A program made the translations under genes and the position numbers. Of a stretch of DNA of 64,000 bases, positions 1-64,000 are shown in pieces (positions within the stretch are counted from its first letter, which is position 1; every line of letters begins with the position of its first letter). The stretch comes from an uncultured virus (IMG/VR IMGVR_UViG_3300026081_000002) (taxonomy: Duplodnaviria > Heunggongvirae > Uroviricota > Caudoviricetes). The stretch is taken from the IMG/VR virus record IMGVR_UViG_3300026081_000002; one strand, given 5' to 3'. Under the pieces are notes generated by a model, which was given only the letters and a program-made list of their open reading frames with translations, was not told the DNA's origin and searched no databases.

Positions 1-14
1 TAGGAAGAAAACAC

Positions 15-1634
15 ATGGTATTACTAACAGATTTAAGAGGAACAGTAACAGGAGTAGATTCTGCTCCTACTATATCGCTCATTAACAGCGTAGTCGACTC
101 GAATCTTATAATGGGAGTCGTTAACACTTCTAATATTGTTCCTATAGCTGATTCGTCTTTGAATCTTGGTGATTCGAATCGTAAGTTTAAAGAGTTGTTT
201 TTGTCATCAGGAACTCTTCACTTAGGTGATAAACCCTTTAAGAAGAAAGATATTCTTGATTTTGACATGGGAATTGAACCTGAAACAATGACTATTAGTG
301 CAGATGTTAATGCTGCAGGTGCGATGCCTCCATGGTTGTGGTCATGGGATGTGACCTCAAATATTCCTTATGCAAGAACTAGGATTAGAAATCAGACACA
401 GTCATCTATTCCTATGTATCACCAAGGAACATATACTCTTCACAACTTTACTGCTCACTCAACAGCAGGTAACGCAACACAAACTCACAAGATATATTTA
501 AAATGGCTTGACGGCGCAGGAACACAAAACATTCCTTCATGGTCGACCTCAACACTTAACGTTCCAAACATATCTATGACTGAAGTAAGAGGAGGAGCTC
601 TGACTACAGTTCAAAGACTAAACATTAATGTTCCGGCAGCAGGTGTCGGCACTCCATCACTCACTCCTCCTACACAGACGTATAACGTCGCTGCAGCTGG
701 AGGTCAGTACGTATACAGTGGAATAGCAACAGGAGCGAATGTTGATATTGGTCCTCTCTATAAAGGTGGAACTTATACGTTTGCACTGGACAGTTCTATA
801 AACGGTCATCCTTTTTACTTATCTACAGATTCTGCCGGTGCAGCATATTCGAGTGGTGTTTATAACAACGAGTATACCAATGGTGTGACTAATAGCAGAA
901 GTCAAGGAGTTGCAAACGGAGATGGAAACTTAGTCTTCACAGTTCCAGCAGATGCACCAAGTTCTCTTATATACAGGTGTGGATTACATGCAGGAATGGT
1001 CGGTAACATAACTATTAAAGATCTGAAGCTTGACAGTAATGGAACTGGGAATGAAATACTCTACTTGCAGCACGATCAAGAGAAACACGCTACACCTGTT
1101 GAAATAAGACCAATACCAGCCGCAGCAGCTCAGATGTGTATGACGTTTGACGGAACAAAGTTTGTGCCACAAGACATGAATGTTTACTTACAGAAAACGC
1201 CTATCATGAGAGATGCTGTTAAAGAGCAAGCATCAGTTCAAATAACACAAGAAGTTAATGCTGGAACAATCGCAACACCGACAACAGTAAAGGATACTAC
1301 TATTCATAGTACTAACTTATCTCAGCAAGGAGATCTTACTATTGTGCAAGGAACTGCGAGATGGTACGCTCCCTTTCCTTTGAGAATGGAGCAGGTTATT
1401 CCTCGACTTGGAACAGCTGCAGATGCTGTTGTAGGAATTGTCATTGAAAAGAATGATTCGGACCACTCAACATTTCAATTCGGAGCTGGCGTAACTCAAG
1501 TAACTCTTGATTCAAGTAATAATATACCTTTTACAATGACAGATAGTGACTACTTAACTGTTGATGTTACATCAATAGGAAATACTAATAAAGGCAAAGA
1601 TCTAATAGTTCAATTTAGATACAAAGCGACTTAA
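15..1634 (+). CDS. Virion structural / tail-fibre-like protein with cupredoxin-like domain
   Basis: S/T/G/N-rich; N-terminal IVPIADSSLNLGDSNRKFKELFLS motif typical of phage fibre proteins; GHPFYL...YRCGLHAGM motif. Confidence 0.6.
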   Translation: MVLLTDLRGTVTGVDSAPTISLINSVVDSNLIMGVVNTSNIVPIADSSLNLGDSNRKFKELFLSSGTLHLGDKPFKKKDILDFDMGIEPETMTISADVNAAGAMPPWLWSWDVTSNIPYARTRIRNQTQSSIPMYHQGTYTLHNFTAHSTAGNATQTHKIYLKWLDGAGTQNIPSWSTSTLNVPNISMTEVRGGALTTVQRLNINVPAAGVGTPSLTPPTQTYNVAAAGGQYVYSGIATGANVDIGPLYKGGTYTFALDSSINGHPFYLSTDSAGAAYSSGVYNNEYTNGVTNSRSQGVANGDGNLVFTVPADAPSSLIYRCGLHAGMVGNITIKDLKLDSNGTGNEILYLQHDQEKHATPVEIRPIPAAAAQMCMTFDGTKFVPQDMNVYLQKTPIMRDAVKEQASVQITQEVNAGTIATPTTVKDTTIHSTNLSQQGDLTIVQGTARWYAPFPLRMEQVIPRLGTAADAVVGIVIEKNDSDHSTFQFGAGVTQVTLDSSNNIPFTMTDSDYLTVDVTSIGNTNKGKDLIVQFRYKAT

Positions 1635-1640
1635 AAGTCG

Positions 1641-1654
1641 TATAAATATAAATA
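1641..1654 (+). promoter_or_regulatory. Two overlapping T4-type late promoters (TATAAATA)
   Basis: TATAAATA at 1641-1648 and 1647-1654 upstream of the 1677 ORF (GGAG SD); gp33 is encoded in the window. Confidence 0.75.
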
Positions 1655-1676
1655 CATTAAAATAAACGCGGAGTCA

Positions 1677-1937
1677 ATGACAATGAAAGATTTTAATCTT
1701 ATTCAACAACACAATCGAGATTCGGATGGGTCTACAGTTACAGACACTATCACCCATGCACTACAGGCAGAACTTGACGAATATGGAGTTCTTAAGATAT
1801 ATGACAAAAGTTCTGGTGATATGTTAAACGAAGAACCTAAAAAGTGGAATGCTGATGGTCAACCAGTAGTTGATTGGGTAGATGTTGATGATGGAATCAC
1901 TTGGTATCTCGGCGATAACCATCACGTAGGAGAATAA
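1677..1937 (+). CDS. Hypothetical late protein
   Basis: 86-aa ORF with SD, directly after late promoter. Confidence 0.6.
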   Translation: MTMKDFNLIQQHNRDSDGSTVTDTITHALQAELDEYGVLKIYDKSSGDMLNEEPKKWNADGQPVVDWVDVDDGITWYLGDNHHVGE

Positions 1938-1938
1938 A

Positions 1939-3708
1939 ATGGCAAAAGTTTTTGACTTTAATGGGAACCAAAACTATCCACCAGTTATAGAAGACCCGCG
2001 TACAGGTGTTGATGGTTTTTGGTTTTATGGCATAGAACACAACAAACAGACTTTGAGTCCGCAGTTTAATAAGATGATTAGACAATCTTCAGCAGGTAGT
2101 AACTGGAGCAGCTTTGGAGTTAGTTATCATCAACCTGATTCTAGACTACGAACATACTTAGCTTTAAGTAAACCAACAACACACTGTCAGTACTATCTGA
2201 ACGGTAACACAAATAACTATTATAATAGACACGACGATAATCCTTGGTGGACTCTTGATGAGTCTAAAGAAAGAGGAAGTGGAATATACGCTCACTCTTC
2301 TGGAGGACAGACTGCAGTATCATTCAACGGAATGAATGCAGACTACATTTATCACTGGACTTGGGGAGCTATGACAGCATCACAGTCATTAAACGACGGA
2401 GGCAACCAATCATCAGTCGTAAGCGACTCATACACTTTTACTTGGAACCCAGTAGGAATTCAAAATAACAGAGTTGTCGGCTTCTGTAGATCAAACAGTA
2501 GTAACTACGACTATCCATCTTCAAAATGGTTCTCTCAACGTAGTGCTTGGCCAGGAGATTATGATGATCGATCCCTCAGTACTTCTAGTATTGGTGATTA
2601 TTACAACTTGCAGTATATTGGTCAAGCTTCAGACGGAAACTGGCTGTTTCAAGTAAATAGAAACTACTACCCACTATACAACGTAATCTATAAAGCAAAC
2701 TGGACTGGAAACACGCCGACTATTACGACTATGTTTAATGACACTTCTGGGTACTCTTCACCGGGTGGAACAAACCAAGGTGGAAACTTCTTGAACAAGT
2801 CTTACGTAGTCTACTCTTGCTCTAAGTATATGACTGACCCAAGAGATTCTAACAAGAAACTTTGGTATAAGCCTTACTTTGATTCATACGGCGACTATCA
2901 CCCAACTATCTTTACGTGGGATACTACAAGTGATTCCTTTGCTGTTGAGAAAGATATTAGTATTACGGGTAATAAGTCAAGTGCTGTATCAGACTGGACA
3001 GGATTAACCAGTAACACAGATTCGCATAACGCTGAATGGCTTCATAACGAATACTTCATATCAGGCGGCAACAAGTATATCACAGTAATGTATTTGGATT
3101 ACAGAACAAGACATGATGGTCTAGGACTTAAGACTTGGCACACATATCAGATTGACAACTCTAATCCTAAGGCTCTTACTTATCACAGTTCAATAACTCA
3201 TAGCGTAGTTCCAAAGCACTTCGTTTGGTTAAACGATAGTAGAACTCTTATGGGTGTTTTCTTTCAAGGTAAGTTTGAAATGTGGTCATGGTCAAATGCT
3301 ACAGGTTGGGGAAAGTCTACAACAATCACTGACCACGTATACGCTATGGGAAGAGACAGCCTGGATAGAATGTGGTACGTTACAAGATCCACGAAGTGGG
3401 GTACTAGCTATTTAGACACACACTTATTGACACCTTCTCTACCAGTTACTGTTACAGTATCTCCGGCTCAGACGAGTTACACGTATGCTGGATCAACTAT
3501 TAGTACTAACTTAAACGTTAGTGCGTTTAACGCTTCAGGAGCAAGAATTGCTACGAGTGTTAAATTAGTTATCGAAGGAGCATCGATGAAGTTCTCTGAT
3601 AATAGTACAGTGAAGACTGTTACTACTACAACAGGTGGAGAACTATCAGTGGCAGTCAACATAACAGGAGCAGGATTTACTAACGTAACGGCATCCGTAG
3701 AAATTTAA
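1939..3708 (+). CDS. Virion structural protein (beta-rich, C-terminal Ig-like domain)
   Basis: 589 aa, S/T/N/Y/W-rich, AGGAG SD, C-terminal alternating beta-strand pattern. Confidence 0.55.
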   Translation: MAKVFDFNGNQNYPPVIEDPRTGVDGFWFYGIEHNKQTLSPQFNKMIRQSSAGSNWSSFGVSYHQPDSRLRTYLALSKPTTHCQYYLNGNTNNYYNRHDDNPWWTLDESKERGSGIYAHSSGGQTAVSFNGMNADYIYHWTWGAMTASQSLNDGGNQSSVVSDSYTFTWNPVGIQNNRVVGFCRSNSSNYDYPSSKWFSQRSAWPGDYDDRSLSTSSIGDYYNLQYIGQASDGNWLFQVNRNYYPLYNVIYKANWTGNTPTITTMFNDTSGYSSPGGTNQGGNFLNKSYVVYSCSKYMTDPRDSNKKLWYKPYFDSYGDYHPTIFTWDTTSDSFAVEKDISITGNKSSAVSDWTGLTSNTDSHNAEWLHNEYFISGGNKYITVMYLDYRTRHDGLGLKTWHTYQIDNSNPKALTYHSSITHSVVPKHFVWLNDSRTLMGVFFQGKFEMWSWSNATGWGKSTTITDHVYAMGRDSLDRMWYVTRSTKWGTSYLDTHLLTPSLPVTVTVSPAQTSYTYAGSTISTNLNVSAFNASGARIATSVKLVIEGASMKFSDNSTVKTVTTTTGGELSVAVNITGAGFTNVTASVEI

Positions 3709-3723
3709 CCTAGGAGTTGCCAT

Positions 3724-5511
3724 ATGTCAACTTCTATAGAGCTCTTTATACATGAGCTAGGAATTGATACAAGAAACGCTGAAAAAACTGCAGCATCGTT
3801 CCCAGCCGACATTAAGGCTGGTGAGCCGGCTGCAGTTTTTGTATATAAGGGCGACTCAGAAACTATAGAAGTTTTAGCCGGCGAGACTGGTCGTTTTGCC
3901 ACAGTTCTTGACATTGTTGAAAATGGAACCTATGCTGTAGCGAATGGTTCTCAGATTAGAGATGGTTCGGGTAACTATGTAGCAAATCAATTTACAACTT
4001 TTGTAAACGACTCGAGTGGTGCGTCTATTGGACTATCAACGATGGCTGATGTCAAAATTGGTGTAAATTTTGATTCTACCTATAATGGAATTGGAACTCT
4101 TGATTCAACTTCAAACTTAGGATACTCTAATATAATTGCACAGACTGGTAGAATACATTCGAATCTAGACTCAGTAGCTGATCCTGGGATTGATCTTTTA
4201 GATTCAGCTACCTTAACTAATCAGATACTCAAGGTTGGTAATATTACTGGACAGTCTGTAGACTCAGCAGCACTTGAAACATTTGTTCATACAACTCATA
4301 CATCACTACACAGAGGTCATTTTAGAGAACACACTAGTGGACAAATACAAGATCTAGATGGTTCACAATCAATATCTCAAAATCCGATGTATTGGGATAA
4401 TTCAGTAAATATGACAACGATTGGTGGTAGATCTGTTCCTAATACTAATACAAGTTATAATCTTGGAACATTAAGAGGATTGAATTGGACTTGGCCTCAG
4501 CACTTCACTATATACGCAATATATTATCCACGAGGAACTGATCAGGATGAGTGGTATCAGCATCTCAGTAACCAACATCTTGTTCAAATTGAAAGAACTG
4601 ATAACAACGGTACGATGTATGTTGGTGGAAACAATGATCTTCAAAACACTGGATTAAAAGTACCTCACGCTCAGTGGAGTAGAATTATTATAACCGGTTC
4701 AGCGTCTTCAACTACAACAGGAGCTAGCACAACTTATGAGGCATATGTAAATGGAGTAAAAGGAAACACTATAACAGCTACAGGTGTAGTTGGAAGACAT
4801 CTAGCTTCTACTTCAGGTACTATGCGATTTAGATATTATTATTACAATACAGGATATTTTTTAGAACTTGGTGTTTTAAATGAAGCCTTATCAGGATCTG
4901 ATATAACAACACTCGATATGATGTTAAACTATCAACTTACAGGTGTAACTAGTACACAAGAGGTTTTAAATATCAGCACAATAACTGACTCTTCTGCAGG
5001 AAATGGAATTCCTTCGAAGTTACCTCCAGATGCTGTATATGATAGGTTTGATAGAATAAGTTCGTTCGATTCTAATAGAAAATCAGGATTACGTTTAAAT
5101 ATTGAAAACACTTCTGAATCTAACTTTCTTGATCTTCAGTTAACTGAGGTTATGGATGAAACTGGAAAAGTTTTTGTTGGAAGAGGAATAGACGTAGCAA
5201 TGAACGAGTTTGGATTTAGTAGTGGAGTTATTCTATCATCGCCAAATTCTAACTCATTTGATGCTATGGTTTCACCTATTAACCGTATTAGTCACACTAA
5301 AGATACTCCTTTCTATTCTCCTACTTCCGCCCAAGCTTCGTCAATGTCTCTTACAATAGCTGAAGAAGCTCCAATAGCATTCTTTAAAGATTCTCTTGGA
5401 ATGGGTCATGGTGATAGATTTGAACTTCTCAATAGATTTAATGATCCTAGACTTGAGCAAGAACCTGTACAACAGTCTCAGACATCAGGACCAGTTCAGA
5501 TCTGGTATTAA
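3724..5511 (+). CDS. Virion protein with LamG/concanavalin-A-like domain
   Basis: FTIYAIYYP...QWSRIIIT...YVNGV...ELGVLNEALSGSDITTL resembles the LamG pattern. Confidence 0.55.
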   Translation: MSTSIELFIHELGIDTRNAEKTAASFPADIKAGEPAAVFVYKGDSETIEVLAGETGRFATVLDIVENGTYAVANGSQIRDGSGNYVANQFTTFVNDSSGASIGLSTMADVKIGVNFDSTYNGIGTLDSTSNLGYSNIIAQTGRIHSNLDSVADPGIDLLDSATLTNQILKVGNITGQSVDSAALETFVHTTHTSLHRGHFREHTSGQIQDLDGSQSISQNPMYWDNSVNMTTIGGRSVPNTNTSYNLGTLRGLNWTWPQHFTIYAIYYPRGTDQDEWYQHLSNQHLVQIERTDNNGTMYVGGNNDLQNTGLKVPHAQWSRIIITGSASSTTTGASTTYEAYVNGVKGNTITATGVVGRHLASTSGTMRFRYYYYNTGYFLELGVLNEALSGSDITTLDMMLNYQLTGVTSTQEVLNISTITDSSAGNGIPSKLPPDAVYDRFDRISSFDSNRKSGLRLNIENTSESNFLDLQLTEVMDETGKVFVGRGIDVAMNEFGFSSGVILSSPNSNSFDAMVSPINRISHTKDTPFYSPTSAQASSMSLTIAEEAPIAFFKDSLGMGHGDRFELLNRFNDPRLEQEPVQQSQTSGPVQIWY

Positions 5512-5520
5512 AAAAACCTA

Positions 5521-5549
5521 TTTACTTTTATTATAAATTATGGTATAAT
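5521..5549 (+). promoter_or_regulatory. T4-early/sigma70-like promoter for the glycan cluster
   Basis: TTTACT-17 nt-TATAAT with extended -10 (TATGG). Confidence 0.65.
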
Positions 5550-5568
5550 GGTATAAAAGGAATTTATT

Positions 5569-6345
5569 ATGAAGCAATTGATATATCAAGTATATGTAGG
5601 TAAAAAATCAAAACTTTATGATCATTGTATTGCTTCTGTAAAAGATTACTGTAGTAATCATAAAATAGATCATATCATACAAAGATACCCAATCCTCTCA
5701 ATAAAGCCAGATGTTTTTGCGACTAATAGAAGTAAAGAGTCGTATGAGAAACACGGTGGCTTTCTCCCTATATACGAAAAAGAAAATGCTTTTAATTATT
5801 TTAAAGACTATGATCAAATTGCTATCATAGACGCCGATGTATGGGTCAGACCAGGTTCTCCTAATATTTTTGATGACTTAACCGAAGAGTATGACTTTGG
5901 TGGTGTTGTAGAAAGATCAGCACCTATCGACACTTGGTACCAACAGAAATTAGTTCAATATTCTAACATGCAGTTTCGAAACATAAAGGTAGACTGGAAG
6001 TGGAACGATCTAGGTGCAGAGTTCATAAACATGGGTATAATGGTTATGAACAAGAAGATGAGTAAGTATCTTAATGGTGAGACACCTGAACAGTTTATTC
6101 GTAGGTCCGAGTTTAAAGATTTTGTTGATGGAATAGGTAGCTGGAAGTGGTCAACAGATCAGGTACTACTTAACACTTGGATAAAGAAAGAAAAGATGAA
6201 TGTAAAAAATCTAGACTGGAGATGGAACGGATTGTTTACAGCAAACACTAAGATAAAAGACTGTTACTTTGTACATTTTTTCTTAAAGGATAAGTTACCA
6301 AACAGAGGTGAGAATGTTGATGAGTTAAGAAAGCTTGTTGAATGA
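5569..6345 (+). CDS. Glycosyltransferase (GT-A fold)
   Basis: IAIIDADVW DxD motif, FINMGIMV, DQVLLN, WN..F..FVHF. Confidence 0.75.
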   Translation: MKQLIYQVYVGKKSKLYDHCIASVKDYCSNHKIDHIIQRYPILSIKPDVFATNRSKESYEKHGGFLPIYEKENAFNYFKDYDQIAIIDADVWVRPGSPNIFDDLTEEYDFGGVVERSAPIDTWYQQKLVQYSNMQFRNIKVDWKWNDLGAEFINMGIMVMNKKMSKYLNGETPEQFIRRSEFKDFVDGIGSWKWSTDQVLLNTWIKKEKMNVKNLDWRWNGLFTANTKIKDCYFVHFFLKDKLPNRGENVDELRKLVE

Positions 6346-6692
6346 GTATTGAAGTTAAAATAAGTGTTGGTGATTTTTTAGATAGATGGAGTATACTACT
6401 TATTAAACTAGATAAAGGTTTAGATGTTGATAATGAGCTGATTCACTATGTTGGAAAGATTAAAAAACACATGCCGGCGCATGACTATTATTTACAAATA
6501 ATAAAATCTATAAATTTACAGCTATGGGACTTAGAGGATAGAAAAAGAAAAGGTGTAGAAAGATATTCTAGAGAAGAAAGCGACGTTGCATTTTTAATAA
6601 CACAGTTAAATGATTTAAGACATGAAACTAAGAAGAGAATAGATCTATTCTTTCAAAGCGAGATAAGTGAAAAGAAGAGTCATTATGCGTAA
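6342..6692 (+). CDS. Conserved hypothetical protein (DUF6165-like)
   Basis: SVGDFLDRWSILLIK...INLQLWDLED...LNDLRHETKKRID pattern. Confidence 0.55.
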   Translation: MSIEVKISVGDFLDRWSILLIKLDKGLDVDNELIHYVGKIKKHMPAHDYYLQIIKSINLQLWDLEDRKRKGVERYSREESDVAFLITQLNDLRHETKKRIDLFFQSEISEKKSHYA

Positions 6693-7485
6693 GGTTGGAA
6701 TTATAAGTGGAGGATTTGATCCTATACACTCTGGTCACATAAACTACATGTTAGATGCTGCAAGTAAGTGTGATTACTTATACATTGGTCCTAATAGTGA
6801 TCAGTGGCTAAGAAATAAGAAAGGCAAAGAGTTTATGTGTTGGGATGAGAGAGCCAACATCATAAGAAATCTAAATCTTAATTGTGCATTTGAAGTCATT
6901 GCGTTTGAAGATGATGAATTAGGATCAGCAACTAACTTAATTAAACTAGTAAATAAAATAGAAATCAATTCTCAATTAGTTTTTATGAATGGTGGAGACA
7001 GAAATAAAACAAACATTCCAGAAGAAAGAATTCAATTAGGAAAGTCAAGTTGGGGAGGAAATGTTCTAAGCTTTGAGTTTGGAATAGGAGGAGAGCATAA
7101 GCAGAATTCATCTAGTTTGATATTACAAGAATGGAAAGAGCCTAAAACTCAAAGAGACTGGGGATATTATAGAGTTCTACATGAGAATGGACCTGAAGTA
7201 AAAGTTAAGGAATTAACTGTTGACCCTGGTAAAAGACTCAGTATGCAGCGACATGAAAAAAGAGCAGAGCATTGGTTTGTGTCTGAAGGTGTGGCATCTG
7301 TTTATGGATTAGATGTTTCAACAGATATAACTAAAGTTACGTATGAGAGGCATCAATCTTTACATATAAAGAAAGGTGAATGGCATATGCTTGCGAATGA
7401 AACAGACAAACCTTTAAAGGTTGTAGAAATACAATATGGGGAAGAGTGTGTTGAAGAAGATATAGAAAGAAGAAATACAAGATGA
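6685..7485 (+). CDS. Cytidylyltransferase-like domain fused to type II mannose-6-phosphate isomerase-like cupin
   Basis: GGFDPIHSGH (HxGH), NGGDR, then RDWGYYRVL..LSMQRHEKRAEHW cupin; start moved to ATG 6685. Confidence 0.8.
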   Translation: MRKVGIISGGFDPIHSGHINYMLDAASKCDYLYIGPNSDQWLRNKKGKEFMCWDERANIIRNLNLNCAFEVIAFEDDELGSATNLIKLVNKIEINSQLVFMNGGDRNKTNIPEERIQLGKSSWGGNVLSFEFGIGGEHKQNSSSLILQEWKEPKTQRDWGYYRVLHENGPEVKVKELTVDPGKRLSMQRHEKRAEHWFVSEGVASVYGLDVSTDITKVTYERHQSLHIKKGEWHMLANETDKPLKVVEIQYGEECVEEDIERRNTR

Positions 7486-8051
7486 TGTTTGGTAATAACC
7501 CAGGTTCTGATCAAACTTGGTTAAGAATGAAGAGTAAGACAGTAGGAGCAGAACTTGGTGTCTGGAAAGGAGATTCGTCTGCAAAATTTTTAAACGTAGC
7601 CTCTCATGTTCACTTAGTTGATCCTTGGTCTGTACAACCATACTTAGAAAATAAAGAAGTAGATAAAGAGAGATATTTTAGTAGATATGAAGAGTTAGTT
7701 GGATCAGCTAATCCTCAAGACTTTCAAACATATTATGATGACATATATGAGTCAGTAGTAAAAAGATTTAAGAATAAACCCGTAACAATACATAGAATGA
7801 CGACAACTGAATGGTTTAAAAATTTTAAAGAAAAACTAGATTGGATATACGTTGATGCTAGACACGACACTCCAGGAGTCTATGAAGATCTTATTAATAG
7901 TGTGAAAGTTTTAAAAAAGGGTGGAGTAATATATGGTGATGACTATGGTTTTAATAAGTATTGTGTAAAGGTAGCAGTAGATAAATTCATAGAAAAAACT
8001 GGACTAACACTTAATAATTTTTATCAAGATCAGTATGAAATAATTACATGA
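7482..8051 (+). CDS. Class I SAM-dependent methyltransferase (Methyltransf_24-like)
   Basis: ELGVWKGDS, VDPW, DWIYVDARH, LKKGGVIYGDDY. Confidence 0.8.
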   Translation: MMFGNNPGSDQTWLRMKSKTVGAELGVWKGDSSAKFLNVASHVHLVDPWSVQPYLENKEVDKERYFSRYEELVGSANPQDFQTYYDDIYESVVKRFKNKPVTIHRMTTTEWFKNFKEKLDWIYVDARHDTPGVYEDLINSVKVLKKGGVIYGDDYGFNKYCVKVAVDKFIEKTGLTLNNFYQDQYEIIT

Positions 8052-8827
8052 GACATATAGCACTGAATCACTATAGTAGAGGATCGATAATAAATCCTTG
8101 GAATGAAGAAAGCAATCCAACAAAGTTATATACTGCACCAGGTTTAGGTGACAGAGTTACTTGTCTTTGGGGTGTGTACCAGTGGGCTGTAAAAAACAAT
8201 CATGAAAGTGTAACTGTACATTTAAATAAGAATCACTGGATTAGTGGCAACCCAAAAGTAAATAAGCCAGAATCATGGAAAGAAGTACAAGATCTGTTTG
8301 TTAATATTAAGGTAGAATATCATCCAGAAATGCCTATTCAAAATGACTATAATACTTTAAAATGGTTGAAAGAAAATAAAGATATAGATGCTTCTATGTA
8401 TTACTATGATAATCCCGATGCAGAGATTAATATAACTGACTACTTCAAAGATAAGGTATTACTAGATCCTCCTAAAAATAATCTTAATTTCCCTTGGCCT
8501 AAACAAAGTTTTGTTACTATGCAGTGGGATGGGAGTGGACCAAGACGTCCGGATGATAGTGTAATAGATAGAATAAGGTTATACTATAAAAATAATGGAT
8601 ATGAGATAGTTGATATTGGTATGGGTCATAGTCTTGCTGAAATAGGAGGTTACTTACATAATGCTGACTATCACATAGGCATGGAGAGTGGAATGTTTCA
8701 CATGGCTCAACTTTACATGAAGCACTCGCAGATTCATTTATACACCGCAGCAGGTGCTACTGATCACTCTAGAAGAGCCAAAAAATATGGATCACCTATT
8801 AACTACTTAATTGGAAAAATTATATGA
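8048..8827 (+). CDS. Putative GT-B glycosyltransferase (GT9-like)
   Basis: N-terminal GLGD and C-terminal HIGMESGMFHMA resemble GT9 motifs. Confidence 0.5.
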   Translation: MRHIALNHYSRGSIINPWNEESNPTKLYTAPGLGDRVTCLWGVYQWAVKNNHESVTVHLNKNHWISGNPKVNKPESWKEVQDLFVNIKVEYHPEMPIQNDYNTLKWLKENKDIDASMYYYDNPDAEINITDYFKDKVLLDPPKNNLNFPWPKQSFVTMQWDGSGPRRPDDSVIDRIRLYYKNNGYEIVDIGMGHSLAEIGGYLHNADYHIGMESGMFHMAQLYMKHSQIHLYTAAGATDHSRRAKKYGSPINYLIGKII

Positions 8828-9795
8828 AAAAAAGAGCATTAATTACTGGAATAACTGGACAAGATGGAGCATATCTAGCTAGGTTCTTATTAAAAAAAGG
8901 TTATGAAGTGTATGGATTTGCTTCAAGAAGAGTCAATCAATCTTATGATAACTTAGATTATATTGGAATAACTGATCAGATAAAAATTATATTTGGAGAT
9001 ATAACTGACCCTTCAAGTGTTAACCACGCTATTAAGACTAGTCGACCTCATGAAGTATATAACTTAGCCGCAATGAGTTTTGTAGGACTTAGTTGGCAGG
9101 AACCTATTCATACCGCAAACGTAGATGGTTTAGGTGCATTATATCTTTTAGAAGCTGTTAAAAATTATCAACCTGATGCAAAAGTATATCAAGCAAGTAC
9201 GTCTGAAATGTTTGGAAATAATTGGGAAGAAGATATGACTCAGAACGAACTTACTGCATTCAGACCAAGATCTCCTTACGGATCTGCAAAAGTTTTTGCG
9301 CATAATACTATGGTGAACTATAGAGAAAGTTTTGGTATTCATACGTCTTGTGGAATACTTTTCAATCACGAAAGTCCAATAAGAGGTAAAGAGTTTGTAA
9401 CTCGAAAAATTACAGACGGTGTAGCTCAAATAAAAATGGGACTAAAGGACCATATTGAACTAGGAAATCTTGAAGCTAGAAGGGACTGGGGTTTTGCTGG
9501 TGATTATGTAGAAGCAATGTGGATGATGCTCCAACAAAAACCTGATGATTTTGTTATTGCGACAGGAACTACATGGTCTATAAGAGAACTATTAGATAGA
9601 GCCTTTGGTTATGTAGGTATTAACGATTGGAGTGATTATGTAAAACAGAACCCAGATTTTATGAGACCAGCTGAAGTGCCTAACTTATTAGGCGATCCTC
9701 TGAAAGCAAAAGAAATTCTAGGTTGGGAGAACAAAACATCATTTGATAAATTAGTTCAGATGATGGTGCATGCTGACATAGAAAGATATAGCTAA
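8824..9795 (+). CDS. gmd: GDP-mannose 4,6-dehydratase
   Basis: ALITGITGQDGAYL, YNLAAMSFV, QASTSEMFG, PRSPYGSAK, GILFNHESP, FVTRKIT, RDWG. Confidence 0.95.
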   Translation: MKKRALITGITGQDGAYLARFLLKKGYEVYGFASRRVNQSYDNLDYIGITDQIKIIFGDITDPSSVNHAIKTSRPHEVYNLAAMSFVGLSWQEPIHTANVDGLGALYLLEAVKNYQPDAKVYQASTSEMFGNNWEEDMTQNELTAFRPRSPYGSAKVFAHNTMVNYRESFGIHTSCGILFNHESPIRGKEFVTRKITDGVAQIKMGLKDHIELGNLEARRDWGFAGDYVEAMWMMLQQKPDDFVIATGTTWSIRELLDRAFGYVGINDWSDYVKQNPDFMRPAEVPNLLGDPLKAKEILGWENKTSFDKLVQMMVHADIERYS

Positions 9796-10580
9796 TGAGA
9801 AAACTACACCAGGATAAGTATAAAGTTAAAGACATAGTAGATACTATGAAAAAAATATCACCTAAAAAAACTGATAAGACTCCAGTTAGAATTGGAAAAG
9901 ATTCAGATGGTGGTTATATATTACTTGACGAGTTACTTACCGGTGGCATTGCGTATTCTTTTGGTGTAGGAAATACTTCTGCTTTTGAAAGGGACATGGC
10001 CAAAAGAGGCTATGTAAATCACATGTATGATCATACAGTTCCAAAAGCTCATGCGGTTGGAGATCAATTTATTTTTAATAGATATGGCGTAGGAGCTAAA
10101 GACGGAGGTCAGCTAAAAACAATTGAAACAATTGTAAAAGAAAACCAACATGAAAAATATAGTGATATAATACTACAGTGTGATATTGAAGGAGCTGAGT
10201 ACGATATTTTTACAAATACACCACAGGATATATTAAAATGTTTTTCTCAAATAATTATAGAGTATCATTCTCTTGATAAGTGTATACTCGATATGACTAA
10301 CTTTAAGAGAGGAAGAATGGAACACTGGCACTATCAAAAAATGAAGGATACATTTTCTGTTCTTGCAGAAAACTTTACTCCCTATCACGTTCATGGTAAT
10401 AACTTTAGAGGAACGTTCTTAGTAGAAGGGCAACAAGTACCTGAAGTCATTGAGGTGTCATATGTTAGAAATGATCTAGTTAAGTTCAGTGATGAGAAAC
10501 AAATATTTCCTACAAAACTTGACTATCCAAACTGGACAGCTAAACCTGATTTACAACTAGGAACATTCTCATGGGTTTAA
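9795..10580 (+). CDS. FkbM-like / Methyltransf_22-like methyltransferase
   Basis: RIGKDSDGGY, YSFGVG, LQCDIEGAEY, QIIIEYH, HVHGNN. Confidence 0.75.
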   Translation: MRKLHQDKYKVKDIVDTMKKISPKKTDKTPVRIGKDSDGGYILLDELLTGGIAYSFGVGNTSAFERDMAKRGYVNHMYDHTVPKAHAVGDQFIFNRYGVGAKDGGQLKTIETIVKENQHEKYSDIILQCDIEGAEYDIFTNTPQDILKCFSQIIIEYHSLDKCILDMTNFKRGRMEHWHYQKMKDTFSVLAENFTPYHVHGNNFRGTFLVEGQQVPEVIEVSYVRNDLVKFSDEKQIFPTKLDYPNWTAKPDLQLGTFSWV

Positions 10581-11320
10581 ACTTTGGATTTGTAACTACG
10601 TTTTCTGATTCTTATCATTATGGTATAGAGATGTGTAGAACAATGGAAGAGTATCTTCCTGATGATTGTAATCTTACAGTATTTTATGAAGGAAAAGAAC
10701 TTCCAGATAACACTGACAGAATAACATACTTGCCATTTCCAGAATTTAAAATGTATAAGTTTAAAACAATAGCATCACCTCATCAGGATATGGTTCTTTT
10801 AGGAAAGAAACCAGAAGATGAAATATATGATAAGCAACAACTATATAGATTCGATGCAATAAGGTTTGCTTGGAAAATATATGCAATGAATGAGTTTCAC
10901 AACAAGTGTCCTGCAAGATATATGGTATGGATAGATGCAGATGTACATCTTACTTCTAAGATTCCAGATGACTTTTTGTTTACTTTAGTAGAGGAAGGAA
11001 AGTACGCTTCTTATTTGAATAGAGATAGAATACACACCGAGTCCGGTTTTCTTATATATGATACAGAACATCCTCACCACTTAGAGTTCTGGAAGAGAAT
11101 GATGAACCTATATGATAATGGCCAGATTTTTAAGTTGTCAGGTTGGACTGACTGTCACGCCTTTGATTACTTGATTTCTCGTTCTAGACAAGAAGGAGTA
11201 AAACATAAACCACTTGTTGATACTAGACATGGTGATCATGCTTGGAACGGATCGCCTCTACATAAATATAGTAGACATTTTAAAGGACTGAGAAATAAAC
11301 AAAAATTGGATGCAGAATGA
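10571..11320 (+). CDS. Putative glycosyltransferase (GT-A)
   Basis: FDAIRFAWK, VWIDAD, ESGFLIYD, WTDCHAFD, HFKG. Confidence 0.65.
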   Translation: MGLNFGFVTTFSDSYHYGIEMCRTMEEYLPDDCNLTVFYEGKELPDNTDRITYLPFPEFKMYKFKTIASPHQDMVLLGKKPEDEIYDKQQLYRFDAIRFAWKIYAMNEFHNKCPARYMVWIDADVHLTSKIPDDFLFTLVEEGKYASYLNRDRIHTESGFLIYDTEHPHHLEFWKRMMNLYDNGQIFKLSGWTDCHAFDYLISRSRQEGVKHKPLVDTRHGDHAWNGSPLHKYSRHFKGLRNKQKLDAE

Positions 11321-11997
11321 AAGCTTACGTAGTATTTGTACAAGGTCATAAAACTTCAGAATCATATATGAGATATTGTATGGAAAGTTGTAGTGTAAAA
11401 GGATGGGATCCTGAACCACTTGAGGGAGTAACTCCTGCTACTCTTAGTAGTTATCCAGACTTACCAGATGCAGAAGGATCAAGAGTTCAAGACTTTTTTA
11501 GAGAAGGTAAGAAAGTATATAACACTAAGAAAGCTTGCTTTAATAATCACATAAGAGTGTGGAAAAAATGTATAGAATTAAATGAACCAGTGGCCTTTAT
11601 AGAACAAGATGCTGATTGTATTAGACCTTGGGGTAACGAAACATTTGATGAAGTTCTTATTTTAAATATAGAATCAGCTTTTAGACAAAAGGTATTTGAA
11701 CACTTAGCATCTCTAGGATGGATTCGCGGTTGGAACTTAGGAGTTAATACTTATGATGAGTCACCTATTCCTTACAGACATTCTAATAAGAGTTGGAAAG
11801 GATCTTACATGATGCCGGGAACTGCTTCTTACGCAATCACTCCGAAAGGAGCGAATAAATTATTAAAGGCAGTAGAAAAACATGGCTGGGAACAGAGTGA
11901 TTTCTTTATTAATACAAAAAATGTTCATATACAATATGTAGTTCCGGAATATTTTACTTTTACTTTAAAAAATTTAAATATGAGTCATGGGTTTTAG
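11317..11997 (+). CDS. Glycosyltransferase family 25-like
   Basis: ACFNNHIRVWKKC, FIEQDA, GTASYAITPKGA. Confidence 0.7.
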   Translation: MKAYVVFVQGHKTSESYMRYCMESCSVKGWDPEPLEGVTPATLSSYPDLPDAEGSRVQDFFREGKKVYNTKKACFNNHIRVWKKCIELNEPVAFIEQDADCIRPWGNETFDEVLILNIESAFRQKVFEHLASLGWIRGWNLGVNTYDESPIPYRHSNKSWKGSYMMPGTASYAITPKGANKLLKAVEKHGWEQSDFFINTKNVHIQYVVPEYFTFTLKNLNMSHGF

Positions 11998-12173
11998 TGA
12001 GAAGAGGACGCAAAAGAAACCCTCGCCAATATGTCGAGATGAGAATAAAACAACTTATAGAAGAAGGGCATAAAGCGAGTGATCAAATGACTCGTAGGTG
12101 GTTATGGAAATGCGCTGATGAACTGAAATGGGTTAAACAGGTAATAGATGAGGAGAGGAAAGAGAATAAGTAA
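11997..12173 (+). CDS. Small hypothetical protein (58 aa, not in ORF track)
   Basis: GTG start overlapping previous stop; MRRGRKRNPRQYVEMRIKQLIEE...; fills the gap. Confidence 0.5.
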   Translation: MRRGRKRNPRQYVEMRIKQLIEEGHKASDQMTRRWLWKCADELKWVKQVIDEERKENK

Positions 12174-12345
12174 GAGGTGGGAAGATATTGAATCACCTTG
12201 CGTTAACGTATGTAAACTAAAGAATGGTGCCTGTGTAGCGTGTGGTAGAACTCAAGATGAGATAAGAGACTGGGTCATCATGACAGATAAACAGAGAAGG
12301 AAGATTATGGAGAGGCTAGATGGTGAAGCCAAACACAAAATTTAA
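12148..12345 (+). CDS. DUF1289-like Cys-rich protein
   Basis: SPCVNVCKL..GACVACGRTQDEIRDW. Confidence 0.75.
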   Translation: MRRGKRISKRWEDIESPCVNVCKLKNGACVACGRTQDEIRDWVIMTDKQRRKIMERLDGEAKHKI

Positions 12346-12550
12346 CTTAAGTATAAGAGACATAGAAATAATAGAAGAGGCTCTTAGAGCTAAGGCAGGA
12401 AGAAGAGGTATGGCTATTGCTCAAGGTGAAACATCACCAAGACTTAGAGAAGAAATGAATGAGATACAAGAAGTATTAGGAAGAATACATGAACAGAAGA
12501 ATTTTTATGCAAAATTTAAAGACGGCAAGATACCTTATGTGAGTGGATGA
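12320..12550 (+). CDS. Hypothetical protein
   Basis: 76-aa ORF with GGAGAGG SD. Confidence 0.55.
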   Translation: MVKPNTKFNLSIRDIEIIEEALRAKAGRRGMAIAQGETSPRLREEMNEIQEVLGRIHEQKNFYAKFKDGKIPYVSG

Positions 12551-13247
12551 TATGAAAGCATATGCAATTGTTATAGAAGGAAATGAAGTATCCGAAGAAG
12601 GATACCGTGTTTTATCTGAAAGCTTTTGGGAAGTGGAGAATGAATTTAGTCTTGAAAAGTTTAAAGCTATAACTCCTTCTAATGTTAATAAAGCTATGAT
12701 AAAGGATAACATTAAATGGAACTATCCTTGGGAAGGTGAAGTTATTGACTTTGCTTCTGGTCTTACTAAAAAATCATATCCTACAAAAAATCATGAAGCA
12801 AGGATAGCGTGTGCAATGAGTCATTTTTCTTTATGGAAAAAATGTGTAGATACTGGAGATGCAATAATTATTCTAGAGCATGATTCAAAGTTTATTAATA
12901 AAATAGACTTCTTACCAGAAGATACTGGATATAATATTATAGGACTTAATAATCCTTTAATGGCAACGAGAAAAGCTAAGTTGTATCACGATCTTATAAA
13001 ACAAAATCTACAGCCTTTTCAGAGAGTTCCATTTGTAGATGATGATATGAAGATCCCTCAAGGTTTAGCTGGAAATTCTGCTTATATGATTAAACCTGAA
13101 GGTGCTAGTGAAATGATTGGACTAGTTTATAAGTATGGAATGTGGCCAAATGATGCTATTATGTGTCGACAACTTGTAAGTGGACTTGCTGTCAGTAAAA
13201 AATTCTATACTCAAGTTCAAGGTTTGAGATCTACTACTACAATATGA
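12543..13247 (+). CDS. Glycosyltransferase family 25-like
   Basis: ACAMSHFSLWKKC, IILEHDS, GNSAYMIKPEGA; probable start ATG 12552. Confidence 0.7.
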   Translation: MDDMKAYAIVIEGNEVSEEGYRVLSESFWEVENEFSLEKFKAITPSNVNKAMIKDNIKWNYPWEGEVIDFASGLTKKSYPTKNHEARIACAMSHFSLWKKCVDTGDAIIILEHDSKFINKIDFLPEDTGYNIIGLNNPLMATRKAKLYHDLIKQNLQPFQRVPFVDDDMKIPQGLAGNSAYMIKPEGASEMIGLVYKYGMWPNDAIMCRQLVSGLAVSKKFYTQVQGLRSTTTI

Positions 13248-13699
13248 AATATAATTCTGACAAATATACGTACTATATAACAGGTACTCGAAGAGGTTTA
13301 GGTCACGCTCTAGAAAAAAAGTATGGGAACGTTAATTCTTTTGAGTGTGATGTTTTTATCAATTGCAAATATGATATGTGGTATCAGGCAGACATGTTGT
13401 ATCTTGCAGCAGAAGCAAAAGTTCCACGTATAATTAACATAGGATCAATGTCAAACGAATGGTACAAAGGTTTTAAACCTTATTATAAGTATGGTATAGC
13501 TAAGAAAGCTTTAAAGGATGTTAACGATCAGTTGTTTCATCAAGGAGTTAATACAACATGCATTAACTTTGGATATTTTGAAAGTGAGTCGACTAAAGAT
13601 ATAGACTTGCCAAAAATGGAAATGGGTTACTGTGTAGAGATGATTAGTTTTATACTTAATCAACCTTATAGGATAAAAGAAATTACGGTGTGTAAATGA
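13244..13699 (+). CDS. Minimal short-chain dehydrogenase/reductase
   Basis: ITGTRRGLG, IINIGS, YGIAK (YxxxK). Confidence 0.65.
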   Translation: MKYNSDKYTYYITGTRRGLGHALEKKYGNVNSFECDVFINCKYDMWYQADMLYLAAEAKVPRIINIGSMSNEWYKGFKPYYKYGIAKKALKDVNDQLFHQGVNTTCINFGYFESESTKDIDLPKMEMGYCVEMISFILNQPYRIKEITVCK

Positions 13700-14304
13700 T
13701 AGAGGAATATATACCAAAATTTTTGCAGTGTTTATACTCAGATAGTTGTAAGGATGCAAATATTCAAGCACAAGAACTAATTGATATGTTCCATGAAAAT
13801 CAAATAGTAAGTAAAAAACAAATGATTTATGCTTTAGATCTTTTAGATCTAAGTAGAGAGCTCTATATTAATGGATTATACATAGGCTCTTGGATGGGAT
13901 TCATGACTCGTATATTATCAGAGAGATATAATTTTTATATGAGTGAACTTGAACTAGATGAAAGATGTGGTCCTGTAAGTAGAAAATATAATGAAAAAAA
14001 TGAAAGATATAGAGAACATATTATAGGTGATGCTTTATATCAGAGTAAAAGTTTTTATGAAAGATATAATCTTATAGTTAACACAAGTTGTGAACACATG
14101 CCAGCAGATTGGTACTATAAACTTCCGAACAACTGTTATGTTTTTCTTCAATGTAATGACTATGATACTATTCCTGAACATATTAATTGTGTATACAGTA
14201 TAGAAGAGATGAAAGGTAAATATCCTATGCATGTAAAATATGAAAGTGAAACGCAGTGTACGATATATAAAAGATACACACTTGCCGGACAGATAAAATT
14301 CTAA
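13696..14304 (+). CDS. Methyltransferase-fold protein (NTSCEH family)
   Basis: IGSWMG, ELD, IVNTSCEHM, HINC. Confidence 0.55.
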   Translation: MIEEYIPKFLQCLYSDSCKDANIQAQELIDMFHENQIVSKKQMIYALDLLDLSRELYINGLYIGSWMGFMTRILSERYNFYMSELELDERCGPVSRKYNEKNERYREHIIGDALYQSKSFYERYNLIVNTSCEHMPADWYYKLPNNCYVFLQCNDYDTIPEHINCVYSIEEMKGKYPMHVKYESETQCTIYKRYTLAGQIKF

Positions 14305-14963
14305 TGAAAGCATTTGTATTAACAATAAAAGATTTACAAGAATCTCAACAAGCAGCTGAGAGGTGTATAGAGTCTGGATTGAGGCACGGTGTAAATGTAA
14401 AAAAACATTACGGATATACACCAAAAGATAATCCTTTGAATATCTTAGAAAGTTTGAATATTCCAATTGATGGATTTAAAGAAAAATATTCTTATATAGA
14501 AAAGTGTGTGGCAGCATTCTTAGGACACAGATCATTATGGGAAAAAGCTGTTAGCTCGCAAGAAAATATTTTAGTTCTAGAACATGATGCAGAATTTATT
14601 TCATCTCTACCGAGTTCAGTAATTAATTCTTCAACATCCGATATTATTTCTTTTGGCCAACCTTCTTATGGAAAATGGAACACACCTAATATTATTGGAG
14701 CGGGTCCTCTTGTTTCGAAACCATACTTTCCTGGAGCTCATGCTTATATGGTTACTCCTTATGGAGCGAGTCAAGCACTAAAGAAAGCAAATAAAGAGGC
14801 TGGGCCAACAGATACATTTTTTAATATTAGTAGATTTCCAAGTTTAAAAGAATTTTATCCTTGGCCCGTTATTGCTAACGATTCGTTTACTACAATACAA
14901 AGATCTGAAGGATGCTTAGCAAAACATAATTGGAAAGACGGAGTAGGTTATGCCATTATATAA
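14304..14963 (+). CDS. Glycosyltransferase family 25-like
   Basis: AFLGHRSLWEK, LVLEHDA, GAHAYMVTPYGA. Confidence 0.7.
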   Translation: MKAFVLTIKDLQESQQAAERCIESGLRHGVNVKKHYGYTPKDNPLNILESLNIPIDGFKEKYSYIEKCVAAFLGHRSLWEKAVSSQENILVLEHDAEFISSLPSSVINSSTSDIISFGQPSYGKWNTPNIIGAGPLVSKPYFPGAHAYMVTPYGASQALKKANKEAGPTDTFFNISRFPSLKEFYPWPVIANDSFTTIQRSEGCLAKHNWKDGVGYAII

Positions 14964-15627
14964 AAATATGTTTGTAACTGGTTGTGATGAAAGTAACGAA
15001 TGGATGTTACCTTGGTTCATGAGTAACTATAAAAAATATAATAATTATCCAATAGTCTTTGCAGACTTTGGTGTAAGTAAAGAGTTTAAAAATTATGTAG
15101 ATGAAAATTTTGAAAAAGTAATTGATATGACTGATGTTCCTGATAAAGGCTGGTTTAAGAAACCAAAGTCTATGATAAGAGCTGCAAAGTTTTCTTCTAA
15201 TACATGTTGGATTGATACTGACTTTGAGATACTTGATAATATTGAGACTCTATTTGACTGGATAGAGCCTAATAGACTAGCAATGGTTGAAGATAAACCT
15301 TGGACAAAAAGAAGACCAGATATGAGAGGTTTGTTGTATTATAACTCTGGAATAGTAGCCTTTAATGGTGATCCTCAAATACTACACCAATGGGCATATA
15401 ATGTAGAAAAAAATCCACAGCAAGGAGATCAAGAAACTCTACATGCTATGATGGAATCACCACTTAGTCAAAGGGTATATATTACAGATCTGCCAAACGA
15501 ATACAACTGGCTTAGGCTACAACTTGAACATGATAATCAAGACAGTAATAAAAAGAAAGCTATTCACTGGACCGGTCCAAAAGGAAAAGAAAAAATTAGG
15601 AGTAAGATGAAGCAATGGGAGAAGTAG
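14950..15627 (+). CDS. Putative glycosyltransferase (GT-A, GT8-like)
   Basis: WIDTD, YNSGIV, GDQETL, EYNWL, IHWTG. Confidence 0.7.
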   Translation: MPLYKNMFVTGCDESNEWMLPWFMSNYKKYNNYPIVFADFGVSKEFKNYVDENFEKVIDMTDVPDKGWFKKPKSMIRAAKFSSNTCWIDTDFEILDNIETLFDWIEPNRLAMVEDKPWTKRRPDMRGLLYYNSGIVAFNGDPQILHQWAYNVEKNPQQGDQETLHAMMESPLSQRVYITDLPNEYNWLRLQLEHDNQDSNKKKAIHWTGPKGKEKIRSKMKQWEK

Positions 15628-16271
15628 CACACTTAATTGGAAACGGTAAAAGCTCAGGCTTCTATGTTCCTGATAAAGGATTAAAGATTACGTGTAATCT
15701 TCCTCCTTTTAAAGTTGATAATTTATACACTACTGTCATGGTAGACTTTAAAATGATGAATGCTATATGGAAAGGAGAAGTTGTCGTACCAGGCGACTGG
15801 GTCTTAGGTGCTCGCCCTCATAAGTGGATGGAAATGAGAAATGACTTTTACATGAAGTATTCTAAACAGATCAAAGAGTTTTATTTAACTCTTCCAAGAT
15901 ATGCGCAAAACTATACTGACTTTAACTGTGGTCACATGGCCACTCATTGGATTGCAAACAAACTAAAAAGAAAAGAAATTCATATGTATGGATTTGATTC
16001 TATATTTGAGTTTGATACTACCAGCATGTCAGACACATTCATGATGTCAGTAAGAGACAATATGAATACAGAAAGACTCACTACGAGATGGAGACCAATA
16101 TGGTTTGGAATCTTTAATGAGTTTAAGAACACTCAGTTCATATTGTATCATGATAAGGGAAACCCTATGCTAAAACTCCCTGAAAACGTTGAAGTAAGAA
16201 CTTCAAATAAAGGAAGAACTGCTATGAGGAAAAAAGTAGTAGACGAGTCTTCCGGTCTTCCACTTCCATAA
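15615..16271 (+). CDS. Maf/DUF115- or sialyltransferase-like protein
   Basis: LIGNGKS...ITCN...NCGHMA...IHMYGFD resembles the GNGPS...GFD signature. Confidence 0.4.
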   Translation: MGEVAHLIGNGKSSGFYVPDKGLKITCNLPPFKVDNLYTTVMVDFKMMNAIWKGEVVVPGDWVLGARPHKWMEMRNDFYMKYSKQIKEFYLTLPRYAQNYTDFNCGHMATHWIANKLKRKEIHMYGFDSIFEFDTTSMSDTFMMSVRDNMNTERLTTRWRPIWFGIFNEFKNTQFILYHDKGNPMLKLPENVEVRTSNKGRTAMRKKVVDESSGLPLP

Positions 16272-16272
16272 C

Positions 16273-16365
16273 TGTTACATTTTTATCACAGTAAACCAAT
16301 AAAATGCATTTTTTTACAAAAAAGTGAAAATAATGGTGTACATCCCTGTCATTCTATGGTATTCT
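16273..16365 (+). promoter_or_regulatory. Early promoter cassette 1 (18-bp palindrome, A/T tract, -35/-10)
   Basis: TGTTACATTTTTATCACA 16273-16290; TGTACA(16337)-17-TATTCT. Confidence 0.7.
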
Positions 16366-16393
16366 AGTAGTATAAGGAATGAAAGGAATATAA

Positions 16394-16771
16394 ATGTACA
16401 AATCAAATGAATATACAGTTCAAAAAGAACTCTTCTTAAGCTGGGGTCAAACTCCGTTAATGGAGCATCTTTCTGAAAAGTTACAAGAACTTATACCTTT
16501 TGAAGGTGAAGTTGAAGATAAGAAAAACAATCCAGCATTGGAAAAGTTTCGTAAAGCTACAAACGTAGTTTACGATATATTCAACAACGGTTTAATAAAT
16601 CGTCAATGGCAAGTTTTTGGAGTACTTGGTCTTCGTAAGCGTGATCTGCCTCTTCCATCATACCATAGAGGTTACCATTACCCAGGTAATTGGGATCGTG
16701 TAGAGGAAATGGTTCATAAACAATTCAAACCAATAGTATTAGCTGCTGCTAAAGAACAGGGGTTAATATAA
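16394..16771 (+). CDS. Hypothetical early protein
   Basis: AAGGA SD, first gene after cassette. Confidence 0.65.
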   Translation: MYKSNEYTVQKELFLSWGQTPLMEHLSEKLQELIPFEGEVEDKKNNPALEKFRKATNVVYDIFNNGLINRQWQVFGVLGLRKRDLPLPSYHRGYHYPGNWDRVEEMVHKQFKPIVLAAAKEQGLI

Positions 16772-16971
16772 TGGGAATGTCAGGTTGGATAATGGATGTT
16801 GAAGAAGCTTACTGGGATCAAGTCGCTAGAATTGTAGAAGATAGTGAGCATATCAGTGAAGCTGAAGATAGAGCACTATCTCTTTCTGAACCAATGGTTC
16901 CACACATAGACATAGAAGATATTCGTGAAAGTGTAACTATGTTGTGGAATGAGTACTGGAGTAACGTATAA
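16771..16971 (+). CDS. Hypothetical protein
   Basis: TAATG coupling, acidic 66 aa. Confidence 0.6.
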   Translation: MGMSGWIMDVEEAYWDQVARIVEDSEHISEAEDRALSLSEPMVPHIDIEDIRESVTMLWNEYWSNV

Positions 16972-17120
16972 TGATGGCGTTTACTCGAGATGATGTGTTA
17001 GGTGGAATACTCTTAGGAGTATTTGCCTTTGGTTGGATGGACACACTGTGGATATTCGGAGTTGAAAATAGTCAATGGTACACATGGTGGGGACTCATCT
17101 ATTATTTGGGGAATATGTAA
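16971..17120 (+). CDS. Small membrane protein (49 aa, not in ORF track)
   Basis: MMAFTRDDVLGGILLGVFAFGWMDTLWIFG...; TAATG coupling at both ends. Confidence 0.55.
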   Translation: MMAFTRDDVLGGILLGVFAFGWMDTLWIFGVENSQWYTWWGLIYYLGNM

Positions 17121-17341
17121 TGGCTAGAAAGTTTAAAGAAAAATTTCTCAAACCTTCGTTTGAAACATCAGGTCATATCTGGGTTGGAACAGTCTGGCCA
17201 GTTACAGGAAGTAAAGGTGATCAGTACTCAGTTGAGCTTACTGATCATGGATTTAAGTGTGACTGCATGGGGTTTCCTTGGCACGGTCGATGTAAGCATT
17301 CAAAGGCGGTCCTACAAAAAGTTGAAAGGGCAATAGCATGA
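17120..17341 (+). CDS. SWIM zinc-finger protein
   Basis: GSKGDQYSV...CDC...CKH; start moved to ATG 17120. Confidence 0.75.
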   Translation: MARKFKEKFLKPSFETSGHIWVGTVWPVTGSKGDQYSVELTDHGFKCDCMGFPWHGRCKHSKAVLQKVERAIA

Positions 17342-17448
17342 GTGAAGATAGGCCACCAACCGAAGGAGAAGCTTTATTCTTTATGATTGCTATAATCCTT
17401 GTAGGAACCTTAGTCATTAACGGTGTAGTATATTTGTTTATTCAATGA
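17338..17448 (+). CDS. Small single-pass membrane protein (36 aa)
   Basis: MSEDRPPTEGEALFFMIAIILVGTLVINGVVYLFIQ; coupled overlaps. Confidence 0.5.
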   Translation: MSEDRPPTEGEALFFMIAIILVGTLVINGVVYLFIQ

Positions 17449-17828
17449 CTTATTATATTGTTCAAGGTGGTGGAATTCGTCAAAGAAAACTTGCAGAAGA
17501 AGCAGTAAGGTTTGCGATACAACAACTCTTTCCTAGGTTTAAAAACTATGAGATCTTTATACAGCTGACAAAAGATAAGACAGATGTTTTTGAAGAAGAT
17601 GAGAGAACATATCAGGTCAGAGTGAGTACAAGGCAAAATAAAGAGGACTTTATTACTGGTATATTTCATGAGTTTGTTCACATAGATCAGTATCTTAGAG
17701 GTAGAATGCATGACTATGGATATACAAACTTTCAGGAATATATTAATCATCCTGCTGAAGTAGAGGCGTATGCTAGACAAGAAGAATTACTTAAAAAATG
17801 GAATACTGCTCGTAGCTCAGCTGGATAG
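17445..17828 (+). CDS. Putative zinc metallopeptidase (HExxH)
   Basis: FHEFVHIDQY...HPAEVEAY. Confidence 0.65.
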   Translation: MTYYIVQGGGIRQRKLAEEAVRFAIQQLFPRFKNYEIFIQLTKDKTDVFEEDERTYQVRVSTRQNKEDFITGIFHEFVHIDQYLRGRMHDYGYTNFQEYINHPAEVEAYARQEELLKKWNTARSSAG

Positions 17829-17882
17829 AGCAAGAGACTTCTAATCTCTAGGTCGGGGGTTCGAATCCCTCCGAGCAGGCCA
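17806..17882 (+). tRNA. tRNA-Arg(UCU)
   Basis: Acceptor CTGCTCG/CGAGCAG, anticodon arm AGAGA-CTTCTAA-TCTCT, GTTCGAATC, encoded CCA. Confidence 0.95.
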
Positions 17883-17884
17883 AT

Positions 17885-17968
17885 GGGAGACGTGTTACAA
17901 GGTGTGACAGGGGACTGTAAATCCTCCGCGGAAACGCACGCCAGGTTCGATTCCTGGGTCTCCCACCA
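17885..17968 (+). tRNA. tRNA-Tyr(GUA), atypical D-arm
   Basis: Acceptor GGGAGAC/GTCTCCC, anticodon loop CTGTAAA, long variable arm, T-arm CCAGG-TTCGATT-CCTGG, CCA. Confidence 0.88.
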
Positions 17969-17971
17969 AAT

Positions 17972-18045
17972 GCGGGTGTAGTATAATGGTATTATTACAG
18001 CCTTCCAAGCTGAAGATAGGGGTTCGATTCCCCTCACCCGCTCCA
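17972..18045 (+). tRNA. tRNA-Gly(UCC)
   Basis: Acceptor GCGGGTG/CACCCGC, anticodon loop CTTCCAA, GTTCGATTC, CCA. Confidence 0.95.
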
Positions 18046-18050
18046 ATTCT

Positions 18051-18058
18051 TATAAATA
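18051..18058 (+). promoter_or_regulatory. T4-type late promoter
   Basis: TATAAATA upstream of 18092 ORF. Confidence 0.7.
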
Positions 18059-18091
18059 GATATATCAACTAGTAAGAAAACAGGTGGACAA

Positions 18092-18319
18092 ATGGCACAA
18101 CAAGAGATTAATATTGGAACTGTAGCTAATGATGGTACAGGAGATACTTTAAGATCTGCAGGTAATAAGATCAATGAAAATTTTTATGAGTTATATCAAA
18201 CTACTTATACTGCAGCTGTTTCCAGTAACTGGAATGGAACAGCACCTACAACTGTCGGCGAAGCTCTAGATAGACTTGCTGTAGTTGTAAAAAGTCTAAA
18301 CGGCGGAACCGGCGCCTAG
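18092..18319 (+). CDS. Small virion protein with gp9/gp10-type N-terminal motif
   Basis: INIGTVANDGTGDTLRSAGNKINENFYELY. Confidence 0.7.
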   Translation: MAQQEINIGTVANDGTGDTLRSAGNKINENFYELYQTTYTAAVSSNWNGTAPTTVGEALDRLAVVVKSLNGGTGA

Positions 18320-18326
18320 TTTCTCA

Positions 18327-19619
18327 ATGATTAATTATCTAGCATTTATCGCAGCCATTGCTATAGCTACGGTTGCTGCATACTATTCAATTATAGGACT
18401 GACAACAATATTTGCTGCAGCAGTAATGCCTATTGCTATAATGGGTGGTGTTCTTGAGGCAGGTAAGTTAATTACTGCATCATGGCTATATAATAATCGT
18501 ACAAGAATTCCTTTCCTTTTAAAATCTTATCTTATATTTGCAGTTATAGTTCTTATGTTTATTACAAGCATGGGAATCTTTGGATTTTTATCAAAAGCAC
18601 ATATTGAACAAACTGCAGAGTCAGAAGAGAACATTGCACTTATTCAACAACTTGATAAGAAGCTGTTAAGACTTAATACAACTATTACTAATGCAGAATC
18701 TAGTATTGATAAAATTGAGAACAAAGATAATACTAGGAATGATGAAGTAAATGAGCAGATCGCAACTGAAGAAGAAAGAATAGAAAAAGTTAGAGATCAG
18801 TATCAGTCACTGGTTGATGAACAGAATGAAATTATAAAAAATTCTGGATCTCAACTAAAACTACTTGAAGAGTTTATAAAAGATCAAAACATCAAAGCAC
18901 TACAGTCACTTGTTGGAACTAAAGTTGACGGTAACTATGGTCCAGGAACTTCTGCAAAAGTTAATGAGTTTAGAGAAAAAGAACAGTCTCGAGCAGATGA
19001 AATAATAAAAGATGCTAGAGATAGAGTTCAAGAACTTCGACAAAAAGAATTAAACGAGATCTCAAAAAGTAATGATGTTATTAATCGATTAAGACAAAGT
19101 ATTAACACAGATGGTGTTGATGAAAATGATGTTGCAAGAATAAAGAATCTTCAAAATAGTATTATTAGTTCTGAAGAAGAAATAATAAAACTCAATAGCG
19201 AAAAGTTTAACCTTGAAGCTGAAGAAAGAAAACTAGAAGCTGAAGTTGGTCCAGTAAAATATATTGCAGAGCTAGTTTATAGTGGAGAAGCAGATAGAGC
19301 AATACTGGAAGATGCTGTTAGGTGGGTGATCATAATCATTATATTTGTTTTTGATCCTTTAGCTGTTTTATTATTAATTGCTGCTAATATGGGTTGGGAA
19401 CACGCAAGAGAAGATAGAATTAAGAAATTAGGAAGATCTCAGAACAGAGTCGCAAAAGATGGAAAGATAGTCGACGCAGTAGAGATGACAAATCCAATTA
19501 AAGAAGAACCAACTCGAAAAGAAAAGCTTGAAAAATTAAAAGAAGAAACTGAAAAACCTAAGAAAATTTTAAAAAAGAAAGAAGTCAGAGCTGGTTACGA
19601 GTATGATGTAGATGTATAA
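18327..19619 (+). CDS. Membrane-anchored coiled-coil protein with peptidoglycan-binding-like motif
   Basis: N-terminal TM segments, long coiled coil, ALQSLVGTKVDGNYGPGT, C-terminal TM (IIFVFDPLAVLLLIAAN). Confidence 0.65.
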   Translation: MINYLAFIAAIAIATVAAYYSIIGLTTIFAAAVMPIAIMGGVLEAGKLITASWLYNNRTRIPFLLKSYLIFAVIVLMFITSMGIFGFLSKAHIEQTAESEENIALIQQLDKKLLRLNTTITNAESSIDKIENKDNTRNDEVNEQIATEEERIEKVRDQYQSLVDEQNEIIKNSGSQLKLLEEFIKDQNIKALQSLVGTKVDGNYGPGTSAKVNEFREKEQSRADEIIKDARDRVQELRQKELNEISKSNDVINRLRQSINTDGVDENDVARIKNLQNSIISSEEEIIKLNSEKFNLEAEERKLEAEVGPVKYIAELVYSGEADRAILEDAVRWVIIIIIFVFDPLAVLLLIAANMGWEHAREDRIKKLGRSQNRVAKDGKIVDAVEMTNPIKEEPTRKEKLEKLKEETEKPKKILKKKEVRAGYEYDVDV

Positions 19620-19627
19620 ATAAAATA

Positions 19628-19816
19628 ATGGATGATAAAGGTTCATATACAGAATATGGATACAGAGGTCTGGAAGAAATAAAAACTCTTCAAGCTGAAA
19701 ATGCGCGCTTGAAAAAGGAGATAGAAGAACTAAAACAAAAACAAATAACTATAGCTGAATTGTATCCTGATGGTTACAGTATAGCTTGGAGAGATAAAGA
19801 AGGGCATAAAGAATGA
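19628..19816 (+). CDS. Hypothetical protein
   Basis: 62 aa; TATAAATA at 19615-19622. Confidence 0.5.
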   Translation: MDDKGSYTEYGYRGLEEIKTLQAENARLKKEIEELKQKQITIAELYPDGYSIAWRDKEGHKE

Positions 19817-20553
19817 TTGTCAATCTGTCATTTAAGAAAAGATCAGTACTGTTTGCAAAATTAGCAGATATAGCGTATTTAGAGAAACCAGCGGCAACAA
19901 AGAAAGCAAAAGAGTTAGGGTTTACTACAGTAGAATATTATGATAGAGATGGTGCACAGGCTTACAGATTTATGAATAAAAAAGATCTTGTCATTGCTTG
20001 TAGAGGAACACAACCAAATCAATGGAATGATGTAAAAGCAGATCTGAAAGCAATTCCAGTTATGGCAGAAACAGTAGGAAGAGTTCATAGAGGTTTTAAA
20101 AAAGAAGTAGACGATCTTTGGCCAATGGTAAGAGAAGATCTTTTAAGAAAAGTAAACTTATCGAAGACTGTTTGGTTTACTGGTCATTCACTCGGAGCGG
20201 CGATGGCAACTATAATGGCAAGTAGATGCATGCATGATGAAGAAGTAAATTATCCGGCAGAGCTCTATACGTTTGGATCTCCAAGAGTAGGTTGGAATAA
20301 GTATTGTAAGAGTCTAGGAGTTGAGCACCATAGGTTTGTTAATAATAACGATATAGTTACTCGAGTTCCTTTATGGATTATGGGTTATAGACACCATGGT
20401 GAGAAAGTATACTTTAATCGTCACGGTAAAGTTTCAAAAGTTACGTTATGGGATAGGCTTATCGGTATGTGGAATGGGATCAAAAGATTAGAGTTTGATA
20501 ATATTTCAGATCACGCTATGCCAGAGTACATAAAAAATTGTGAAAAGATGTAA
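19813..20553 (+). CDS. Lipase class 3 family protein
   Basis: IACRGT, VHRGF, FTGHSLGAAMA (GxSxG), YTFGSPRVG, NNNDIVTRVP. Confidence 0.9.
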   Translation: MIVNLSFKKRSVLFAKLADIAYLEKPAATKKAKELGFTTVEYYDRDGAQAYRFMNKKDLVIACRGTQPNQWNDVKADLKAIPVMAETVGRVHRGFKKEVDDLWPMVREDLLRKVNLSKTVWFTGHSLGAAMATIMASRCMHDEEVNYPAELYTFGSPRVGWNKYCKSLGVEHHRFVNNNDIVTRVPLWIMGYRHHGEKVYFNRHGKVSKVTLWDRLIGMWNGIKRLEFDNISDHAMPEYIKNCEKM

Positions 20554-20561
20554 AATAATGG

Positions 20562-20590
20562 TTTACTTTTTATAAAAACTGTTGTATAAT
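20562..20590 (+). promoter_or_regulatory. Early/sigma70-like promoter
   Basis: (G)TTTACT-17-TATAAT. Confidence 0.6.
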
Positions 20591-20620
20591 AGTAAAAGAA
20601 TGAAACGGAAAGAGGAAGAA

Positions 20621-21130
20621 ATGTTTAGTACTAGAAATATATTAATAGGTCTTATAGTAGGTTTTATGTCAGCTGCAGTAGTACACACTGCACAAGCAGG
20701 AACCTCTTTGGCTTATGTTTGGCATGTTGAAAAAGTTAATAGAGTTGTAACTCAATACGTATCTGAAAGAAGATGTAGTATGCAACAGGTTCCAATATAC
20801 CAGAATCAAATTGTGCACGGTGGATCATCTAACGGAGATTTACTTGGAGCTATGATTTTTGGTGGCATACTTGGAAAAGCAATAGGTGACACAGATCAGG
20901 CTGCTGCCGCTGGTGCAATCTTTGGTGCACTTACGCAGAATCAAAATGGAACTACCACTCAAAAAGTAATTACTGGTTATGAGAATAGAAGTATTTGTAA
21001 TAACGTTAGCGTTCCAACGCAGGTATCAAACTCATCGTATATAATTCACTGGAAGTCTGGTCACAGACGTGGTTCATTTTACAGTGACAGTAAGTACGTA
21101 GTCGGTGATTCTGTGTACGTGCGTAATTAA
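20621..21130 (+). CDS. Exported glycine-zipper protein
   Basis: Signal peptide, GAMIFGGILGKAIG...AAAAGAIFGA; start moved to ATG after GAGGA. Confidence 0.65.
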   Translation: MFSTRNILIGLIVGFMSAAVVHTAQAGTSLAYVWHVEKVNRVVTQYVSERRCSMQQVPIYQNQIVHGGSSNGDLLGAMIFGGILGKAIGDTDQAAAAGAIFGALTQNQNGTTTQKVITGYENRSICNNVSVPTQVSNSSYIIHWKSGHRRGSFYSDSKYVVGDSVYVRN

Positions 21131-21141
21131 TAGGAGGAAGC

Positions 21142-21408
21142 ATGATAGAAGGAGCTTCAAAGAATATGCCGTTCAATGTACAGGCATATAACAATATAAC
21201 TAGAATTCAAGAGGCTAAAAGAAAAGAACAAGTAAATGCTCTTGAAAGACTCAATGACTATCAAATGACTCAATACCAACAAGCTCAGTTTAGAGAACAA
21301 CAGAGATGGTTGGTTTATATTATGATGATGCAACTCATGTTTAAACTTAACATGTGGGATGCGTTGAATCAAATGCGAATAAGAAGAAGTATTGACATAA
21401 CTGTTTAG
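21142..21408 (+). CDS. Hypothetical protein
   Basis: AGGAGG SD. Confidence 0.55.
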   Translation: MIEGASKNMPFNVQAYNNITRIQEAKRKEQVNALERLNDYQMTQYQQAQFREQQRWLVYIMMMQLMFKLNMWDALNQMRIRRSIDITV

Positions 21409-21532
21409 GAGATATTATGAAAAAAATGAAAGAAATGTGGGAAGCCTCATACGGTGAGGGAACCAAGTTTGATTTAGATTATGGAAAACTCGTAATCTTA
21501 GGCCTTTGTATTTATATTGCTGTCCAAGTATC

Positions 21533-21715
21533 ATGACCGAGACAAGTTGGAATAATCATGAGGACTCTGCAGCAGAGCAATTAAGGAGACAGCTTCTTCG
21601 ACAAGAAGAAGAAATTAAACTTCTCAAGCAAATGGTTGCTGTCGAAAATAAAGAGAAGTACGATGCTTATAAGAGAATAAAAGAACTCACTGAGCAGCTT
21701 AATAAAAAGGATTAA
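21533..21715 (+). CDS. Hypothetical coiled-coil protein
   Basis: MTETSWNN...; coupled to upstream small ORF 21417-21536. Confidence 0.5.
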   Translation: MTETSWNNHEDSAAEQLRRQLLRQEEEIKLLKQMVAVENKEKYDAYKRIKELTEQLNKKD

Positions 21716-21719
21716 AGAG

Positions 21720-22094
21720 ATGATTAGAAACCTAGTCATGGCACTGTTCATGGTGCCTGTCATAGCCATGGCTGACACAAATAATAATATATCAAAGGTA
21801 CCCGGACAATATCGTAGTAAAGTTGTCGTTTGTAATTTACAAGATGAGATTATTAAGGTTATGGAAGAATATGGCGAACACCCATGGATTCATGTTGATG
21901 GTGGTAGTTTTATACAAAATAAAGTTTTTCTACCCGGCAGGTACGTAATATCAATAAACCCTAAGACTCAGACTTGGAGTTTATTAGAATTTTATACGAG
22001 TCAAGCCGGAGAAAAATTGGCTTGTATGTTGGGCTTTGGAAAAGGTCCGGTTACTATGAATGATTTAAATAAAAGAAAAGGAATTGATTTATAA
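21720..22094 (+). CDS. Hypothetical exported protein
   Basis: Signal peptide, two Cys. Confidence 0.55.
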   Translation: MIRNLVMALFMVPVIAMADTNNNISKVPGQYRSKVVVCNLQDEIIKVMEEYGEHPWIHVDGGSFIQNKVFLPGRYVISINPKTQTWSLLEFYTSQAGEKLACMLGFGKGPVTMNDLNKRKGIDL

Positions 22095-22345
22095 TGGAAC
22101 CATATCATAATAAGGGTTTTGGACTAGCATTTTTAACTATTATATTTGTAACGCTAATTTTGCCAATTGCGGCTATGATGACGATTGATGATACATGGGA
22201 CAGACTCTTACAAAAATATGGCGATCCGTGGAAGAGTGACTGTTGGGAAAACAGTAAGCACGAAAGAGTATGCAAAGGAGAAAATACGTGTAAGTTTGGA
22301 AGAAACTTTTGTATTCCTGAAGTATACAGATGGAGGGTTGAATAG
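22094..22345 (+). CDS. Membrane protein with Cys-rich C-terminus
   Basis: TM helix then four Cys. Confidence 0.5.
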   Translation: MEPYHNKGFGLAFLTIIFVTLILPIAAMMTIDDTWDRLLQKYGDPWKSDCWENSKHERVCKGENTCKFGRNFCIPEVYRWRVE

Positions 22346-22716
22346 GTCTTATAAAGACACCAAAGGTAGTTGATTTAGTAATGCCAGATGGACCAATTAT
22401 GAGAGAAATTCGTAAAGGTACTCTTAAGTTTGTAAGAGGAATCGATTCTCAATGGAGAAAGAGACAAGAAGAAAATAAGTTTATAAAAGAAAACTACTTT
22501 AAAAAAAGACCAAAGCGCTATCCTAAAGCACCTACTTATAATTATGCAAATGTGAAAGAAGAAAAGAAAGAATGAGACTTATTGATACTTTAAGAACTGA
22601 ATATATAACACCAAGAAACTGGTTAGCCGACTTAAACAAAAAAGAAGATGATCATGATCCAGAACCTGAACGCTACTATGAATGGATGCTCTGGAGAATG
22701 AGACAGGAAAAGAAAC

Positions 22717-22983
22717 ATGAGCAACAAAGCAATATTTGATTTTGGTTTTACTGCAGTCGACGAAGATGAGTTAGAAGCAGTACAGACTACTCAAGTAAAG
22801 GTAAAGGAGACTGAAAAGTCTGCCAAAGCTCTTCAAGATAAGATAGATGAGCTGTACAATGCAATTACACCCCTCCTTAATAATCTGAAGAAAAATCCAG
22901 AGAAAGAATATATCCTCTGGCCAGATCGATTAAACAAAGTCGAACAATTCGAAGACTATCTCACTTCTATATACCAGAAGTAA
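22717..22983 (+). CDS. Conserved T4-like hypothetical protein
   Basis: FDFGFTAVDEDEL...PLLNNLKKNPEKEYILWPDR. Confidence 0.65.
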   Translation: MSNKAIFDFGFTAVDEDELEAVQTTQVKVKETEKSAKALQDKIDELYNAITPLLNNLKKNPEKEYILWPDRLNKVEQFEDYLTSIYQK

Positions 22984-22984
22984 C

Positions 22985-23077
22985 TGTTACATTTTTGTCA
23001 CAATAAACAATTAAAATGAAAAAAAATGCATTTTAGTGCATTTTTTTGTTTACATTCCTAAAAAACTATGGTAGATT
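22985..23077 (+). promoter_or_regulatory. Early promoter cassette 2
   Basis: TGTTACATTTTTGTCACA 22985-23002; TTTACA(23049)-17-TAGATT. Confidence 0.7.
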
Positions 23078-23111
23078 GGTATCAAGATAAATTAATAAGG
23101 AATGAAAATAA

Positions 23112-23291
23112 ATGGATATTTTTGATTATAACAATGTAAAAGGGATCTTGGCAGGGATGTCAGATCAGCAACTTTCAACTCTAGCTGAAAAGCTAGTTGA
23201 GCAGTTCCCTAAGACTGCTGATTATTTCTCCTCTTACTTAGAGGCTCAACTTCAGGACAAAATTGTCCGTGAGAATGAGGAGGTATCTTAA
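23112..23291 (+). CDS. Hypothetical early protein (59 aa, not in ORF track)
   Basis: MDIFDYNNVKGILAGMSDQQLSTLAEKL...; TAAGGA SD; TAATG coupling. Confidence 0.6.
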   Translation: MDIFDYNNVKGILAGMSDQQLSTLAEKLVEQFPKTADYFSSYLEAQLQDKIVRENEEVS

Positions 23292-23608
23292 TGAAAATCA
23301 CTGTAGTACATAAAGCTTTCGAAGACACACCAACAAATGTGGCTTTGGTAAATGTTCCATCTGAAATTAAAAATGTTGATTCTGCTTTAGAATATGCATA
23401 TCGTTGGACTAATAACGTAATGGGTTCTTGGAGCCGAGACGATATTGAAAATAACGGTGATGAAAATCCTAACGTTACACCATTATTCTTTCATCCTGAT
23501 GGGATGGGAGTTCGTTCAACTTCAATGGGCGATCAGATGATTGTCGATAATGACGATAACATAACCACTTACGAAGTCGCTATGCTAGGCTTCGAGGAGG
23601 TAGCGTAA
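23291..23608 (+). CDS. Hypothetical early protein
   Basis: GAGGAGG SD; RSTSMGD motif. Confidence 0.6.
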   Translation: MKITVVHKAFEDTPTNVALVNVPSEIKNVDSALEYAYRWTNNVMGSWSRDDIENNGDENPNVTPLFFHPDGMGVRSTSMGDQMIVDNDDNITTYEVAMLGFEEVA

Positions 23609-23841
23609 TGAGAGTGATTAACTTAGACGGTCCTGATGGAAATGCTTTTGCTCTTCTCGGCTATGCTAGCCAATGGGCAAAAGATCTTGAACTCAACAAA
23701 GACAAGATATTAAACGAAATGAAGTCAGATGACTACGTAAATCTTGTTTCAACTTTTAATAAATATTTTGGAATGGATGGAGCTCAGATTGCTGTGCTTC
23801 AGTCTGAACAAAACGATCTACAGGAGATTATTCATGGTTAA
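23608..23841 (+). CDS. Hypothetical early protein
   Basis: LDGPDGNAFALLG motif; GAGGAGG SD. Confidence 0.6.
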   Translation: MRVINLDGPDGNAFALLGYASQWAKDLELNKDKILNEMKSDDYVNLVSTFNKYFGMDGAQIAVLQSEQNDLQEIIHG

Positions 23842-24109
23842 ACGTGAAACAGTAACAGTAATGGAAATGCAGGTTCATGAATCGCTTGATCCTAAAGATT
23901 TTGATGACATAAAGAAAGGTGCTCCACACGGAGGTCCATTCGATAGAGGAAGTGCAGATGCTTATTACGGTCGTTTGTACGATCCTCATATTTGGCCAGA
24001 TGGTACAAATAAAGGTACAAGAATTGAAAAGGAAGACATGTCTCCTAGAGATATTGAACTTTATAACTTTGGATTTAATTATGAAACCGATAGAAAGGAT
24101 TGGGGTTAA
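23834..24109 (+). CDS. Hypothetical protein
   Basis: HGGPFDRGSADAYYGR motif; start after AGGAG. Confidence 0.55.
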   Translation: MVKRETVTVMEMQVHESLDPKDFDDIKKGAPHGGPFDRGSADAYYGRLYDPHIWPDGTNKGTRIEKEDMSPRDIELYNFGFNYETDRKDWG

Positions 24110-24375
24110 TTATGGTTGAGGTAGCTCACACTATGGAAGAGCGTCTAGCTCTTATTAAAAAGATTGCTAAGCGTAAGAACATGCTTAAAACAGTTAAGCA
24201 AAAAACGCGTAAAGCAAGATCTGTCGCTCTTAAAGAAAAAAGAGATGACGATTTAAAATGGGCGAGAGATGATGGTAATAACATCAACGCCTGGACTGAC
24301 GAGCGTAAGTATGCTGATCAGTATTATGGTGATGCATATCGCGACACTACGAGGTATGATAATGATTGGGACTAA
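24100..24375 (+). CDS. Hypothetical protein
   Basis: ORF in co-directional array. Confidence 0.5.
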   Translation: MGLIMVEVAHTMEERLALIKKIAKRKNMLKTVKQKTRKARSVALKEKRDDDLKWARDDGNNINAWTDERKYADQYYGDAYRDTTRYDNDWD

Positions 24376-24687
24376 AACGATCATGTATGTTATAGGATCC
24401 ATTATGCTGGTTACGGCTATTGGATTCTATCTTCATCACATTTGGTCAGACTGTTTAAATGAAAACTCAGTTCTAACATGCATGAGGATGTTATCATGAA
24501 AGTTACAATAATAAATCGTAGTAACGGCTCAGCAATGGAAATGAACTTTGATAATGAAGAACAGAAACAAAGATGGCTAGAAATTAATCCAACTTTCGAG
24601 TGTTTAGGTCCTTTAGAAAATCAACTTCCTACTCGACATGTAAGAATGCAAAACAAAGATGAAGAGTTTGAAGGTTGGGGTAGTTAA

Positions 24688-24897
24688 GTGGACTTTCTAC
24701 TAATCATGATCACGCTTCTTGCTAATGGGCAATACAAAGTTCTAACTGAAGATGTCTATAAACATCTTCCAACCTGTGAAGTTGCGGCTGAAGGGCGACA
24801 GATGTTTTTTAAATCTGAAGGTATATATCATAAAAAGTATGTATGTATTGCAACAAATCCCTTTAATAAAGGTATACCAGGCCCAAATAATGAGTGA
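24688..24897 (+). CDS. Small exported two-Cys protein
   Basis: Hydrophobic N-terminus, two Cys. Confidence 0.45.
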   Translation: MDFLLIMITLLANGQYKVLTEDVYKHLPTCEVAAEGRQMFFKSEGIYHKKYVCIATNPFNKGIPGPNNE

Positions 24898-25063
24898 AGA
24901 AAATAAACCACCTGAAACAATAATCTATGTAGATAATCCAAGAGTGTGGTGTATGGGAGAGCAGATGGATCATCCTAAAGTTTATTATACAGTACCAGAA
25001 GGTGGTGAGGTAGTGTGTGGTTACTGTGATATAAAGTTTAGAATGAAAGAAGAAAATGCCTGA
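24890..25063 (+). CDS. Zinc-finger (zf-CHCC-like) protein
   Basis: VWCMGEQMDHPKVYY...VVCGYC; start moved to ATG 24890. Confidence 0.75.
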   Translation: MSEENKPPETIIYVDNPRVWCMGEQMDHPKVYYTVPEGGEVVCGYCDIKFRMKEENA

Positions 25064-25274
25064 AGAAAATAAAGTTATATTCTTAACAGATCTGATAGAA
25101 CAAAAGTTAAGAAAAGAAAAAGAGATTGAATACTATGAAGCGCAACTAAAAGAGATTGCAGATAAACTATTCTTTTTAAAAAAAGAAAAAGATTTAACAG
25201 CTCTTATTATTGATATTCTTCAAAAAGAAAAAATTATAGATCTCAGTGAAAATCTTAGAAAGATAGAAAAATAA
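25056..25274 (+). CDS. Hypothetical coiled-coil protein
   Basis: 72-aa ORF. Confidence 0.55.
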   Translation: MPEENKVIFLTDLIEQKLRKEKEIEYYEAQLKEIADKLFFLKKEKDLTALIIDILQKEKIIDLSENLRKIEK

Positions 25275-25453
25275 TGTTCAAATTAGTTTTTATATTAATG
25301 ATAATGAATGGTTCTGAAGTAGAAGGACAGATAACGTATTCTAGTATGCAGAAGTGTATTTGGTATGCAAAGCAAATCAATGTACATGAAGATAGATTAG
25401 TCGGTAATTATTCAGCATGGTGTAAACCGGTAGCAGTAGAGCAACAAGAATGA
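25274..25453 (+). CDS. Small exported two-Cys protein (59 aa, not in ORF track)
   Basis: MFKLVFILMIMNG...YSSMQKCIWYA...AWCKP; coupled at both ends. Confidence 0.5.
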   Translation: MFKLVFILMIMNGSEVEGQITYSSMQKCIWYAKQINVHEDRLVGNYSAWCKPVAVEQQE

Positions 25454-26232
25454 AAATAATCGCAGGGCCTTGTCAACATGAATCGTATCCTCAGTCGTTA
25501 AAAATAGCAAAGCACTGCTATGAAGTTTGTCATGACTTAGGAGGTGGAGGTTGGGGTATAGACTACTACTTTAAAGCTTCCTTTGATAAAGCAAATAGAA
25601 CTAGTTTAGATAGTCCTCGAGGACAAGGAATAGATGTAACACTACCTGCCTTTATGAACTTAAAAAAAGAAATACCTGGGTTGAAAATATGTACAGACGT
25701 TCACACTGAAGCGCATATTAATAGATGCAAAGGGGTTGTCGACATGATACAAATACCTGCGTTTTTATCGAGACAGACTGATTTAATTTTAGCTGCGGCA
25801 AAAACAGATTGCGTGATAAATATTAAGAAGGGTCAGTTCATGGCTCCATGGGATATAGAAGGGATCATAGGTAAGTTAGGTGAGTCCACAGACTATTGCA
25901 TTACTGAACGAGGTACCAGTTTTGGTTATAACAGGCTGGTTGTCGATTTTGCTGGGATGGATTATATGTTGCGTCGCATCGGGCGTAAACTTGTCTTCGA
26001 TTCTACGCATGCCGTTCAGAACCCCGGCGGAGAGGGTAGCCATTCTGGTGGTGATCGTAGGTTGGTTCCTAATCTGGTTCGTGCAGCAGCAGCGATTGGT
26101 GTATCCAATTTCTTTGTAGAAGTTCATGAAGATCCTGATAACGCGCCGTCCGATGGACCTAATATGATAAGACTAGAAGACTTTGAGCCTTTAATCAGAG
26201 ATATATGCTTTGTAAGAAAAATGCTTCACTAG
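25450..26232 (+). CDS. kdsA: KDO 8-phosphate synthase (3-deoxy-8-phosphooctulonate synthase)
   Basis: IAGPC, KASFDKANRTS, QIPAFLSRQTDL, NIKKGQF, ERGTSFGY, DSTHAVQ, PSDGPN. Confidence 0.93.
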   Translation: MKIIAGPCQHESYPQSLKIAKHCYEVCHDLGGGGWGIDYYFKASFDKANRTSLDSPRGQGIDVTLPAFMNLKKEIPGLKICTDVHTEAHINRCKGVVDMIQIPAFLSRQTDLILAAAKTDCVINIKKGQFMAPWDIEGIIGKLGESTDYCITERGTSFGYNRLVVDFAGMDYMLRRIGRKLVFDSTHAVQNPGGEGSHSGGDRRLVPNLVRAAAAIGVSNFFVEVHEDPDNAPSDGPNMIRLEDFEPLIRDICFVRKMLH

Positions 26233-26244
26233 TGCATTTTTTCC

Positions 26245-26273
26245 TTTACATTCCTAAAAAACTGTGGTAGTAT
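26245..26273 (+). promoter_or_regulatory. Early promoter (partial cassette)
   Basis: TTTACA-17-TAGTAT with TGTGG; TTTACATTCCTAAAAAACT identical to cassette 2. Confidence 0.7.
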
Positions 26274-26294
26274 AGTATTAAATAGGAGAATGAT

Positions 26295-26600
26295 ATGGGA
26301 ATCACAATGAACACAAAAGGTATTAATCCAGAAATTAGAAACAGAATACGTCTTGCTGTAGCAGCATATGCTTATGAGTATATAGATGATCCTATCATGT
26401 CAGATGCTGATTTCGATTCATTAGCAAGGTCAATCAGTCCTGAAGAAAAGACTGGAAATCGTAAGCTAGATAATTTCTTCAAAAAACACTTCCAACCTGA
26501 CACCGGTATGTGGATCCATAAGCATCCTGAAAAAGATAAGCTTCGTCACATATACGAAACTTACTATAAAAACGATAAATATAGATATACAGGTAAATAA
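26295..26600 (+). CDS. Stand-alone NAD-dependent DNA ligase domain Ia-like protein
   Basis: AYAYEYIDDPIMSDADFDSL resembles LigA YY..DxP..sDxeYD. Confidence 0.55.
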   Translation: MGITMNTKGINPEIRNRIRLAVAAYAYEYIDDPIMSDADFDSLARSISPEEKTGNRKLDNFFKKHFQPDTGMWIHKHPEKDKLRHIYETYYKNDKYRYTGK

Positions 26601-26601
26601 T

Positions 26602-26970
26602 ATGACAATGCATCTTGTTCGCGGAATGTCTAGCCTAAATACTAAAAGGCGAAGGCAAAAGAAATCACCTGGTTGGAAGCAAAAACTAGCTGAGCATGAT
26701 AAGTTTCTCAGAAAGATGGGCGCACATCCAGATCAGATAAAAGAAAGTAGAAAAAGAAATGCTGATGTGGTTATTCGGAGCATCCCTGATTATAGCGATG
26801 ATAGGCCTAGTCTGCGTACTAGTGATGTTATTTGTGGAGGAGGACTGAAAAAAGAAACGAATAAATATACAGGTACAGAAATTATTGGTATAGGTACTAT
26901 GCATAAGTCTAACATGGTTCCAGTATCAAGAAAAAAAGATGCCGAGGATATGGCAAAAATGAGGAGATAA
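26602..26970 (+). CDS. Conserved T4-like hypothetical protein
   Basis: YTGTEIIGIGTMHKSNMVPV motif. Confidence 0.65.
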   Translation: MTMHLVRGMSSLNTKRRRQKKSPGWKQKLAEHDKFLRKMGAHPDQIKESRKRNADVVIRSIPDYSDDRPSLRTSDVICGGGLKKETNKYTGTEIIGIGTMHKSNMVPVSRKKDAEDMAKMRR

Positions 26971-26971
26971 G

Positions 26972-27211
26972 ATGTTTTCTATAGAGTTCGATGCTGATCA
27001 CACTTGCTCTACTATACTCGATAACGATGGAAGAAAAGAAGATGTACAATTGCTTATAGGTGATGAAGAAGTTTATATACGCCAGTGGAACGAGAAGAGA
27101 AATAAGTATGAAGTAATCAACTTTTCACCTATGATGTTTAAAGAACTTATGACATCAATGGACTATCCAGAAGGGTTATATGCTACTAGTAGGGAGTTAG
27201 TAAGACAGTAA
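26972..27211 (+). CDS. Hypothetical protein
   Basis: 79-aa ORF with SD. Confidence 0.55.
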   Translation: MFSIEFDADHTCSTILDNDGRKEDVQLLIGDEEVYIRQWNEKRNKYEVINFSPMMFKELMTSMDYPEGLYATSRELVRQ

Positions 27212-27212
27212 T

Positions 27213-28148
27213 ATGAGCAAATCCTATGCGGATGCGTACTACAGCAATCAGCTGTGTATGTGGATGGATATATCTACATACTGTAACGCAGGTTGTCCAG
27301 AATGTCACAGAACAGATATTGTTAACGGTGGTCTAAAAACTATAGACTGGCTTCCACTCATTCAATGGAGACTCAAAGAATTTCAAGAAAGATTTAGTAT
27401 AGAATTTATTAAGCACGCTACAAGAAAATGGGAGTTTTGTGGTACATGGGGAGATCCTGTGATGAATAAAGATCTGTACAATATTGTGAAATACATAGTC
27501 GAGTCAAATCCATCAACATTTATCTCTATAGATACAAATGGAAGTATAAGAGGTGTTAACTGGTGGGAGGATCTAGGTAAACTCTCAGCCGCAACAAGAT
27601 ATTATGGAGGAGGAACTATCGAAGTAGATTTTGCTGTAGAAGGTATTACACAAGAAATGCATTCTCACTATAGAAGAAAAACTAATCTTCATAAAGTACT
27701 AGCAAACATGAAAGCATTTACAGATAACGGTGGTATTGCCACCGCTTTTGTCGTTATTCATAAGCATAATCAAGATCACCTGCATCAAATAAAAGAAATG
27801 TGTGAGCTTCACGGATGCTCAAGATTTAATTTTGTTGAGTCTAATAGATTTGAGTATCATTCAACCGGAACCACTGGTAGGTTTGAATTTATAGATGAAA
27901 AAGGTAAGAAGCAGGTTCTGCTTCAGGCTGATAGAACATATTCAGTTCCCAGAGAAAACTCTCAGTTTCATGCACCGATTGCAGATCACAAAACTAGAAC
28001 AGATCATAATCCGTTACTAGAAGAACACAAAAGAAAAAAGAAAAATAGCTATATGGATATTCAGAAAGCAGTTCAAGCAGCAGCAGCCGAACTAGATGGA
28101 AGTGATGATATAGATTCTTTTATCGAAGCTAATGAGGCAGAAGTATGA
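27213..28148 (+). CDS. Radical SAM protein
   Basis: CNAGCPEC (CxxxCxxC), GTWGDP, DTNG. Confidence 0.88.
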   Translation: MSKSYADAYYSNQLCMWMDISTYCNAGCPECHRTDIVNGGLKTIDWLPLIQWRLKEFQERFSIEFIKHATRKWEFCGTWGDPVMNKDLYNIVKYIVESNPSTFISIDTNGSIRGVNWWEDLGKLSAATRYYGGGTIEVDFAVEGITQEMHSHYRRKTNLHKVLANMKAFTDNGGIATAFVVIHKHNQDHLHQIKEMCELHGCSRFNFVESNRFEYHSTGTTGRFEFIDEKGKKQVLLQADRTYSVPRENSQFHAPIADHKTRTDHNPLLEEHKRKKKNSYMDIQKAVQAAAAELDGSDDIDSFIEANEAEV

Positions 28149-28513
28149 AAAAAAGTTACATTAAATGTAGATGGCTAGAGATGAATAAAATTCTAGTTAA
28201 TCCAGACGGACAAGTATATCCATGTTGTTATCTTGCAAATAAAGCATATAAGTCAGAACAACTCGGTGTGTTTGGTCCGAACAATCAAGTAGAAGATATG
28301 AGTCAAAAAGGTCAGAACTGGTACTGGAAACCTGGTGATGAGCTTATGCATGAATACAAAAAGAACTATGATGATCTTAATATTAAGAACAAGTCAATGG
28401 AGGAGATAGTTAATCACGATTGGTATACGAAAACACTTCCAGAATCATGGGAAAAAGAAGAAACTAGGTTTGAAGCTTGCAGAACATTTTGTGAACACTA
28501 TAAAGAAGATTAG
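28145..28513 (+). CDS. SPASM/twitch-type Fe-S domain protein
   Basis: C...VNPDGQVYPCC...CRTFC. Confidence 0.75.
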   Translation: MKKSYIKCRWLEMNKILVNPDGQVYPCCYLANKAYKSEQLGVFGPNNQVEDMSQKGQNWYWKPGDELMHEYKKNYDDLNIKNKSMEEIVNHDWYTKTLPESWEKEETRFEACRTFCEHYKED

Positions 28514-28516
28514 ATA

Positions 28517-28723
28517 ATGACATTTGAAATATTTACAATTATATGTTTTATAGCGACTGTTGCTATTGTACCAATATACATGTGGTTACTATACAACATT
28601 AAAAATTCTTGGACGTCAAACTCACATGACACTCAAGGTGGTAGTATGACAATACTTGAAGGAAAAGATCAACCAAAGGTAACTTGGATGGATCCTATAA
28701 TTAAAAGAATGAGGAGAGAATGA
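28517..28723 (+). CDS. Small membrane protein
   Basis: N-terminal TM helix. Confidence 0.5.
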   Translation: MTFEIFTIICFIATVAIVPIYMWLLYNIKNSWTSNSHDTQGGSMTILEGKDQPKVTWMDPIIKRMRRE

Positions 28724-28929
28724 TGCCCGGACAGAATTTTATAAACGGCCCACCTAATCCACGTGGAGTAGAAAGAACCACACTAGATGGCAAAATACGC
28801 ATAGAAGATCAAAGTGATTTTTCCATATTAAAAATAATAGGAATCAAATTTTTAGTTGAAGATCCTCGAGCACCATTTGTTTGGTTTGCCATTGCCATGA
28901 TATTGATTGGATCAATTGCTGGATTATAA
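28720..28929 (+). CDS. Small membrane protein
   Basis: C-terminal TM helix. Confidence 0.5.
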   Translation: MMPGQNFINGPPNPRGVERTTLDGKIRIEDQSDFSILKIIGIKFLVEDPRAPFVWFAIAMILIGSIAGL

Positions 28930-29627
28930 TGACAACTTTTATATCCGCTCCTTTCGGAAACTATCTTAAATTTAAAAACGCCGTAAGTGTTACTGGAACT
29001 TGGACGTATAAACCAAGACCAGGACTATTTGGACAGGTCATTAAGACATTGCGATACACAAGAAATGGTTGGCGTAATAAAATCGGTCTTCGAAATCGTG
29101 GAATTGAATATGGAATACAAAGAACCAACTTCAATGAAGTATTAAGTATTGCAGCAATAGGTCAATATGATTGGATAAATCTGGAATCAATTGTACCAGA
29201 AACTCAAAATGTAGAACTTAATATTAGCTGTCCTAACTTAGATGTTCATCAAGATACTACTGATTTCAAAGGTTTTGATGCATGGCCAACAATTTATAGA
29301 AAGTGGTGTATCGTTAAGGTTCCACCAATGGCATCATACTCTTTATTAGATAAGATCGTAAAGTTAGGATTTACACAGATTCATGCTAGTAATACTTTAC
29401 CAACAGATAAAGGTGGACTGAGTGGAGCAATATTACTACCACATACTCGAAGAATTATTCAGTATCTAAAAAAAGAATATGATCATGTGGAAGTTATTGC
29501 TGGTGGTGGAATCAAAGAAGCATGGCATGCTGAATTTTATAAAGACTTAGGTGCAGATCACGTAAGCATCGGCACTGGTTGTTTTAATCCTTTGAAAACA
29601 TGGAGAACTGTGAATGATATCGCCTAA
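28929..29627 (+). CDS. Dihydroorotate dehydrogenase-like flavoprotein
   Basis: NKIGLRNRGI, ELNISCPN, SNT, GGLSG, IAGGGI; start ATG 28929. Confidence 0.8.
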   Translation: MTTFISAPFGNYLKFKNAVSVTGTWTYKPRPGLFGQVIKTLRYTRNGWRNKIGLRNRGIEYGIQRTNFNEVLSIAAIGQYDWINLESIVPETQNVELNISCPNLDVHQDTTDFKGFDAWPTIYRKWCIVKVPPMASYSLLDKIVKLGFTQIHASNTLPTDKGGLSGAILLPHTRRIIQYLKKEYDHVEVIAGGGIKEAWHAEFYKDLGADHVSIGTGCFNPLKTWRTVNDIA

Positions 29628-30492
29628 AAAGAAAAGAATCATTTTTACGATTCACATATCACCTGAAAAGGTATCAAAATATTTTAATACTACAGAATTA
29701 AAAATGACTAATTTGGATCTATACGCTAGCACTTTACAAGTAAAACAAAAAGACTATGCTGAATCCTGTGGCGCGGATTATAGAATATATAAGTTTGGTG
29801 ACAAGTTTATAGATTTTACTGAAAAGCTCTGGGAACTTAATATATTTGAAGAATACTATCAATCAATACAACACTACAAGATATACATCTTAGAAGAACT
29901 AACCAAAGAGTATGAGGAAGTACTTTACTTAGACTTAGACGTATGGCCAAATAAATTTGTAAATATATTTGAAGAAATAGATGTAAATGATGGAATAGCA
30001 ATAAGAGGTTTTACAGATGATAAGCCTAAGGATGTAGAGTCTTTAAAAGAAGGCTGGCTTCATTACAAACCAATTCCTAGAAGTGTATCAACAAAAACAG
30101 CACTCATGAGATCTTTATGCAATGATAGTAAAATTGAATGTACATCAGATGTTGTATTCAATACTGCTATTACTCTTGCAAATGAAAAGCATATGAATAA
30201 ATTAAACTATTTTGGAGAGATAGAAGATACTAGAAATAAGATTAAAAGGTTAACAAACAATGATACGTTTTTTGCAGACTACATATATTGTATGTTTAGA
30301 TTTAATAATGAATCTGTGTTTTCATATCTCATTTTTAAAAACAAAGTTGAGTGGCAATCACTAGATGAAAAGTGGCACTGGGTTTCGAATCATAGGAATC
30401 CAGATGAGTTATGTCCTGCGAATGTTAACTTAGCTCATATAATTAATAAACAGTTCTCTAATATCATAGGACTAAAAGATAAGGAATACTAA
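29614..30492 (+). CDS. Putative glycosyltransferase (paralog of 62961-63854)
   Basis: QKDYAESCGADY, HYKIY, EVLYLDLD, FNT, NES. Confidence 0.6.
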   Translation: MISPKKKRIIFTIHISPEKVSKYFNTTELKMTNLDLYASTLQVKQKDYAESCGADYRIYKFGDKFIDFTEKLWELNIFEEYYQSIQHYKIYILEELTKEYEEVLYLDLDVWPNKFVNIFEEIDVNDGIAIRGFTDDKPKDVESLKEGWLHYKPIPRSVSTKTALMRSLCNDSKIECTSDVVFNTAITLANEKHMNKLNYFGEIEDTRNKIKRLTNNDTFFADYIYCMFRFNNESVFSYLIFKNKVEWQSLDEKWHWVSNHRNPDELCPANVNLAHIINKQFSNIIGLKDKEY

Positions 30493-30702
30493 ATGTTTGG
30501 ATTAGATCCTTTAATGTCAACACTAATTTTAGCTGGAGCTATATTTTATTGTGCCTATATGATAGGTCGAGGAGATAAAATAAAAGATCGTGATGAAATT
30601 ATAAACACAACCATGGTTTATCTTTGTAAGAGTGGTTATGTTAAATGGCGTTATGATGAAAATGGGGAGATTGAAATGGTTCCCATTAACGAAAACCTGT
30701 AA
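30493..30702 (+). CDS. Small membrane protein
   Basis: TM helix, AAGGA SD. Confidence 0.5.
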   Translation: MFGLDPLMSTLILAGAIFYCAYMIGRGDKIKDRDEIINTTMVYLCKSGYVKWRYDENGEIEMVPINENL

Positions 30703-30790
30703 CATTTTTGTCACAGTTCGAATAAAAAAATAAAAAAAATGCATTTTATTGAAAATAATGGTGTACATTCCAGTTTATTTATGGTAGATT
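30698..30790 (+). promoter_or_regulatory. Early promoter cassette 3
   Basis: TGTAACATTTTTGTCACA 30698-30715; TGTACA(30762)-17-TAGATT. Confidence 0.7.
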
Positions 30791-30816
30791 AGTAGTATAA
30801 GGTAAATAAAAAAGGA

Positions 30817-31095
30817 ATGAAAATGATTAATTATGTAACAGGGAATGAGTACTCAGGGTCTAACGCTAACACCCTTATGGCTCTAGGTTTTGGTGAAGGT
30901 GATGCCTTCGTAACTTTCAAGCAAGCTATCAAGCTTGATGGAATTTCTGGTAAGTCTCTTAAAGGTCTTAAGAAGTCTGCCTCTCTTATCAGGTTCGCAA
31001 AAGAACTTGACAAGGACACTGGAACATGGGAGAAGAAACCAAGATACTTCTCAGTTTTCCACATTGATGCGGTTCTCGCTAGGAGAGCTGCATAA
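30817..31095 (+). CDS. ArdC N-terminal (ssDNA-binding/antirestriction) domain-like protein
   Basis: NYVTGNEYSGSN..L...FVTFKQA...F.VF pattern. Confidence 0.6.
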   Translation: MKMINYVTGNEYSGSNANTLMALGFGEGDAFVTFKQAIKLDGISGKSLKGLKKSASLIRFAKELDKDTGTWEKKPRYFSVFHIDAVLARRAA

Positions 31096-31469
31096 TGGAT
31101 ATAGTTGATGCAATTCATGGAATGACACTTCAGTCACCAAAAGTCGATGGACTTAATGGTAAGAAATTATATCAGGTACATATGAGAGCAAGAGCTACTT
31201 ACACGTATGTTGATCCAGTTTATGTCAGTGCTCACAATGATGAGGAAGCTTGGGAAAAAGCTTTAGATCTTGAAGCTGGAAAATTTCAAGTCAAGTCAGT
31301 TTCTCTTGAATGGATGGATGAAAAAGTTCTTGATGAAGAAAAGAAAGATATCGCTGAAAGATTTCCAGAAGATGTACATCAGCGATCATACATTGTAACT
31401 GGTGATATTATGGAACAGAACCCTATGTATGCGGGATCTGAAAGTGAAAGAAAAGGAGGAAATAGATAA
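31095..31469 (+). CDS. Hypothetical protein
   Basis: AGGAG SD, TAATG coupling. Confidence 0.55.
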   Translation: MDIVDAIHGMTLQSPKVDGLNGKKLYQVHMRARATYTYVDPVYVSAHNDEEAWEKALDLEAGKFQVKSVSLEWMDEKVLDEEKKDIAERFPEDVHQRSYIVTGDIMEQNPMYAGSESERKGGNR

Positions 31470-32584
31470 TGGCTAGAAAGAAGAAAGCATTTAGAAGTCG
31501 ACCAAGGACTGGTATGGCTGCCGCTCCAACTAAATCATTCTCTGCATTTAGTGATTATGTTAGGTGTGAAGTTGAAAAGAAAGAAATCTCAGGTATCATT
31601 AAAGATTTCTTTAAGAAGACTCTTAATAAACCTGATCTAAAAATAGTTTCAGATACTCCTGACTGGTGGTATGGTTCTAAAACTATTCTTGCATCTACTG
31701 TTGCTTGGGAAACAATGGGTAATTCATTTCCTGATAACTGGAATCCTGAAAGAGTAAAAGCATCTTGCATTGAAGATGCAAAAGAATGGGCTGAAAGAAA
31801 GAGAAAAGAAAAAGCCAAAGAACAAGCTAATGGTCCTGTTCGAAGAAAGAAAAATCCTACTGAGATCATAGCCGAAAGAACTTCAGATTTTATTGGTGGC
31901 GTTGAAGAAGTACTTGACGACTATCATAATAAAACACATGAACAGGCAATGGAATATTCTGTCTTTCATGAATTAAGACTAGCAGTTGCACCTAACTCTA
32001 TGGCAAAGGCAGTATATGACTACTATACTCCTATATACGAAGAGATTAGAGAACTAGTAGAAGATAAAACTCCAGATCTAGTTGAAGCCTATGGCTACAT
32101 GACTGTACCGCAGAGAAAGCAGTACATGGAGTTTATTAAACAAATAGTTGATGATGCTGAAAAATACATGCAGAATAAAAAAGCAATGCGCAAAGTGCGT
32201 GTCAAGAAAGCACCAACAGCTCTCAAACAGGTCTCTAGGATTCAGTACGCTAAAGACTCTGTTGAATATAAGCTTACATCTATTAACCCTACACAGATCG
32301 TAGGAAATCATAGATTGTATACTTTCCATGTAAAGTATAAGAGGCTTACAGAACTTGTTAGTAACGGTAAAGGATTTGAGATTAGTGGTAGTACTATTAA
32401 GAATTTTGATAGTGATCTGTCACGAACTATATCACTTAGAAAACCAGATGAGTTCTTACAAAAAGTTCTTAAGATGACTCCTACTCAAATCAATAAAGAG
32501 TGGGGTACTCTAACAACTAAAACAAATCCTGCTAATGGTAGGATAAACAAAGAAACTATTTTACTAAGGGTATTCGATAAATGA
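31469..32584 (+). CDS. Conserved T4-like hypothetical protein
   Basis: C-terminal LTSINP..I.G...GSTIKNFD...LRKP...NGRINKETILLRV. Confidence 0.65.
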   Translation: MARKKKAFRSRPRTGMAAAPTKSFSAFSDYVRCEVEKKEISGIIKDFFKKTLNKPDLKIVSDTPDWWYGSKTILASTVAWETMGNSFPDNWNPERVKASCIEDAKEWAERKRKEKAKEQANGPVRRKKNPTEIIAERTSDFIGGVEEVLDDYHNKTHEQAMEYSVFHELRLAVAPNSMAKAVYDYYTPIYEEIRELVEDKTPDLVEAYGYMTVPQRKQYMEFIKQIVDDAEKYMQNKKAMRKVRVKKAPTALKQVSRIQYAKDSVEYKLTSINPTQIVGNHRLYTFHVKYKRLTELVSNGKGFEISGSTIKNFDSDLSRTISLRKPDEFLQKVLKMTPTQINKEWGTLTTKTNPANGRINKETILLRVFDK

Positions 32585-32817
32585 CAGAAAAGAAACCAGA
32601 ATTTATGAACCGATCTAGGTTTACTAAATTAATTGAGGCTCAAATATTAGAGAAAAAACTCAGCTACATCGATGCAGTAGTTGAAGTCTGTGATCAAACA
32701 AGTATTGATCCAGAAGATGTGAAGAAGTTCATATCACCAGTTATAAAAGAGAAGATTGAAGCCGAGGCAATGAAATTAAATTATTTGCCGAAAGGAAATG
32801 AATTAACTTTTGAGTAA
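32581..32817 (+). CDS. gp33: Late transcription coactivator gp33
   Basis: F...IE......SYIDAV..C....IDPE.V.K.IS..IKEKIEAEA..LNYL; adjacent to gp32. Confidence 0.85.
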   Translation: MTEKKPEFMNRSRFTKLIEAQILEKKLSYIDAVVEVCDQTSIDPEDVKKFISPVIKEKIEAEAMKLNYLPKGNELTFE

Positions 32818-32825
32818 CTTTTTTA

Positions 32826-32864
32826 TATAAATAGGTTTACATTACAGTGATACTGTGGTATAAT
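32826..32864 (+). promoter_or_regulatory. Tandem late and early promoters of gene 32
   Basis: TATAAATA 32826-32833, then TTTACA(32836)-17-TATAAT with TGTGG. Confidence 0.75.
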
Positions 32865-32910
32865 AATATTATAATTCAGCAAAACATTTCAGTTATACAA
32901 GGAGAAATAT

Positions 32911-33843
32911 ATGTCTTTTGCAAATCTTAAAAGGAACAAAGGTTCCATCGCTAAACTCGTCCAAGCTGCCGAAGCAGTAGGCGGGAACTCTCAACAAAAA
33001 AACTATAATGATGATAGGATGTGGAAGCCTACAGTGGATAAAGCAAATAATGGTTATGCTGTTATTCGTTTTCTTCCGGCTAATGAAGGATCCGATCTTC
33101 CATGGAACAGGTATTGGGATCACGGTTTTAAAGGTCCTACTGGTAGATGGTATATCGAGAAATCCTTAACATCCATTGGTGGTAATGATCCTGTTGGAGA
33201 ATTGAATAGTCGCTTATGGAATTCAGGCATTGAGTCTGATAAAGAAAAAGCTAGATCTCAAAAACGAAGAATGCATTACGTATCTAATATTCTAGTTGTG
33301 CAAGATCCAGGTAATCCTTCTAACGAAGGTAAAGTCTTTCTTTATCAGTACGGTAAAAAAATCTTTGATAAACTTATGGATGCGATGCAACCAGAGTTTG
33401 AAGATGAAGCTCCACTCAATCCATTTGATTTTTGGGAAGGTGCAAACTTTAAACTAAAAATTCGTGATGTTGAAGGTTATCGTAACTATGATAAATCAGA
33501 GTTCGGTAGTCAAGAAGCATTATCTGATGATGATACTTATCTTGAAGGTATCTACAATCAAATGCATGATATTGGAGAATTCACCGATCCAAAAAACTAT
33601 AAAACATATGATGAGTTAAAGAATAAACTTGTCAGTGTTCTTGGAGAAGATGCTCTAGGTGGTGCTCCAACTATGAGAGAAGAAACTAAACTAGGAAATA
33701 GTAGTCCTCCTCCAGCAATGAAAGAAGCAGCTGCTCCTGAATTGGATGATGAGATTCCTGATTTTAGTGAAACTGCAGAACAAACATCTGCGAAAAAAGA
33801 AGACGATACAATGTCTTACTTTGCAAACTTAGTTAACGATTAA
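32911..33843 (+). CDS. gp32: Single-stranded DNA-binding protein gp32
   Basis: DDRMWKP..DKANNGYAVIRFLP, YGKKIFDK, PFDFWEGANFKLKIR, NYDKSEF, acidic tail. Confidence 0.95.
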   Translation: MSFANLKRNKGSIAKLVQAAEAVGGNSQQKNYNDDRMWKPTVDKANNGYAVIRFLPANEGSDLPWNRYWDHGFKGPTGRWYIEKSLTSIGGNDPVGELNSRLWNSGIESDKEKARSQKRRMHYVSNILVVQDPGNPSNEGKVFLYQYGKKIFDKLMDAMQPEFEDEAPLNPFDFWEGANFKLKIRDVEGYRNYDKSEFGSQEALSDDDTYLEGIYNQMHDIGEFTDPKNYKTYDELKNKLVSVLGEDALGGAPTMREETKLGNSSPPPAMKEAAAPELDDEIPDFSETAEQTSAKKEDDTMSYFANLVND

Positions 33844-36371
33844 AGAGGGACTACTCTCGAATAATTATCAACGGTGCTGGTGGAACCTCCACTTAGCACC
33901 GTTGTGTTTGAGTTGTTTATATTCTGAGTATTACTATTAGAAGGCGCGTTTACAGCCATGTTTACTGCATTCGCAGCGGATGCTAATTGATTATTCTCCG
34001 ACTGTGTACTCATCATTTCTTGACTTAAAGAACTCTGCTCCATCTTTTGTATTAGATCTTGAGCTTCTTTTAGTGTTGTAGTATCACCTCTTAATCCAAA
34101 GTTTTGTGTATCGGTGTTGTATCCTATTAAGTCAGAACCAGTGTGTGGTGTCATTATTAACTTACCAGAGCTATCCATTTGACCAACATATGAACCATCA
34201 ACAAACTTTTTTGTACCACTTACAAAAGATTTAAACTCATCTAATAAGTTTCTTTCTTCAATAATCTTAAGAGCATCTGTAGATGTCATATCATTGATAG
34301 TATTTAAGTTCAAGCTTGAACTACGTACACCTGCTGCAGTTTCAAATAAACCGTAATTTTCAACGGCAGATCCTGCACCGGCTTTATTAATTAATGTACT
34401 TGACTCAGTTTTAACACCTTCAATCTTAGCACCTTGTAAAACTAGTCTACTTGGATCTATTAGTTCTTGTAACTTGTCTATTTCATCACTTGATACATCA
34501 ATCCTCATGTCATAGTCTAGTAGTGCTTTTGCATCTTCATATCTTTTGTCAGATTTTAACTTTTCATATAGAGCTGTTGATTCTTCAACTGTAAGATTCT
34601 TTGCGACTTCTTCAGGTTTAAAATTAGGATTCCTAGGAATACTTTGATCAACTACTGGAGGCTGATCCATACCAATTGTAGGATTTAGTTTCAAAGGTGT
34701 GACGTCTCTAATAGTAGGTAAAACATCATTCGGCGTGATATTGATAGGAGACAAAGGTGAAGTATTTACAACTGGAAGATTAGGAACATTAGTGTCAACA
34801 ATAGGTGGATCATTGGAAAGAATTGGTTCAGAAGTTGTTACGCCTATTCCTCTTCCCATTCTTTGTATCGAATCATCATAAGAAAGAATTGGTTCAGAAG
34901 TTGTTACGCCTATTCCTCTTCCCATTCTTTGTATCGAATCATCATAATTTTTAACAGCAACTTTAAATCTACCCGGACCTCTCTGACCTGGCTTTCTTGG
35001 TGCACTAACTATTTCATACATTTCTGGAACTGCAGTCTGATCAATTGCATCTTGAGCTTGATCTCTACTACCAAAAGTTTTTTCTACTAATGGCTTATTT
35101 CTATTCTCAACAATACTTTCGCCAATGTTCTCGCCTATAGCTTCACCACCTTTAAATCCTGCATAACCTCCCGTAAAAGCACCTATTAAACCACCAATAC
35201 CAACTGTAAATGGATTAAAGCCTGCGGCACCAAGCGCTGCTCCAGTTCCAAAACCAGTGATAGCACCGGTAATCAATCCACCAATGCTTCCTCCTCCGGC
35301 TTTCGTTCCTTCTATAATCTTTTCATCAGTAGTCATGTTTTCATCAGTAACTGCCTGAGCTATTTCAAATGCTGTAATTAGTCCACCTATTATTGCTAGT
35401 GGTCCACCTTTCCCTTTGAAAAAATCTTTTATTTTAGACTTATCTCGTCCTCCACCATCTTTCTTGTCTGTATCTTTATTGCCGGCATCCTTATCACCAC
35501 CATCAACAGGTTTAGACTTAAGCATGTCAGCTACTTTTTTTGTTCCGTAAAGACCTCCACCGGCCAACCCGGTTATTCCTAATAGTTGTCCTATTCTACC
35601 AAGTATATTTTTTAAGAAACTTCCACTATTCTTTTCACCTTGATTAGCACTTGCACCAGCAGCAGTGGCTCCTAACAATCCTGCACCAGATCTCTTATCT
35701 CTTCTCTGCTCAAGTCTATCTAAGTTACCCCTTCTCATTCTTCTCTGCTCATCCTTATAAGTCTTATGAAAAGCTTTTACTTCATCTAAGGTATCTTCTT
35801 GAACATTCAACATTTGTTTTTGAATATCTAAATCTTCAATTGCTAGTTCGACTAACTTCTTCTGATCTTTGTTAGTAAACATGTTTTTAGTCATTGCACC
35901 TATTCCTCTGAATGGTGCGCCGATCAGGTTCTTTGCAGTTGACGCTGCACCTGCCGCAAGGTTATAAGGAGCAGCTGCTATACTACCTATAGTATTTGCA
36001 GCACCTCTACCAAAAGCTGCGGCTCCTCTAAAAGGAGCTGTTGCAAACCTACCAATTTGTCCTATCCCTCTGGTGATCATATTGTTTCCGAGAATTCCAG
36101 ACTTTCCATATACAACACCTGCACCAGTCTTCTTATTGATAGAAGACAGTAGTTCATTGGCCGTTTGCAGTTCAGTTATAATATCATCATTGTGTACTTG
36201 GAGCATGTCACCAATTTCATTTAATGTGGTAAATATCTTCTTTGAATCAGATCCAGTCGGCTGACGTTCTTCATTCTCAACTTTTGCACGAAGAGAAGGT
36301 AACAATAATTCCTTATCAAGCCCACTGGGGTTTGATTCTCTTAACATATTTGTTGCGTTTTCTATTGCCAT
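33840..36371 (-). CDS. Tape-measure / baseplate-hub-like protein (gp29 position)
   Basis: 843 aa, Gly/Ala-rich amphipathic repeats, glycine-zipper segments, N-rich C-terminus; downstream of gp26/gp51-like genes. Confidence 0.55.
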   Translation of the reverse strand: MAIENATNMLRESNPSGLDKELLLPSLRAKVENEERQPTGSDSKKIFTTLNEIGDMLQVHNDDIITELQTANELLSSINKKTGAGVVYGKSGILGNNMITRGIGQIGRFATAPFRGAAAFGRGAANTIGSIAAAPYNLAAGAASTAKNLIGAPFRGIGAMTKNMFTNKDQKKLVELAIEDLDIQKQMLNVQEDTLDEVKAFHKTYKDEQRRMRRGNLDRLEQRRDKRSGAGLLGATAAGASANQGEKNSGSFLKNILGRIGQLLGITGLAGGGLYGTKKVADMLKSKPVDGGDKDAGNKDTDKKDGGGRDKSKIKDFFKGKGGPLAIIGGLITAFEIAQAVTDENMTTDEKIIEGTKAGGGSIGGLITGAITGFGTGAALGAAGFNPFTVGIGGLIGAFTGGYAGFKGGEAIGENIGESIVENRNKPLVEKTFGSRDQAQDAIDQTAVPEMYEIVSAPRKPGQRGPGRFKVAVKNYDDSIQRMGRGIGVTTSEPILSYDDSIQRMGRGIGVTTSEPILSNDPPIVDTNVPNLPVVNTSPLSPINITPNDVLPTIRDVTPLKLNPTIGMDQPPVVDQSIPRNPNFKPEEVAKNLTVEESTALYEKLKSDKRYEDAKALLDYDMRIDVSSDEIDKLQELIDPSRLVLQGAKIEGVKTESSTLINKAGAGSAVENYGLFETAAGVRSSSLNLNTINDMTSTDALKIIEERNLLDEFKSFVSGTKKFVDGSYVGQMDSSGKLIMTPHTGSDLIGYNTDTQNFGLRGDTTTLKEAQDLIQKMEQSSLSQEMMSTQSENNQLASAANAVNMAVNAPSNSNTQNINNSNTTVLSGGSTSTVDNYSRVVPL
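34816..34947. repeat. Perfect 66-bp tandem duplication (2 copies)
   Basis: 34816-34881 = 34882-34947; encodes YDDSIQRMGRGIGVTTSEPILS twice. Confidence 0.95.
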
Positions 36372-36559
36372 TATACTGACTTTCTTCTTGCTCTAATCTT
36401 TTCGTTTTCCTGTTTTAAGTGCTGCACTAGCAGACTCACATATACTTCTCTTTCCCAAGGCATCATAGCTTCGAGTTCTGATAAGGAATACTTGTGATGT
36501 TGTATTAGTGCGAAGTTGGTCTTATAATGATTGATCAAAGAATCATTAGAAGACCACAC
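36371..36559 (-). CDS. gp51-like baseplate hub assembly protein (possibly a -1 frameshift extension of the gp26-like gene)
   Basis: NFALIQHHKYSLSELEAMMPWEREVY; only a GTG start inside the upstream stop, no SD. Confidence 0.7.
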   Translation of the reverse strand: MWSSNDSLINHYKTNFALIQHHKYSLSELEAMMPWEREVYVSLLVQHLKQENEKIRARRKSV

Positions 36560-37266
36560 TAAAAAAAATCGGCGATATTCCTTATTCTAACTTCTTTCTT
36601 CGCCTGACACCCTTTACAAACATACTTGTGATTGATCTCAACTCGAGGCATACTCTCTACATATGTTCTCAGTTTTGCAAACTGATCATTAGTCATTGAC
36701 TCTACGAATTCGATCAACTTCTCTCTCGGTTCATTCTTTACTAGAATCTTCTCTTCGGGTGTATTAATACATGATATACAATCTGTCACTAGTTCAAGTG
36801 TAGTTGTAACTTCAGAGGAAGGTTCAACAATCTTATCATTACGAATCATTTTTGCGTATTCTGGATACATCATCTCTACTGATATATCATCATTAATATC
36901 GATGACATTTTCTTTTGGATCTCCAACTACTGATATGCTATCAATATTGACACTTTCAGTATTTTCTGTCTGGCAGTTTGAACATGTAAAAACTAACTTA
37001 ACGTTCTCACCAACAGACTTGGCTCTTATTTTAGTAAACATGTATTCTACGTCATATAGTTTTAATTCTTCAGTGTTAATCTCTTCAGAAACACATGCCT
37101 TTACAGTATCAACAATCGCGTTTAACGCTGCCTTTTGATCTTGAGACTCAAAGGCCATCATTAGAACTTTCTCTTCTTTTACTAAGTAAGGTCTAAACTT
37201 TACTTCAGTTTTAGTAGATGGAATCATCATCTCATACTGTGGTTTATCATTTAGTGTAGGTATCAT
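36559..37266 (-). CDS. gp26: Baseplate hub subunit/chaperone, gp26-like
   Basis: P.YEM.IPST...KFRPYLVKEEKVLM, IRAKSVGE, CxxC pairs, ends ADFF. Confidence 0.8.
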   Translation of the reverse strand: MIPTLNDKPQYEMMIPSTKTEVKFRPYLVKEEKVLMMAFESQDQKAALNAIVDTVKACVSEEINTEELKLYDVEYMFTKIRAKSVGENVKLVFTCSNCQTENTESVNIDSISVVGDPKENVIDINDDISVEMMYPEYAKMIRNDKIVEPSSEVTTTLELVTDCISCINTPEEKILVKNEPREKLIEFVESMTNDQFAKLRTYVESMPRVEINHKYVCKGCQAKKEVRIRNIADFF

Positions 37267-37553
37267 TCATTGCTCCATAAGGGTCTAAAATCTTTTAGTT
37301 CACTTTCTTCATCGGGTTTTATTATATTTATGCTCATAGTTACGCAACCCATTGTCTCGACTTCCATGACTTGTCCATATCTTCTCTCAGCATAATCTAA
37401 AGCTCCAGCCATCAAGTTTGTTTTATTTTGTTGAAAAAATAATTCACAGTCAACATAGCTTTCAAACTGAATTCCATGGCTGATTGCCTGTTCATGTTCG
37501 GTTCCTCCAACATATGTTAAAATGCTATATAGCACTATAAATGTTTTTATCAT
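37263..37553 (-). CDS. Small exported two-Cys protein
   Basis: MIKTFIVLYSIL...FESYVDC...GCV; ATGA overlaps. Confidence 0.5.
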   Translation of the reverse strand: MIKTFIVLYSILTYVGGTEHEQAISHGIQFESYVDCELFFQQNKTNLMAGALDYAERRYGQVMEVETMGCVTMSINIIKPDEESELKDFRPLWSNE

Positions 37554-38104
37554 AAGAAACTCGCCTGTATAAGTTTTAATTCGTTTTGTGGTATTGGTTC
37601 CCAATCAGTGTAAGATATCTGCACATTATATCTAGCGATATCTTGTACGATGTTACCCATTTCTACTGGGTTTAATGTTGTAGGAAACGCTTCTATGATT
37701 TTGCAACCGTATATCTCGTTCCCTTCGTCATCTAGTTGAAAAATCCTAAAATCTCTTTCATAAGTGTTTTTATACTTTACTTGCTGTATGTTATAAGCTA
37801 CAGATTTTTCTGCCCATGATTCAAAATATCTCTTTACGTTATAGTTATTTGTTAAATAGAATGTTAAAGAAATATCATCTACAGCGTAGCCGTTCACCAT
37901 CTTATCAAACTTTATACCTATCTGTCTTTCGTTTGTTAGTATCTGCTTACCTGGAAGATTTACAGTATCACACAAGAAATTTAATTCTGGTCCGTCTATA
38001 TCATCTAAAATACCAATGACGGGTAAGACAACTTTATACTTATTGGCTTTTGCTAATCCTACGTCGTCTACTAGAGACTTAAAATCTGATATGTTTAAAC
38101 TCAT
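37550..38104 (-). CDS. Tail tube-like / tube initiator protein (gp54/gp19 family)
   Basis: GLAKANKYKV, LCDTVNLPG, FESW, IFQLD, EAFP; start ATG 38104. Confidence 0.75.
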   Translation of the reverse strand: MSLNISDFKSLVDDVGLAKANKYKVVLPVIGILDDIDGPELNFLCDTVNLPGKQILTNERQIGIKFDKMVNGYAVDDISLTFYLTNNYNVKRYFESWAEKSVAYNIQQVKYKNTYERDFRIFQLDDEGNEIYGCKIIEAFPTTLNPVEMGNIVQDIARYNVQISYTDWEPIPQNELKLIQASFL

Positions 38105-38685
38105 ATTGCTAACCTCGAATCTTTGTAAATTGAACTGGCACTTCCTTTCTGCCAAGCTGCAGTCGGTAAAAACGTTGCGACCTCCCATTCAGGAGCAGGT
38201 ACTCTTGCAAATCTACTTTTTACGTGAGCTCCTAAGTAATGTTTAACACAAGGTTTAAAATATTTCAATTTAGCTGAAGACTTTAACATCCTATATCTTG
38301 CATTGAAAGTTGTAGTGTCATTAAAAGAATTATCAGAAGTTAAGTCCATAAGTCCATCTAAAAACTTTGCTCTCAGTATAGGTGGAAGATAGTGTAAGTT
38401 TAGTCCTAAAAAACCACCAGGTCTCCTTTCAATTACAATTGCTAAAGGAAACGAATCGTAATAAGGTAGCGTTTCTTTATGCTTTGGATCATAATAAAAC
38501 ATGTACATCGAACCAATAGCTTGGCGAGCAGTCAGATCTAATTCTTCCTGCTTCATTAGTTGGTTAGTATTTATTCTTCCTAGACTTGCTGCCTTCTTTC
38601 GAAACCATTCTCTGGATTCTTTTGTTCTTGGTGTAATACCAGCTCTAAAAGCTTCAATCTCTAGTTTTTGAAATAAGTTTGCCAT
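38101..38685 (-). CDS. gp2: DNA end protector protein gp2
   Basis: MYMFYYDPKHKETLPYYDSFPL, FLGLNLHYLPP; late promoter directly upstream. Confidence 0.9.
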   Translation of the reverse strand: MANLFQKLEIEAFRAGITPRTKESREWFRKKAASLGRINTNQLMKQEELDLTARQAIGSMYMFYYDPKHKETLPYYDSFPLAIVIERRPGGFLGLNLHYLPPILRAKFLDGLMDLTSDNSFNDTTTFNARYRMLKSSAKLKYFKPCVKHYLGAHVKSRFARVPAPEWEVATFLPTAAWQKGSASSIYKDSRLAI

Positions 38686-38690
38686 ACCAC

Positions 38691-38698
38691 TATTTATA
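38691..38698 (-). promoter_or_regulatory. T4-type late promoter
   Basis: TATAAATA on minus strand just upstream of gp2 ATG. Confidence 0.7.
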
Positions 38699-39194
38699 TT
38701 CTTTTTAGTGGTTTTAGCTTCTTCATTTTCTTCCACTTAGGAAGTATACCCATTTCTTGTAGTGTTTCTTCTGTCCAAACTTGAAAATCCCACCCTCTGT
38801 CTTGTGCAAAAGTGCTAGCTGCTTTCCACTTATTTACGTTCTTTATGTAGGTTAATCCTTCATTGATGTATCTTTTTGTTTTCTTTCCGGTGGCTGTAAT
38901 TTTTGGTGGAGCTGTTTCTTTCTTTGGTTTTATCTCAACGAGAATAGTTCTTCCATCTTTGTAGTCTATTCTTAGATCAATAAAGTACCTGTGATACTTT
39001 TTGTCAACCTCATAAAAGTAAGGAACTACTGTCTCTTCACTTGACCACTTTTTTACATTTGGATTCTTATCGCACCAGTTAAAACACTTGGCTTCCCACA
39101 TCGACCTATAAATAACATTGTCTGGGTCACCTCTGTATTTTGAGCGGTGATGTACTCTATATTTCCCTTGATATACTTTCATCGTGTTTTCCAT
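38694..39194 (-). CDS. gp4: Head completion nuclease gp4
   Basis: KYRGDPDNVIYRSMWE, WSSE, HRYFID, VEIKP, NKWKAA. Confidence 0.9.
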   Translation of the reverse strand: MENTMKVYQGKYRVHHRSKYRGDPDNVIYRSMWEAKCFNWCDKNPNVKKWSSEETVVPYFYEVDKKYHRYFIDLRIDYKDGRTILVEIKPKKETAPPKITATGKKTKRYINEGLTYIKNVNKWKAASTFAQDRGWDFQVWTEETLQEMGILPKWKKMKKLKPLKRI

Positions 39195-39201
39195 ATAAAT
39201 A
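39194..39201 (+). promoter_or_regulatory. T4-type late promoter for the baseplate operon
   Basis: TATAAATA upstream of 39239 ORF. Confidence 0.7.
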
Positions 39202-39238
39202 CTACTAACTATATTCTACTATTTATTGGAAAGCTACG

Positions 39239-40255
39239 ATGCAATTTAACAGAACAGAACTGTACGATATAAAAGGCTCTAGACTATATTATCCACTAAA
39301 CGATACGAGAAAGTATGGAGGAAGCATTAGCTTTCGAGCTTTTGAAACTATTCCTCCATCTAAATCGGATGTTGTTGGGTTCTTAGGTGATTTTAAAAAG
39401 AGAGCCTCTGACATAGATCTAAAGCAGGCTAATGAAGATGCTGAAATAGAACCTTCAACATTTGACGAGAACGCTATTGAAGAGTTAAGGAGTAACACTT
39501 CAAACAGAACTCAAGTTGTAGATACCTTTGAAAGTGTTTCATTATATCTTCCACCTAATATAGTTGTTACGGACAACATAGATTATAATACAAACGTTCC
39601 ACTAGGAATATTTGGCTCTATTGTTGAACAGACTATGCAAGGAGGAGGCGGAGCAGCTGCAGGACTAGGTAACGCAATAATGGATGCAGGAAAATCTGTA
39701 GTTGATGCGGTGTTTGGAAGTGGTGATGCCCAAGGCGGCGCTGATCTTGCAAGAACACAGTTATCTAGATTAGCAGGTTTAGCACCTGAGGGTACTGAGG
39801 CTGCAATAAGAAGTGGACTACAAACAACACCTAATCCAAACATTAGAGCTATATTCAAGTCGGTTAACCTAAGAGACTTTGTCTTTCAGTTTAAAATGCT
39901 GCCTAAGTCTCAAGAAGAAGCCGAGTGCATAAAGAAAATAATCTACTTTTTTAGAAAAAATATGTATCCAGAATCTATTCCTATTGGTGATATATCTGCG
40001 GGTTATAAGTTTCCAATGAAATTTGATATTCAAATGAGATATGAAAGAGAAGTAACTGAAGAGCTTCGTCTTACATATATGAAGGACAGTGTTGCAACTC
40101 TTTTGAAAAAATGTTACCTAAGAAATGTACAGACTAATTATAACCCTGCAACTATGGCTATGTTTCCAGATGGTAATTTTCAAGAAATAGATTTAAGCTT
40201 GGTATTTGTTGAAGAGCAAACTCTAGACAGGCAAGATATACAGAAAGGTTACTAA
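39239..40255 (+). CDS. gp48: Baseplate tail-tube cap gp48
   Basis: LYLPP, NPNIRAIFKSVNLRDFVFQFKMLPKSQEEA, CYL.NV..NY. Confidence 0.8.
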   Translation: MQFNRTELYDIKGSRLYYPLNDTRKYGGSISFRAFETIPPSKSDVVGFLGDFKKRASDIDLKQANEDAEIEPSTFDENAIEELRSNTSNRTQVVDTFESVSLYLPPNIVVTDNIDYNTNVPLGIFGSIVEQTMQGGGGAAAGLGNAIMDAGKSVVDAVFGSGDAQGGADLARTQLSRLAGLAPEGTEAAIRSGLQTTPNPNIRAIFKSVNLRDFVFQFKMLPKSQEEAECIKKIIYFFRKNMYPESIPIGDISAGYKFPMKFDIQMRYEREVTEELRLTYMKDSVATLLKKCYLRNVQTNYNPATMAMFPDGNFQEIDLSLVFVEEQTLDRQDIQKGY

Positions 40256-41010
40256 TGTCATCATTCTTTACTTCATTCCCCACAATAGGATATAAATTTG
40301 GCAGTGAGAGTAGCGTTTCTGCTTTTCATGATTTAGCAGTCTATGTTGATATTATCTCATCACTAAAGGATCAGACTACTGCTTACGAATATTTTAATAT
40401 AAAAGATAATGACAGACCTGATAACATTTCTAATTTATTGTATGGAACTCCTAACTATTACTGGACATTTTATATTCTTAATGATGGTTTGAAAAGATCT
40501 GGGTGGCCTCTTCCGTATCTTGACTTGCAAGAACTTATAAAGAAAAGATACCCAAACAGAACAATAGTGCTAAGAAAAATATTGAAAGATGACTTTGCAG
40601 TAGGTATGAATGTTTATGGAGTCACATCGGCATCAGGAGGAGTTATTATTGCTAGGAATCTTGAGCTTGGACAAATCGTAGTAAAGCCTACAAATAATAA
40701 AACTTTTATTGCAGGTGAAGTTCTTCAAAGTAATGTAGGACTAGATGGACTAGCTGATGGATCTGGTCAACCTGTTACTAATCATAATATTCATTCTACA
40801 ACATTGGAATATTTAAGTGCACATCACTATGAAGACACTAGTGGAAACTATGTTGATATTGATCCTGTAAATGGACCAGGAGCGAGTTTAGTAGAAGTAA
40901 CTTATCAAGAAAGAATGAGAAAGAAAAACGATTCTTTGAGAAGAATGAAATTTTTTAAACCAAACATCGTAACAGAAATTGTTAAAAAGTTTGAAGATGA
41001 GCTTAAGTAA
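40255..41010 (+). CDS. gp53: Baseplate wedge subunit gp53
   Basis: FF..FP.I.Y, DRPDNISNLLYGTPNYYWTFYILN, WP, HHYE. Confidence 0.85.
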   Translation: MSSFFTSFPTIGYKFGSESSVSAFHDLAVYVDIISSLKDQTTAYEYFNIKDNDRPDNISNLLYGTPNYYWTFYILNDGLKRSGWPLPYLDLQELIKKRYPNRTIVLRKILKDDFAVGMNVYGVTSASGGVIIARNLELGQIVVKPTNNKTFIAGEVLQSNVGLDGLADGSGQPVTNHNIHSTTLEYLSAHHYEDTSGNYVDIDPVNGPGASLVEVTYQERMRKKNDSLRRMKFFKPNIVTEIVKKFEDELK

Positions 41011-42416
41011 TGCCAGACATCGATTTTTACAGTACACCATACAAGTATAGGTTTGATAAAATATCAATCACTACTGAAAGAGGTGGTGGAAATGTATTTA
41101 ATGTTGAAAGAGTCGTAAGTGAATTAAATATATATGAGCACTTAGATAAACCTTTCCTCACCGCAACGTTAGCTTTAAATGATATTGATCCTAAAGTTAG
41201 TCTTTCTAATGAGATACATTTTATGGGTACAGAAAAAGTATCGATAGAAATAAGAACTTACCCAGGAAATGAATTTAAAATCACTAAAAATTTTGTAGTT
41301 AGTGAAGTACTTAAATCTCAAAAATCGAATGACGATAACGAGGTTTTTTTACTTCATCTTGTAGAGGACTGCGCATACGTATCGAGTCTTATGAGAGTTA
41401 CAAAGGCTTATAGAGATAAGAAAGAAAACATAATAAAGTCACTGATTGAAATGACTGGAAGAGAAGTATTATGGAATCCTGATAAACTTCCAGTAGGAGA
41501 TAAACTTACACGACTCATCGTTCCTAACTATACACCTTTAGAAGCTGCAAATTGGGTGAAGGATAGAATACATACCGAACTTGGATTTCCATATTTTTTA
41601 TATTCAACTATTGCAGATGATAATATAAGAATGCTAGATCTAGAATCTATGTTAAAAAAGGATGCTATAAATGAAACACCCTATTCATATACTTTAAACT
41701 CTGATCAAATACCTAATACAAGTAGATCTACTAAAAACAAAAATGATAGGACTAATATAATTGATGAGGCCTCATTTGTAATTAATTCATATAGTGTTGA
41801 AAGAGTAAACGATCATTTGAATATGGCTAGAAAAGGTTTTACTACATCAAAATATAATTTTATTGACACTACGTTTGGCGATAATCTAGAATTTAAATAC
41901 GAGGTAGTTGATACTTTTTCTAAAATGATAAACGATAATGTTTTAAGAGACGCAACAAAGTATCCTATATATGATTACTTAGCAGAATTTAATAATCAAA
42001 AAATACATGAGTATGATACAAGAGAAATAACTCACTTTGCAACTTCTCGACAGTTTAATGATTTCTTTGAATCTGAAAGTTATCATGAAGGTAGAAGTGA
42101 AACAGAACATAGAGCTAAGGTTGTTGCAAAAGCTTTGAGATGGTGGTTAACTAATTCATCTATGAATATCACTGTTCCAGGTAGAAATTTTATGCAGGCT
42201 GGAGATAACATGACTATTGGTAATATTATAAACGTGGCGTTTGCAGCCAATGTTGGACCAGATAGAACCATACGTTTAGAAGAATTAAAAGACCAACAGA
42301 AATCAGGAGATTATTTAGTTTATACGGCAAGACATAAGTTTTCAGGCGAAAGATATGATGTTAATATGACACTGTCAAAACTTGGAACACCTGCTATGGG
42401 TAGAGGATCCTACTAA
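41010..42416 (+). CDS. Putative baseplate hub protein (gp27 position)
   Basis: ELNIYEHLDKPFLTA, ITVPG, SGDYLVYTARHKF; between gp53 and gp5. Confidence 0.55.
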   Translation: MPDIDFYSTPYKYRFDKISITTERGGGNVFNVERVVSELNIYEHLDKPFLTATLALNDIDPKVSLSNEIHFMGTEKVSIEIRTYPGNEFKITKNFVVSEVLKSQKSNDDNEVFLLHLVEDCAYVSSLMRVTKAYRDKKENIIKSLIEMTGREVLWNPDKLPVGDKLTRLIVPNYTPLEAANWVKDRIHTELGFPYFLYSTIADDNIRMLDLESMLKKDAINETPYSYTLNSDQIPNTSRSTKNKNDRTNIIDEASFVINSYSVERVNDHLNMARKGFTTSKYNFIDTTFGDNLEFKYEVVDTFSKMINDNVLRDATKYPIYDYLAEFNNQKIHEYDTREITHFATSRQFNDFFESESYHEGRSETEHRAKVVAKALRWWLTNSSMNITVPGRNFMQAGDNMTIGNIINVAFAANVGPDRTIRLEELKDQQKSGDYLVYTARHKFSGERYDVNMTLSKLGTPAMGRGSY

Positions 42417-43321
42417 TGATAGATACGTGGAGAACAGATGTAAGTCCAAAGTCTTTGTATTCAGATTATGCTGGAGCTGACACTGTATGGTTTACAGGAA
42501 AGGTTATAAGTAATAACGATCCTATGAAACTTGGAAGAGTTCAAATAAGAATTTTTGGAATGCATAGTAATGATATAGGTGAAGTACCTACTAACGCTCT
42601 TCCGTGGGCGCAGACTTTGAATAGCGCTGGAGGTGGAGTATCTGGAATAGGAACATTTAGTTCAATGATTCCTGGTGCGTTTGTTTTTGGTATATTTTTA
42701 GATGGAAGACATGCACAGATTCCTTTTGTCATTGGCTTTAGTGAAACTTTAGAAGGTCCTTCAAATACACAAAAAACAGATCCTACAGCTCCTATATTTC
42801 CAGACAGAGATAAAAATAGAGACCCAATAGATACTCAGACACCGGTTGATATGACAGATGCTTTAGAAGGAGGATCTAACGCTGAAAAAATATTTAACTT
42901 CTATACATCAAATGGTTTTACTTCTGAACAAGCATCAGGGTTCATAGGTAACTTCTTTGCTGAATCTAACTTAAATCCAGAAGCCTTGAACCCAAATGAT
43001 CTAGGAAAACCAGCGTTTGGTCTAGCTCAGTGGAGAGGTGATAGACTAGAAAATCTAAAGAGTTGGTCAGAAGGTAGAGGTTTAGACTATAGAACATTAA
43101 AAGCACAGCTGCAGTTTTCTTTACATGAGTTAAGTGGTACAGAAAGAAATGCAGGTGCAAAGATTAGAAGAGCAGCAACTGCTAGAGAATCTGCATACGT
43201 TATGTGTAGGTATTATGAGAGACCTTCGTATGAAATAGTAAATGGAAACTACACTAGTCCTTCTCTAAGTTTAAGAATACAAGTATCAAAAGATGCTTAT
43301 GAAAGGTTTGCAAGAGCATGA
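42416..43321 (+). CDS. gp5: gp5 N-terminal OB-fold fused to phage tail lysozyme domain
   Basis: WFTGKV...DPMKLGRVQIRIFGMH, LPWA, VFGIFLDG; then GNFFAES, GLAQWRGDR, YYERP. Confidence 0.8.
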   Translation: MIDTWRTDVSPKSLYSDYAGADTVWFTGKVISNNDPMKLGRVQIRIFGMHSNDIGEVPTNALPWAQTLNSAGGGVSGIGTFSSMIPGAFVFGIFLDGRHAQIPFVIGFSETLEGPSNTQKTDPTAPIFPDRDKNRDPIDTQTPVDMTDALEGGSNAEKIFNFYTSNGFTSEQASGFIGNFFAESNLNPEALNPNDLGKPAFGLAQWRGDRLENLKSWSEGRGLDYRTLKAQLQFSLHELSGTERNAGAKIRRAATARESAYVMCRYYERPSYEIVNGNYTSPSLSLRIQVSKDAYERFARA

Positions 43322-44898
43322 CAGAGATTAATAAAGTACCAATTAGTAAAGTTAACAATACTCTAACAAGACTGCCAATAGCCGGCGAGTTCACAAAAGA
43401 GATTGAGAAGATGAACTTTGCTTCTCAACAGTATGCTTCTACGCAAGAGACTCAACTAGGAAAGAAGATTAATCAAGAACAAGGTGGAGTAACTGTTCTT
43501 ACTCAGTCAGACTTATATCCAGCTTCCGTTGGTGGTTCATCAGTTCCACCTATTGTACAAGCAGGAGTTGGAATGAAGTCAGATGAACTTCAGAACGGTG
43601 GAAAGAAAGAACTGCAGTATGCTACCGAGATTGGAAAAATGACACACTCTATGGTTACGATAATCGGAAGTGTTACAGGTAATGGTTATATACACTCTAA
43701 GATAATGTTAGGAACTCCACAAGCTATTAAGAATTCTTATTTTCAGACTGTAGGAAAAGAACCAGATCCTAGTTATGCACCTCAGTTTGCTCCTTCTTCG
43801 TTACAAGGTGCAGCAACTACTGCACTGACATCTATGAGTTCTGCTTCTGATTATTCATCACAGATCGCAAGTGTATCAAATAATGTTATTGAGGCAGTTA
43901 CTGGTCTTTCACAGAAAGTAGATTCACTCGTAGGTAATAAGAACTTAGGAGTAACACAAAGAGCAATACTTAAAACAGAAAATTATTTAGATGGATTCTT
44001 AAAGAATATATCACAAGGAACTCTTACCGAAGAAGAAACAGATAGAGCTACTGATCTGATTATTGCTGGAAATAATAGTCAGGTTATTGACATTGTCCAA
44101 GCAGCAGGAAGAAGAGAAAATAAAGATCTTGGAGATATTTCTGCACTTGAAAATTCTATTATGAGTGTTAATGCTTCTGCGGCAAGTTCTATTACGAATC
44201 AATCAAGTTCGTTTAATAATATGGGTGTATCAAGTAGGAAAACTAAAGACTTAGCTACTATATCTAATAACTGGAATGGTGCAAATACTCCAGCAGAATA
44301 TACTTTTGAGAGAGTACATAGTGTCGAAGAGTTAGTAGCAGAACTTAGATCTGTAACAAGACCAATAACAGAAACTATTGTACACTGGACAGCAAACTTT
44401 AACGATCAAGGTCATATAGGTGCTAGAGAAATACATAACATAGGATTAAGAAGAGGCTTTGCAGGATGTAGTTACCACTACGTTATAAAAAGAAATGGAA
44501 ACATAGAAAGAGGACGGCCAGTAAATATAAAAGGTGCGCATGCTCGAGCAGCAGGCCATAACAATAACAGTATAGGAATATCATTTGTCGCAGGTTATAA
44601 CTGTCCTACTGGCACACCTAATCCAAACAGATACATAAGTGCTGAATCAATTACTCCAGCTCAGTTTGCCGCTTTAGATTCTTATCTAAAAGCTTTCTTT
44701 ATGGTATATCCAGGTGGTCAAGTCTTTGGACACCAAGACTTTGACAGTAATAAGCCAGATCCGGGATTTGATGTTGGAACTTATATCAAATCCAGATTTA
44801 ATAAAGTAAATGTTTCAAATCCTAATAATGGTCCTATAAGTGAAACTCAGATGGCGAGCATTCTTGCAGAGACAACTCAAGGTGAGACTATAGCATGA
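43318..44898 (+). CDS. Virion protein with C-terminal N-acetylmuramoyl-L-alanine amidase (Amidase_2)
   Basis: IVHWTA, YHYVIKRNGNIERGRP...GAH, SIGISFVAG, FGHQD. Confidence 0.85.
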   Translation: MTEINKVPISKVNNTLTRLPIAGEFTKEIEKMNFASQQYASTQETQLGKKINQEQGGVTVLTQSDLYPASVGGSSVPPIVQAGVGMKSDELQNGGKKELQYATEIGKMTHSMVTIIGSVTGNGYIHSKIMLGTPQAIKNSYFQTVGKEPDPSYAPQFAPSSLQGAATTALTSMSSASDYSSQIASVSNNVIEAVTGLSQKVDSLVGNKNLGVTQRAILKTENYLDGFLKNISQGTLTEEETDRATDLIIAGNNSQVIDIVQAAGRRENKDLGDISALENSIMSVNASAASSITNQSSSFNNMGVSSRKTKDLATISNNWNGANTPAEYTFERVHSVEELVAELRSVTRPITETIVHWTANFNDQGHIGAREIHNIGLRRGFAGCSYHYVIKRNGNIERGRPVNIKGAHARAAGHNNNSIGISFVAGYNCPTGTPNPNRYISAESITPAQFAALDSYLKAFFMVYPGGQVFGHQDFDSNKPDPGFDVGTYIKSRFNKVNVSNPNNGPISETQMASILAETTQGETIA

Positions 44899-46916
44899 CA
44901 ACAGAAAATAAAGAACTCGAACTAAGAATACAAGAAGAAGGAATAGCAAAAGTTGAGGCTGAAGGTCGACCTGCTGATGCGTTTTCTGATCCGACTGGTC
45001 AGTACCCTCGTCACGGATATCACGGAGAACAAGGTGTTAATAAAGCAGCAAGAGGTGATGCTGTCAATGAATTAGATTTGAGAAACGGAATCCCAGGAAT
45101 AAACACTGACCTTGCTCAAAGAGTATCAACTCAATATCCGCTTGCAAATACTACCGAATCTGTTTCAGGTCACATAATAGAAATAAACGATACTCCCGGT
45201 GGAGAACGTATTATTATAAGACATAATACTGGCGCCGGAGTTGATATTAAGAGTGATGGAACTGTCATTGTTAATTCTAAGAGTAATAAAGTAGAAATCG
45301 TAGATGCTGATAGTCGTATGGTGGTTGAAGGAAGTGGAAACATTTCATATTATGGAAACTTAAATTTAAATGTCTCAGGCGATTATAATGTGACAGTAGG
45401 TGGTAACTATAACTTAAAGGTAGCAGGTAATTGGATAGTTAATGTTATTGGATCATTTAAGACGACAGTTGCTGGACTAATGTCTGAAGTTGTACAAAAA
45501 TCAAAGTCTGTCATTATATTAGGACAACTAACTCAAACATACTTATCAAATGTAAATCATTTTGTAAAAGGTACTTATCAACATTTTATAAAAGGTAATG
45601 CCGACTACAATCACGGTGCTGTAACTAAGTTTACTTCTCAACTAGAAGTTGATGTTAGTTCACCTAATATTAATATAGCTGGAGATAACATTAATATTCT
45701 TTCAAATGGTGGTACACAAGGTGGAGAAAACGTAATTAAGTACGGTAAGAACATGTATCTTGGAGAGAACTTAGAAAGTAAAACAGTTACAACAACTGCA
45801 GCAAGAGCGGTAACCTTTATAGGTGATTTAAACGGAACTGCACGTGGATCTCTACAAGCTTCTACTGCAGGTGGTCTCGGAGCCGTAAGTGTTCAAGCGC
45901 CTGTATTTAATACAACTGCTGCGGATACTACCAAGACAGAAAAACCAACTTCAGCAATACTAACAGAATATTTAAACCATACTGATCTCGGTATTAAGCG
46001 CGTAAGCATTGATGAAGATAATTCTATTAAGAACTACTATGATAAAACAATTACAAGTGGTGGTATAACTGATAGAGCTCTTGATATTAGAGAGGTTAGA
46101 TCTAGACTTAAATCTTCTTCAGTAAGATCTAACAAAACTTTTATAAATGATAGAATGGCGGCAGGTGTACTAAACTCAAATTTTGTAAATACAGTTCCTA
46201 TAGAAATAGGAAGAGTAAGAGGTGAAGGATCAACAGTAAGAATAGGTCAAAATATTATTGGACAGAAGGGAAGAACACTTATTGACAATAAGTTTAAACC
46301 AGCAGATGCAGCAGCAGAAGCGAAAACTTTTACGTTTCCACTAGAAGCACAGTATAATCCAGATAATCAAGAGGTAATTACTCATTCTACTTTACTTGGA
46401 AAAGGAATTCCAATTTCTAAATTTACCGGTAGCGTAGGAAATAAAACTACGTTGAATCATATTACTACTCAGGACGAAAAGAAACAGATTGCTAGAAACT
46501 TATACGTCCAATCACAAGTTATTAAGAACTTTTACGCCTTAGATATATTCAAAAACTATAACTTAGTAGTCGCAGAAGGTTTATATCAGGCTGGACCAGA
46601 TGAAACACCAACAGGCTTTAACGACTTAGCACAAACAGGAAGAGCTGTCGCTTATGAAGTATACTCAGCGGACGGAGTAATAGCACTTGATAAATTATAT
46701 GACTACGCAGAATTTTTAAAAGATACTTTTAGTTATGATAAGATCGGTCTTGCTTATGATACTTATAACAAGAACGGAAGAGTTCATGGTCAACTTATAG
46801 TAGAAATACCTACTATTCCTTCTTCTTTCACAGCAACGTTTTCAATGAAACTAGAAACTACGTTCAATGGAGAAATTCAAAGTTCATCAGATTTAGTTGA
46901 AATTGTATATAAATAG
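44895..46916 (+). CDS. gp5 C-terminal part (beta-helix spike) with extra C-terminal domain
   Basis: DP.GQYP, YP.A...ESVSGHIIEINDTPGGERI..RH, V.G.Y/W repeats. Confidence 0.75.
   Translation: MTTENKELELRIQEEGIAKVEAEGRPADAFSDPTGQYPRHGYHGEQGVNKAARGDAVNELDLRNGIPGINTDLAQRVSTQYPLANTTESVSGHIIEINDTPGGERIIIRHNTGAGVDIKSDGTVIVNSKSNKVEIVDADSRMVVEGSGNISYYGNLNLNVSGDYNVTVGGNYNLKVAGNWIVNVIGSFKTTVAGLMSEVVQKSKSVIILGQLTQTYLSNVNHFVKGTYQHFIKGNADYNHGAVTKFTSQLEVDVSSPNINIAGDNINILSNGGTQGGENVIKYGKNMYLGENLESKTVTTTAARAVTFIGDLNGTARGSLQASTAGGLGAVSVQAPVFNTTAADTTKTEKPTSAILTEYLNHTDLGIKRVSIDEDNSIKNYYDKTITSGGITDRALDIREVRSRLKSSSVRSNKTFINDRMAAGVLNSNFVNTVPIEIGRVRGEGSTVRIGQNIIGQKGRTLIDNKFKPADAAAEAKTFTFPLEAQYNPDNQEVITHSTLLGKGIPISKFTGSVGNKTTLNHITTQDEKKQIARNLYVQSQVIKNFYALDIFKNYNLVVAEGLYQAGPDETPTGFNDLAQTGRAVAYEVYSADGVIALDKLYDYAEFLKDTFSYDKIGLAYDTYNKNGRVHGQLIVEIPTIPSSFTATFSMKLETTFNGEIQSSSDLVEIVYK
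46908..46915 (+). promoter_or_regulatory. T4-type late promoter
   Basis: TATAAATA upstream of 46950 ORF. Confidence 0.65.
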
Positions 46917-46949
46917 AAGTATCATTAACTTATAACCACGGAGCAGCAT

Positions 46950-47348
46950 ATGACCTATCCTACCGAAGAAATGATCTCAATGATGGAAAATCTTAGAGAA
47001 CAAGCTAACGACATGGAAAAGCATGTAAAGAATATGATCGAAGCTCAAGGAAGAGCTTCTGGAATTGAACTTGATAAAAGAAAGAACGCAAGAGACCTCA
47101 TGGATGAACTTCATGAACACCAAGTAAATGAGGGTATGTGTATGGAAAACGGACATCCGGAAAATCAACAAGAAATGATGTGGGCTTATGTACCTAACAC
47201 TGAGGTTCATTATGATCTAACAAAAGATGAACACTATGATCCAGCAGACTATCAAGAAATGAATATAGTCGATGAAGATGATTGGGAAGATTATGATGGA
47301 TATGATGATGATTATGCTGCAATGCCAGATGACGGAGTGAAAGTTTAA
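46950..47348 (+). CDS. Acidic, Met-rich hypothetical protein
   Basis: GGAG SD, own late promoter. Confidence 0.6.
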   Translation: MTYPTEEMISMMENLREQANDMEKHVKNMIEAQGRASGIELDKRKNARDLMDELHEHQVNEGMCMENGHPENQQEMMWAYVPNTEVHYDLTKDEHYDPADYQEMNIVDEDDWEDYDGYDDDYAAMPDDGVKV

Positions 47349-47351
47349 TAA

Positions 47352-47816
47352 ATGGTAGCTCGAGCAAATGCAGTTGAAGATGGTAAACTAACATTTCCGG
47401 TTCTGAACAGTTCTAGGATCAGACCTAGTTCAGACATCGATCTGCTCTTTGCTCCGAAAAGAAAATCACAAACTGGAGAAACCGGTGATATTTTTAAGAA
47501 GTTTGATGCCGCTGCAGTCAAGCAGTCTGTTAAAAATATTGTAATGACTAATATTGGTGAAAAACCATTTAATCCTAGGTTCGGCGGAAATGTCACCGGT
47601 TTACTCTTTGAAAATTCTGATCCAACTTTGAAGAAAGATTTAGAAGCTCATATAGTTTCATGTTTAGAAACTTATGAACCTAGAGCTGAGAATATAAACG
47701 TAGAGATAGACGATACAGCGATTGATAATAATTATTTAAATGTGAGAGTAGAATTTGCTATTGTTAACTCTCTAGAAACTGTGTCAATACAAACAACGAT
47801 AGCGAGGCTAAGATAA
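47352..47816 (+). CDS. gp25: Baseplate wedge subunit gp25
   Basis: AVKQSVKNIVMTN.GEKPFNPRFGG...LFE...YEPR. Confidence 0.9.
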   Translation: MVARANAVEDGKLTFPVLNSSRIRPSSDIDLLFAPKRKSQTGETGDIFKKFDAAAVKQSVKNIVMTNIGEKPFNPRFGGNVTGLLFENSDPTLKKDLEAHIVSCLETYEPRAENINVEIDDTAIDNNYLNVRVEFAIVNSLETVSIQTTIARLR

Positions 47817-49651
47817 TGGCAACTAATATAACATCAACTCAATTAGACTTTGATAATATAAAAAATCGATTGAAAACTTTCCTTGCTGCAAAAACAGAGT
47901 TTGCTGATTATGACTTTGAAGGATCTGGACTGTCAAATATTCTTGATGTATTATCGTACAACACTCACTTCAATGGTCTTATAGCTAACATGGCTCTAAA
48001 TGAATCTTTCTTACATACTGCTCAATTAAGGTCATCTCTTATTACTCATGCAGAAGCTCTTGGTTATAATATTAGATCTAAAGCTTCCTCTCAGGTTTCT
48101 TTTACTGCTTCGGTTAATTTGTCAACTATTTCTCCTAGAGCAACGTCATACAGTCTTCCAATAAATTCTACTATAATTTCAACTAATGAAGAAGGAACTT
48201 TTAATTTTAGAACTAGAGAACTTTATACTGCAACAGACGATGGTGCAGGTAACTATGTGTTTACCGATATAAATGGCAGCACAATATTAAATGCGTTTGA
48301 AGGAGAGATAATAACAAAAACTTTTTATGTCGGTCCTAAAACAGAAAGACGGGTTTATGTTGTGCCTGATGAAAATATAGACACAACTACTGCTATAGTA
48401 AAAGTATTTCCTTCAGCAAACTCAACAACTTTTCAAGAATATACTGACTTGAGTAAAGCTATAAAGGTTGATTCTAATTCGCAGTACTATACACTCAGAG
48501 AAGCTCCTAATGGTAAGTTCGAATTGAATTTTGGTGATGGTGTTACGTTTGGTAAAACTCCAGATTCAGGAAGTAAGATTGTAGTTGAATACTTAAGAAC
48601 AGAAGGAGCAAAAGGTAACGATTGTAAAACATTTACAACAAATGTTGAGATAGCAACTCGAGCAATTGCAATAGTTCCAACATCATCTTCTGGTGGAGGT
48701 GGTGATAAACAATCACTGGAATCTATAAGACAACTTGCTCCGTCTGCATTTGCCACTCAGCAGAGACTTGTTACTTCAGAAGATTATAGAGCAACCATAA
48801 CTGCTAATTTCCCTACAGTGAAAGACGTTTCAGTTTGGGGAGGAGAGGATAACATTCCTATTGACTATGGTAAAGTCTATATAAGTTTAGATTATAATCC
48901 AGGACTCAGTCAATCTGCAAAAAGTATTATTGAGAACAGAATAAAAACTGACTTTTCTGATAATCTTTCGGTCATGTCAATAACACCTCAGTTCATTGAT
49001 CCTGTAGTGTGCTATATTGAAATGGTAACTGAGTTTTATTATAACCCTGACTTGACAGGTAAGACTGGAGTTACTCTAGAAAACAACATAAGATCGATTA
49101 TTCAAACATATTTCACATCCGACATTAGTGGATTTGGAAAAACTTTTAGAAGATCGAACTTACTGACCGACATCGATGCCGTTGATTCTGCTATATTAAA
49201 TTCTAAGATGGATATTAAAATGCAGCTGAGACTTACACCTACTCTAAACATAGGTCAGAATTATAGTATAGTATATCCTGTAAAACTGGCTACACCTGAT
49301 GATGTATACTACAGGATAGAATCTAGTATGTTTGAATATACGGGTGCTTCAGGGAACTGTAAGATTGTAAATGTACTTGGATCTAACGTATTAAAAGTTG
49401 TTAACATAAGTAAAAATAATGAGACAGTAGTTGATAACGTAGGAAACTATAACAGCAAAACAGGAACTATAAGTCTAGACAACTTTAATCCTACTACAAT
49501 ATTGAGTGGTGTCAATTATATTAAATTTTCTGCTACACCCGATAATCAAGCTATACTGAAGTCTCTTCGAAACTTTACATTTGACTTTGATTCAGACAAG
49601 TTTGTTGTGTCTGCGCAAGTAGATAGAGAAAACGTGAGAGTATCATTATAA
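47816..49651 (+). CDS. gp6: Baseplate wedge subunit gp6
   Basis: LDFDNIK, DYDFEGSGL..LDVLSYNTH, FGDGV.FG, QQRLVTSEDY, WGGED...YGKVYI. Confidence 0.92.
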   Translation: MATNITSTQLDFDNIKNRLKTFLAAKTEFADYDFEGSGLSNILDVLSYNTHFNGLIANMALNESFLHTAQLRSSLITHAEALGYNIRSKASSQVSFTASVNLSTISPRATSYSLPINSTIISTNEEGTFNFRTRELYTATDDGAGNYVFTDINGSTILNAFEGEIITKTFYVGPKTERRVYVVPDENIDTTTAIVKVFPSANSTTFQEYTDLSKAIKVDSNSQYYTLREAPNGKFELNFGDGVTFGKTPDSGSKIVVEYLRTEGAKGNDCKTFTTNVEIATRAIAIVPTSSSGGGGDKQSLESIRQLAPSAFATQQRLVTSEDYRATITANFPTVKDVSVWGGEDNIPIDYGKVYISLDYNPGLSQSAKSIIENRIKTDFSDNLSVMSITPQFIDPVVCYIEMVTEFYYNPDLTGKTGVTLENNIRSIIQTYFTSDISGFGKTFRRSNLLTDIDAVDSAILNSKMDIKMQLRLTPTLNIGQNYSIVYPVKLATPDDVYYRIESSMFEYTGASGNCKIVNVLGSNVLKVVNISKNNETVVDNVGNYNSKTGTISLDNFNPTTILSGVNYIKFSATPDNQAILKSLRNFTFDFDSDKFVVSAQVDRENVRVSL

Positions 49652-50478
49652 TGAGAACGCCTATTGAAAAGTTACTTGACTATAGGAGTAATGTACAATT
49701 TTATGATAACTCGAAAGTACCTCCAAAAGAGGATATTGAACATATACTCAATACTGTACATGAGAGGATGCCTCACATAAACATGAGATGGCACTATAAT
49801 ATAGATGTGTTAGGTCCTGATCATATAGATGAAAAAAGAAAACTTGCTGTTTCTTCTGTCTGCGCCACGGATCCAGATTTTTGGAGAGGAGATGATGTAA
49901 CAGTAGAAGATTGGGAAAGAGCTGAGAAAGTTTATGATAAATGGAGAGATTATCAGACTAGTCCAGAGAAGTGGAACAAAGATCATTGGGAATATGATCA
50001 TGAATATGACATGGTATCACCAGGAGATGGAATAGAAGACAATACAGAATTCTTAGGGTTTAACGAACAGGTGACAGCACCTTGGGTTCTAATGTACACA
50101 CCGGCTCTAACGACTCTTCATCCAAGCATAAAGGAGAAAGCTAAAGAAGAGTTACAGTACGGTGGTTGGAATGAGAGTGTACACAAAGGTGAAATTGAAT
50201 GGGAAAATCTGATGTGTCAACTTGGTCAACACAGTACTTTAGTAATGTTGCTTGCTCTGGAAAAAGGTTACGATGTTTCTTATACTAGGTGTTTAATTTT
50301 TACAGATGACTTGTTTGATGATACGAGACAATGGTTAGATCATCGAAAGCCTAGATTTGCACTATCTATTGGGTACCCAATGTTACCGAGAAGATCTCAT
50401 TCAACAAACACTAACTTGCCGCCGTGGCCTAATAGAGGAATACCTCGACCGGATATAGAAGACATAGTAAAATGGTAG
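49651..50478 (+). CDS. Nitroreductase-like protein
   Basis: RSNVQFY...PPKEDIEHIL, APWVL, LALEKGYDVSY, LSIGY. Confidence 0.55.
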   Translation: MRTPIEKLLDYRSNVQFYDNSKVPPKEDIEHILNTVHERMPHINMRWHYNIDVLGPDHIDEKRKLAVSSVCATDPDFWRGDDVTVEDWERAEKVYDKWRDYQTSPEKWNKDHWEYDHEYDMVSPGDGIEDNTEFLGFNEQVTAPWVLMYTPALTTLHPSIKEKAKEELQYGGWNESVHKGEIEWENLMCQLGQHSTLVMLLALEKGYDVSYTRCLIFTDDLFDDTRQWLDHRKPRFALSIGYPMLPRRSHSTNTNLPPWPNRGIPRPDIEDIVKW

Positions 50479-51620
50479 AAAAAACAACAAAAGATTTTAA
50501 TAGATTAGACATAGGATTTCAAAAAGGAATCGTAAAAGATGTTCTACCTTCATACTTTACGACGGACTATCCTAATCTTATTTCTTTTCTAGAATCTTAT
50601 TATGAGTTTATGGATAGTGATGGAGAGTTTGGTCAACTGGTCAATGATCTATATACAGTAAGAGATATAGAAGATGCTTCACTCAGTCACTTAGACAACA
50701 TGTTTAAAGAATTTGCGCTAGGGATGTCGCAAGACTTCTTTACAAATCCTAGAGAAATACTTAAAAACTTTGCAAGGTTCTTTAGAGTAAAAGGATCTAA
50801 GTATTCAGCGGAAGGATTTTTCAGAGGATTCTTTGGTGAAGATGCTGAAGTCCATTATCCAAAACAAGATATTTTTATGGTTGGCGATTCCGCATCTCAA
50901 CTTGGATCTGATAACGTACATGTTCTTCAAGACGGAGGAATATATCAGATCTTATCGATAATGATTAAGTCACCGATAGCATTTGGTAAATGGGGTGAAC
51001 TCTATAAAAAGTTTGTCCATCCAGCAGGATTCTTTTTATCAAACGAAGTACAAATAGTTACTCAAAAATTTGAGAATTTTGCTGGCGGAATAGCAATATT
51101 TGATTCTCATCCTTATCCAAATGACGTATACTACCCCCCAGAGTATCCGCGACTGGTGTTTGATGACACTATAGGTATTGTTACAACATCGTTTGCGGAT
51201 ACAACTTTACTTCAAAGGATGGGAAGAACTGCTTATATTAGAGATTCTGCTCAAGGTACAGAAGTTAATTATCCTCTCATATCTGATTCAGATCCAACAC
51301 ACTTGAGAAACTACGAATTCGGATTAAAAGATTCTACAACGTACTACACAGATTATAATCCAGGAAATAATCCAGTCTTTATAAGAAGATTAAATCCAGA
51401 CGTTGTGATAAGACCGTACTCAGACCCCGCGAGAGCCGCCCTTATCACAGAAATAGATAATAGATACTCAAGTATATTTGAATGGACAATGGCAGGATCT
51501 CAGTATTTTGATAGATCTGATTCTACCGGTTATAGTTCAGGACCAAGATTTAGCAACACAGATGAAACTATGGATGAAGATATATATGATTCTGGAAATA
51601 GTTACGTACAAATAGTATAA
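50472..51620 (+). CDS. Baseplate wedge subunit (gp7-like)
   Basis: LPSYF..DYP.LI.FLESYYEFMD, KGS..S...FFR, VHPAG. Confidence 0.7.
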   Translation: MVEKTTKDFNRLDIGFQKGIVKDVLPSYFTTDYPNLISFLESYYEFMDSDGEFGQLVNDLYTVRDIEDASLSHLDNMFKEFALGMSQDFFTNPREILKNFARFFRVKGSKYSAEGFFRGFFGEDAEVHYPKQDIFMVGDSASQLGSDNVHVLQDGGIYQILSIMIKSPIAFGKWGELYKKFVHPAGFFLSNEVQIVTQKFENFAGGIAIFDSHPYPNDVYYPPEYPRLVFDDTIGIVTTSFADTTLLQRMGRTAYIRDSAQGTEVNYPLISDSDPTHLRNYEFGLKDSTTYYTDYNPGNNPVFIRRLNPDVVIRPYSDPARAALITEIDNRYSSIFEWTMAGSQYFDRSDSTGYSSGPRFSNTDETMDEDIYDSGNSYVQIV

Positions 51621-51623
51621 ATA
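51616..51623 (+). promoter_or_regulatory. T4-type late promoter
   Basis: TATAAATA upstream of gp8. Confidence 0.7.
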
Positions 51624-51651
51624 TAGATAAACAAGTTACAGGAAAGAGAAA

Positions 51652-53034
51652 ATGGCAGCTATAGTAACTGATAGATTAAAACTCAAGATAGTTGATAGTA
51701 TTGTTACTGCATTTAAAGATGCTAGCATTCCACACTACGTTGGTCTAGGAAGATCAGAATATTGGAACGCACTTGATACTGTCGTAACTCCCGTCAATAC
51801 GGCAAAAGAAGAAAGAGATTTTATGGCAGGACTTCAGTCTATAAAGAGGCTGACTGGAGTATCACATGTCATTAAGAGAGTTAACTGGGTAAAAGGTACA
51901 ATATATCACCAGTGGGATGACACTAAGACTTCATACACTAATGACTTCTATGTACTGAACGATAACTTTCACGTTTACATATGTTTAAGAACAGGTAGGA
52001 ATGCACTAGGAAATGAAGTTCCTTCACTGATTCAACCTACAAATTCTAATAATGATCCTTTCCAAACGTCTGATGGATATGTATGGAAGTTTTTATACAC
52101 TATAAGTGAACTTGAAGCAAGACAATTTATGACAGCTGCGTGGATGCCAACTCGAGTCATTACTGCTACCGACTCAAACTCTTCTGGTGTAGAAATAAAA
52201 CAAAAAGAGATTCAAGATACCGCACAACCTAGAAGAATAACTTCAATAGTTCTAGTCAATAAAGGAACAGGATATAATTCTGCTCCATCAGTAAGTGTGG
52301 TTGGAGTCGATGCAAGAGGAAACTCATTAGATTCTGCACAACTTGGATTAACATCGACTATTGATAGCCAAGGTAGAATTGCAAAGATAGAATTTAATAC
52401 TGATTCAAGTACTCTTGACTATGGTCTAAATGAATATGCAAATGCTACTATTACGATTGGCGCGCCTGATAGTGCAGGTGGAGTGCAAGCAACAGCGAGA
52501 GCAGTGATAAGTCCAAGAGCAGGATTTGGTGCTAATGCTATGCATGATCTTCAAACATCTGGTTTTGCTTTACATTGTAAAATAGATGGTGCTGATGATG
52601 ATTTTATTTTAGGAAACGATTTTAGACAGATTGGGGTTATTCAACGACCTAAGAAAATGCAGGCTGCAGATTCTGATTTTATAGGAAACACTGGACTAGT
52701 TCTAAAACACTTAAAAACTAATATGCCACCGAACAATGTATTTAGTGTTGATAAACTTATAGTAGGTGCATCATCAGGTGCAAAAGCATATGTAGATAAA
52801 GTCGACTCAGATAAAATATATTATCACCAAACAGACGTAACTGGTTTCACACTTTTTCAAGATGGAGAAGTTCTAACAGAAAGTAATGGAACTGGAAATG
52901 GTACTATCGATAGTGCTAGAATTGATGGAGAAGTTCTTCCTTATTCTGGAGATCTATTATATTTAAACAACAGAGGAGCAATAGAACGCTCCACAAATCA
53001 ATCCGAAGATATAAAAATAATTCTTCAGTTGTAG
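51652..53034 (+). CDS. gp8: Baseplate wedge subunit gp8
   Basis: YVGLGR, FYVLN..FHVYICL, DGYVWKFLYTI, DFRQIG, SGDLLYLNNR..I.R...Q.EDIKIIL. Confidence 0.88.
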   Translation: MAAIVTDRLKLKIVDSIVTAFKDASIPHYVGLGRSEYWNALDTVVTPVNTAKEERDFMAGLQSIKRLTGVSHVIKRVNWVKGTIYHQWDDTKTSYTNDFYVLNDNFHVYICLRTGRNALGNEVPSLIQPTNSNNDPFQTSDGYVWKFLYTISELEARQFMTAAWMPTRVITATDSNSSGVEIKQKEIQDTAQPRRITSIVLVNKGTGYNSAPSVSVVGVDARGNSLDSAQLGLTSTIDSQGRIAKIEFNTDSSTLDYGLNEYANATITIGAPDSAGGVQATARAVISPRAGFGANAMHDLQTSGFALHCKIDGADDDFILGNDFRQIGVIQRPKKMQAADSDFIGNTGLVLKHLKTNMPPNNVFSVDKLIVGASSGAKAYVDKVDSDKIYYHQTDVTGFTLFQDGEVLTESNGTGNGTIDSARIDGEVLPYSGDLLYLNNRGAIERSTNQSEDIKIILQL

Positions 53035-53045
53035 AGAGTGATTAA

Positions 53046-56000
53046 ATGGCTATAAGTTACACAGAAAATATTTTTAAAACACGCTACAAAGACGACTATG
53101 CTGATAGTGATGGGTATCATAGAATACTATTCAATCCTAGAAGAGCATTACAGGCACGTGAACTTACACAAATGCAAACAATCATTCAACGAGAAGTTGA
53201 AAGATTCGGAAAAAATATATTCAAGGAAGGTGCTTCTGTAAGTTCAAGTGGAATGATTATTAATTCCAACTATGAATTCGTAAAGATCCAAGGGTCATTT
53301 CCTAACGGAACAATTATAGGTGAAACCTTTACACACAGCTCAGGTGTTCAGATAAGAGTACTGGAAACTGTAGCGGCGAGTGGTGCTGATCCTAATACTC
53401 TATATGTAAGATACACTAACAGCATAGGTGGAACTTCTGGAACTACACCAATAAGACTGCCTGCTGGAGAGCAGATAGCTGCTGATAATTCAGACGCTAC
53501 TATGACAGTTCAGTCTATTAACACATCTGCAAATCCTGCCGTTGGAGCTGGAGTGAGAGTTAGTACAGGTGCGGGTGATTTCTTTGTTCAAGGATTTTTT
53601 GTCTATGCTCCTGCTCAAAATTTAATTATATCAAAATATAGTAGAGATCACACGACTACTATAGGATTTAAAGTTTTACAAGAGATTGTAACAGTTGATG
53701 ATGATAATGATCTTTATGACAATCAAGGAGTTCTTCCTAATACAACAGCACCTGGTGCCGATAGATTTAGAATAAAACTCGTATTGTCTACTCAAGATTC
53801 GGTTGTAGCTGGAGATACATTTGTTCCTATTGGAAAGATACAAAACTCTAGAATTATTGAAATTGCAAATGGTCAAACTCAATATAATAAAATAAATGAC
53901 ATTCTTGCACAAAGAACAAAAGAAGAATCTGGTAACTATATTATCAAACCGTTCTCAATATCATACGATTCCGCAGATGCTAATAACTTACAGCTTACTG
54001 TAAGCGAAGGCGCGGCGTATATTAATGGATATAGAGCTAACAATCCAATACCTACGTTTATCACAGTTCCTAGAGCAACAGACACTGTATCTTTCAACAA
54101 TCAAGCAATTGGTGTTGAGTATGGAAACTATGTAGTAGCATCTTCTGTAAAAGGTGCAGCAGATATTAATAGCTTAACAAAAGTGAACATATCAACTTCC
54201 GCCACAAACAGTGGAGGAACAATAGGAACATGTAGAGTAAGAAGTGTTGAGTATGTTGCTTCTTCTAGTGATTATAGAATTTATATTTTTGATGTTCAAA
54301 TGAGTGGTTCAAATAAGTTTAGAGATGCTAGAAGTATAGGAACAGGAACTACAAATCACGCAGTTCTTAAAACAAAAACTAATACTAACGGTGCAGTTGT
54401 CACAGAAATACTAGAAGCAAACAAAGAAGGTTTATTCTTTTCTCTTCCAAGTATCAGACCTAAAGAGATTGATGATATTACAGTAGTAGTTCAGAGAAAA
54501 ATTACTGGCACTTCAACTTCATCTGGTCAACTTCAGGTTAACTTATCAGCAGTAAATGAAAAATGGTCTAACACTACGAGCTGGCTAGTGTTCAGCGATT
54601 CAGACGGAAGTGTAGTTACACCTACAGGTACAATATCAGGAACTGGTACAGATCAAGCTACAGTGGAGTGTGGATCGGCATTTGCCAATAAGTCTATCTC
54701 TATCATAGCTTATGTTTCAAAAACAAATGCAACAGTAAAATCAAAATCAATCACCAATCGATCAATCACAAACGGACAACTTGTAAGTGATTCAGATGGA
54801 TTTGGTAACAGCTTTAAGTTCTTAGACTTAGATGCAACCGACATAATTGAAGTTAATAGTGTAAAATTAAACAATGCTGCAACAACAGATGTGGCTCACT
54901 ACTTTGACCTAGACAATGGTCAGAGAGATGCTTTTTATGATCAAGGAAGACTTATACTAAAATCGAATTTCACCGACCCAACAGCAGGAAGTGATAGATT
55001 AAACGTATCACTCAAGCACTACACTCACTCAACCACTGGTGATTTCTTTTCCATCAACTCATATTCCTCAACCAACTATTCACAAATTCCAACTCATACA
55101 GCAGAAAATGGATTTGAAATCAATTTACGTGATGTTCTAGACTTCAGGCCAGTAAAGGATCAATCAGGAGAATTTACTGGTGCTGGAGGTAGACTCATTG
55201 GTCTTCCTAAAAATACTGATACTGTTACACTTGATGCTACATATTATCAACCAAGAAATGACAAGATTGTAATAAGCGAAACAGCTAACTTAAAAGTTAT
55301 AACAGGAACTTCTTCTCTTACTCCTAGGTTTCCAGATACTCCTGCAAACTCTCTTGAACTATACAGAACCAAAATGGGTGCGAATACATTAAGTGGTGCT
55401 GATGTAGTTTATGATATGGTAGAAGCCAAAGGTTATACTATGAATGAGATTGGCAAGATTGAAAAGAGAGTTGAAAAATTAGAAGAACTTACAAACCTGA
55501 GTTTACTTGAACTTGACACTAATAAATTTTCCGTATTAGATTCTAACGGCAATGAAAGAATTAAGTCTGGTTTTATTGTTGATAACTTCATTGATCACTT
55601 TTACTCTGCTGTAGATAATATACAGTTTGCTTCATCAGTAGATCCTAAAGATCACACACTTCACCCATCTTTTGTTGAAAACAATATAGGTTTACTATAT
55701 GACTCTTCATTAAGTTCTGGAATGTTAAGAAAAGGTGATAACGTATACTTAAACTATTCAGATTCGAATTACATTTCACAAATGGAAACATCTAGGACTT
55801 TAGATGTTAACTCATTTGATACATTTCAATTCAACGGTAATATATCTTTATCCCCGGCTTCAGATGAATTCAGAGATATTGAAAAAACAGGTCAGAAATC
55901 TATTATCGGAGGACAAAAATTATCTTTTAAGCAGGACACTCTCTGGAAAAATTGGGAGTGGAACTGGTTAGGAACTGATGCAAATGGAAATGACATTGCT

Positions 56001-58190
56001 CAAGAAGAAGATATTTCAGAAAGATATGTCCAGCCAGACACAAGATCTTTTAGTGATAGAACTGGCGCGTACTTAACAAAAGGAATGGAAACTGTAGAAA
56101 GGACTGTTGTCAATAGAGTAGTTTCTTCAGAAACAATTAGAAAGATTGTAGATGATAGAATAGTAGACATTGCTATTATTCCTTTTATGAGATCTAGAAT
56201 TATTCACTTTGATGCAGTTGGACTCAGACCAAACACAAAGGTGTTTCCATACTTTGATGGTGTTGATGTTTCTGCATGGTGTAGAGAAGATAACGTTAAA
56301 TATTACGGAGAAGGTTTGGATAGCGATTACTCAAATCTTCAGAGTTATGCTACAACACATCCAGCAGGAAGTACAAATCTTATAACAGATGCCGAAGGTA
56401 AAGTATCTGGTACTTTCTTTATTCCTAACACATCAGCTTTATCATTTAGAACTGGAGTCAGAGAGTTTAAACTTCTTGATATTACTACATCAGCTGAAGC
56501 AAACGCTTCTACTAAAGCAGCTGCTCTCTATAACGCAAGCGGTGTAATAGAAAAGAATCACAATGGAATAGTTTCAACAAGACACATTACTATAAACGGC
56601 AGCGACAAGAACATACTAGCAGATAGAGTAATTGGTTCCACTGACACTAGAGGAAGAATAGATCCTCTCGCTCAATCATTCTTTATTGAAAACGAGCAGG
56701 GAGTGTTTGTAAATTCTGTAGATTTATTTTTTAAAGATAAAGATCCTGACCTTCCGATCTGGATTCAGGTAGTTCCAATTGTCAATGGATCTCCATCAAG
56801 AGAAGTTATTGTACCGGGATCAGTTAAATATCTTTCATCTAGTTCGGTTAATCTTTCAACAACAGGAGTGACACAGACTAGATTTGAATTTAATGAACCT
56901 ATTTATTTGAAGGGTTTTACTGAATACGCTTTAACTATTCAGTCAGACAGTAAAAAATACAAGATATGGGCTGGAAAAACTGGAGATATAAAGATAGGAT
57001 CTCAACAGGAGAGAGTTACTAAACAAACAACAGTCGGTCCTTTATACACTCCACAAAATTCATTCAAGTGGGAAGCTCAAAATGATATAGATCTTAAGTT
57101 TAAGATTAATAGATGTAAGTTTACTACTGGTAATAACTACTACGCGACACTTAAATCCAGATCTATTCCTAAAAGACTCCTACCTGCAAACCCGTTCTCT
57201 GTAGCTAATGGTACAAATGTAGTTAACGTAACACATCCTAATCACGGAATGGTGAAAAACGATATGGTTCATATTTCAGGAGCTACAGCTTTTGCTGGAG
57301 TTACAATAGACGGAACATATAAAATTGCTACAGATCCAGACGGAGATACTTATGCAATTGCTTCTGCAACAAACGCTACCGAAACGGCAATAGGTGGTGG
57401 GATAAACGTAGCTGCTGAAACAAACTATCAGTATGATATAATAAATCCTTTTATTGAAGTTCTCCTTCCGGACGGATGTACTGCTACAGCTACAGCAAAT
57501 CAAATATCAGGTAAATCTCTTGCTGGTGCAGAAACACCTTATGTTGTTCAATCGAGTCCTGAGTTTAGAGATATTGTACTTAAACAAGATAACTATCTTC
57601 TAAGTCCTAATTTAATTCCTGGAGCCAGAAACTCTTCCGGAGTGAAGCGTAGTGAAAGAGCTAACATATTAATAACCACAGGATCTAGTAATGACTTCGT
57701 GTCTCCTGTGATTGATTTGCAAAGAGCATCACTGTTTCTTTTTGGTAATAGGATTGATAGACAGGTTTCTACTACTCCTACTGCAGGATTTAACAAACCT
57801 ATAAATTACGTGTCAGAAACAGATAAGTCTTCAGGATCTCACTTATCGAAGCACGTTACTAAACCTATACCTCTTGTAGTTGATGCAGTAGGATTAAAAG
57901 TATTACTAAGTGCAAATAGACCTCCTGAATCAGAATTTGAATTATACTATAAAACAGTATCTGAAGATCAGACTCTCGCAACAATGGCATGGAAACTTGC
58001 AGCAGTAGAGAATCCTGTCGCTGCAGATGAAAATAGAGATGCATTCAGAGAGTATAGATATTTAATAGGTGGACAGAACGGAACTATGACACCGTTCACA
58101 GCATTTCAACTAAAGATCGTGTTTAGATCTTATAATTCAAGCAAAGTTCCTGTCATTAAGGACTTACGCGCAATCGCATTAGGTGTTTAG
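53046..58190 (+). CDS. Large virion structural protein (DUF4815-like)
   Basis: YKDDY...YHRILFNP.RALQARELTQMQ, APGADR, RT.EESGNY, GFIVDNF, DPLAQSF, DLRAIAL. Confidence 0.8.
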   Translation: MAISYTENIFKTRYKDDYADSDGYHRILFNPRRALQARELTQMQTIIQREVERFGKNIFKEGASVSSSGMIINSNYEFVKIQGSFPNGTIIGETFTHSSGVQIRVLETVAASGADPNTLYVRYTNSIGGTSGTTPIRLPAGEQIAADNSDATMTVQSINTSANPAVGAGVRVSTGAGDFFVQGFFVYAPAQNLIISKYSRDHTTTIGFKVLQEIVTVDDDNDLYDNQGVLPNTTAPGADRFRIKLVLSTQDSVVAGDTFVPIGKIQNSRIIEIANGQTQYNKINDILAQRTKEESGNYIIKPFSISYDSADANNLQLTVSEGAAYINGYRANNPIPTFITVPRATDTVSFNNQAIGVEYGNYVVASSVKGAADINSLTKVNISTSATNSGGTIGTCRVRSVEYVASSSDYRIYIFDVQMSGSNKFRDARSIGTGTTNHAVLKTKTNTNGAVVTEILEANKEGLFFSLPSIRPKEIDDITVVVQRKITGTSTSSGQLQVNLSAVNEKWSNTTSWLVFSDSDGSVVTPTGTISGTGTDQATVECGSAFANKSISIIAYVSKTNATVKSKSITNRSITNGQLVSDSDGFGNSFKFLDLDATDIIEVNSVKLNNAATTDVAHYFDLDNGQRDAFYDQGRLILKSNFTDPTAGSDRLNVSLKHYTHSTTGDFFSINSYSSTNYSQIPTHTAENGFEINLRDVLDFRPVKDQSGEFTGAGGRLIGLPKNTDTVTLDATYYQPRNDKIVISETANLKVITGTSSLTPRFPDTPANSLELYRTKMGANTLSGADVVYDMVEAKGYTMNEIGKIEKRVEKLEELTNLSLLELDTNKFSVLDSNGNERIKSGFIVDNFIDHFYSAVDNIQFASSVDPKDHTLHPSFVENNIGLLYDSSLSSGMLRKGDNVYLNYSDSNYISQMETSRTLDVNSFDTFQFNGNISLSPASDEFRDIEKTGQKSIIGGQKLSFKQDTLWKNWEWNWLGTDANGNDIAQEEDISERYVQPDTRSFSDRTGAYLTKGMETVERTVVNRVVSSETIRKIVDDRIVDIAIIPFMRSRIIHFDAVGLRPNTKVFPYFDGVDVSAWCREDNVKYYGEGLDSDYSNLQSYATTHPAGSTNLITDAEGKVSGTFFIPNTSALSFRTGVREFKLLDITTSAEANASTKAAALYNASGVIEKNHNGIVSTRHITINGSDKNILADRVIGSTDTRGRIDPLAQSFFIENEQGVFVNSVDLFFKDKDPDLPIWIQVVPIVNGSPSREVIVPGSVKYLSSSSVNLSTTGVTQTRFEFNEPIYLKGFTEYALTIQSDSKKYKIWAGKTGDIKIGSQQERVTKQTTVGPLYTPQNSFKWEAQNDIDLKFKINRCKFTTGNNYYATLKSRSIPKRLLPANPFSVANGTNVVNVTHPNHGMVKNDMVHISGATAFAGVTIDGTYKIATDPDGDTYAIASATNATETAIGGGINVAAETNYQYDIINPFIEVLLPDGCTATATANQISGKSLAGAETPYVVQSSPEFRDIVLKQDNYLLSPNLIPGARNSSGVKRSERANILITTGSSNDFVSPVIDLQRASLFLFGNRIDRQVSTTPTAGFNKPINYVSETDKSSGSHLSKHVTKPIPLVVDAVGLKVLLSANRPPESEFELYYKTVSEDQTLATMAWKLAAVENPVAADENRDAFREYRYLIGGQNGTMTPFTAFQLKIVFRSYNSSKVPVIKDLRAIALGV

Positions 58191-58412
58191 ATGAAACTAG
58201 TTAGAATAAACGGACAGAAAGATTTGGCTAAAGATGAAGAGACAGGTGCCGTCTTAAATACAGACGTTGAACAGGTTGAACAGGCCAGAGAAATAAAGGA
58301 AAAAAGAAAAGAAAAAGAAGACGAGTTTACACGACTGCAGGAAGATGTGAGTGAACTCAAGATGATGATGAAACAACTATTAGAAAAAATGAGTAAGGAA
58401 GAAGATGGCTAG
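58191..58412 (+). CDS. Conserved small coiled-coil protein
   Basis: LAKDEETGAVLN...ELKMMMKQLL. Confidence 0.65.
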   Translation: MKLVRINGQKDLAKDEETGAVLNTDVEQVEQAREIKEKRKEKEDEFTRLQEDVSELKMMMKQLLEKMSKEEDG

Positions 58413-58647
58413 AAAAACTTATGTTGATCTAAGCGATACCATTGAAGCTTGGCGAGTAAAAACAAATTTAATTTCTTCAAATGTAGGAGACTTAGACAGT
58501 TTAGCAACTGCTCTTCCTGACTCAGATCTCGTACACGCAATCAACTATGTTTACAACGAAAACATCAGAGATATTAAGTTTGATATTCTTAAGTCTGATG
58601 GATCACTTGTAAAAAGGGTATTCGGTTATACTGACTCAGGAGTATAG
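58405..58647 (+). CDS. Small virion/fibre-associated protein
   Basis: V..SDTIEAWRVKTN...GDL..L...DLV.AIN. Confidence 0.6.
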   Translation: MARKTYVDLSDTIEAWRVKTNLISSNVGDLDSLATALPDSDLVHAINYVYNENIRDIKFDILKSDGSLVKRVFGYTDSGV

Positions 58648-58650
58648 CAC

Positions 58651-59712
58651 ATGGCGTTTCGCAGGCCCTTAAAAATCCACTATCCTACAAAAGATTTGAA
58701 GGAGATGTCAGACTCTGACATTCTTAGCCTGCGTCATCGTGCAATTTATTGTTATGGTACAGACCCCTCAGTAAAACTTAATTATGTTAATGATTCTGGT
58801 AACTTAGGAACTATGATCGATCAAAGAAGTATTGCTGGTGCTGGACAAACAAGTTTAAATGACGCTTTAAGTAATAAAACATCATTGACTTCTATTAGCT
58901 GGTCAAAAATTAATTTGCAATTTGACTCTAGCTTTACAGGAGGAATTGTAGATTCCGGAAGTCAATTTCCAGTCTATTGGGATAGTGCCAATGACGCGAT
59001 AAGAGCGATGACTGATTCAGATTTTTATGATACGATTACGAGACCTGCGATTGATATATTAACAAACGGATCGTTAACTAATAAACAAGCTGGAATATTT
59101 CACTTCTCAACCGACAGTGCTTCTGATTCAGATTCAACGCTAGTAACTTCTAATCCTATTTTTATCGATACTGTTGCAGACGTGGAAGCTTATAGAGTAG
59201 GGAGTTTATATGAAACTATAGATCAGCCTAAGACTTTAGAAAAGTATTACTTGCATAAGATGAATGCTGATTCTTCTATCTCACCTGGTAATCTTCTTCC
59301 TAAGTTATTAAAGATATATCAGAACACGGCTGACTCAAATCATGTTGGTGTACAAGAATACGATAGTAGTGGAATGGATGACATTTTATGTAAATCTATA
59401 AATCACACTGCAAAAAATGATTCGCAGGGATACTGTTTAAGATATTTACTCGATTCAGATGGATCTGGATCTGGCTTACAAGTTGGTACTTCTATATTGG
59501 ATAAAATATACGAAGGAGAAAGAATGAGGAAAGACAACTCTGGTAAGTATCAAGTAGTACCAGCAGGAGATAGTCATAATCTGTACAGCGGATATGGGTA
59601 CGGTTATGGATACGGATATGGATACGGGTACGGATATGGTAGTCCAGATTCCGATAAAACTTTGACTATAAATAAAACATACTCACTAAAGGTTACAAAA
59701 GGAATATGCTAA
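58651..59712 (+). CDS. Virion structural protein, Asp-Ser-rich, with (GY)8 tract
   Basis: RRPL.....DLKEM N-terminus; located in structural operon. Confidence 0.6.
   Translation: MAFRRPLKIHYPTKDLKEMSDSDILSLRHRAIYCYGTDPSVKLNYVNDSGNLGTMIDQRSIAGAGQTSLNDALSNKTSLTSISWSKINLQFDSSFTGGIVDSGSQFPVYWDSANDAIRAMTDSDFYDTITRPAIDILTNGSLTNKQAGIFHFSTDSASDSDSTLVTSNPIFIDTVADVEAYRVGSLYETIDQPKTLEKYYLHKMNADSSISPGNLLPKLLKIYQNTADSNHVGVQEYDSSGMDDILCKSINHTAKNDSQGYCLRYLLDSDGSGSGLQVGTSILDKIYEGERMRKDNSGKYQVVPAGDSHNLYSGYGYGYGYGYGYGYGYGSPDSDKTLTINKTYSLKVTKGIC
59590..59640 (+). repeat. (Gly-Tyr)8-Gly coding repeat
   Basis: GGN TAY x8 with varied synonymous codons. Confidence 0.9.
59667..59674 (+). promoter_or_regulatory. T4-type late promoter (internal to 58651-59712)
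   Basis: TATAAATA 31 nt upstream of the Cys-rich ORF. Confidence 0.55.
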
Positions 59713-59819
59713 CAGAAGCTAAGTGTGAAAAATGTGGACATAAGTGCCATTGTGAAAAGGAATGTGAAGAGTGCGTAAATGACATATGTACTGGTTGCAG
59801 GTGCGAAAATTGTAAGTAA
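59706..59819 (+). CDS. Metallothionein-like Cys-rich peptide (37 aa, not in ORF track)
   Basis: MLTEAKCEKCGHKCHCEKECEECVNDICTGCRCENCK; 10 Cys, 2 His; AAGGA SD. Confidence 0.7.
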   Translation: MLTEAKCEKCGHKCHCEKECEECVNDICTGCRCENCK

Positions 59820-59838
59820 ATAAAGGATAAATTATATT

Positions 59839-60279
59839 ATGGCTATATTTTCTGAGACGTTTATTGATGCGCATTTTATTGATGCTCGAAAATCTCATAT
59901 ATCGATATATTACAAAAATAAAAGAGGGCAGACAGTTAACTACTACATACCGTGTACGTGGGAGCACCCTGATTTTCAAGATTTACAGAAACTTATTTCT
60001 CTCGAAGATCTTGAGAAAAAATTAAATCAATCCAGAAAAAAAGCAAGAGAAGATAAAATTGAGAGACTTACGCAACCTCTTGATGACATCGATACTATTT
60101 TCGATTTTCTAGTAGAGAACGGAAATAACGTTAGGTACTTATTTCCTATGAAAGTAAAAGTACTGCAGTTAGATCAAGTAAAAAAATCAAAGTCAAAGTT
60201 AATAAAAAATAAAATTCAAAAAAGTAAAAACATTCTTGAACTTATGGGAATTGTTGGAAAGGTGATGAGTGGCAAATAA
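59839..60279 (+). CDS. Hypothetical protein
   Basis: 146 aa, AAGGA SD. Confidence 0.6.
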   Translation: MAIFSETFIDAHFIDARKSHISIYYKNKRGQTVNYYIPCTWEHPDFQDLQKLISLEDLEKKLNQSRKKAREDKIERLTQPLDDIDTIFDFLVENGNNVRYLFPMKVKVLQLDQVKKSKSKLIKNKIQKSKNILELMGIVGKVMSGK

Positions 60280-61024
60280 AATTGTATATATGAGATGGGG
60301 TGAACTGTACACTGAAGATCATGTTAGTAAACTAGAAGAACAGGTAAATAAGAACTGTTCTGTTGATTATGAGTTTTGTACTATGGAGTCCTGTCATAAA
60401 GGTTCAGCGTTTGATAGAATGCAGGAACTACAAGATCGTTTTTATAGAGGAGGAATGAATCCGGAATCTTCTATTACAGAAAGAGAGGATTCAAACTTCG
60501 AGAGAGAAGATGCTGGAGGATTTGCTCACTTTCGCAAGTATCTCATGTTTATGAGAGACAAAGAAGAGTTTAAGGAAGGAGATGTTATACTGTACATCGA
60601 TCTTGATACACTTGTAACTGGTGACTTAGCATACTTTTTTGACTTGGATATGGAAAGGCCGTGGATAACAAGAAGTTGGCAGTTCCAAGAAGGATTCAAA
60701 TGGAAAAGATTATATCACCTAAGAAGCTGTCCATACTTTAATAGTTCTGTCATGGTTTGGAAAGTTGGACAGAACATGACAATATTTAATGAGCTGACCA
60801 ATCCGGATCATGATGAAGCAGTATTCTTTCAATACGGAATAAACGACAACTGGTTATTTCATAGATTTGGCCCTAATGCTTATGATGAGACTAGAAGAAG
60901 CTGGTTCAATTTCTTTGAACCTGAAGTTGTAGTTTCAGATAAAAGATTTCTAACAAGTAAAACACTAATACATACTTTAGCTGGTATGACAATGATAGAA
61001 AAAAATAAATTATGCTTACAATAG
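60269..61024 (+). CDS. Putative glycosyltransferase (GT-A)
   Basis: MRWGELY, LYIDLD, YFNSSVMVW. Confidence 0.65.
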   Translation: MANKIVYMRWGELYTEDHVSKLEEQVNKNCSVDYEFCTMESCHKGSAFDRMQELQDRFYRGGMNPESSITEREDSNFEREDAGGFAHFRKYLMFMRDKEEFKEGDVILYIDLDTLVTGDLAYFFDLDMERPWITRSWQFQEGFKWKRLYHLRSCPYFNSSVMVWKVGQNMTIFNELTNPDHDEAVFFQYGINDNWLFHRFGPNAYDETRRSWFNFFEPEVVVSDKRFLTSKTLIHTLAGMTMIEKNKLCLQ

Positions 61025-61710
61025 ACAAGATTAATATTAATAATGCTTTAGTAGATACTCTTTCTCAGATGGATAATAATTATCCACATAGAAAAGAAGA
61101 TTTTTATAAAGCTCTACACCCATACGTTTTAGATCAATGGATATGGGCTTCAGAAGAATTAATGAGACACTTTATATTTCCTGAGAAAATGGAATGTGAA
61201 AATGCTAACGTGTTTGCAGGTGGCTATTGTTTTTATCCAGGACACTTCTGGAAAAAATGGGGACTGAAGAACGTGTTTCTGTATGACTTAGATCCTGAAA
61301 TAAAACCTGTTAACTGGAGTTGTTTAGAGTATATACGAGATTATGTTAACATTGACCAAAAATCTCTAGATGTTTTGATAGATGATCAGTTTGTTTCAAG
61401 AGATAACATTGACATGGTTATTAATTTGTCATGTGAGAGTATGTACGATATGAAACACATTATAAAGAAAGGAACTTATCCTAAGAATACTATATTTGTA
61501 TTTCAAGGAACTGACAAGATTCAAAGAGGAAACATTAATGTTCATAAGACAATAGAAGAGTTTGAACAATCTACATCATTTGGAGAAGATGATATTTTAT
61601 TCAGTGGTGAGAGAGATGTTAATTTTGGAAATTATAAAGGAAGTGGCGCTCACAAAAGATTTATGGTGATTGCAAGGTATAACTATGAAAAACAGGATAA
61701 TTTGCAGTAA
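61012..61710 (+). CDS. Methyltransferase-fold protein (NxSCE family)
   Basis: FAGGY, YDLD, VINLSCESM, NINV. Confidence 0.5.
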   Translation: MLTIDKININNALVDTLSQMDNNYPHRKEDFYKALHPYVLDQWIWASEELMRHFIFPEKMECENANVFAGGYCFYPGHFWKKWGLKNVFLYDLDPEIKPVNWSCLEYIRDYVNIDQKSLDVLIDDQFVSRDNIDMVINLSCESMYDMKHIIKKGTYPKNTIFVFQGTDKIQRGNINVHKTIEEFEQSTSFGEDDILFSGERDVNFGNYKGSGAHKRFMVIARYNYEKQDNLQ

Positions 61711-62335
61711 ATGGGGTGAGACGTTTGATGATAGTGATGTTAACACTTTACATCGTCAAGTAGAAGCTAACTGCTCAGTTCCATTTGATTTTATATGCTA
61801 TGATAAGTTCAAGCATGATCTTTCTAGATTTGTGCCGCACAATAGAAAGGATCATCATGTAGATGATCAAGGTGGGTTGAGTCACTGGAGAAAATTAACT
61901 CTGTTCGATGATGTTCATTTTGGAGAAGATGATAAGATATTATATCTAGACTTAGACGTTGATGTTAAAAGTGACTTAGCATATTTTTTTGAGTTAGAGA
62001 ACGATAATCCTTACATAATATGGAACCACTGGTGGGAAAGAAAACCTGAAGAGTGGTTAAGACAATATCATCAAGCAAGATGTCCATTGTATAATAGTTC
62101 TACATTGTTATGGAAGACTGGACAGAACAGGGCAATATTAGCGTTCTTATTGGCACATGCTGAAGAGATATTCTTTACGTATAAAAGAATAGACACTTTT
62201 ATGTTTCACTGCTTTGGTCCTCACAGTACAAGAGATCACTTTAAATATTTTGATGAAGGTATCATAACTTCGCACAGGTTGGTTGGTGATTCGAATCCTG
62301 GGATCATTCACTCATATGAAGGAATACTACATTGA
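61685..62335 (+). CDS. Putative glycosyltransferase (paralog of 60269)
   Basis: CSKWGETF, WRKLTLF, LYLDLD, YNSSTLLW. Confidence 0.65.
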   Translation: MKNRIICSKWGETFDDSDVNTLHRQVEANCSVPFDFICYDKFKHDLSRFVPHNRKDHHVDDQGGLSHWRKLTLFDDVHFGEDDKILYLDLDVDVKSDLAYFFELENDNPYIIWNHWWERKPEEWLRQYHQARCPLYNSSTLLWKTGQNRAILAFLLAHAEEIFFTYKRIDTFMFHCFGPHSTRDHFKYFDEGIITSHRLVGDSNPGIIHSYEGILH

Positions 62336-62964
62336 ATTATTGGGAAGGGTTAGACGACATTGATAGAGAATGGGCTTCTCATCGTTGGCAAAATATTCTT
62401 TCGGAATACGGTGAGGCAAAGCCTTTCTTTATGCATAATCTTAGAGAAGAATCTTCTGTAACAGAATATCTAATTCAAAAATATTGGATGGGCATCCATA
62501 CAAAAGGAGAAAAAATAAACATACTAAATTCAGGATTAAGTTTTTGGTCCGTTCCGTTTGCGGCAGAAAAAAATGCAGCTGCAATTCATACGTATGACAT
62601 GTGTCCTCTTGCTGACAAATTATCTTGGATCGCAAATAAACAATACTCAGCAATTCATACACATCATAAAATTAATACAGTATTTGATACCGATCGTATA
62701 GAACTCGATGCTGGTGTTTGGATAAACACAAGCTGCGAACACACTTATCCTGTACATGATATTATTCCAAAAGGCGCGACTTGTGTTTTAAGTGGAAACA
62801 ACTTAAAGAAAAGAGGTCATATTAACTTAATAAATAGCCTTATGCAACTAAAAGTCCAAGCTAATCTTTCAAAGATAGAATCTCAAGAAGTGATGGTGTT
62901 CGATTATGAAGATGAATTAGGAAAAAGAGAATACGAACAGTTTATTATTATAGGTAAAAAATGA
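62332..62964 (+). CDS. Methyltransferase-fold protein (NTSCEH family)
   Basis: YDM, WINTSCEH, GHIN; TTG start. Confidence 0.5.
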   Translation: MNYWEGLDDIDREWASHRWQNILSEYGEAKPFFMHNLREESSVTEYLIQKYWMGIHTKGEKINILNSGLSFWSVPFAAEKNAAAIHTYDMCPLADKLSWIANKQYSAIHTHHKINTVFDTDRIELDAGVWINTSCEHTYPVHDIIPKGATCVLSGNNLKKRGHINLINSLMQLKVQANLSKIESQEVMVFDYEDELGKREYEQFIIIGKK

Positions 62965-63854
62965 AAAGAAGAGTTATATTCACAATCTATATTGATATTC
63001 CAGAGCACTTACTCGATGAATCTGGTTATTCTAGACATGCAAATGTAAATAGACATAGGGCAAATAGAGCAGGTGAAACTAAGGATAAACTAAGTGTTTA
63101 TAAAAACAAACTTATGTGGACACAAAAGAATTATGCAGACATATGTGATGCAGACTATAAGATATTCATAAACAACAAGCAGTGGGTAGACTATTATCTC
63201 TCAATGAAGAAAGTTCATGAAGGACTTCCTATGTATCATATTGTTAACTATTATAAGCATCATCTACTATATGAATTATCAAAAGACTATGATGAGGTTT
63301 TTTATGTAGATCTAGATATTATCCCGGTCACAGAAGAAAACGTATTTGAAGAGCATGACTTATCATACTTTTGGGCTAAGAATAATAATGAGTTAGCTGA
63401 GTGGGGAAAAAGATTTGACTTGTCAAAGTATGATAGTTGTGATAGGAATCCTGCAATTAAATATTGGAACTGCTATGCACTATTACTTCAGGAAGGATTT
63501 GAACCAGAAAATGATGTTATTAATACTGGAACTATGTTAGGTGGAAGAGAAGTTCTTCAAGAAATAAACTGGCCTGAAAAGTTTCCGATCATGGTAGAAA
63601 AGTTAAAGAAGCTACAAGATGATGATGAGACTATGTTTCCTCCAGCACTCCATAGTAGGTTTGCATTTGACAATGAAACAATGACAAGTTATCTTGTCAA
63701 ATCAGAAAATTTTAAATATGCAAGTCTTTCAGATGAGTGGCACGGTAGATTACCAGACAATGGAATTGATCCTAATCATAAAATCATTCATGCTATTAAT
63801 AAAAGGTTTGAATTTATTTGGCCTGACGTAAATTTTGAAGGAAGAAAGTTTTAA
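62961..63854 (+). CDS. Putative glycosyltransferase (paralog of 29614)
   Basis: QKNYADICDADY, YYKHH, EVFYVDLD, INTG, DNE. Confidence 0.6.
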   Translation: MKRRVIFTIYIDIPEHLLDESGYSRHANVNRHRANRAGETKDKLSVYKNKLMWTQKNYADICDADYKIFINNKQWVDYYLSMKKVHEGLPMYHIVNYYKHHLLYELSKDYDEVFYVDLDIIPVTEENVFEEHDLSYFWAKNNNELAEWGKRFDLSKYDSCDRNPAIKYWNCYALLLQEGFEPENDVINTGTMLGGREVLQEINWPEKFPIMVEKLKKLQDDDETMFPPALHSRFAFDNETMTSYLVKSENFKYASLSDEWHGRLPDNGIDPNHKIIHAINKRFEFIWPDVNFEGRKF

Positions 63855-64000
63855 TGCAGATACATTTATTTCGTATAGGAAATAAGTATGGGCCAGAATA
63901 TGAAATATATCTCAATAAAAAATTAAAAGAATACAATGTAGTTTGGCATCGCGAAGCTTTTGATAAGAGAGTTGCTCTTCAATGGAACAAGATGCTGTGC
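63854..64000 (+). CDS. Partial CDS, probable glycosyltransferase
   Basis: MQIHLFRIGNKYGPEYE...WNK; truncated by window end. Confidence 0.45.
   Translation, partial: MQIHLFRIGNKYGPEYEIYLNKKLKEYNVVWHREAFDKRVALQWNKMLC

Follow-up and report, generated by a model that had tools for sequence, protein, structure and literature searches.

Why do 16 of the 34 Asp residues of a 353-aa protein encoded in the tail operon of a marine virus immediately precede Ser (hereafter DS)? The protein lies within the window, by which we mean the whole stretch of DNA analyzed here, namely the first 64 kb of a virus contig of 73,834 bases, a T4-like myovirus fragment carrying the baseplate operon. The genes for gp32, gp48, gp53, gp5, gp25, gp6, gp7/8 and VrlC were found in the conserved order, which identifies a T4-like myovirus, and the nearest isolate was phage C48C1 (33% identity by gp8 and 38% by gp6). 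The source is an uncultured marine T4-like phage lineage, C48C1-related and Kyanoviridae-like. The initial annotation, based on hand counts, proposed DS as a candidate virion O-glycosylation sequon, by analogy with that of Bacteroidetes, which the adjacent glycosyltransferase (GT) genes would use. The proteins concerned are given below, with +2 standing for the position after Ser and small for D, A, S, N or G, a set that was chosen from the outer-family data.

58651..59712, plus strand: tail-operon protein with no PHROG/Pfam assignment, 353 aa; 16 DS, 13 of them DS[ADSNG]
58405..58647, plus strand: short member of a fibre-like family, 80 aa; 3 DS
51652..53034, plus strand: gp8 baseplate wedge; 9 DS, 7 with small +2; the chief marker of enrichment across the clade
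50472..51620, plus strand: gp7-like wedge protein; 8 DS, 5 with small +2
3..1634, plus strand: fibre/connector-like protein, truncated at its 5' end; a small +2 residue follows all 10 DS
3724..5511, plus strand: unannotated, probably structural protein, 595 aa; 10 DS, 5 with small +2
1939..3708, plus strand: unannotated protein, 589 aa; 8 DS, only 1 with small +2
39239..49651, plus strand: inner baseplate genes (gp48, gp53, gp27-like, gp5 pieces, gp25, gp6); DS avoided in these families clade-wide

With its 44 Ser, the 353-aa protein is expected to contain 4.24 DS (hypergeometric p 1e-7 for 16), the observed number was reached in 0 of 200,000 shuffles, and DS was the top dipeptide of the protein. 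The hand counts proved exact on recount here and in the proteins at 3-1634 (10 vs 2.5 expected, p 4e-4, 5' end open), 3724-5511 (10 vs 3.9, p 0.003), gp8 (9 vs 2.9, p 0.001) and the gp7-like protein (8 vs 3.0, p 0.005), each of which exceeds expectation. The count of 3 in the 58405 protein was also correct but is not significant alone (1.0 expected, p 0.057); its fibre-like family as a whole showed 271 observed/92 expected before dereplication. The excess in the 1939 protein was borderline, and this protein is probably no target because a small residue follows only one of its DS. As initially noted, gp32 and Gmd contain no DS and gp48 contains one. No DS excess was found in VrlC (10 vs 10.8 expected) or gp6 (4 vs 3.9) of the window. 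Two genes past the window, to which the initial annotation had no access, repeat the excess, at 65292 (15 vs 5.6) and 68346 (47 vs 12.7) of G000. The latter (G000:C1 68346-73834), a large gene of fibre-like type, runs off the end of the contig, and its DS stand in register with 10-residue repeats.

The 353-aa protein is presumably an outer virion protein, judging from its position in the tail operon and its N-terminal similarity, the first 140 residues resembling the beginning of a 1,250-aa repeat protein. Its homolog in Pelagibacter phage Mosig is 29% identical and has 0 DS. Among 15 chosen orthologs, ten carry 0-3 DS and five carry 7-16; therefore, the fold does not need DS. Any given DS site of the protein recurred in at most 6 of 16 sequences. 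Near its end, nine Tyr-Gly pairs with mixed codons stand in a run (window 59580-59645), and such runs are short or missing in relatives.

The claim that the motif belongs to the protein and not to a DNA repeat holds. Each of the 12 possible Asp-Ser codon pairs is used, and DS counts in the five remaining frames were 8-19 vs 7-17.5 expected, which rules out a DNA repeat or a codon artefact. The excess also stands beside its controls: in the DS-rich proteins of the genome, SD was at expectation, ES below it, and DT reached 23 vs 37.3 expected. DS[ALVIMT] made up 48 of 132 DS in these proteins, the same as the background share of 0.37. In the outer families, the residues enriched at +2 were D (7.0), A (5.9), S (3.2), N (2.9) and G (1.9), with L, I and V at 0.6-0.7, while in the inner families the same five residues were scarce (0.2-0.5) and L, I and V were spared; the inner-outer correlation of the +2 profiles was -0.44 (p 0.055). 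DT followed by a small residue amounted to 166/235 (observed/expected, as in all such pairs below) in the outer families. The motif is D-S-[A/D/S/N/G] and not the Bacteroidota sequon, given the lack of DT enrichment and of any preference for bulky residues at +2. A phosphopantetheine-type site, which we take DSL to be, was rejected since L at +2 is not enriched.

We compared orthologs thinned to <70% identity (80 of 172 kept for gp8 and 59 of 96 for gp6), with clade and outgroup (cyano-, pelagi- and other phages) assigned by tree and identity; the borderline loci L058, L099, L188 and L098 were put in the outgroup from the column-composition test onward. The DS excess of gp8 was clade-specific, with 372/170 in the 53 clade sequences vs 88/83 in the 27 outgroup sequences (p 8e-9; like all z and p values here, this overstates independence since related sequences were used). 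The DS of gp6 went the opposite way (clade 66/161 vs outgroup 54/64, p 9e-5), and neither SD nor DT differed significantly between clade and outgroup in this comparison. With column composition fixed, none of the 273 dipeptides in clade gp8 was as over-paired as DS (296 against 198 expected, z 12.4), for which z was 1.3 in the outgroup. Clade gp6 showed the reverse, DS being the most under-paired of its 263 dipeptides (59 against 91, z -5.2, compared with -1.4 in the outgroup); alignment could inflate the gp8 co-selection figure but should not create the gp6 avoidance. Lineage-specific insertions in gp8 contained 22 DS vs 7.9 expected in the clade and 17 vs 16.9 in the outgroup. Changes of DS in gp8 by parsimony (182 vs 154 for SD) were not distinct from those of SG or SA.

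The same two-way pattern extends over the tail, if, as we assume, the inner and outer labels of the families follow the T4 baseplate structure. Dipeptides were ranked in 56 of 220 families (at least 8 thinned members each, at most 45 members). DS was top in five outer families, namely gp8, the gp7-like protein, a gp9/10-like family, a short-fibre family and the 64566 family. Among the roughly 240-360 dipeptides ranked in each of eight inner families, it fell within the bottom 2-18; these families were gp27-like (lowest, 1 of 335), gp6, two gp5 pieces, gp25, gp48, tube and gp5-OB, and most enzyme families and many non-structural ones were DS-neutral. DS followed by a small residue (DS-small) reached 985/219 (4.5-fold) in the outer families of the main clade vs 30/37 (0.81) in the outgroup, and 60/213 (0.28) in the inner families vs 34/36 (0.95). 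Neck and sheath proteins of eight genomes were also enriched (21/5.4, 28/4.4 and 31/12.0, figures without a proper outgroup). The DS feature is real and strongly selected.

The depletion is found in intracellular proteins of the phage as well. The polymerase, helicase, scaffold and UvsX together had DS-small counts of 2/31.7 (main clade) and 2/15.4 (C48C1 subclade), against 32/40.6 for the 16 outgroup phages, and DS with other +2 residues was normal. Counted as distinct alignment columns, the ratio of small to other +2 residues was 4:40 in the clade and 22:54 outside (chi-square about 6.5, calculated by hand). Among 173 dipeptide-plus-small classes, DS ranked second to IF, and the clade-outgroup difference of IF-small was as large as that of DS-small. 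The capsid showed a DS-small excess (31/10.0) that the outgroups share (20/9.3). In the major capsid protein, DS-small sites cluster in a short variable segment (residues about 128-161 in G001, G004, G007, G011-G014 and L533-L537).

DS could be a lineage-specific building motif, such as an Asx-turn, a helix N-cap or a 10-residue fibre repeat, that was spread by duplication and descent, with the GTs remodelling host LPS. Part of the fibre DS counts is indeed repeat expansion (the 10-residue repeat of 68346 and the C48C1-type helical repeats), a few gp8 DS columns are old and shared (present in 37, 26 and 24 of 51 sequences), and distinct DS and SD columns in gp8 are equal in number (64 each). 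In the model of the 353-aa protein, the DS sites lie at turns and helix starts, but this model (pLDDT 47.6, from 14 sequences) is not good enough to assess exposure or to search by fold. GTs of this kind have been read as O-chain modifiers, according to the cited part of PMC7029224. Such a motif would, however, leave unexplained the purge from inner and replication proteins, in which DS with other residues is spared. The turn-equivalent NS and DT are avoided rather than exchanged in clade gp8 (z -3.2 and -2.8, ES being under-paired as well), and the same folds lack the excess in the outgroups and in many orthologs. We regard this explanation as improbable. As a structural motif explains the excess and not the +2-specific purge from replication enzymes, a cytoplasmic reader is probable, i.e., something in the infected cell probably reads the motif.

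The reader need not be an enzyme. DS-small may serve non-covalent docking or metal binding, with Ca, Fe or a decoration protein of the phage as the partner, which would be an advantage at the surface and a drawback in other places, and Asp is the most favoured +2 residue in the outer families. The sites are nonetheless dispersed, Thr cannot replace Ser, neither Glu nor Asn replaces Asp, metal binding would not purge single polymerase sites, and no candidate reader protein was found. Docking or metal binding therefore appears to us a slim prospect, and we judge with considerable confidence, from the distribution of the motif, that D-S-small is read by some covalent modifier.

The genes that could supply such a modifier, or its sugars, are as follows.

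15615..16271, plus strand: Maf/GT42-fold protein, 218 aa, candidate writer; single copy, conserved across the clade
14304-14963, plus strand: GT25-like gene in the cassette directly upstream of the candidate writer; candidate chain extender
14950-15627, plus strand: GT8-like gene upstream of 15615, in a slot exchanged between lineages; candidate chain extender
5569..13699, plus strand: variable sugar cluster (GT-like 5569, cytidylyltransferase-cupin, methyltransferases, GDP-mannose dehydratase, two GT25)
60269..63854, plus strand: GT8-like and methyltransferase-like cluster beside the 353-aa protein; common to DS-neutral phages
25450..26232, plus strand: DAHP-synthase-I-family gene; found in only 2 of 25 records

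The adjacent cluster, to which the initial annotation had assigned the decoration of DS sites, does not track the motif. Homologs of the 59839-63854 cluster occur in Mosig, G003, L057, L058, L063 and L064, in whose outer proteins DS-small is at expectation. Since each gene at 60269-63854 has homologs in DS-neutral phages, the cluster is not supported as the writer and was rejected as the determinant. The 62961 and 14950 genes were dropped as writers because the only isolate matches were DS-neutral phages, Mosig and HTVC008M, respectively. Beside 15615, the 14950 gene was missing from 5 of the 17 records with strong DS, and 3 of the 8 weak records had it.

We compared the gene content of large contigs to find clade-bound genes. 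The gene at 15615-16271 was the only enzyme-like one that is single-copy within the clade and missing outside, and three further genes with no enzyme annotation were equally clade-bound. One copy was found in C48C1 and in 8 of 9 large clade contigs, the exception being G004 (46% complete), and none in G003 and G008 (both partial) or in any of the 16 complete outgroup phages. Among 50,697 phage records, there was one strong match, in C48C1 (E 8e-45), and a weak one to a gene annotated as sialyltransferase in DSL-LC06. Of the 34 records with 15615, 12 also had gp8, and each of these gp8 proteins (two near-identical) contained 5-9 DS vs 2.2-3.9 expected. As the gene and the motif are confined to one clade, their co-occurrence counts as a single evolutionary event. 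The weak homolog (L370:27869-28663, OR003941) lies within a GT cluster of an unrelated phage of 29.8 kb, which has one tail-region protein with 9 DS vs 3.4 expected, possibly an independent case or chance.

The predicted structure of the 15615 protein (pLDDT 86.5) matched best the flagellin O-glycosyltransferase Maf of Magnetospirillum (5mu5; Z 11.2, rmsd 3.3, 161 residues aligned, 11% identical), aligning to residues 271-505 of 632. Next came Cst-I (Z 10.0), SteA (Z 9.4) and the diphosphokinase MptE (Z 9.1), and mammalian sialyltransferases gave Z 6.9-8.3. In Foldseek, sialyltransferases ranked first at E 3e-3, with no match at E <= 0.001. PF01973 was hit in 55 of 103 family members, weakly and below the cut-off, and PF00777 weakly in 9 of 103; sequence searches of solved structures with 62961 and the 15615 profile gave no significant match. 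The aligned family members have about 200-230 aa. The gene closes a cassette with the GT25-like and exchangeable GT8-like genes, of which it is the conserved member. On this structural prediction, it is a plausible protein O-glycosyltransferase and the best candidate for the writer; given that Cst-I, SteA and MptE lie near Maf and that no Foldseek match reached E <= 0.001, it could instead cap a glycan or not transfer sugar at all.

The motif may accordingly be a modification site with another writer or chemistry: the chain may be started by a GT25, a GT8 or a host enzyme, leaving only the capping step to 15615, or the adduct may be phosphate-like. The two-way signature requires only a reader, GT25-like genes were present in all near-complete clade genomes compared, and the fold of 15615 also fits glycan-capping sialyltransferases and MptE/thiamine diphosphokinases. 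Against this, the GT8-like partners are swapped between lineages and present in DS-neutral phages, the conserved cassette member is 15615, and no kinase was found among the window proteins scanned; GT25 genes also occur in cyanophages (a table in PMC12801897). We consider another writer or chemistry rather unlikely. That D-S-[A/D/S/N/G] is the acceptor sequon, its Ser being O-glycosylated by a phage cytoplasmic enzyme, probably the Maf-fold 15615-16271, strikes us as evenly poised between true and false, given the motif statistics and the structural model.

The reading of DS as a virion glycosylation sequon therefore stands in part. Its sequon-like behaviour (clade-specific, gained in loops, purged inside and intracellularly) is borne out, and its Bacteroidota analogy and neighbouring GT cluster are not. 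Virion assembly is cytoplasmic, which speaks against modification of the virion by the general O-glycosylation system of a Bacteroidota host. D-S is the core of the sequon of that system, D-(S/T)-(A/I/L/V/M/T); yet its targets are non-cytoplasmic, Thr is also an acceptor, and L, I, V and T are preferred at +2, as given in the cited part of PMC12871550, while here DT is low and I, V and L at +2 show no enrichment outside and are spared inside. We hold such a host origin to be very improbable. The phage motif resembles the Bacteroidota one in that Asp directly precedes the acceptor Ser and Glu is no substitute (ES being low here), but the analogy fails beyond these two letters: there is no Thr excess, and the +2 residue is small or polar, not hydrophobic, with only A and S in common. 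Bacteroidota O-glycosylation is lipid-linked and periplasmic, whereas the phage system would be cytoplasmic and phage-encoded.

CMP-Kdo is made by LPS-bearing bacteria, and for the donor it is our simplest guess. Among 25 records, CMP-sugar synthetase and NeuB were found in none and the DAHP/KdsA-family gene in two; therefore, the donor would be the host's. The gene of the latter family at 25450-26232, which we take to be KdsA-like, is a possible boost to the Kdo donor. Maf enzymes transfer sugars, Kdo included, from CMP-sugars to Ser/Thr in the cytoplasm and can do so with Kdo in E. coli, according to the cited part of bioRxiv 10.1101/2020.06.03.131540, and 15615 may do likewise. The likeness lies in the GT42-like catalytic fold (PF01973/DUF115), which is also that of the sialyltransferases Cst-I and Cst-II, whose known acceptor is a glycan. 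Unlike the multi-domain 5mu5, 15615 is a bare catalytic-type domain. Flagellar O-glycosylation is described as having no known sequon in the cited part of PMC12871550, and the substrates here would be virion proteins. By analogy, the phage system would correspond to the cytoplasmic O-glycosylation carried out by Maf enzymes, supplemented by a sequon, although by architecture it is not Maf proper.

We envisage that the Maf-fold enzyme would act in the infected cytoplasm on any accessible D-S-small with a host CMP-sugar, most simply CMP-Kdo, and that this first sugar may be lengthened by the exchangeable GT8- and GT25-like enzymes encoded nearby. In gp7, gp8, the neck, the sheath and the fibres, selection would place new sites in loops, and the resulting coat of acidic sugar would affect how the particles adsorb or disperse, or how well they withstand proteases or grazers. 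Selection would remove sites where a sugar would block interfaces or activity (gp6, gp25, gp27, gp5, tube, scaffold, polymerase and helicase). That an abundant marine T4-like clade runs its own sequon-directed cytoplasmic O-glycosylation in full, with a minimal Maf-fold enzyme, Kdo of the host or a similar acidic sugar, hundreds of sites on the outer surface, sites purged elsewhere and host cytoplasmic proteins maybe hit, is a tentative proposal to which we give somewhat less than even credence.

Freeman et al. 2023 reportedly dealt with virion glycosylation in mycobacteriophages. In these phages, subunits of the capsid and the tail tube bear C-terminal glycans added by the phages' own GTs (cited part of PMC12619734), and their self-glycosylation is also cited in PMC12582341, as far as its cited part goes. 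The phage considered here would likewise decorate its own virion with its own GTs; it differs as a T4-like myovirus with many internal motif sites on the outer baseplate, neck, sheath and fibres and with a purged tube. The GTs in host recognition clusters of pelagimyophages and cyanomyophages have been assigned to modification of host LPS or DNA (PMC7029224 and PMC12801897, in the parts cited). These clusters are also placed between VrlC and neck genes and have similar GT8, methyltransferase and radical-SAM content, but Mosig and HTVC008M possess such genes with neither the motif bias nor 15615. The titles and abstract openings searched, largely from outside subscription journals, contained no account of T4-like phages with an Asp-Ser bias or with glycosylated virions.

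If true, the proposal would add a sequon-directed cytoplasmic O-glycosyltransferase to what a 2025 review presents as the only motif-driven bacterial O-glycosylation, that of Bacteroidota (PMC12871550, cited part). Marine T4-like phages carry many GTs, to which the cited parts of PMC7029224 and PMC12801897 ascribe, untested, the remodelling of host LPS or DNA, and the predicted acceptor motif, the candidate writer and the cultured relative C48C1 together make virion self-glycosylation a testable alternative. Glyco-engineering would gain a useful tool in an enzyme of 200 residues paired with a tag of three, and sugar-coated tails would matter for how these viruses adsorb and decay and for finding them in ocean proteomes. 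Searching for such two-way signatures of a motif offers a general route to hidden modification systems by sequence alone.

The C48C1 subclade fits the proposal less well. A search with the C48C1 ortholog of 15615, WJE88024.1, gave 26 further records, 13 of which had gp8; five of these proteins contained 8-9 DS, and the remaining eight, belonging to the C48C1 subclade, 0-6. In this subclade, 15615 is intact, yet the outer families reach only 67/33, part of which is SDSD repeats; the inner families show weak depletion of DS-small (27/39.6), with the other DS as low (48/78.3). Three of its nine genomes had no DS-small-rich protein within the 40-60 kb read. Only the purge from replication proteins persists there, in few and closely related sequences. 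The gp6 of the window itself has small residues after all 4 of its DS.

The subclade also possesses a repeat protein of 880-2,750 aa, the start of which resembles the 353-aa protein (L465, L468, L471, L473, L475, L478, L480 and L482), with 6 DS against about 53 and with 34 SD. In C48C1, a helical repeat protein (L001:15242-19948, WJE88066.1) has DS in its N-terminal repeats and DG or DA in the later ones. A baseplate-hub-region gene of the window (43318-44898) encodes an amidase domain where T4 has lysozyme; it was found in five DS-rich contigs and not in C48C1, G003 or G008. Contigs of the clade and its near relatives (L093-L099) were binned with bacterial or archaeal metagenome assemblies of unrelated taxa, probably through contamination. 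Elsewhere in the window, there are three tRNA genes (17806-18045; Arg-TCT, Tyr-GTA and Gly-TCC), a 75-aa ORF distant from the tail operon that matches only the N-terminus of gp9/gp10-type connectors (18092-18319), and genes for a class 3 lipase (19813-20553), a radical SAM protein (27213-28148) and a dihydroorotate-dehydrogenase-like protein (28881-29627).
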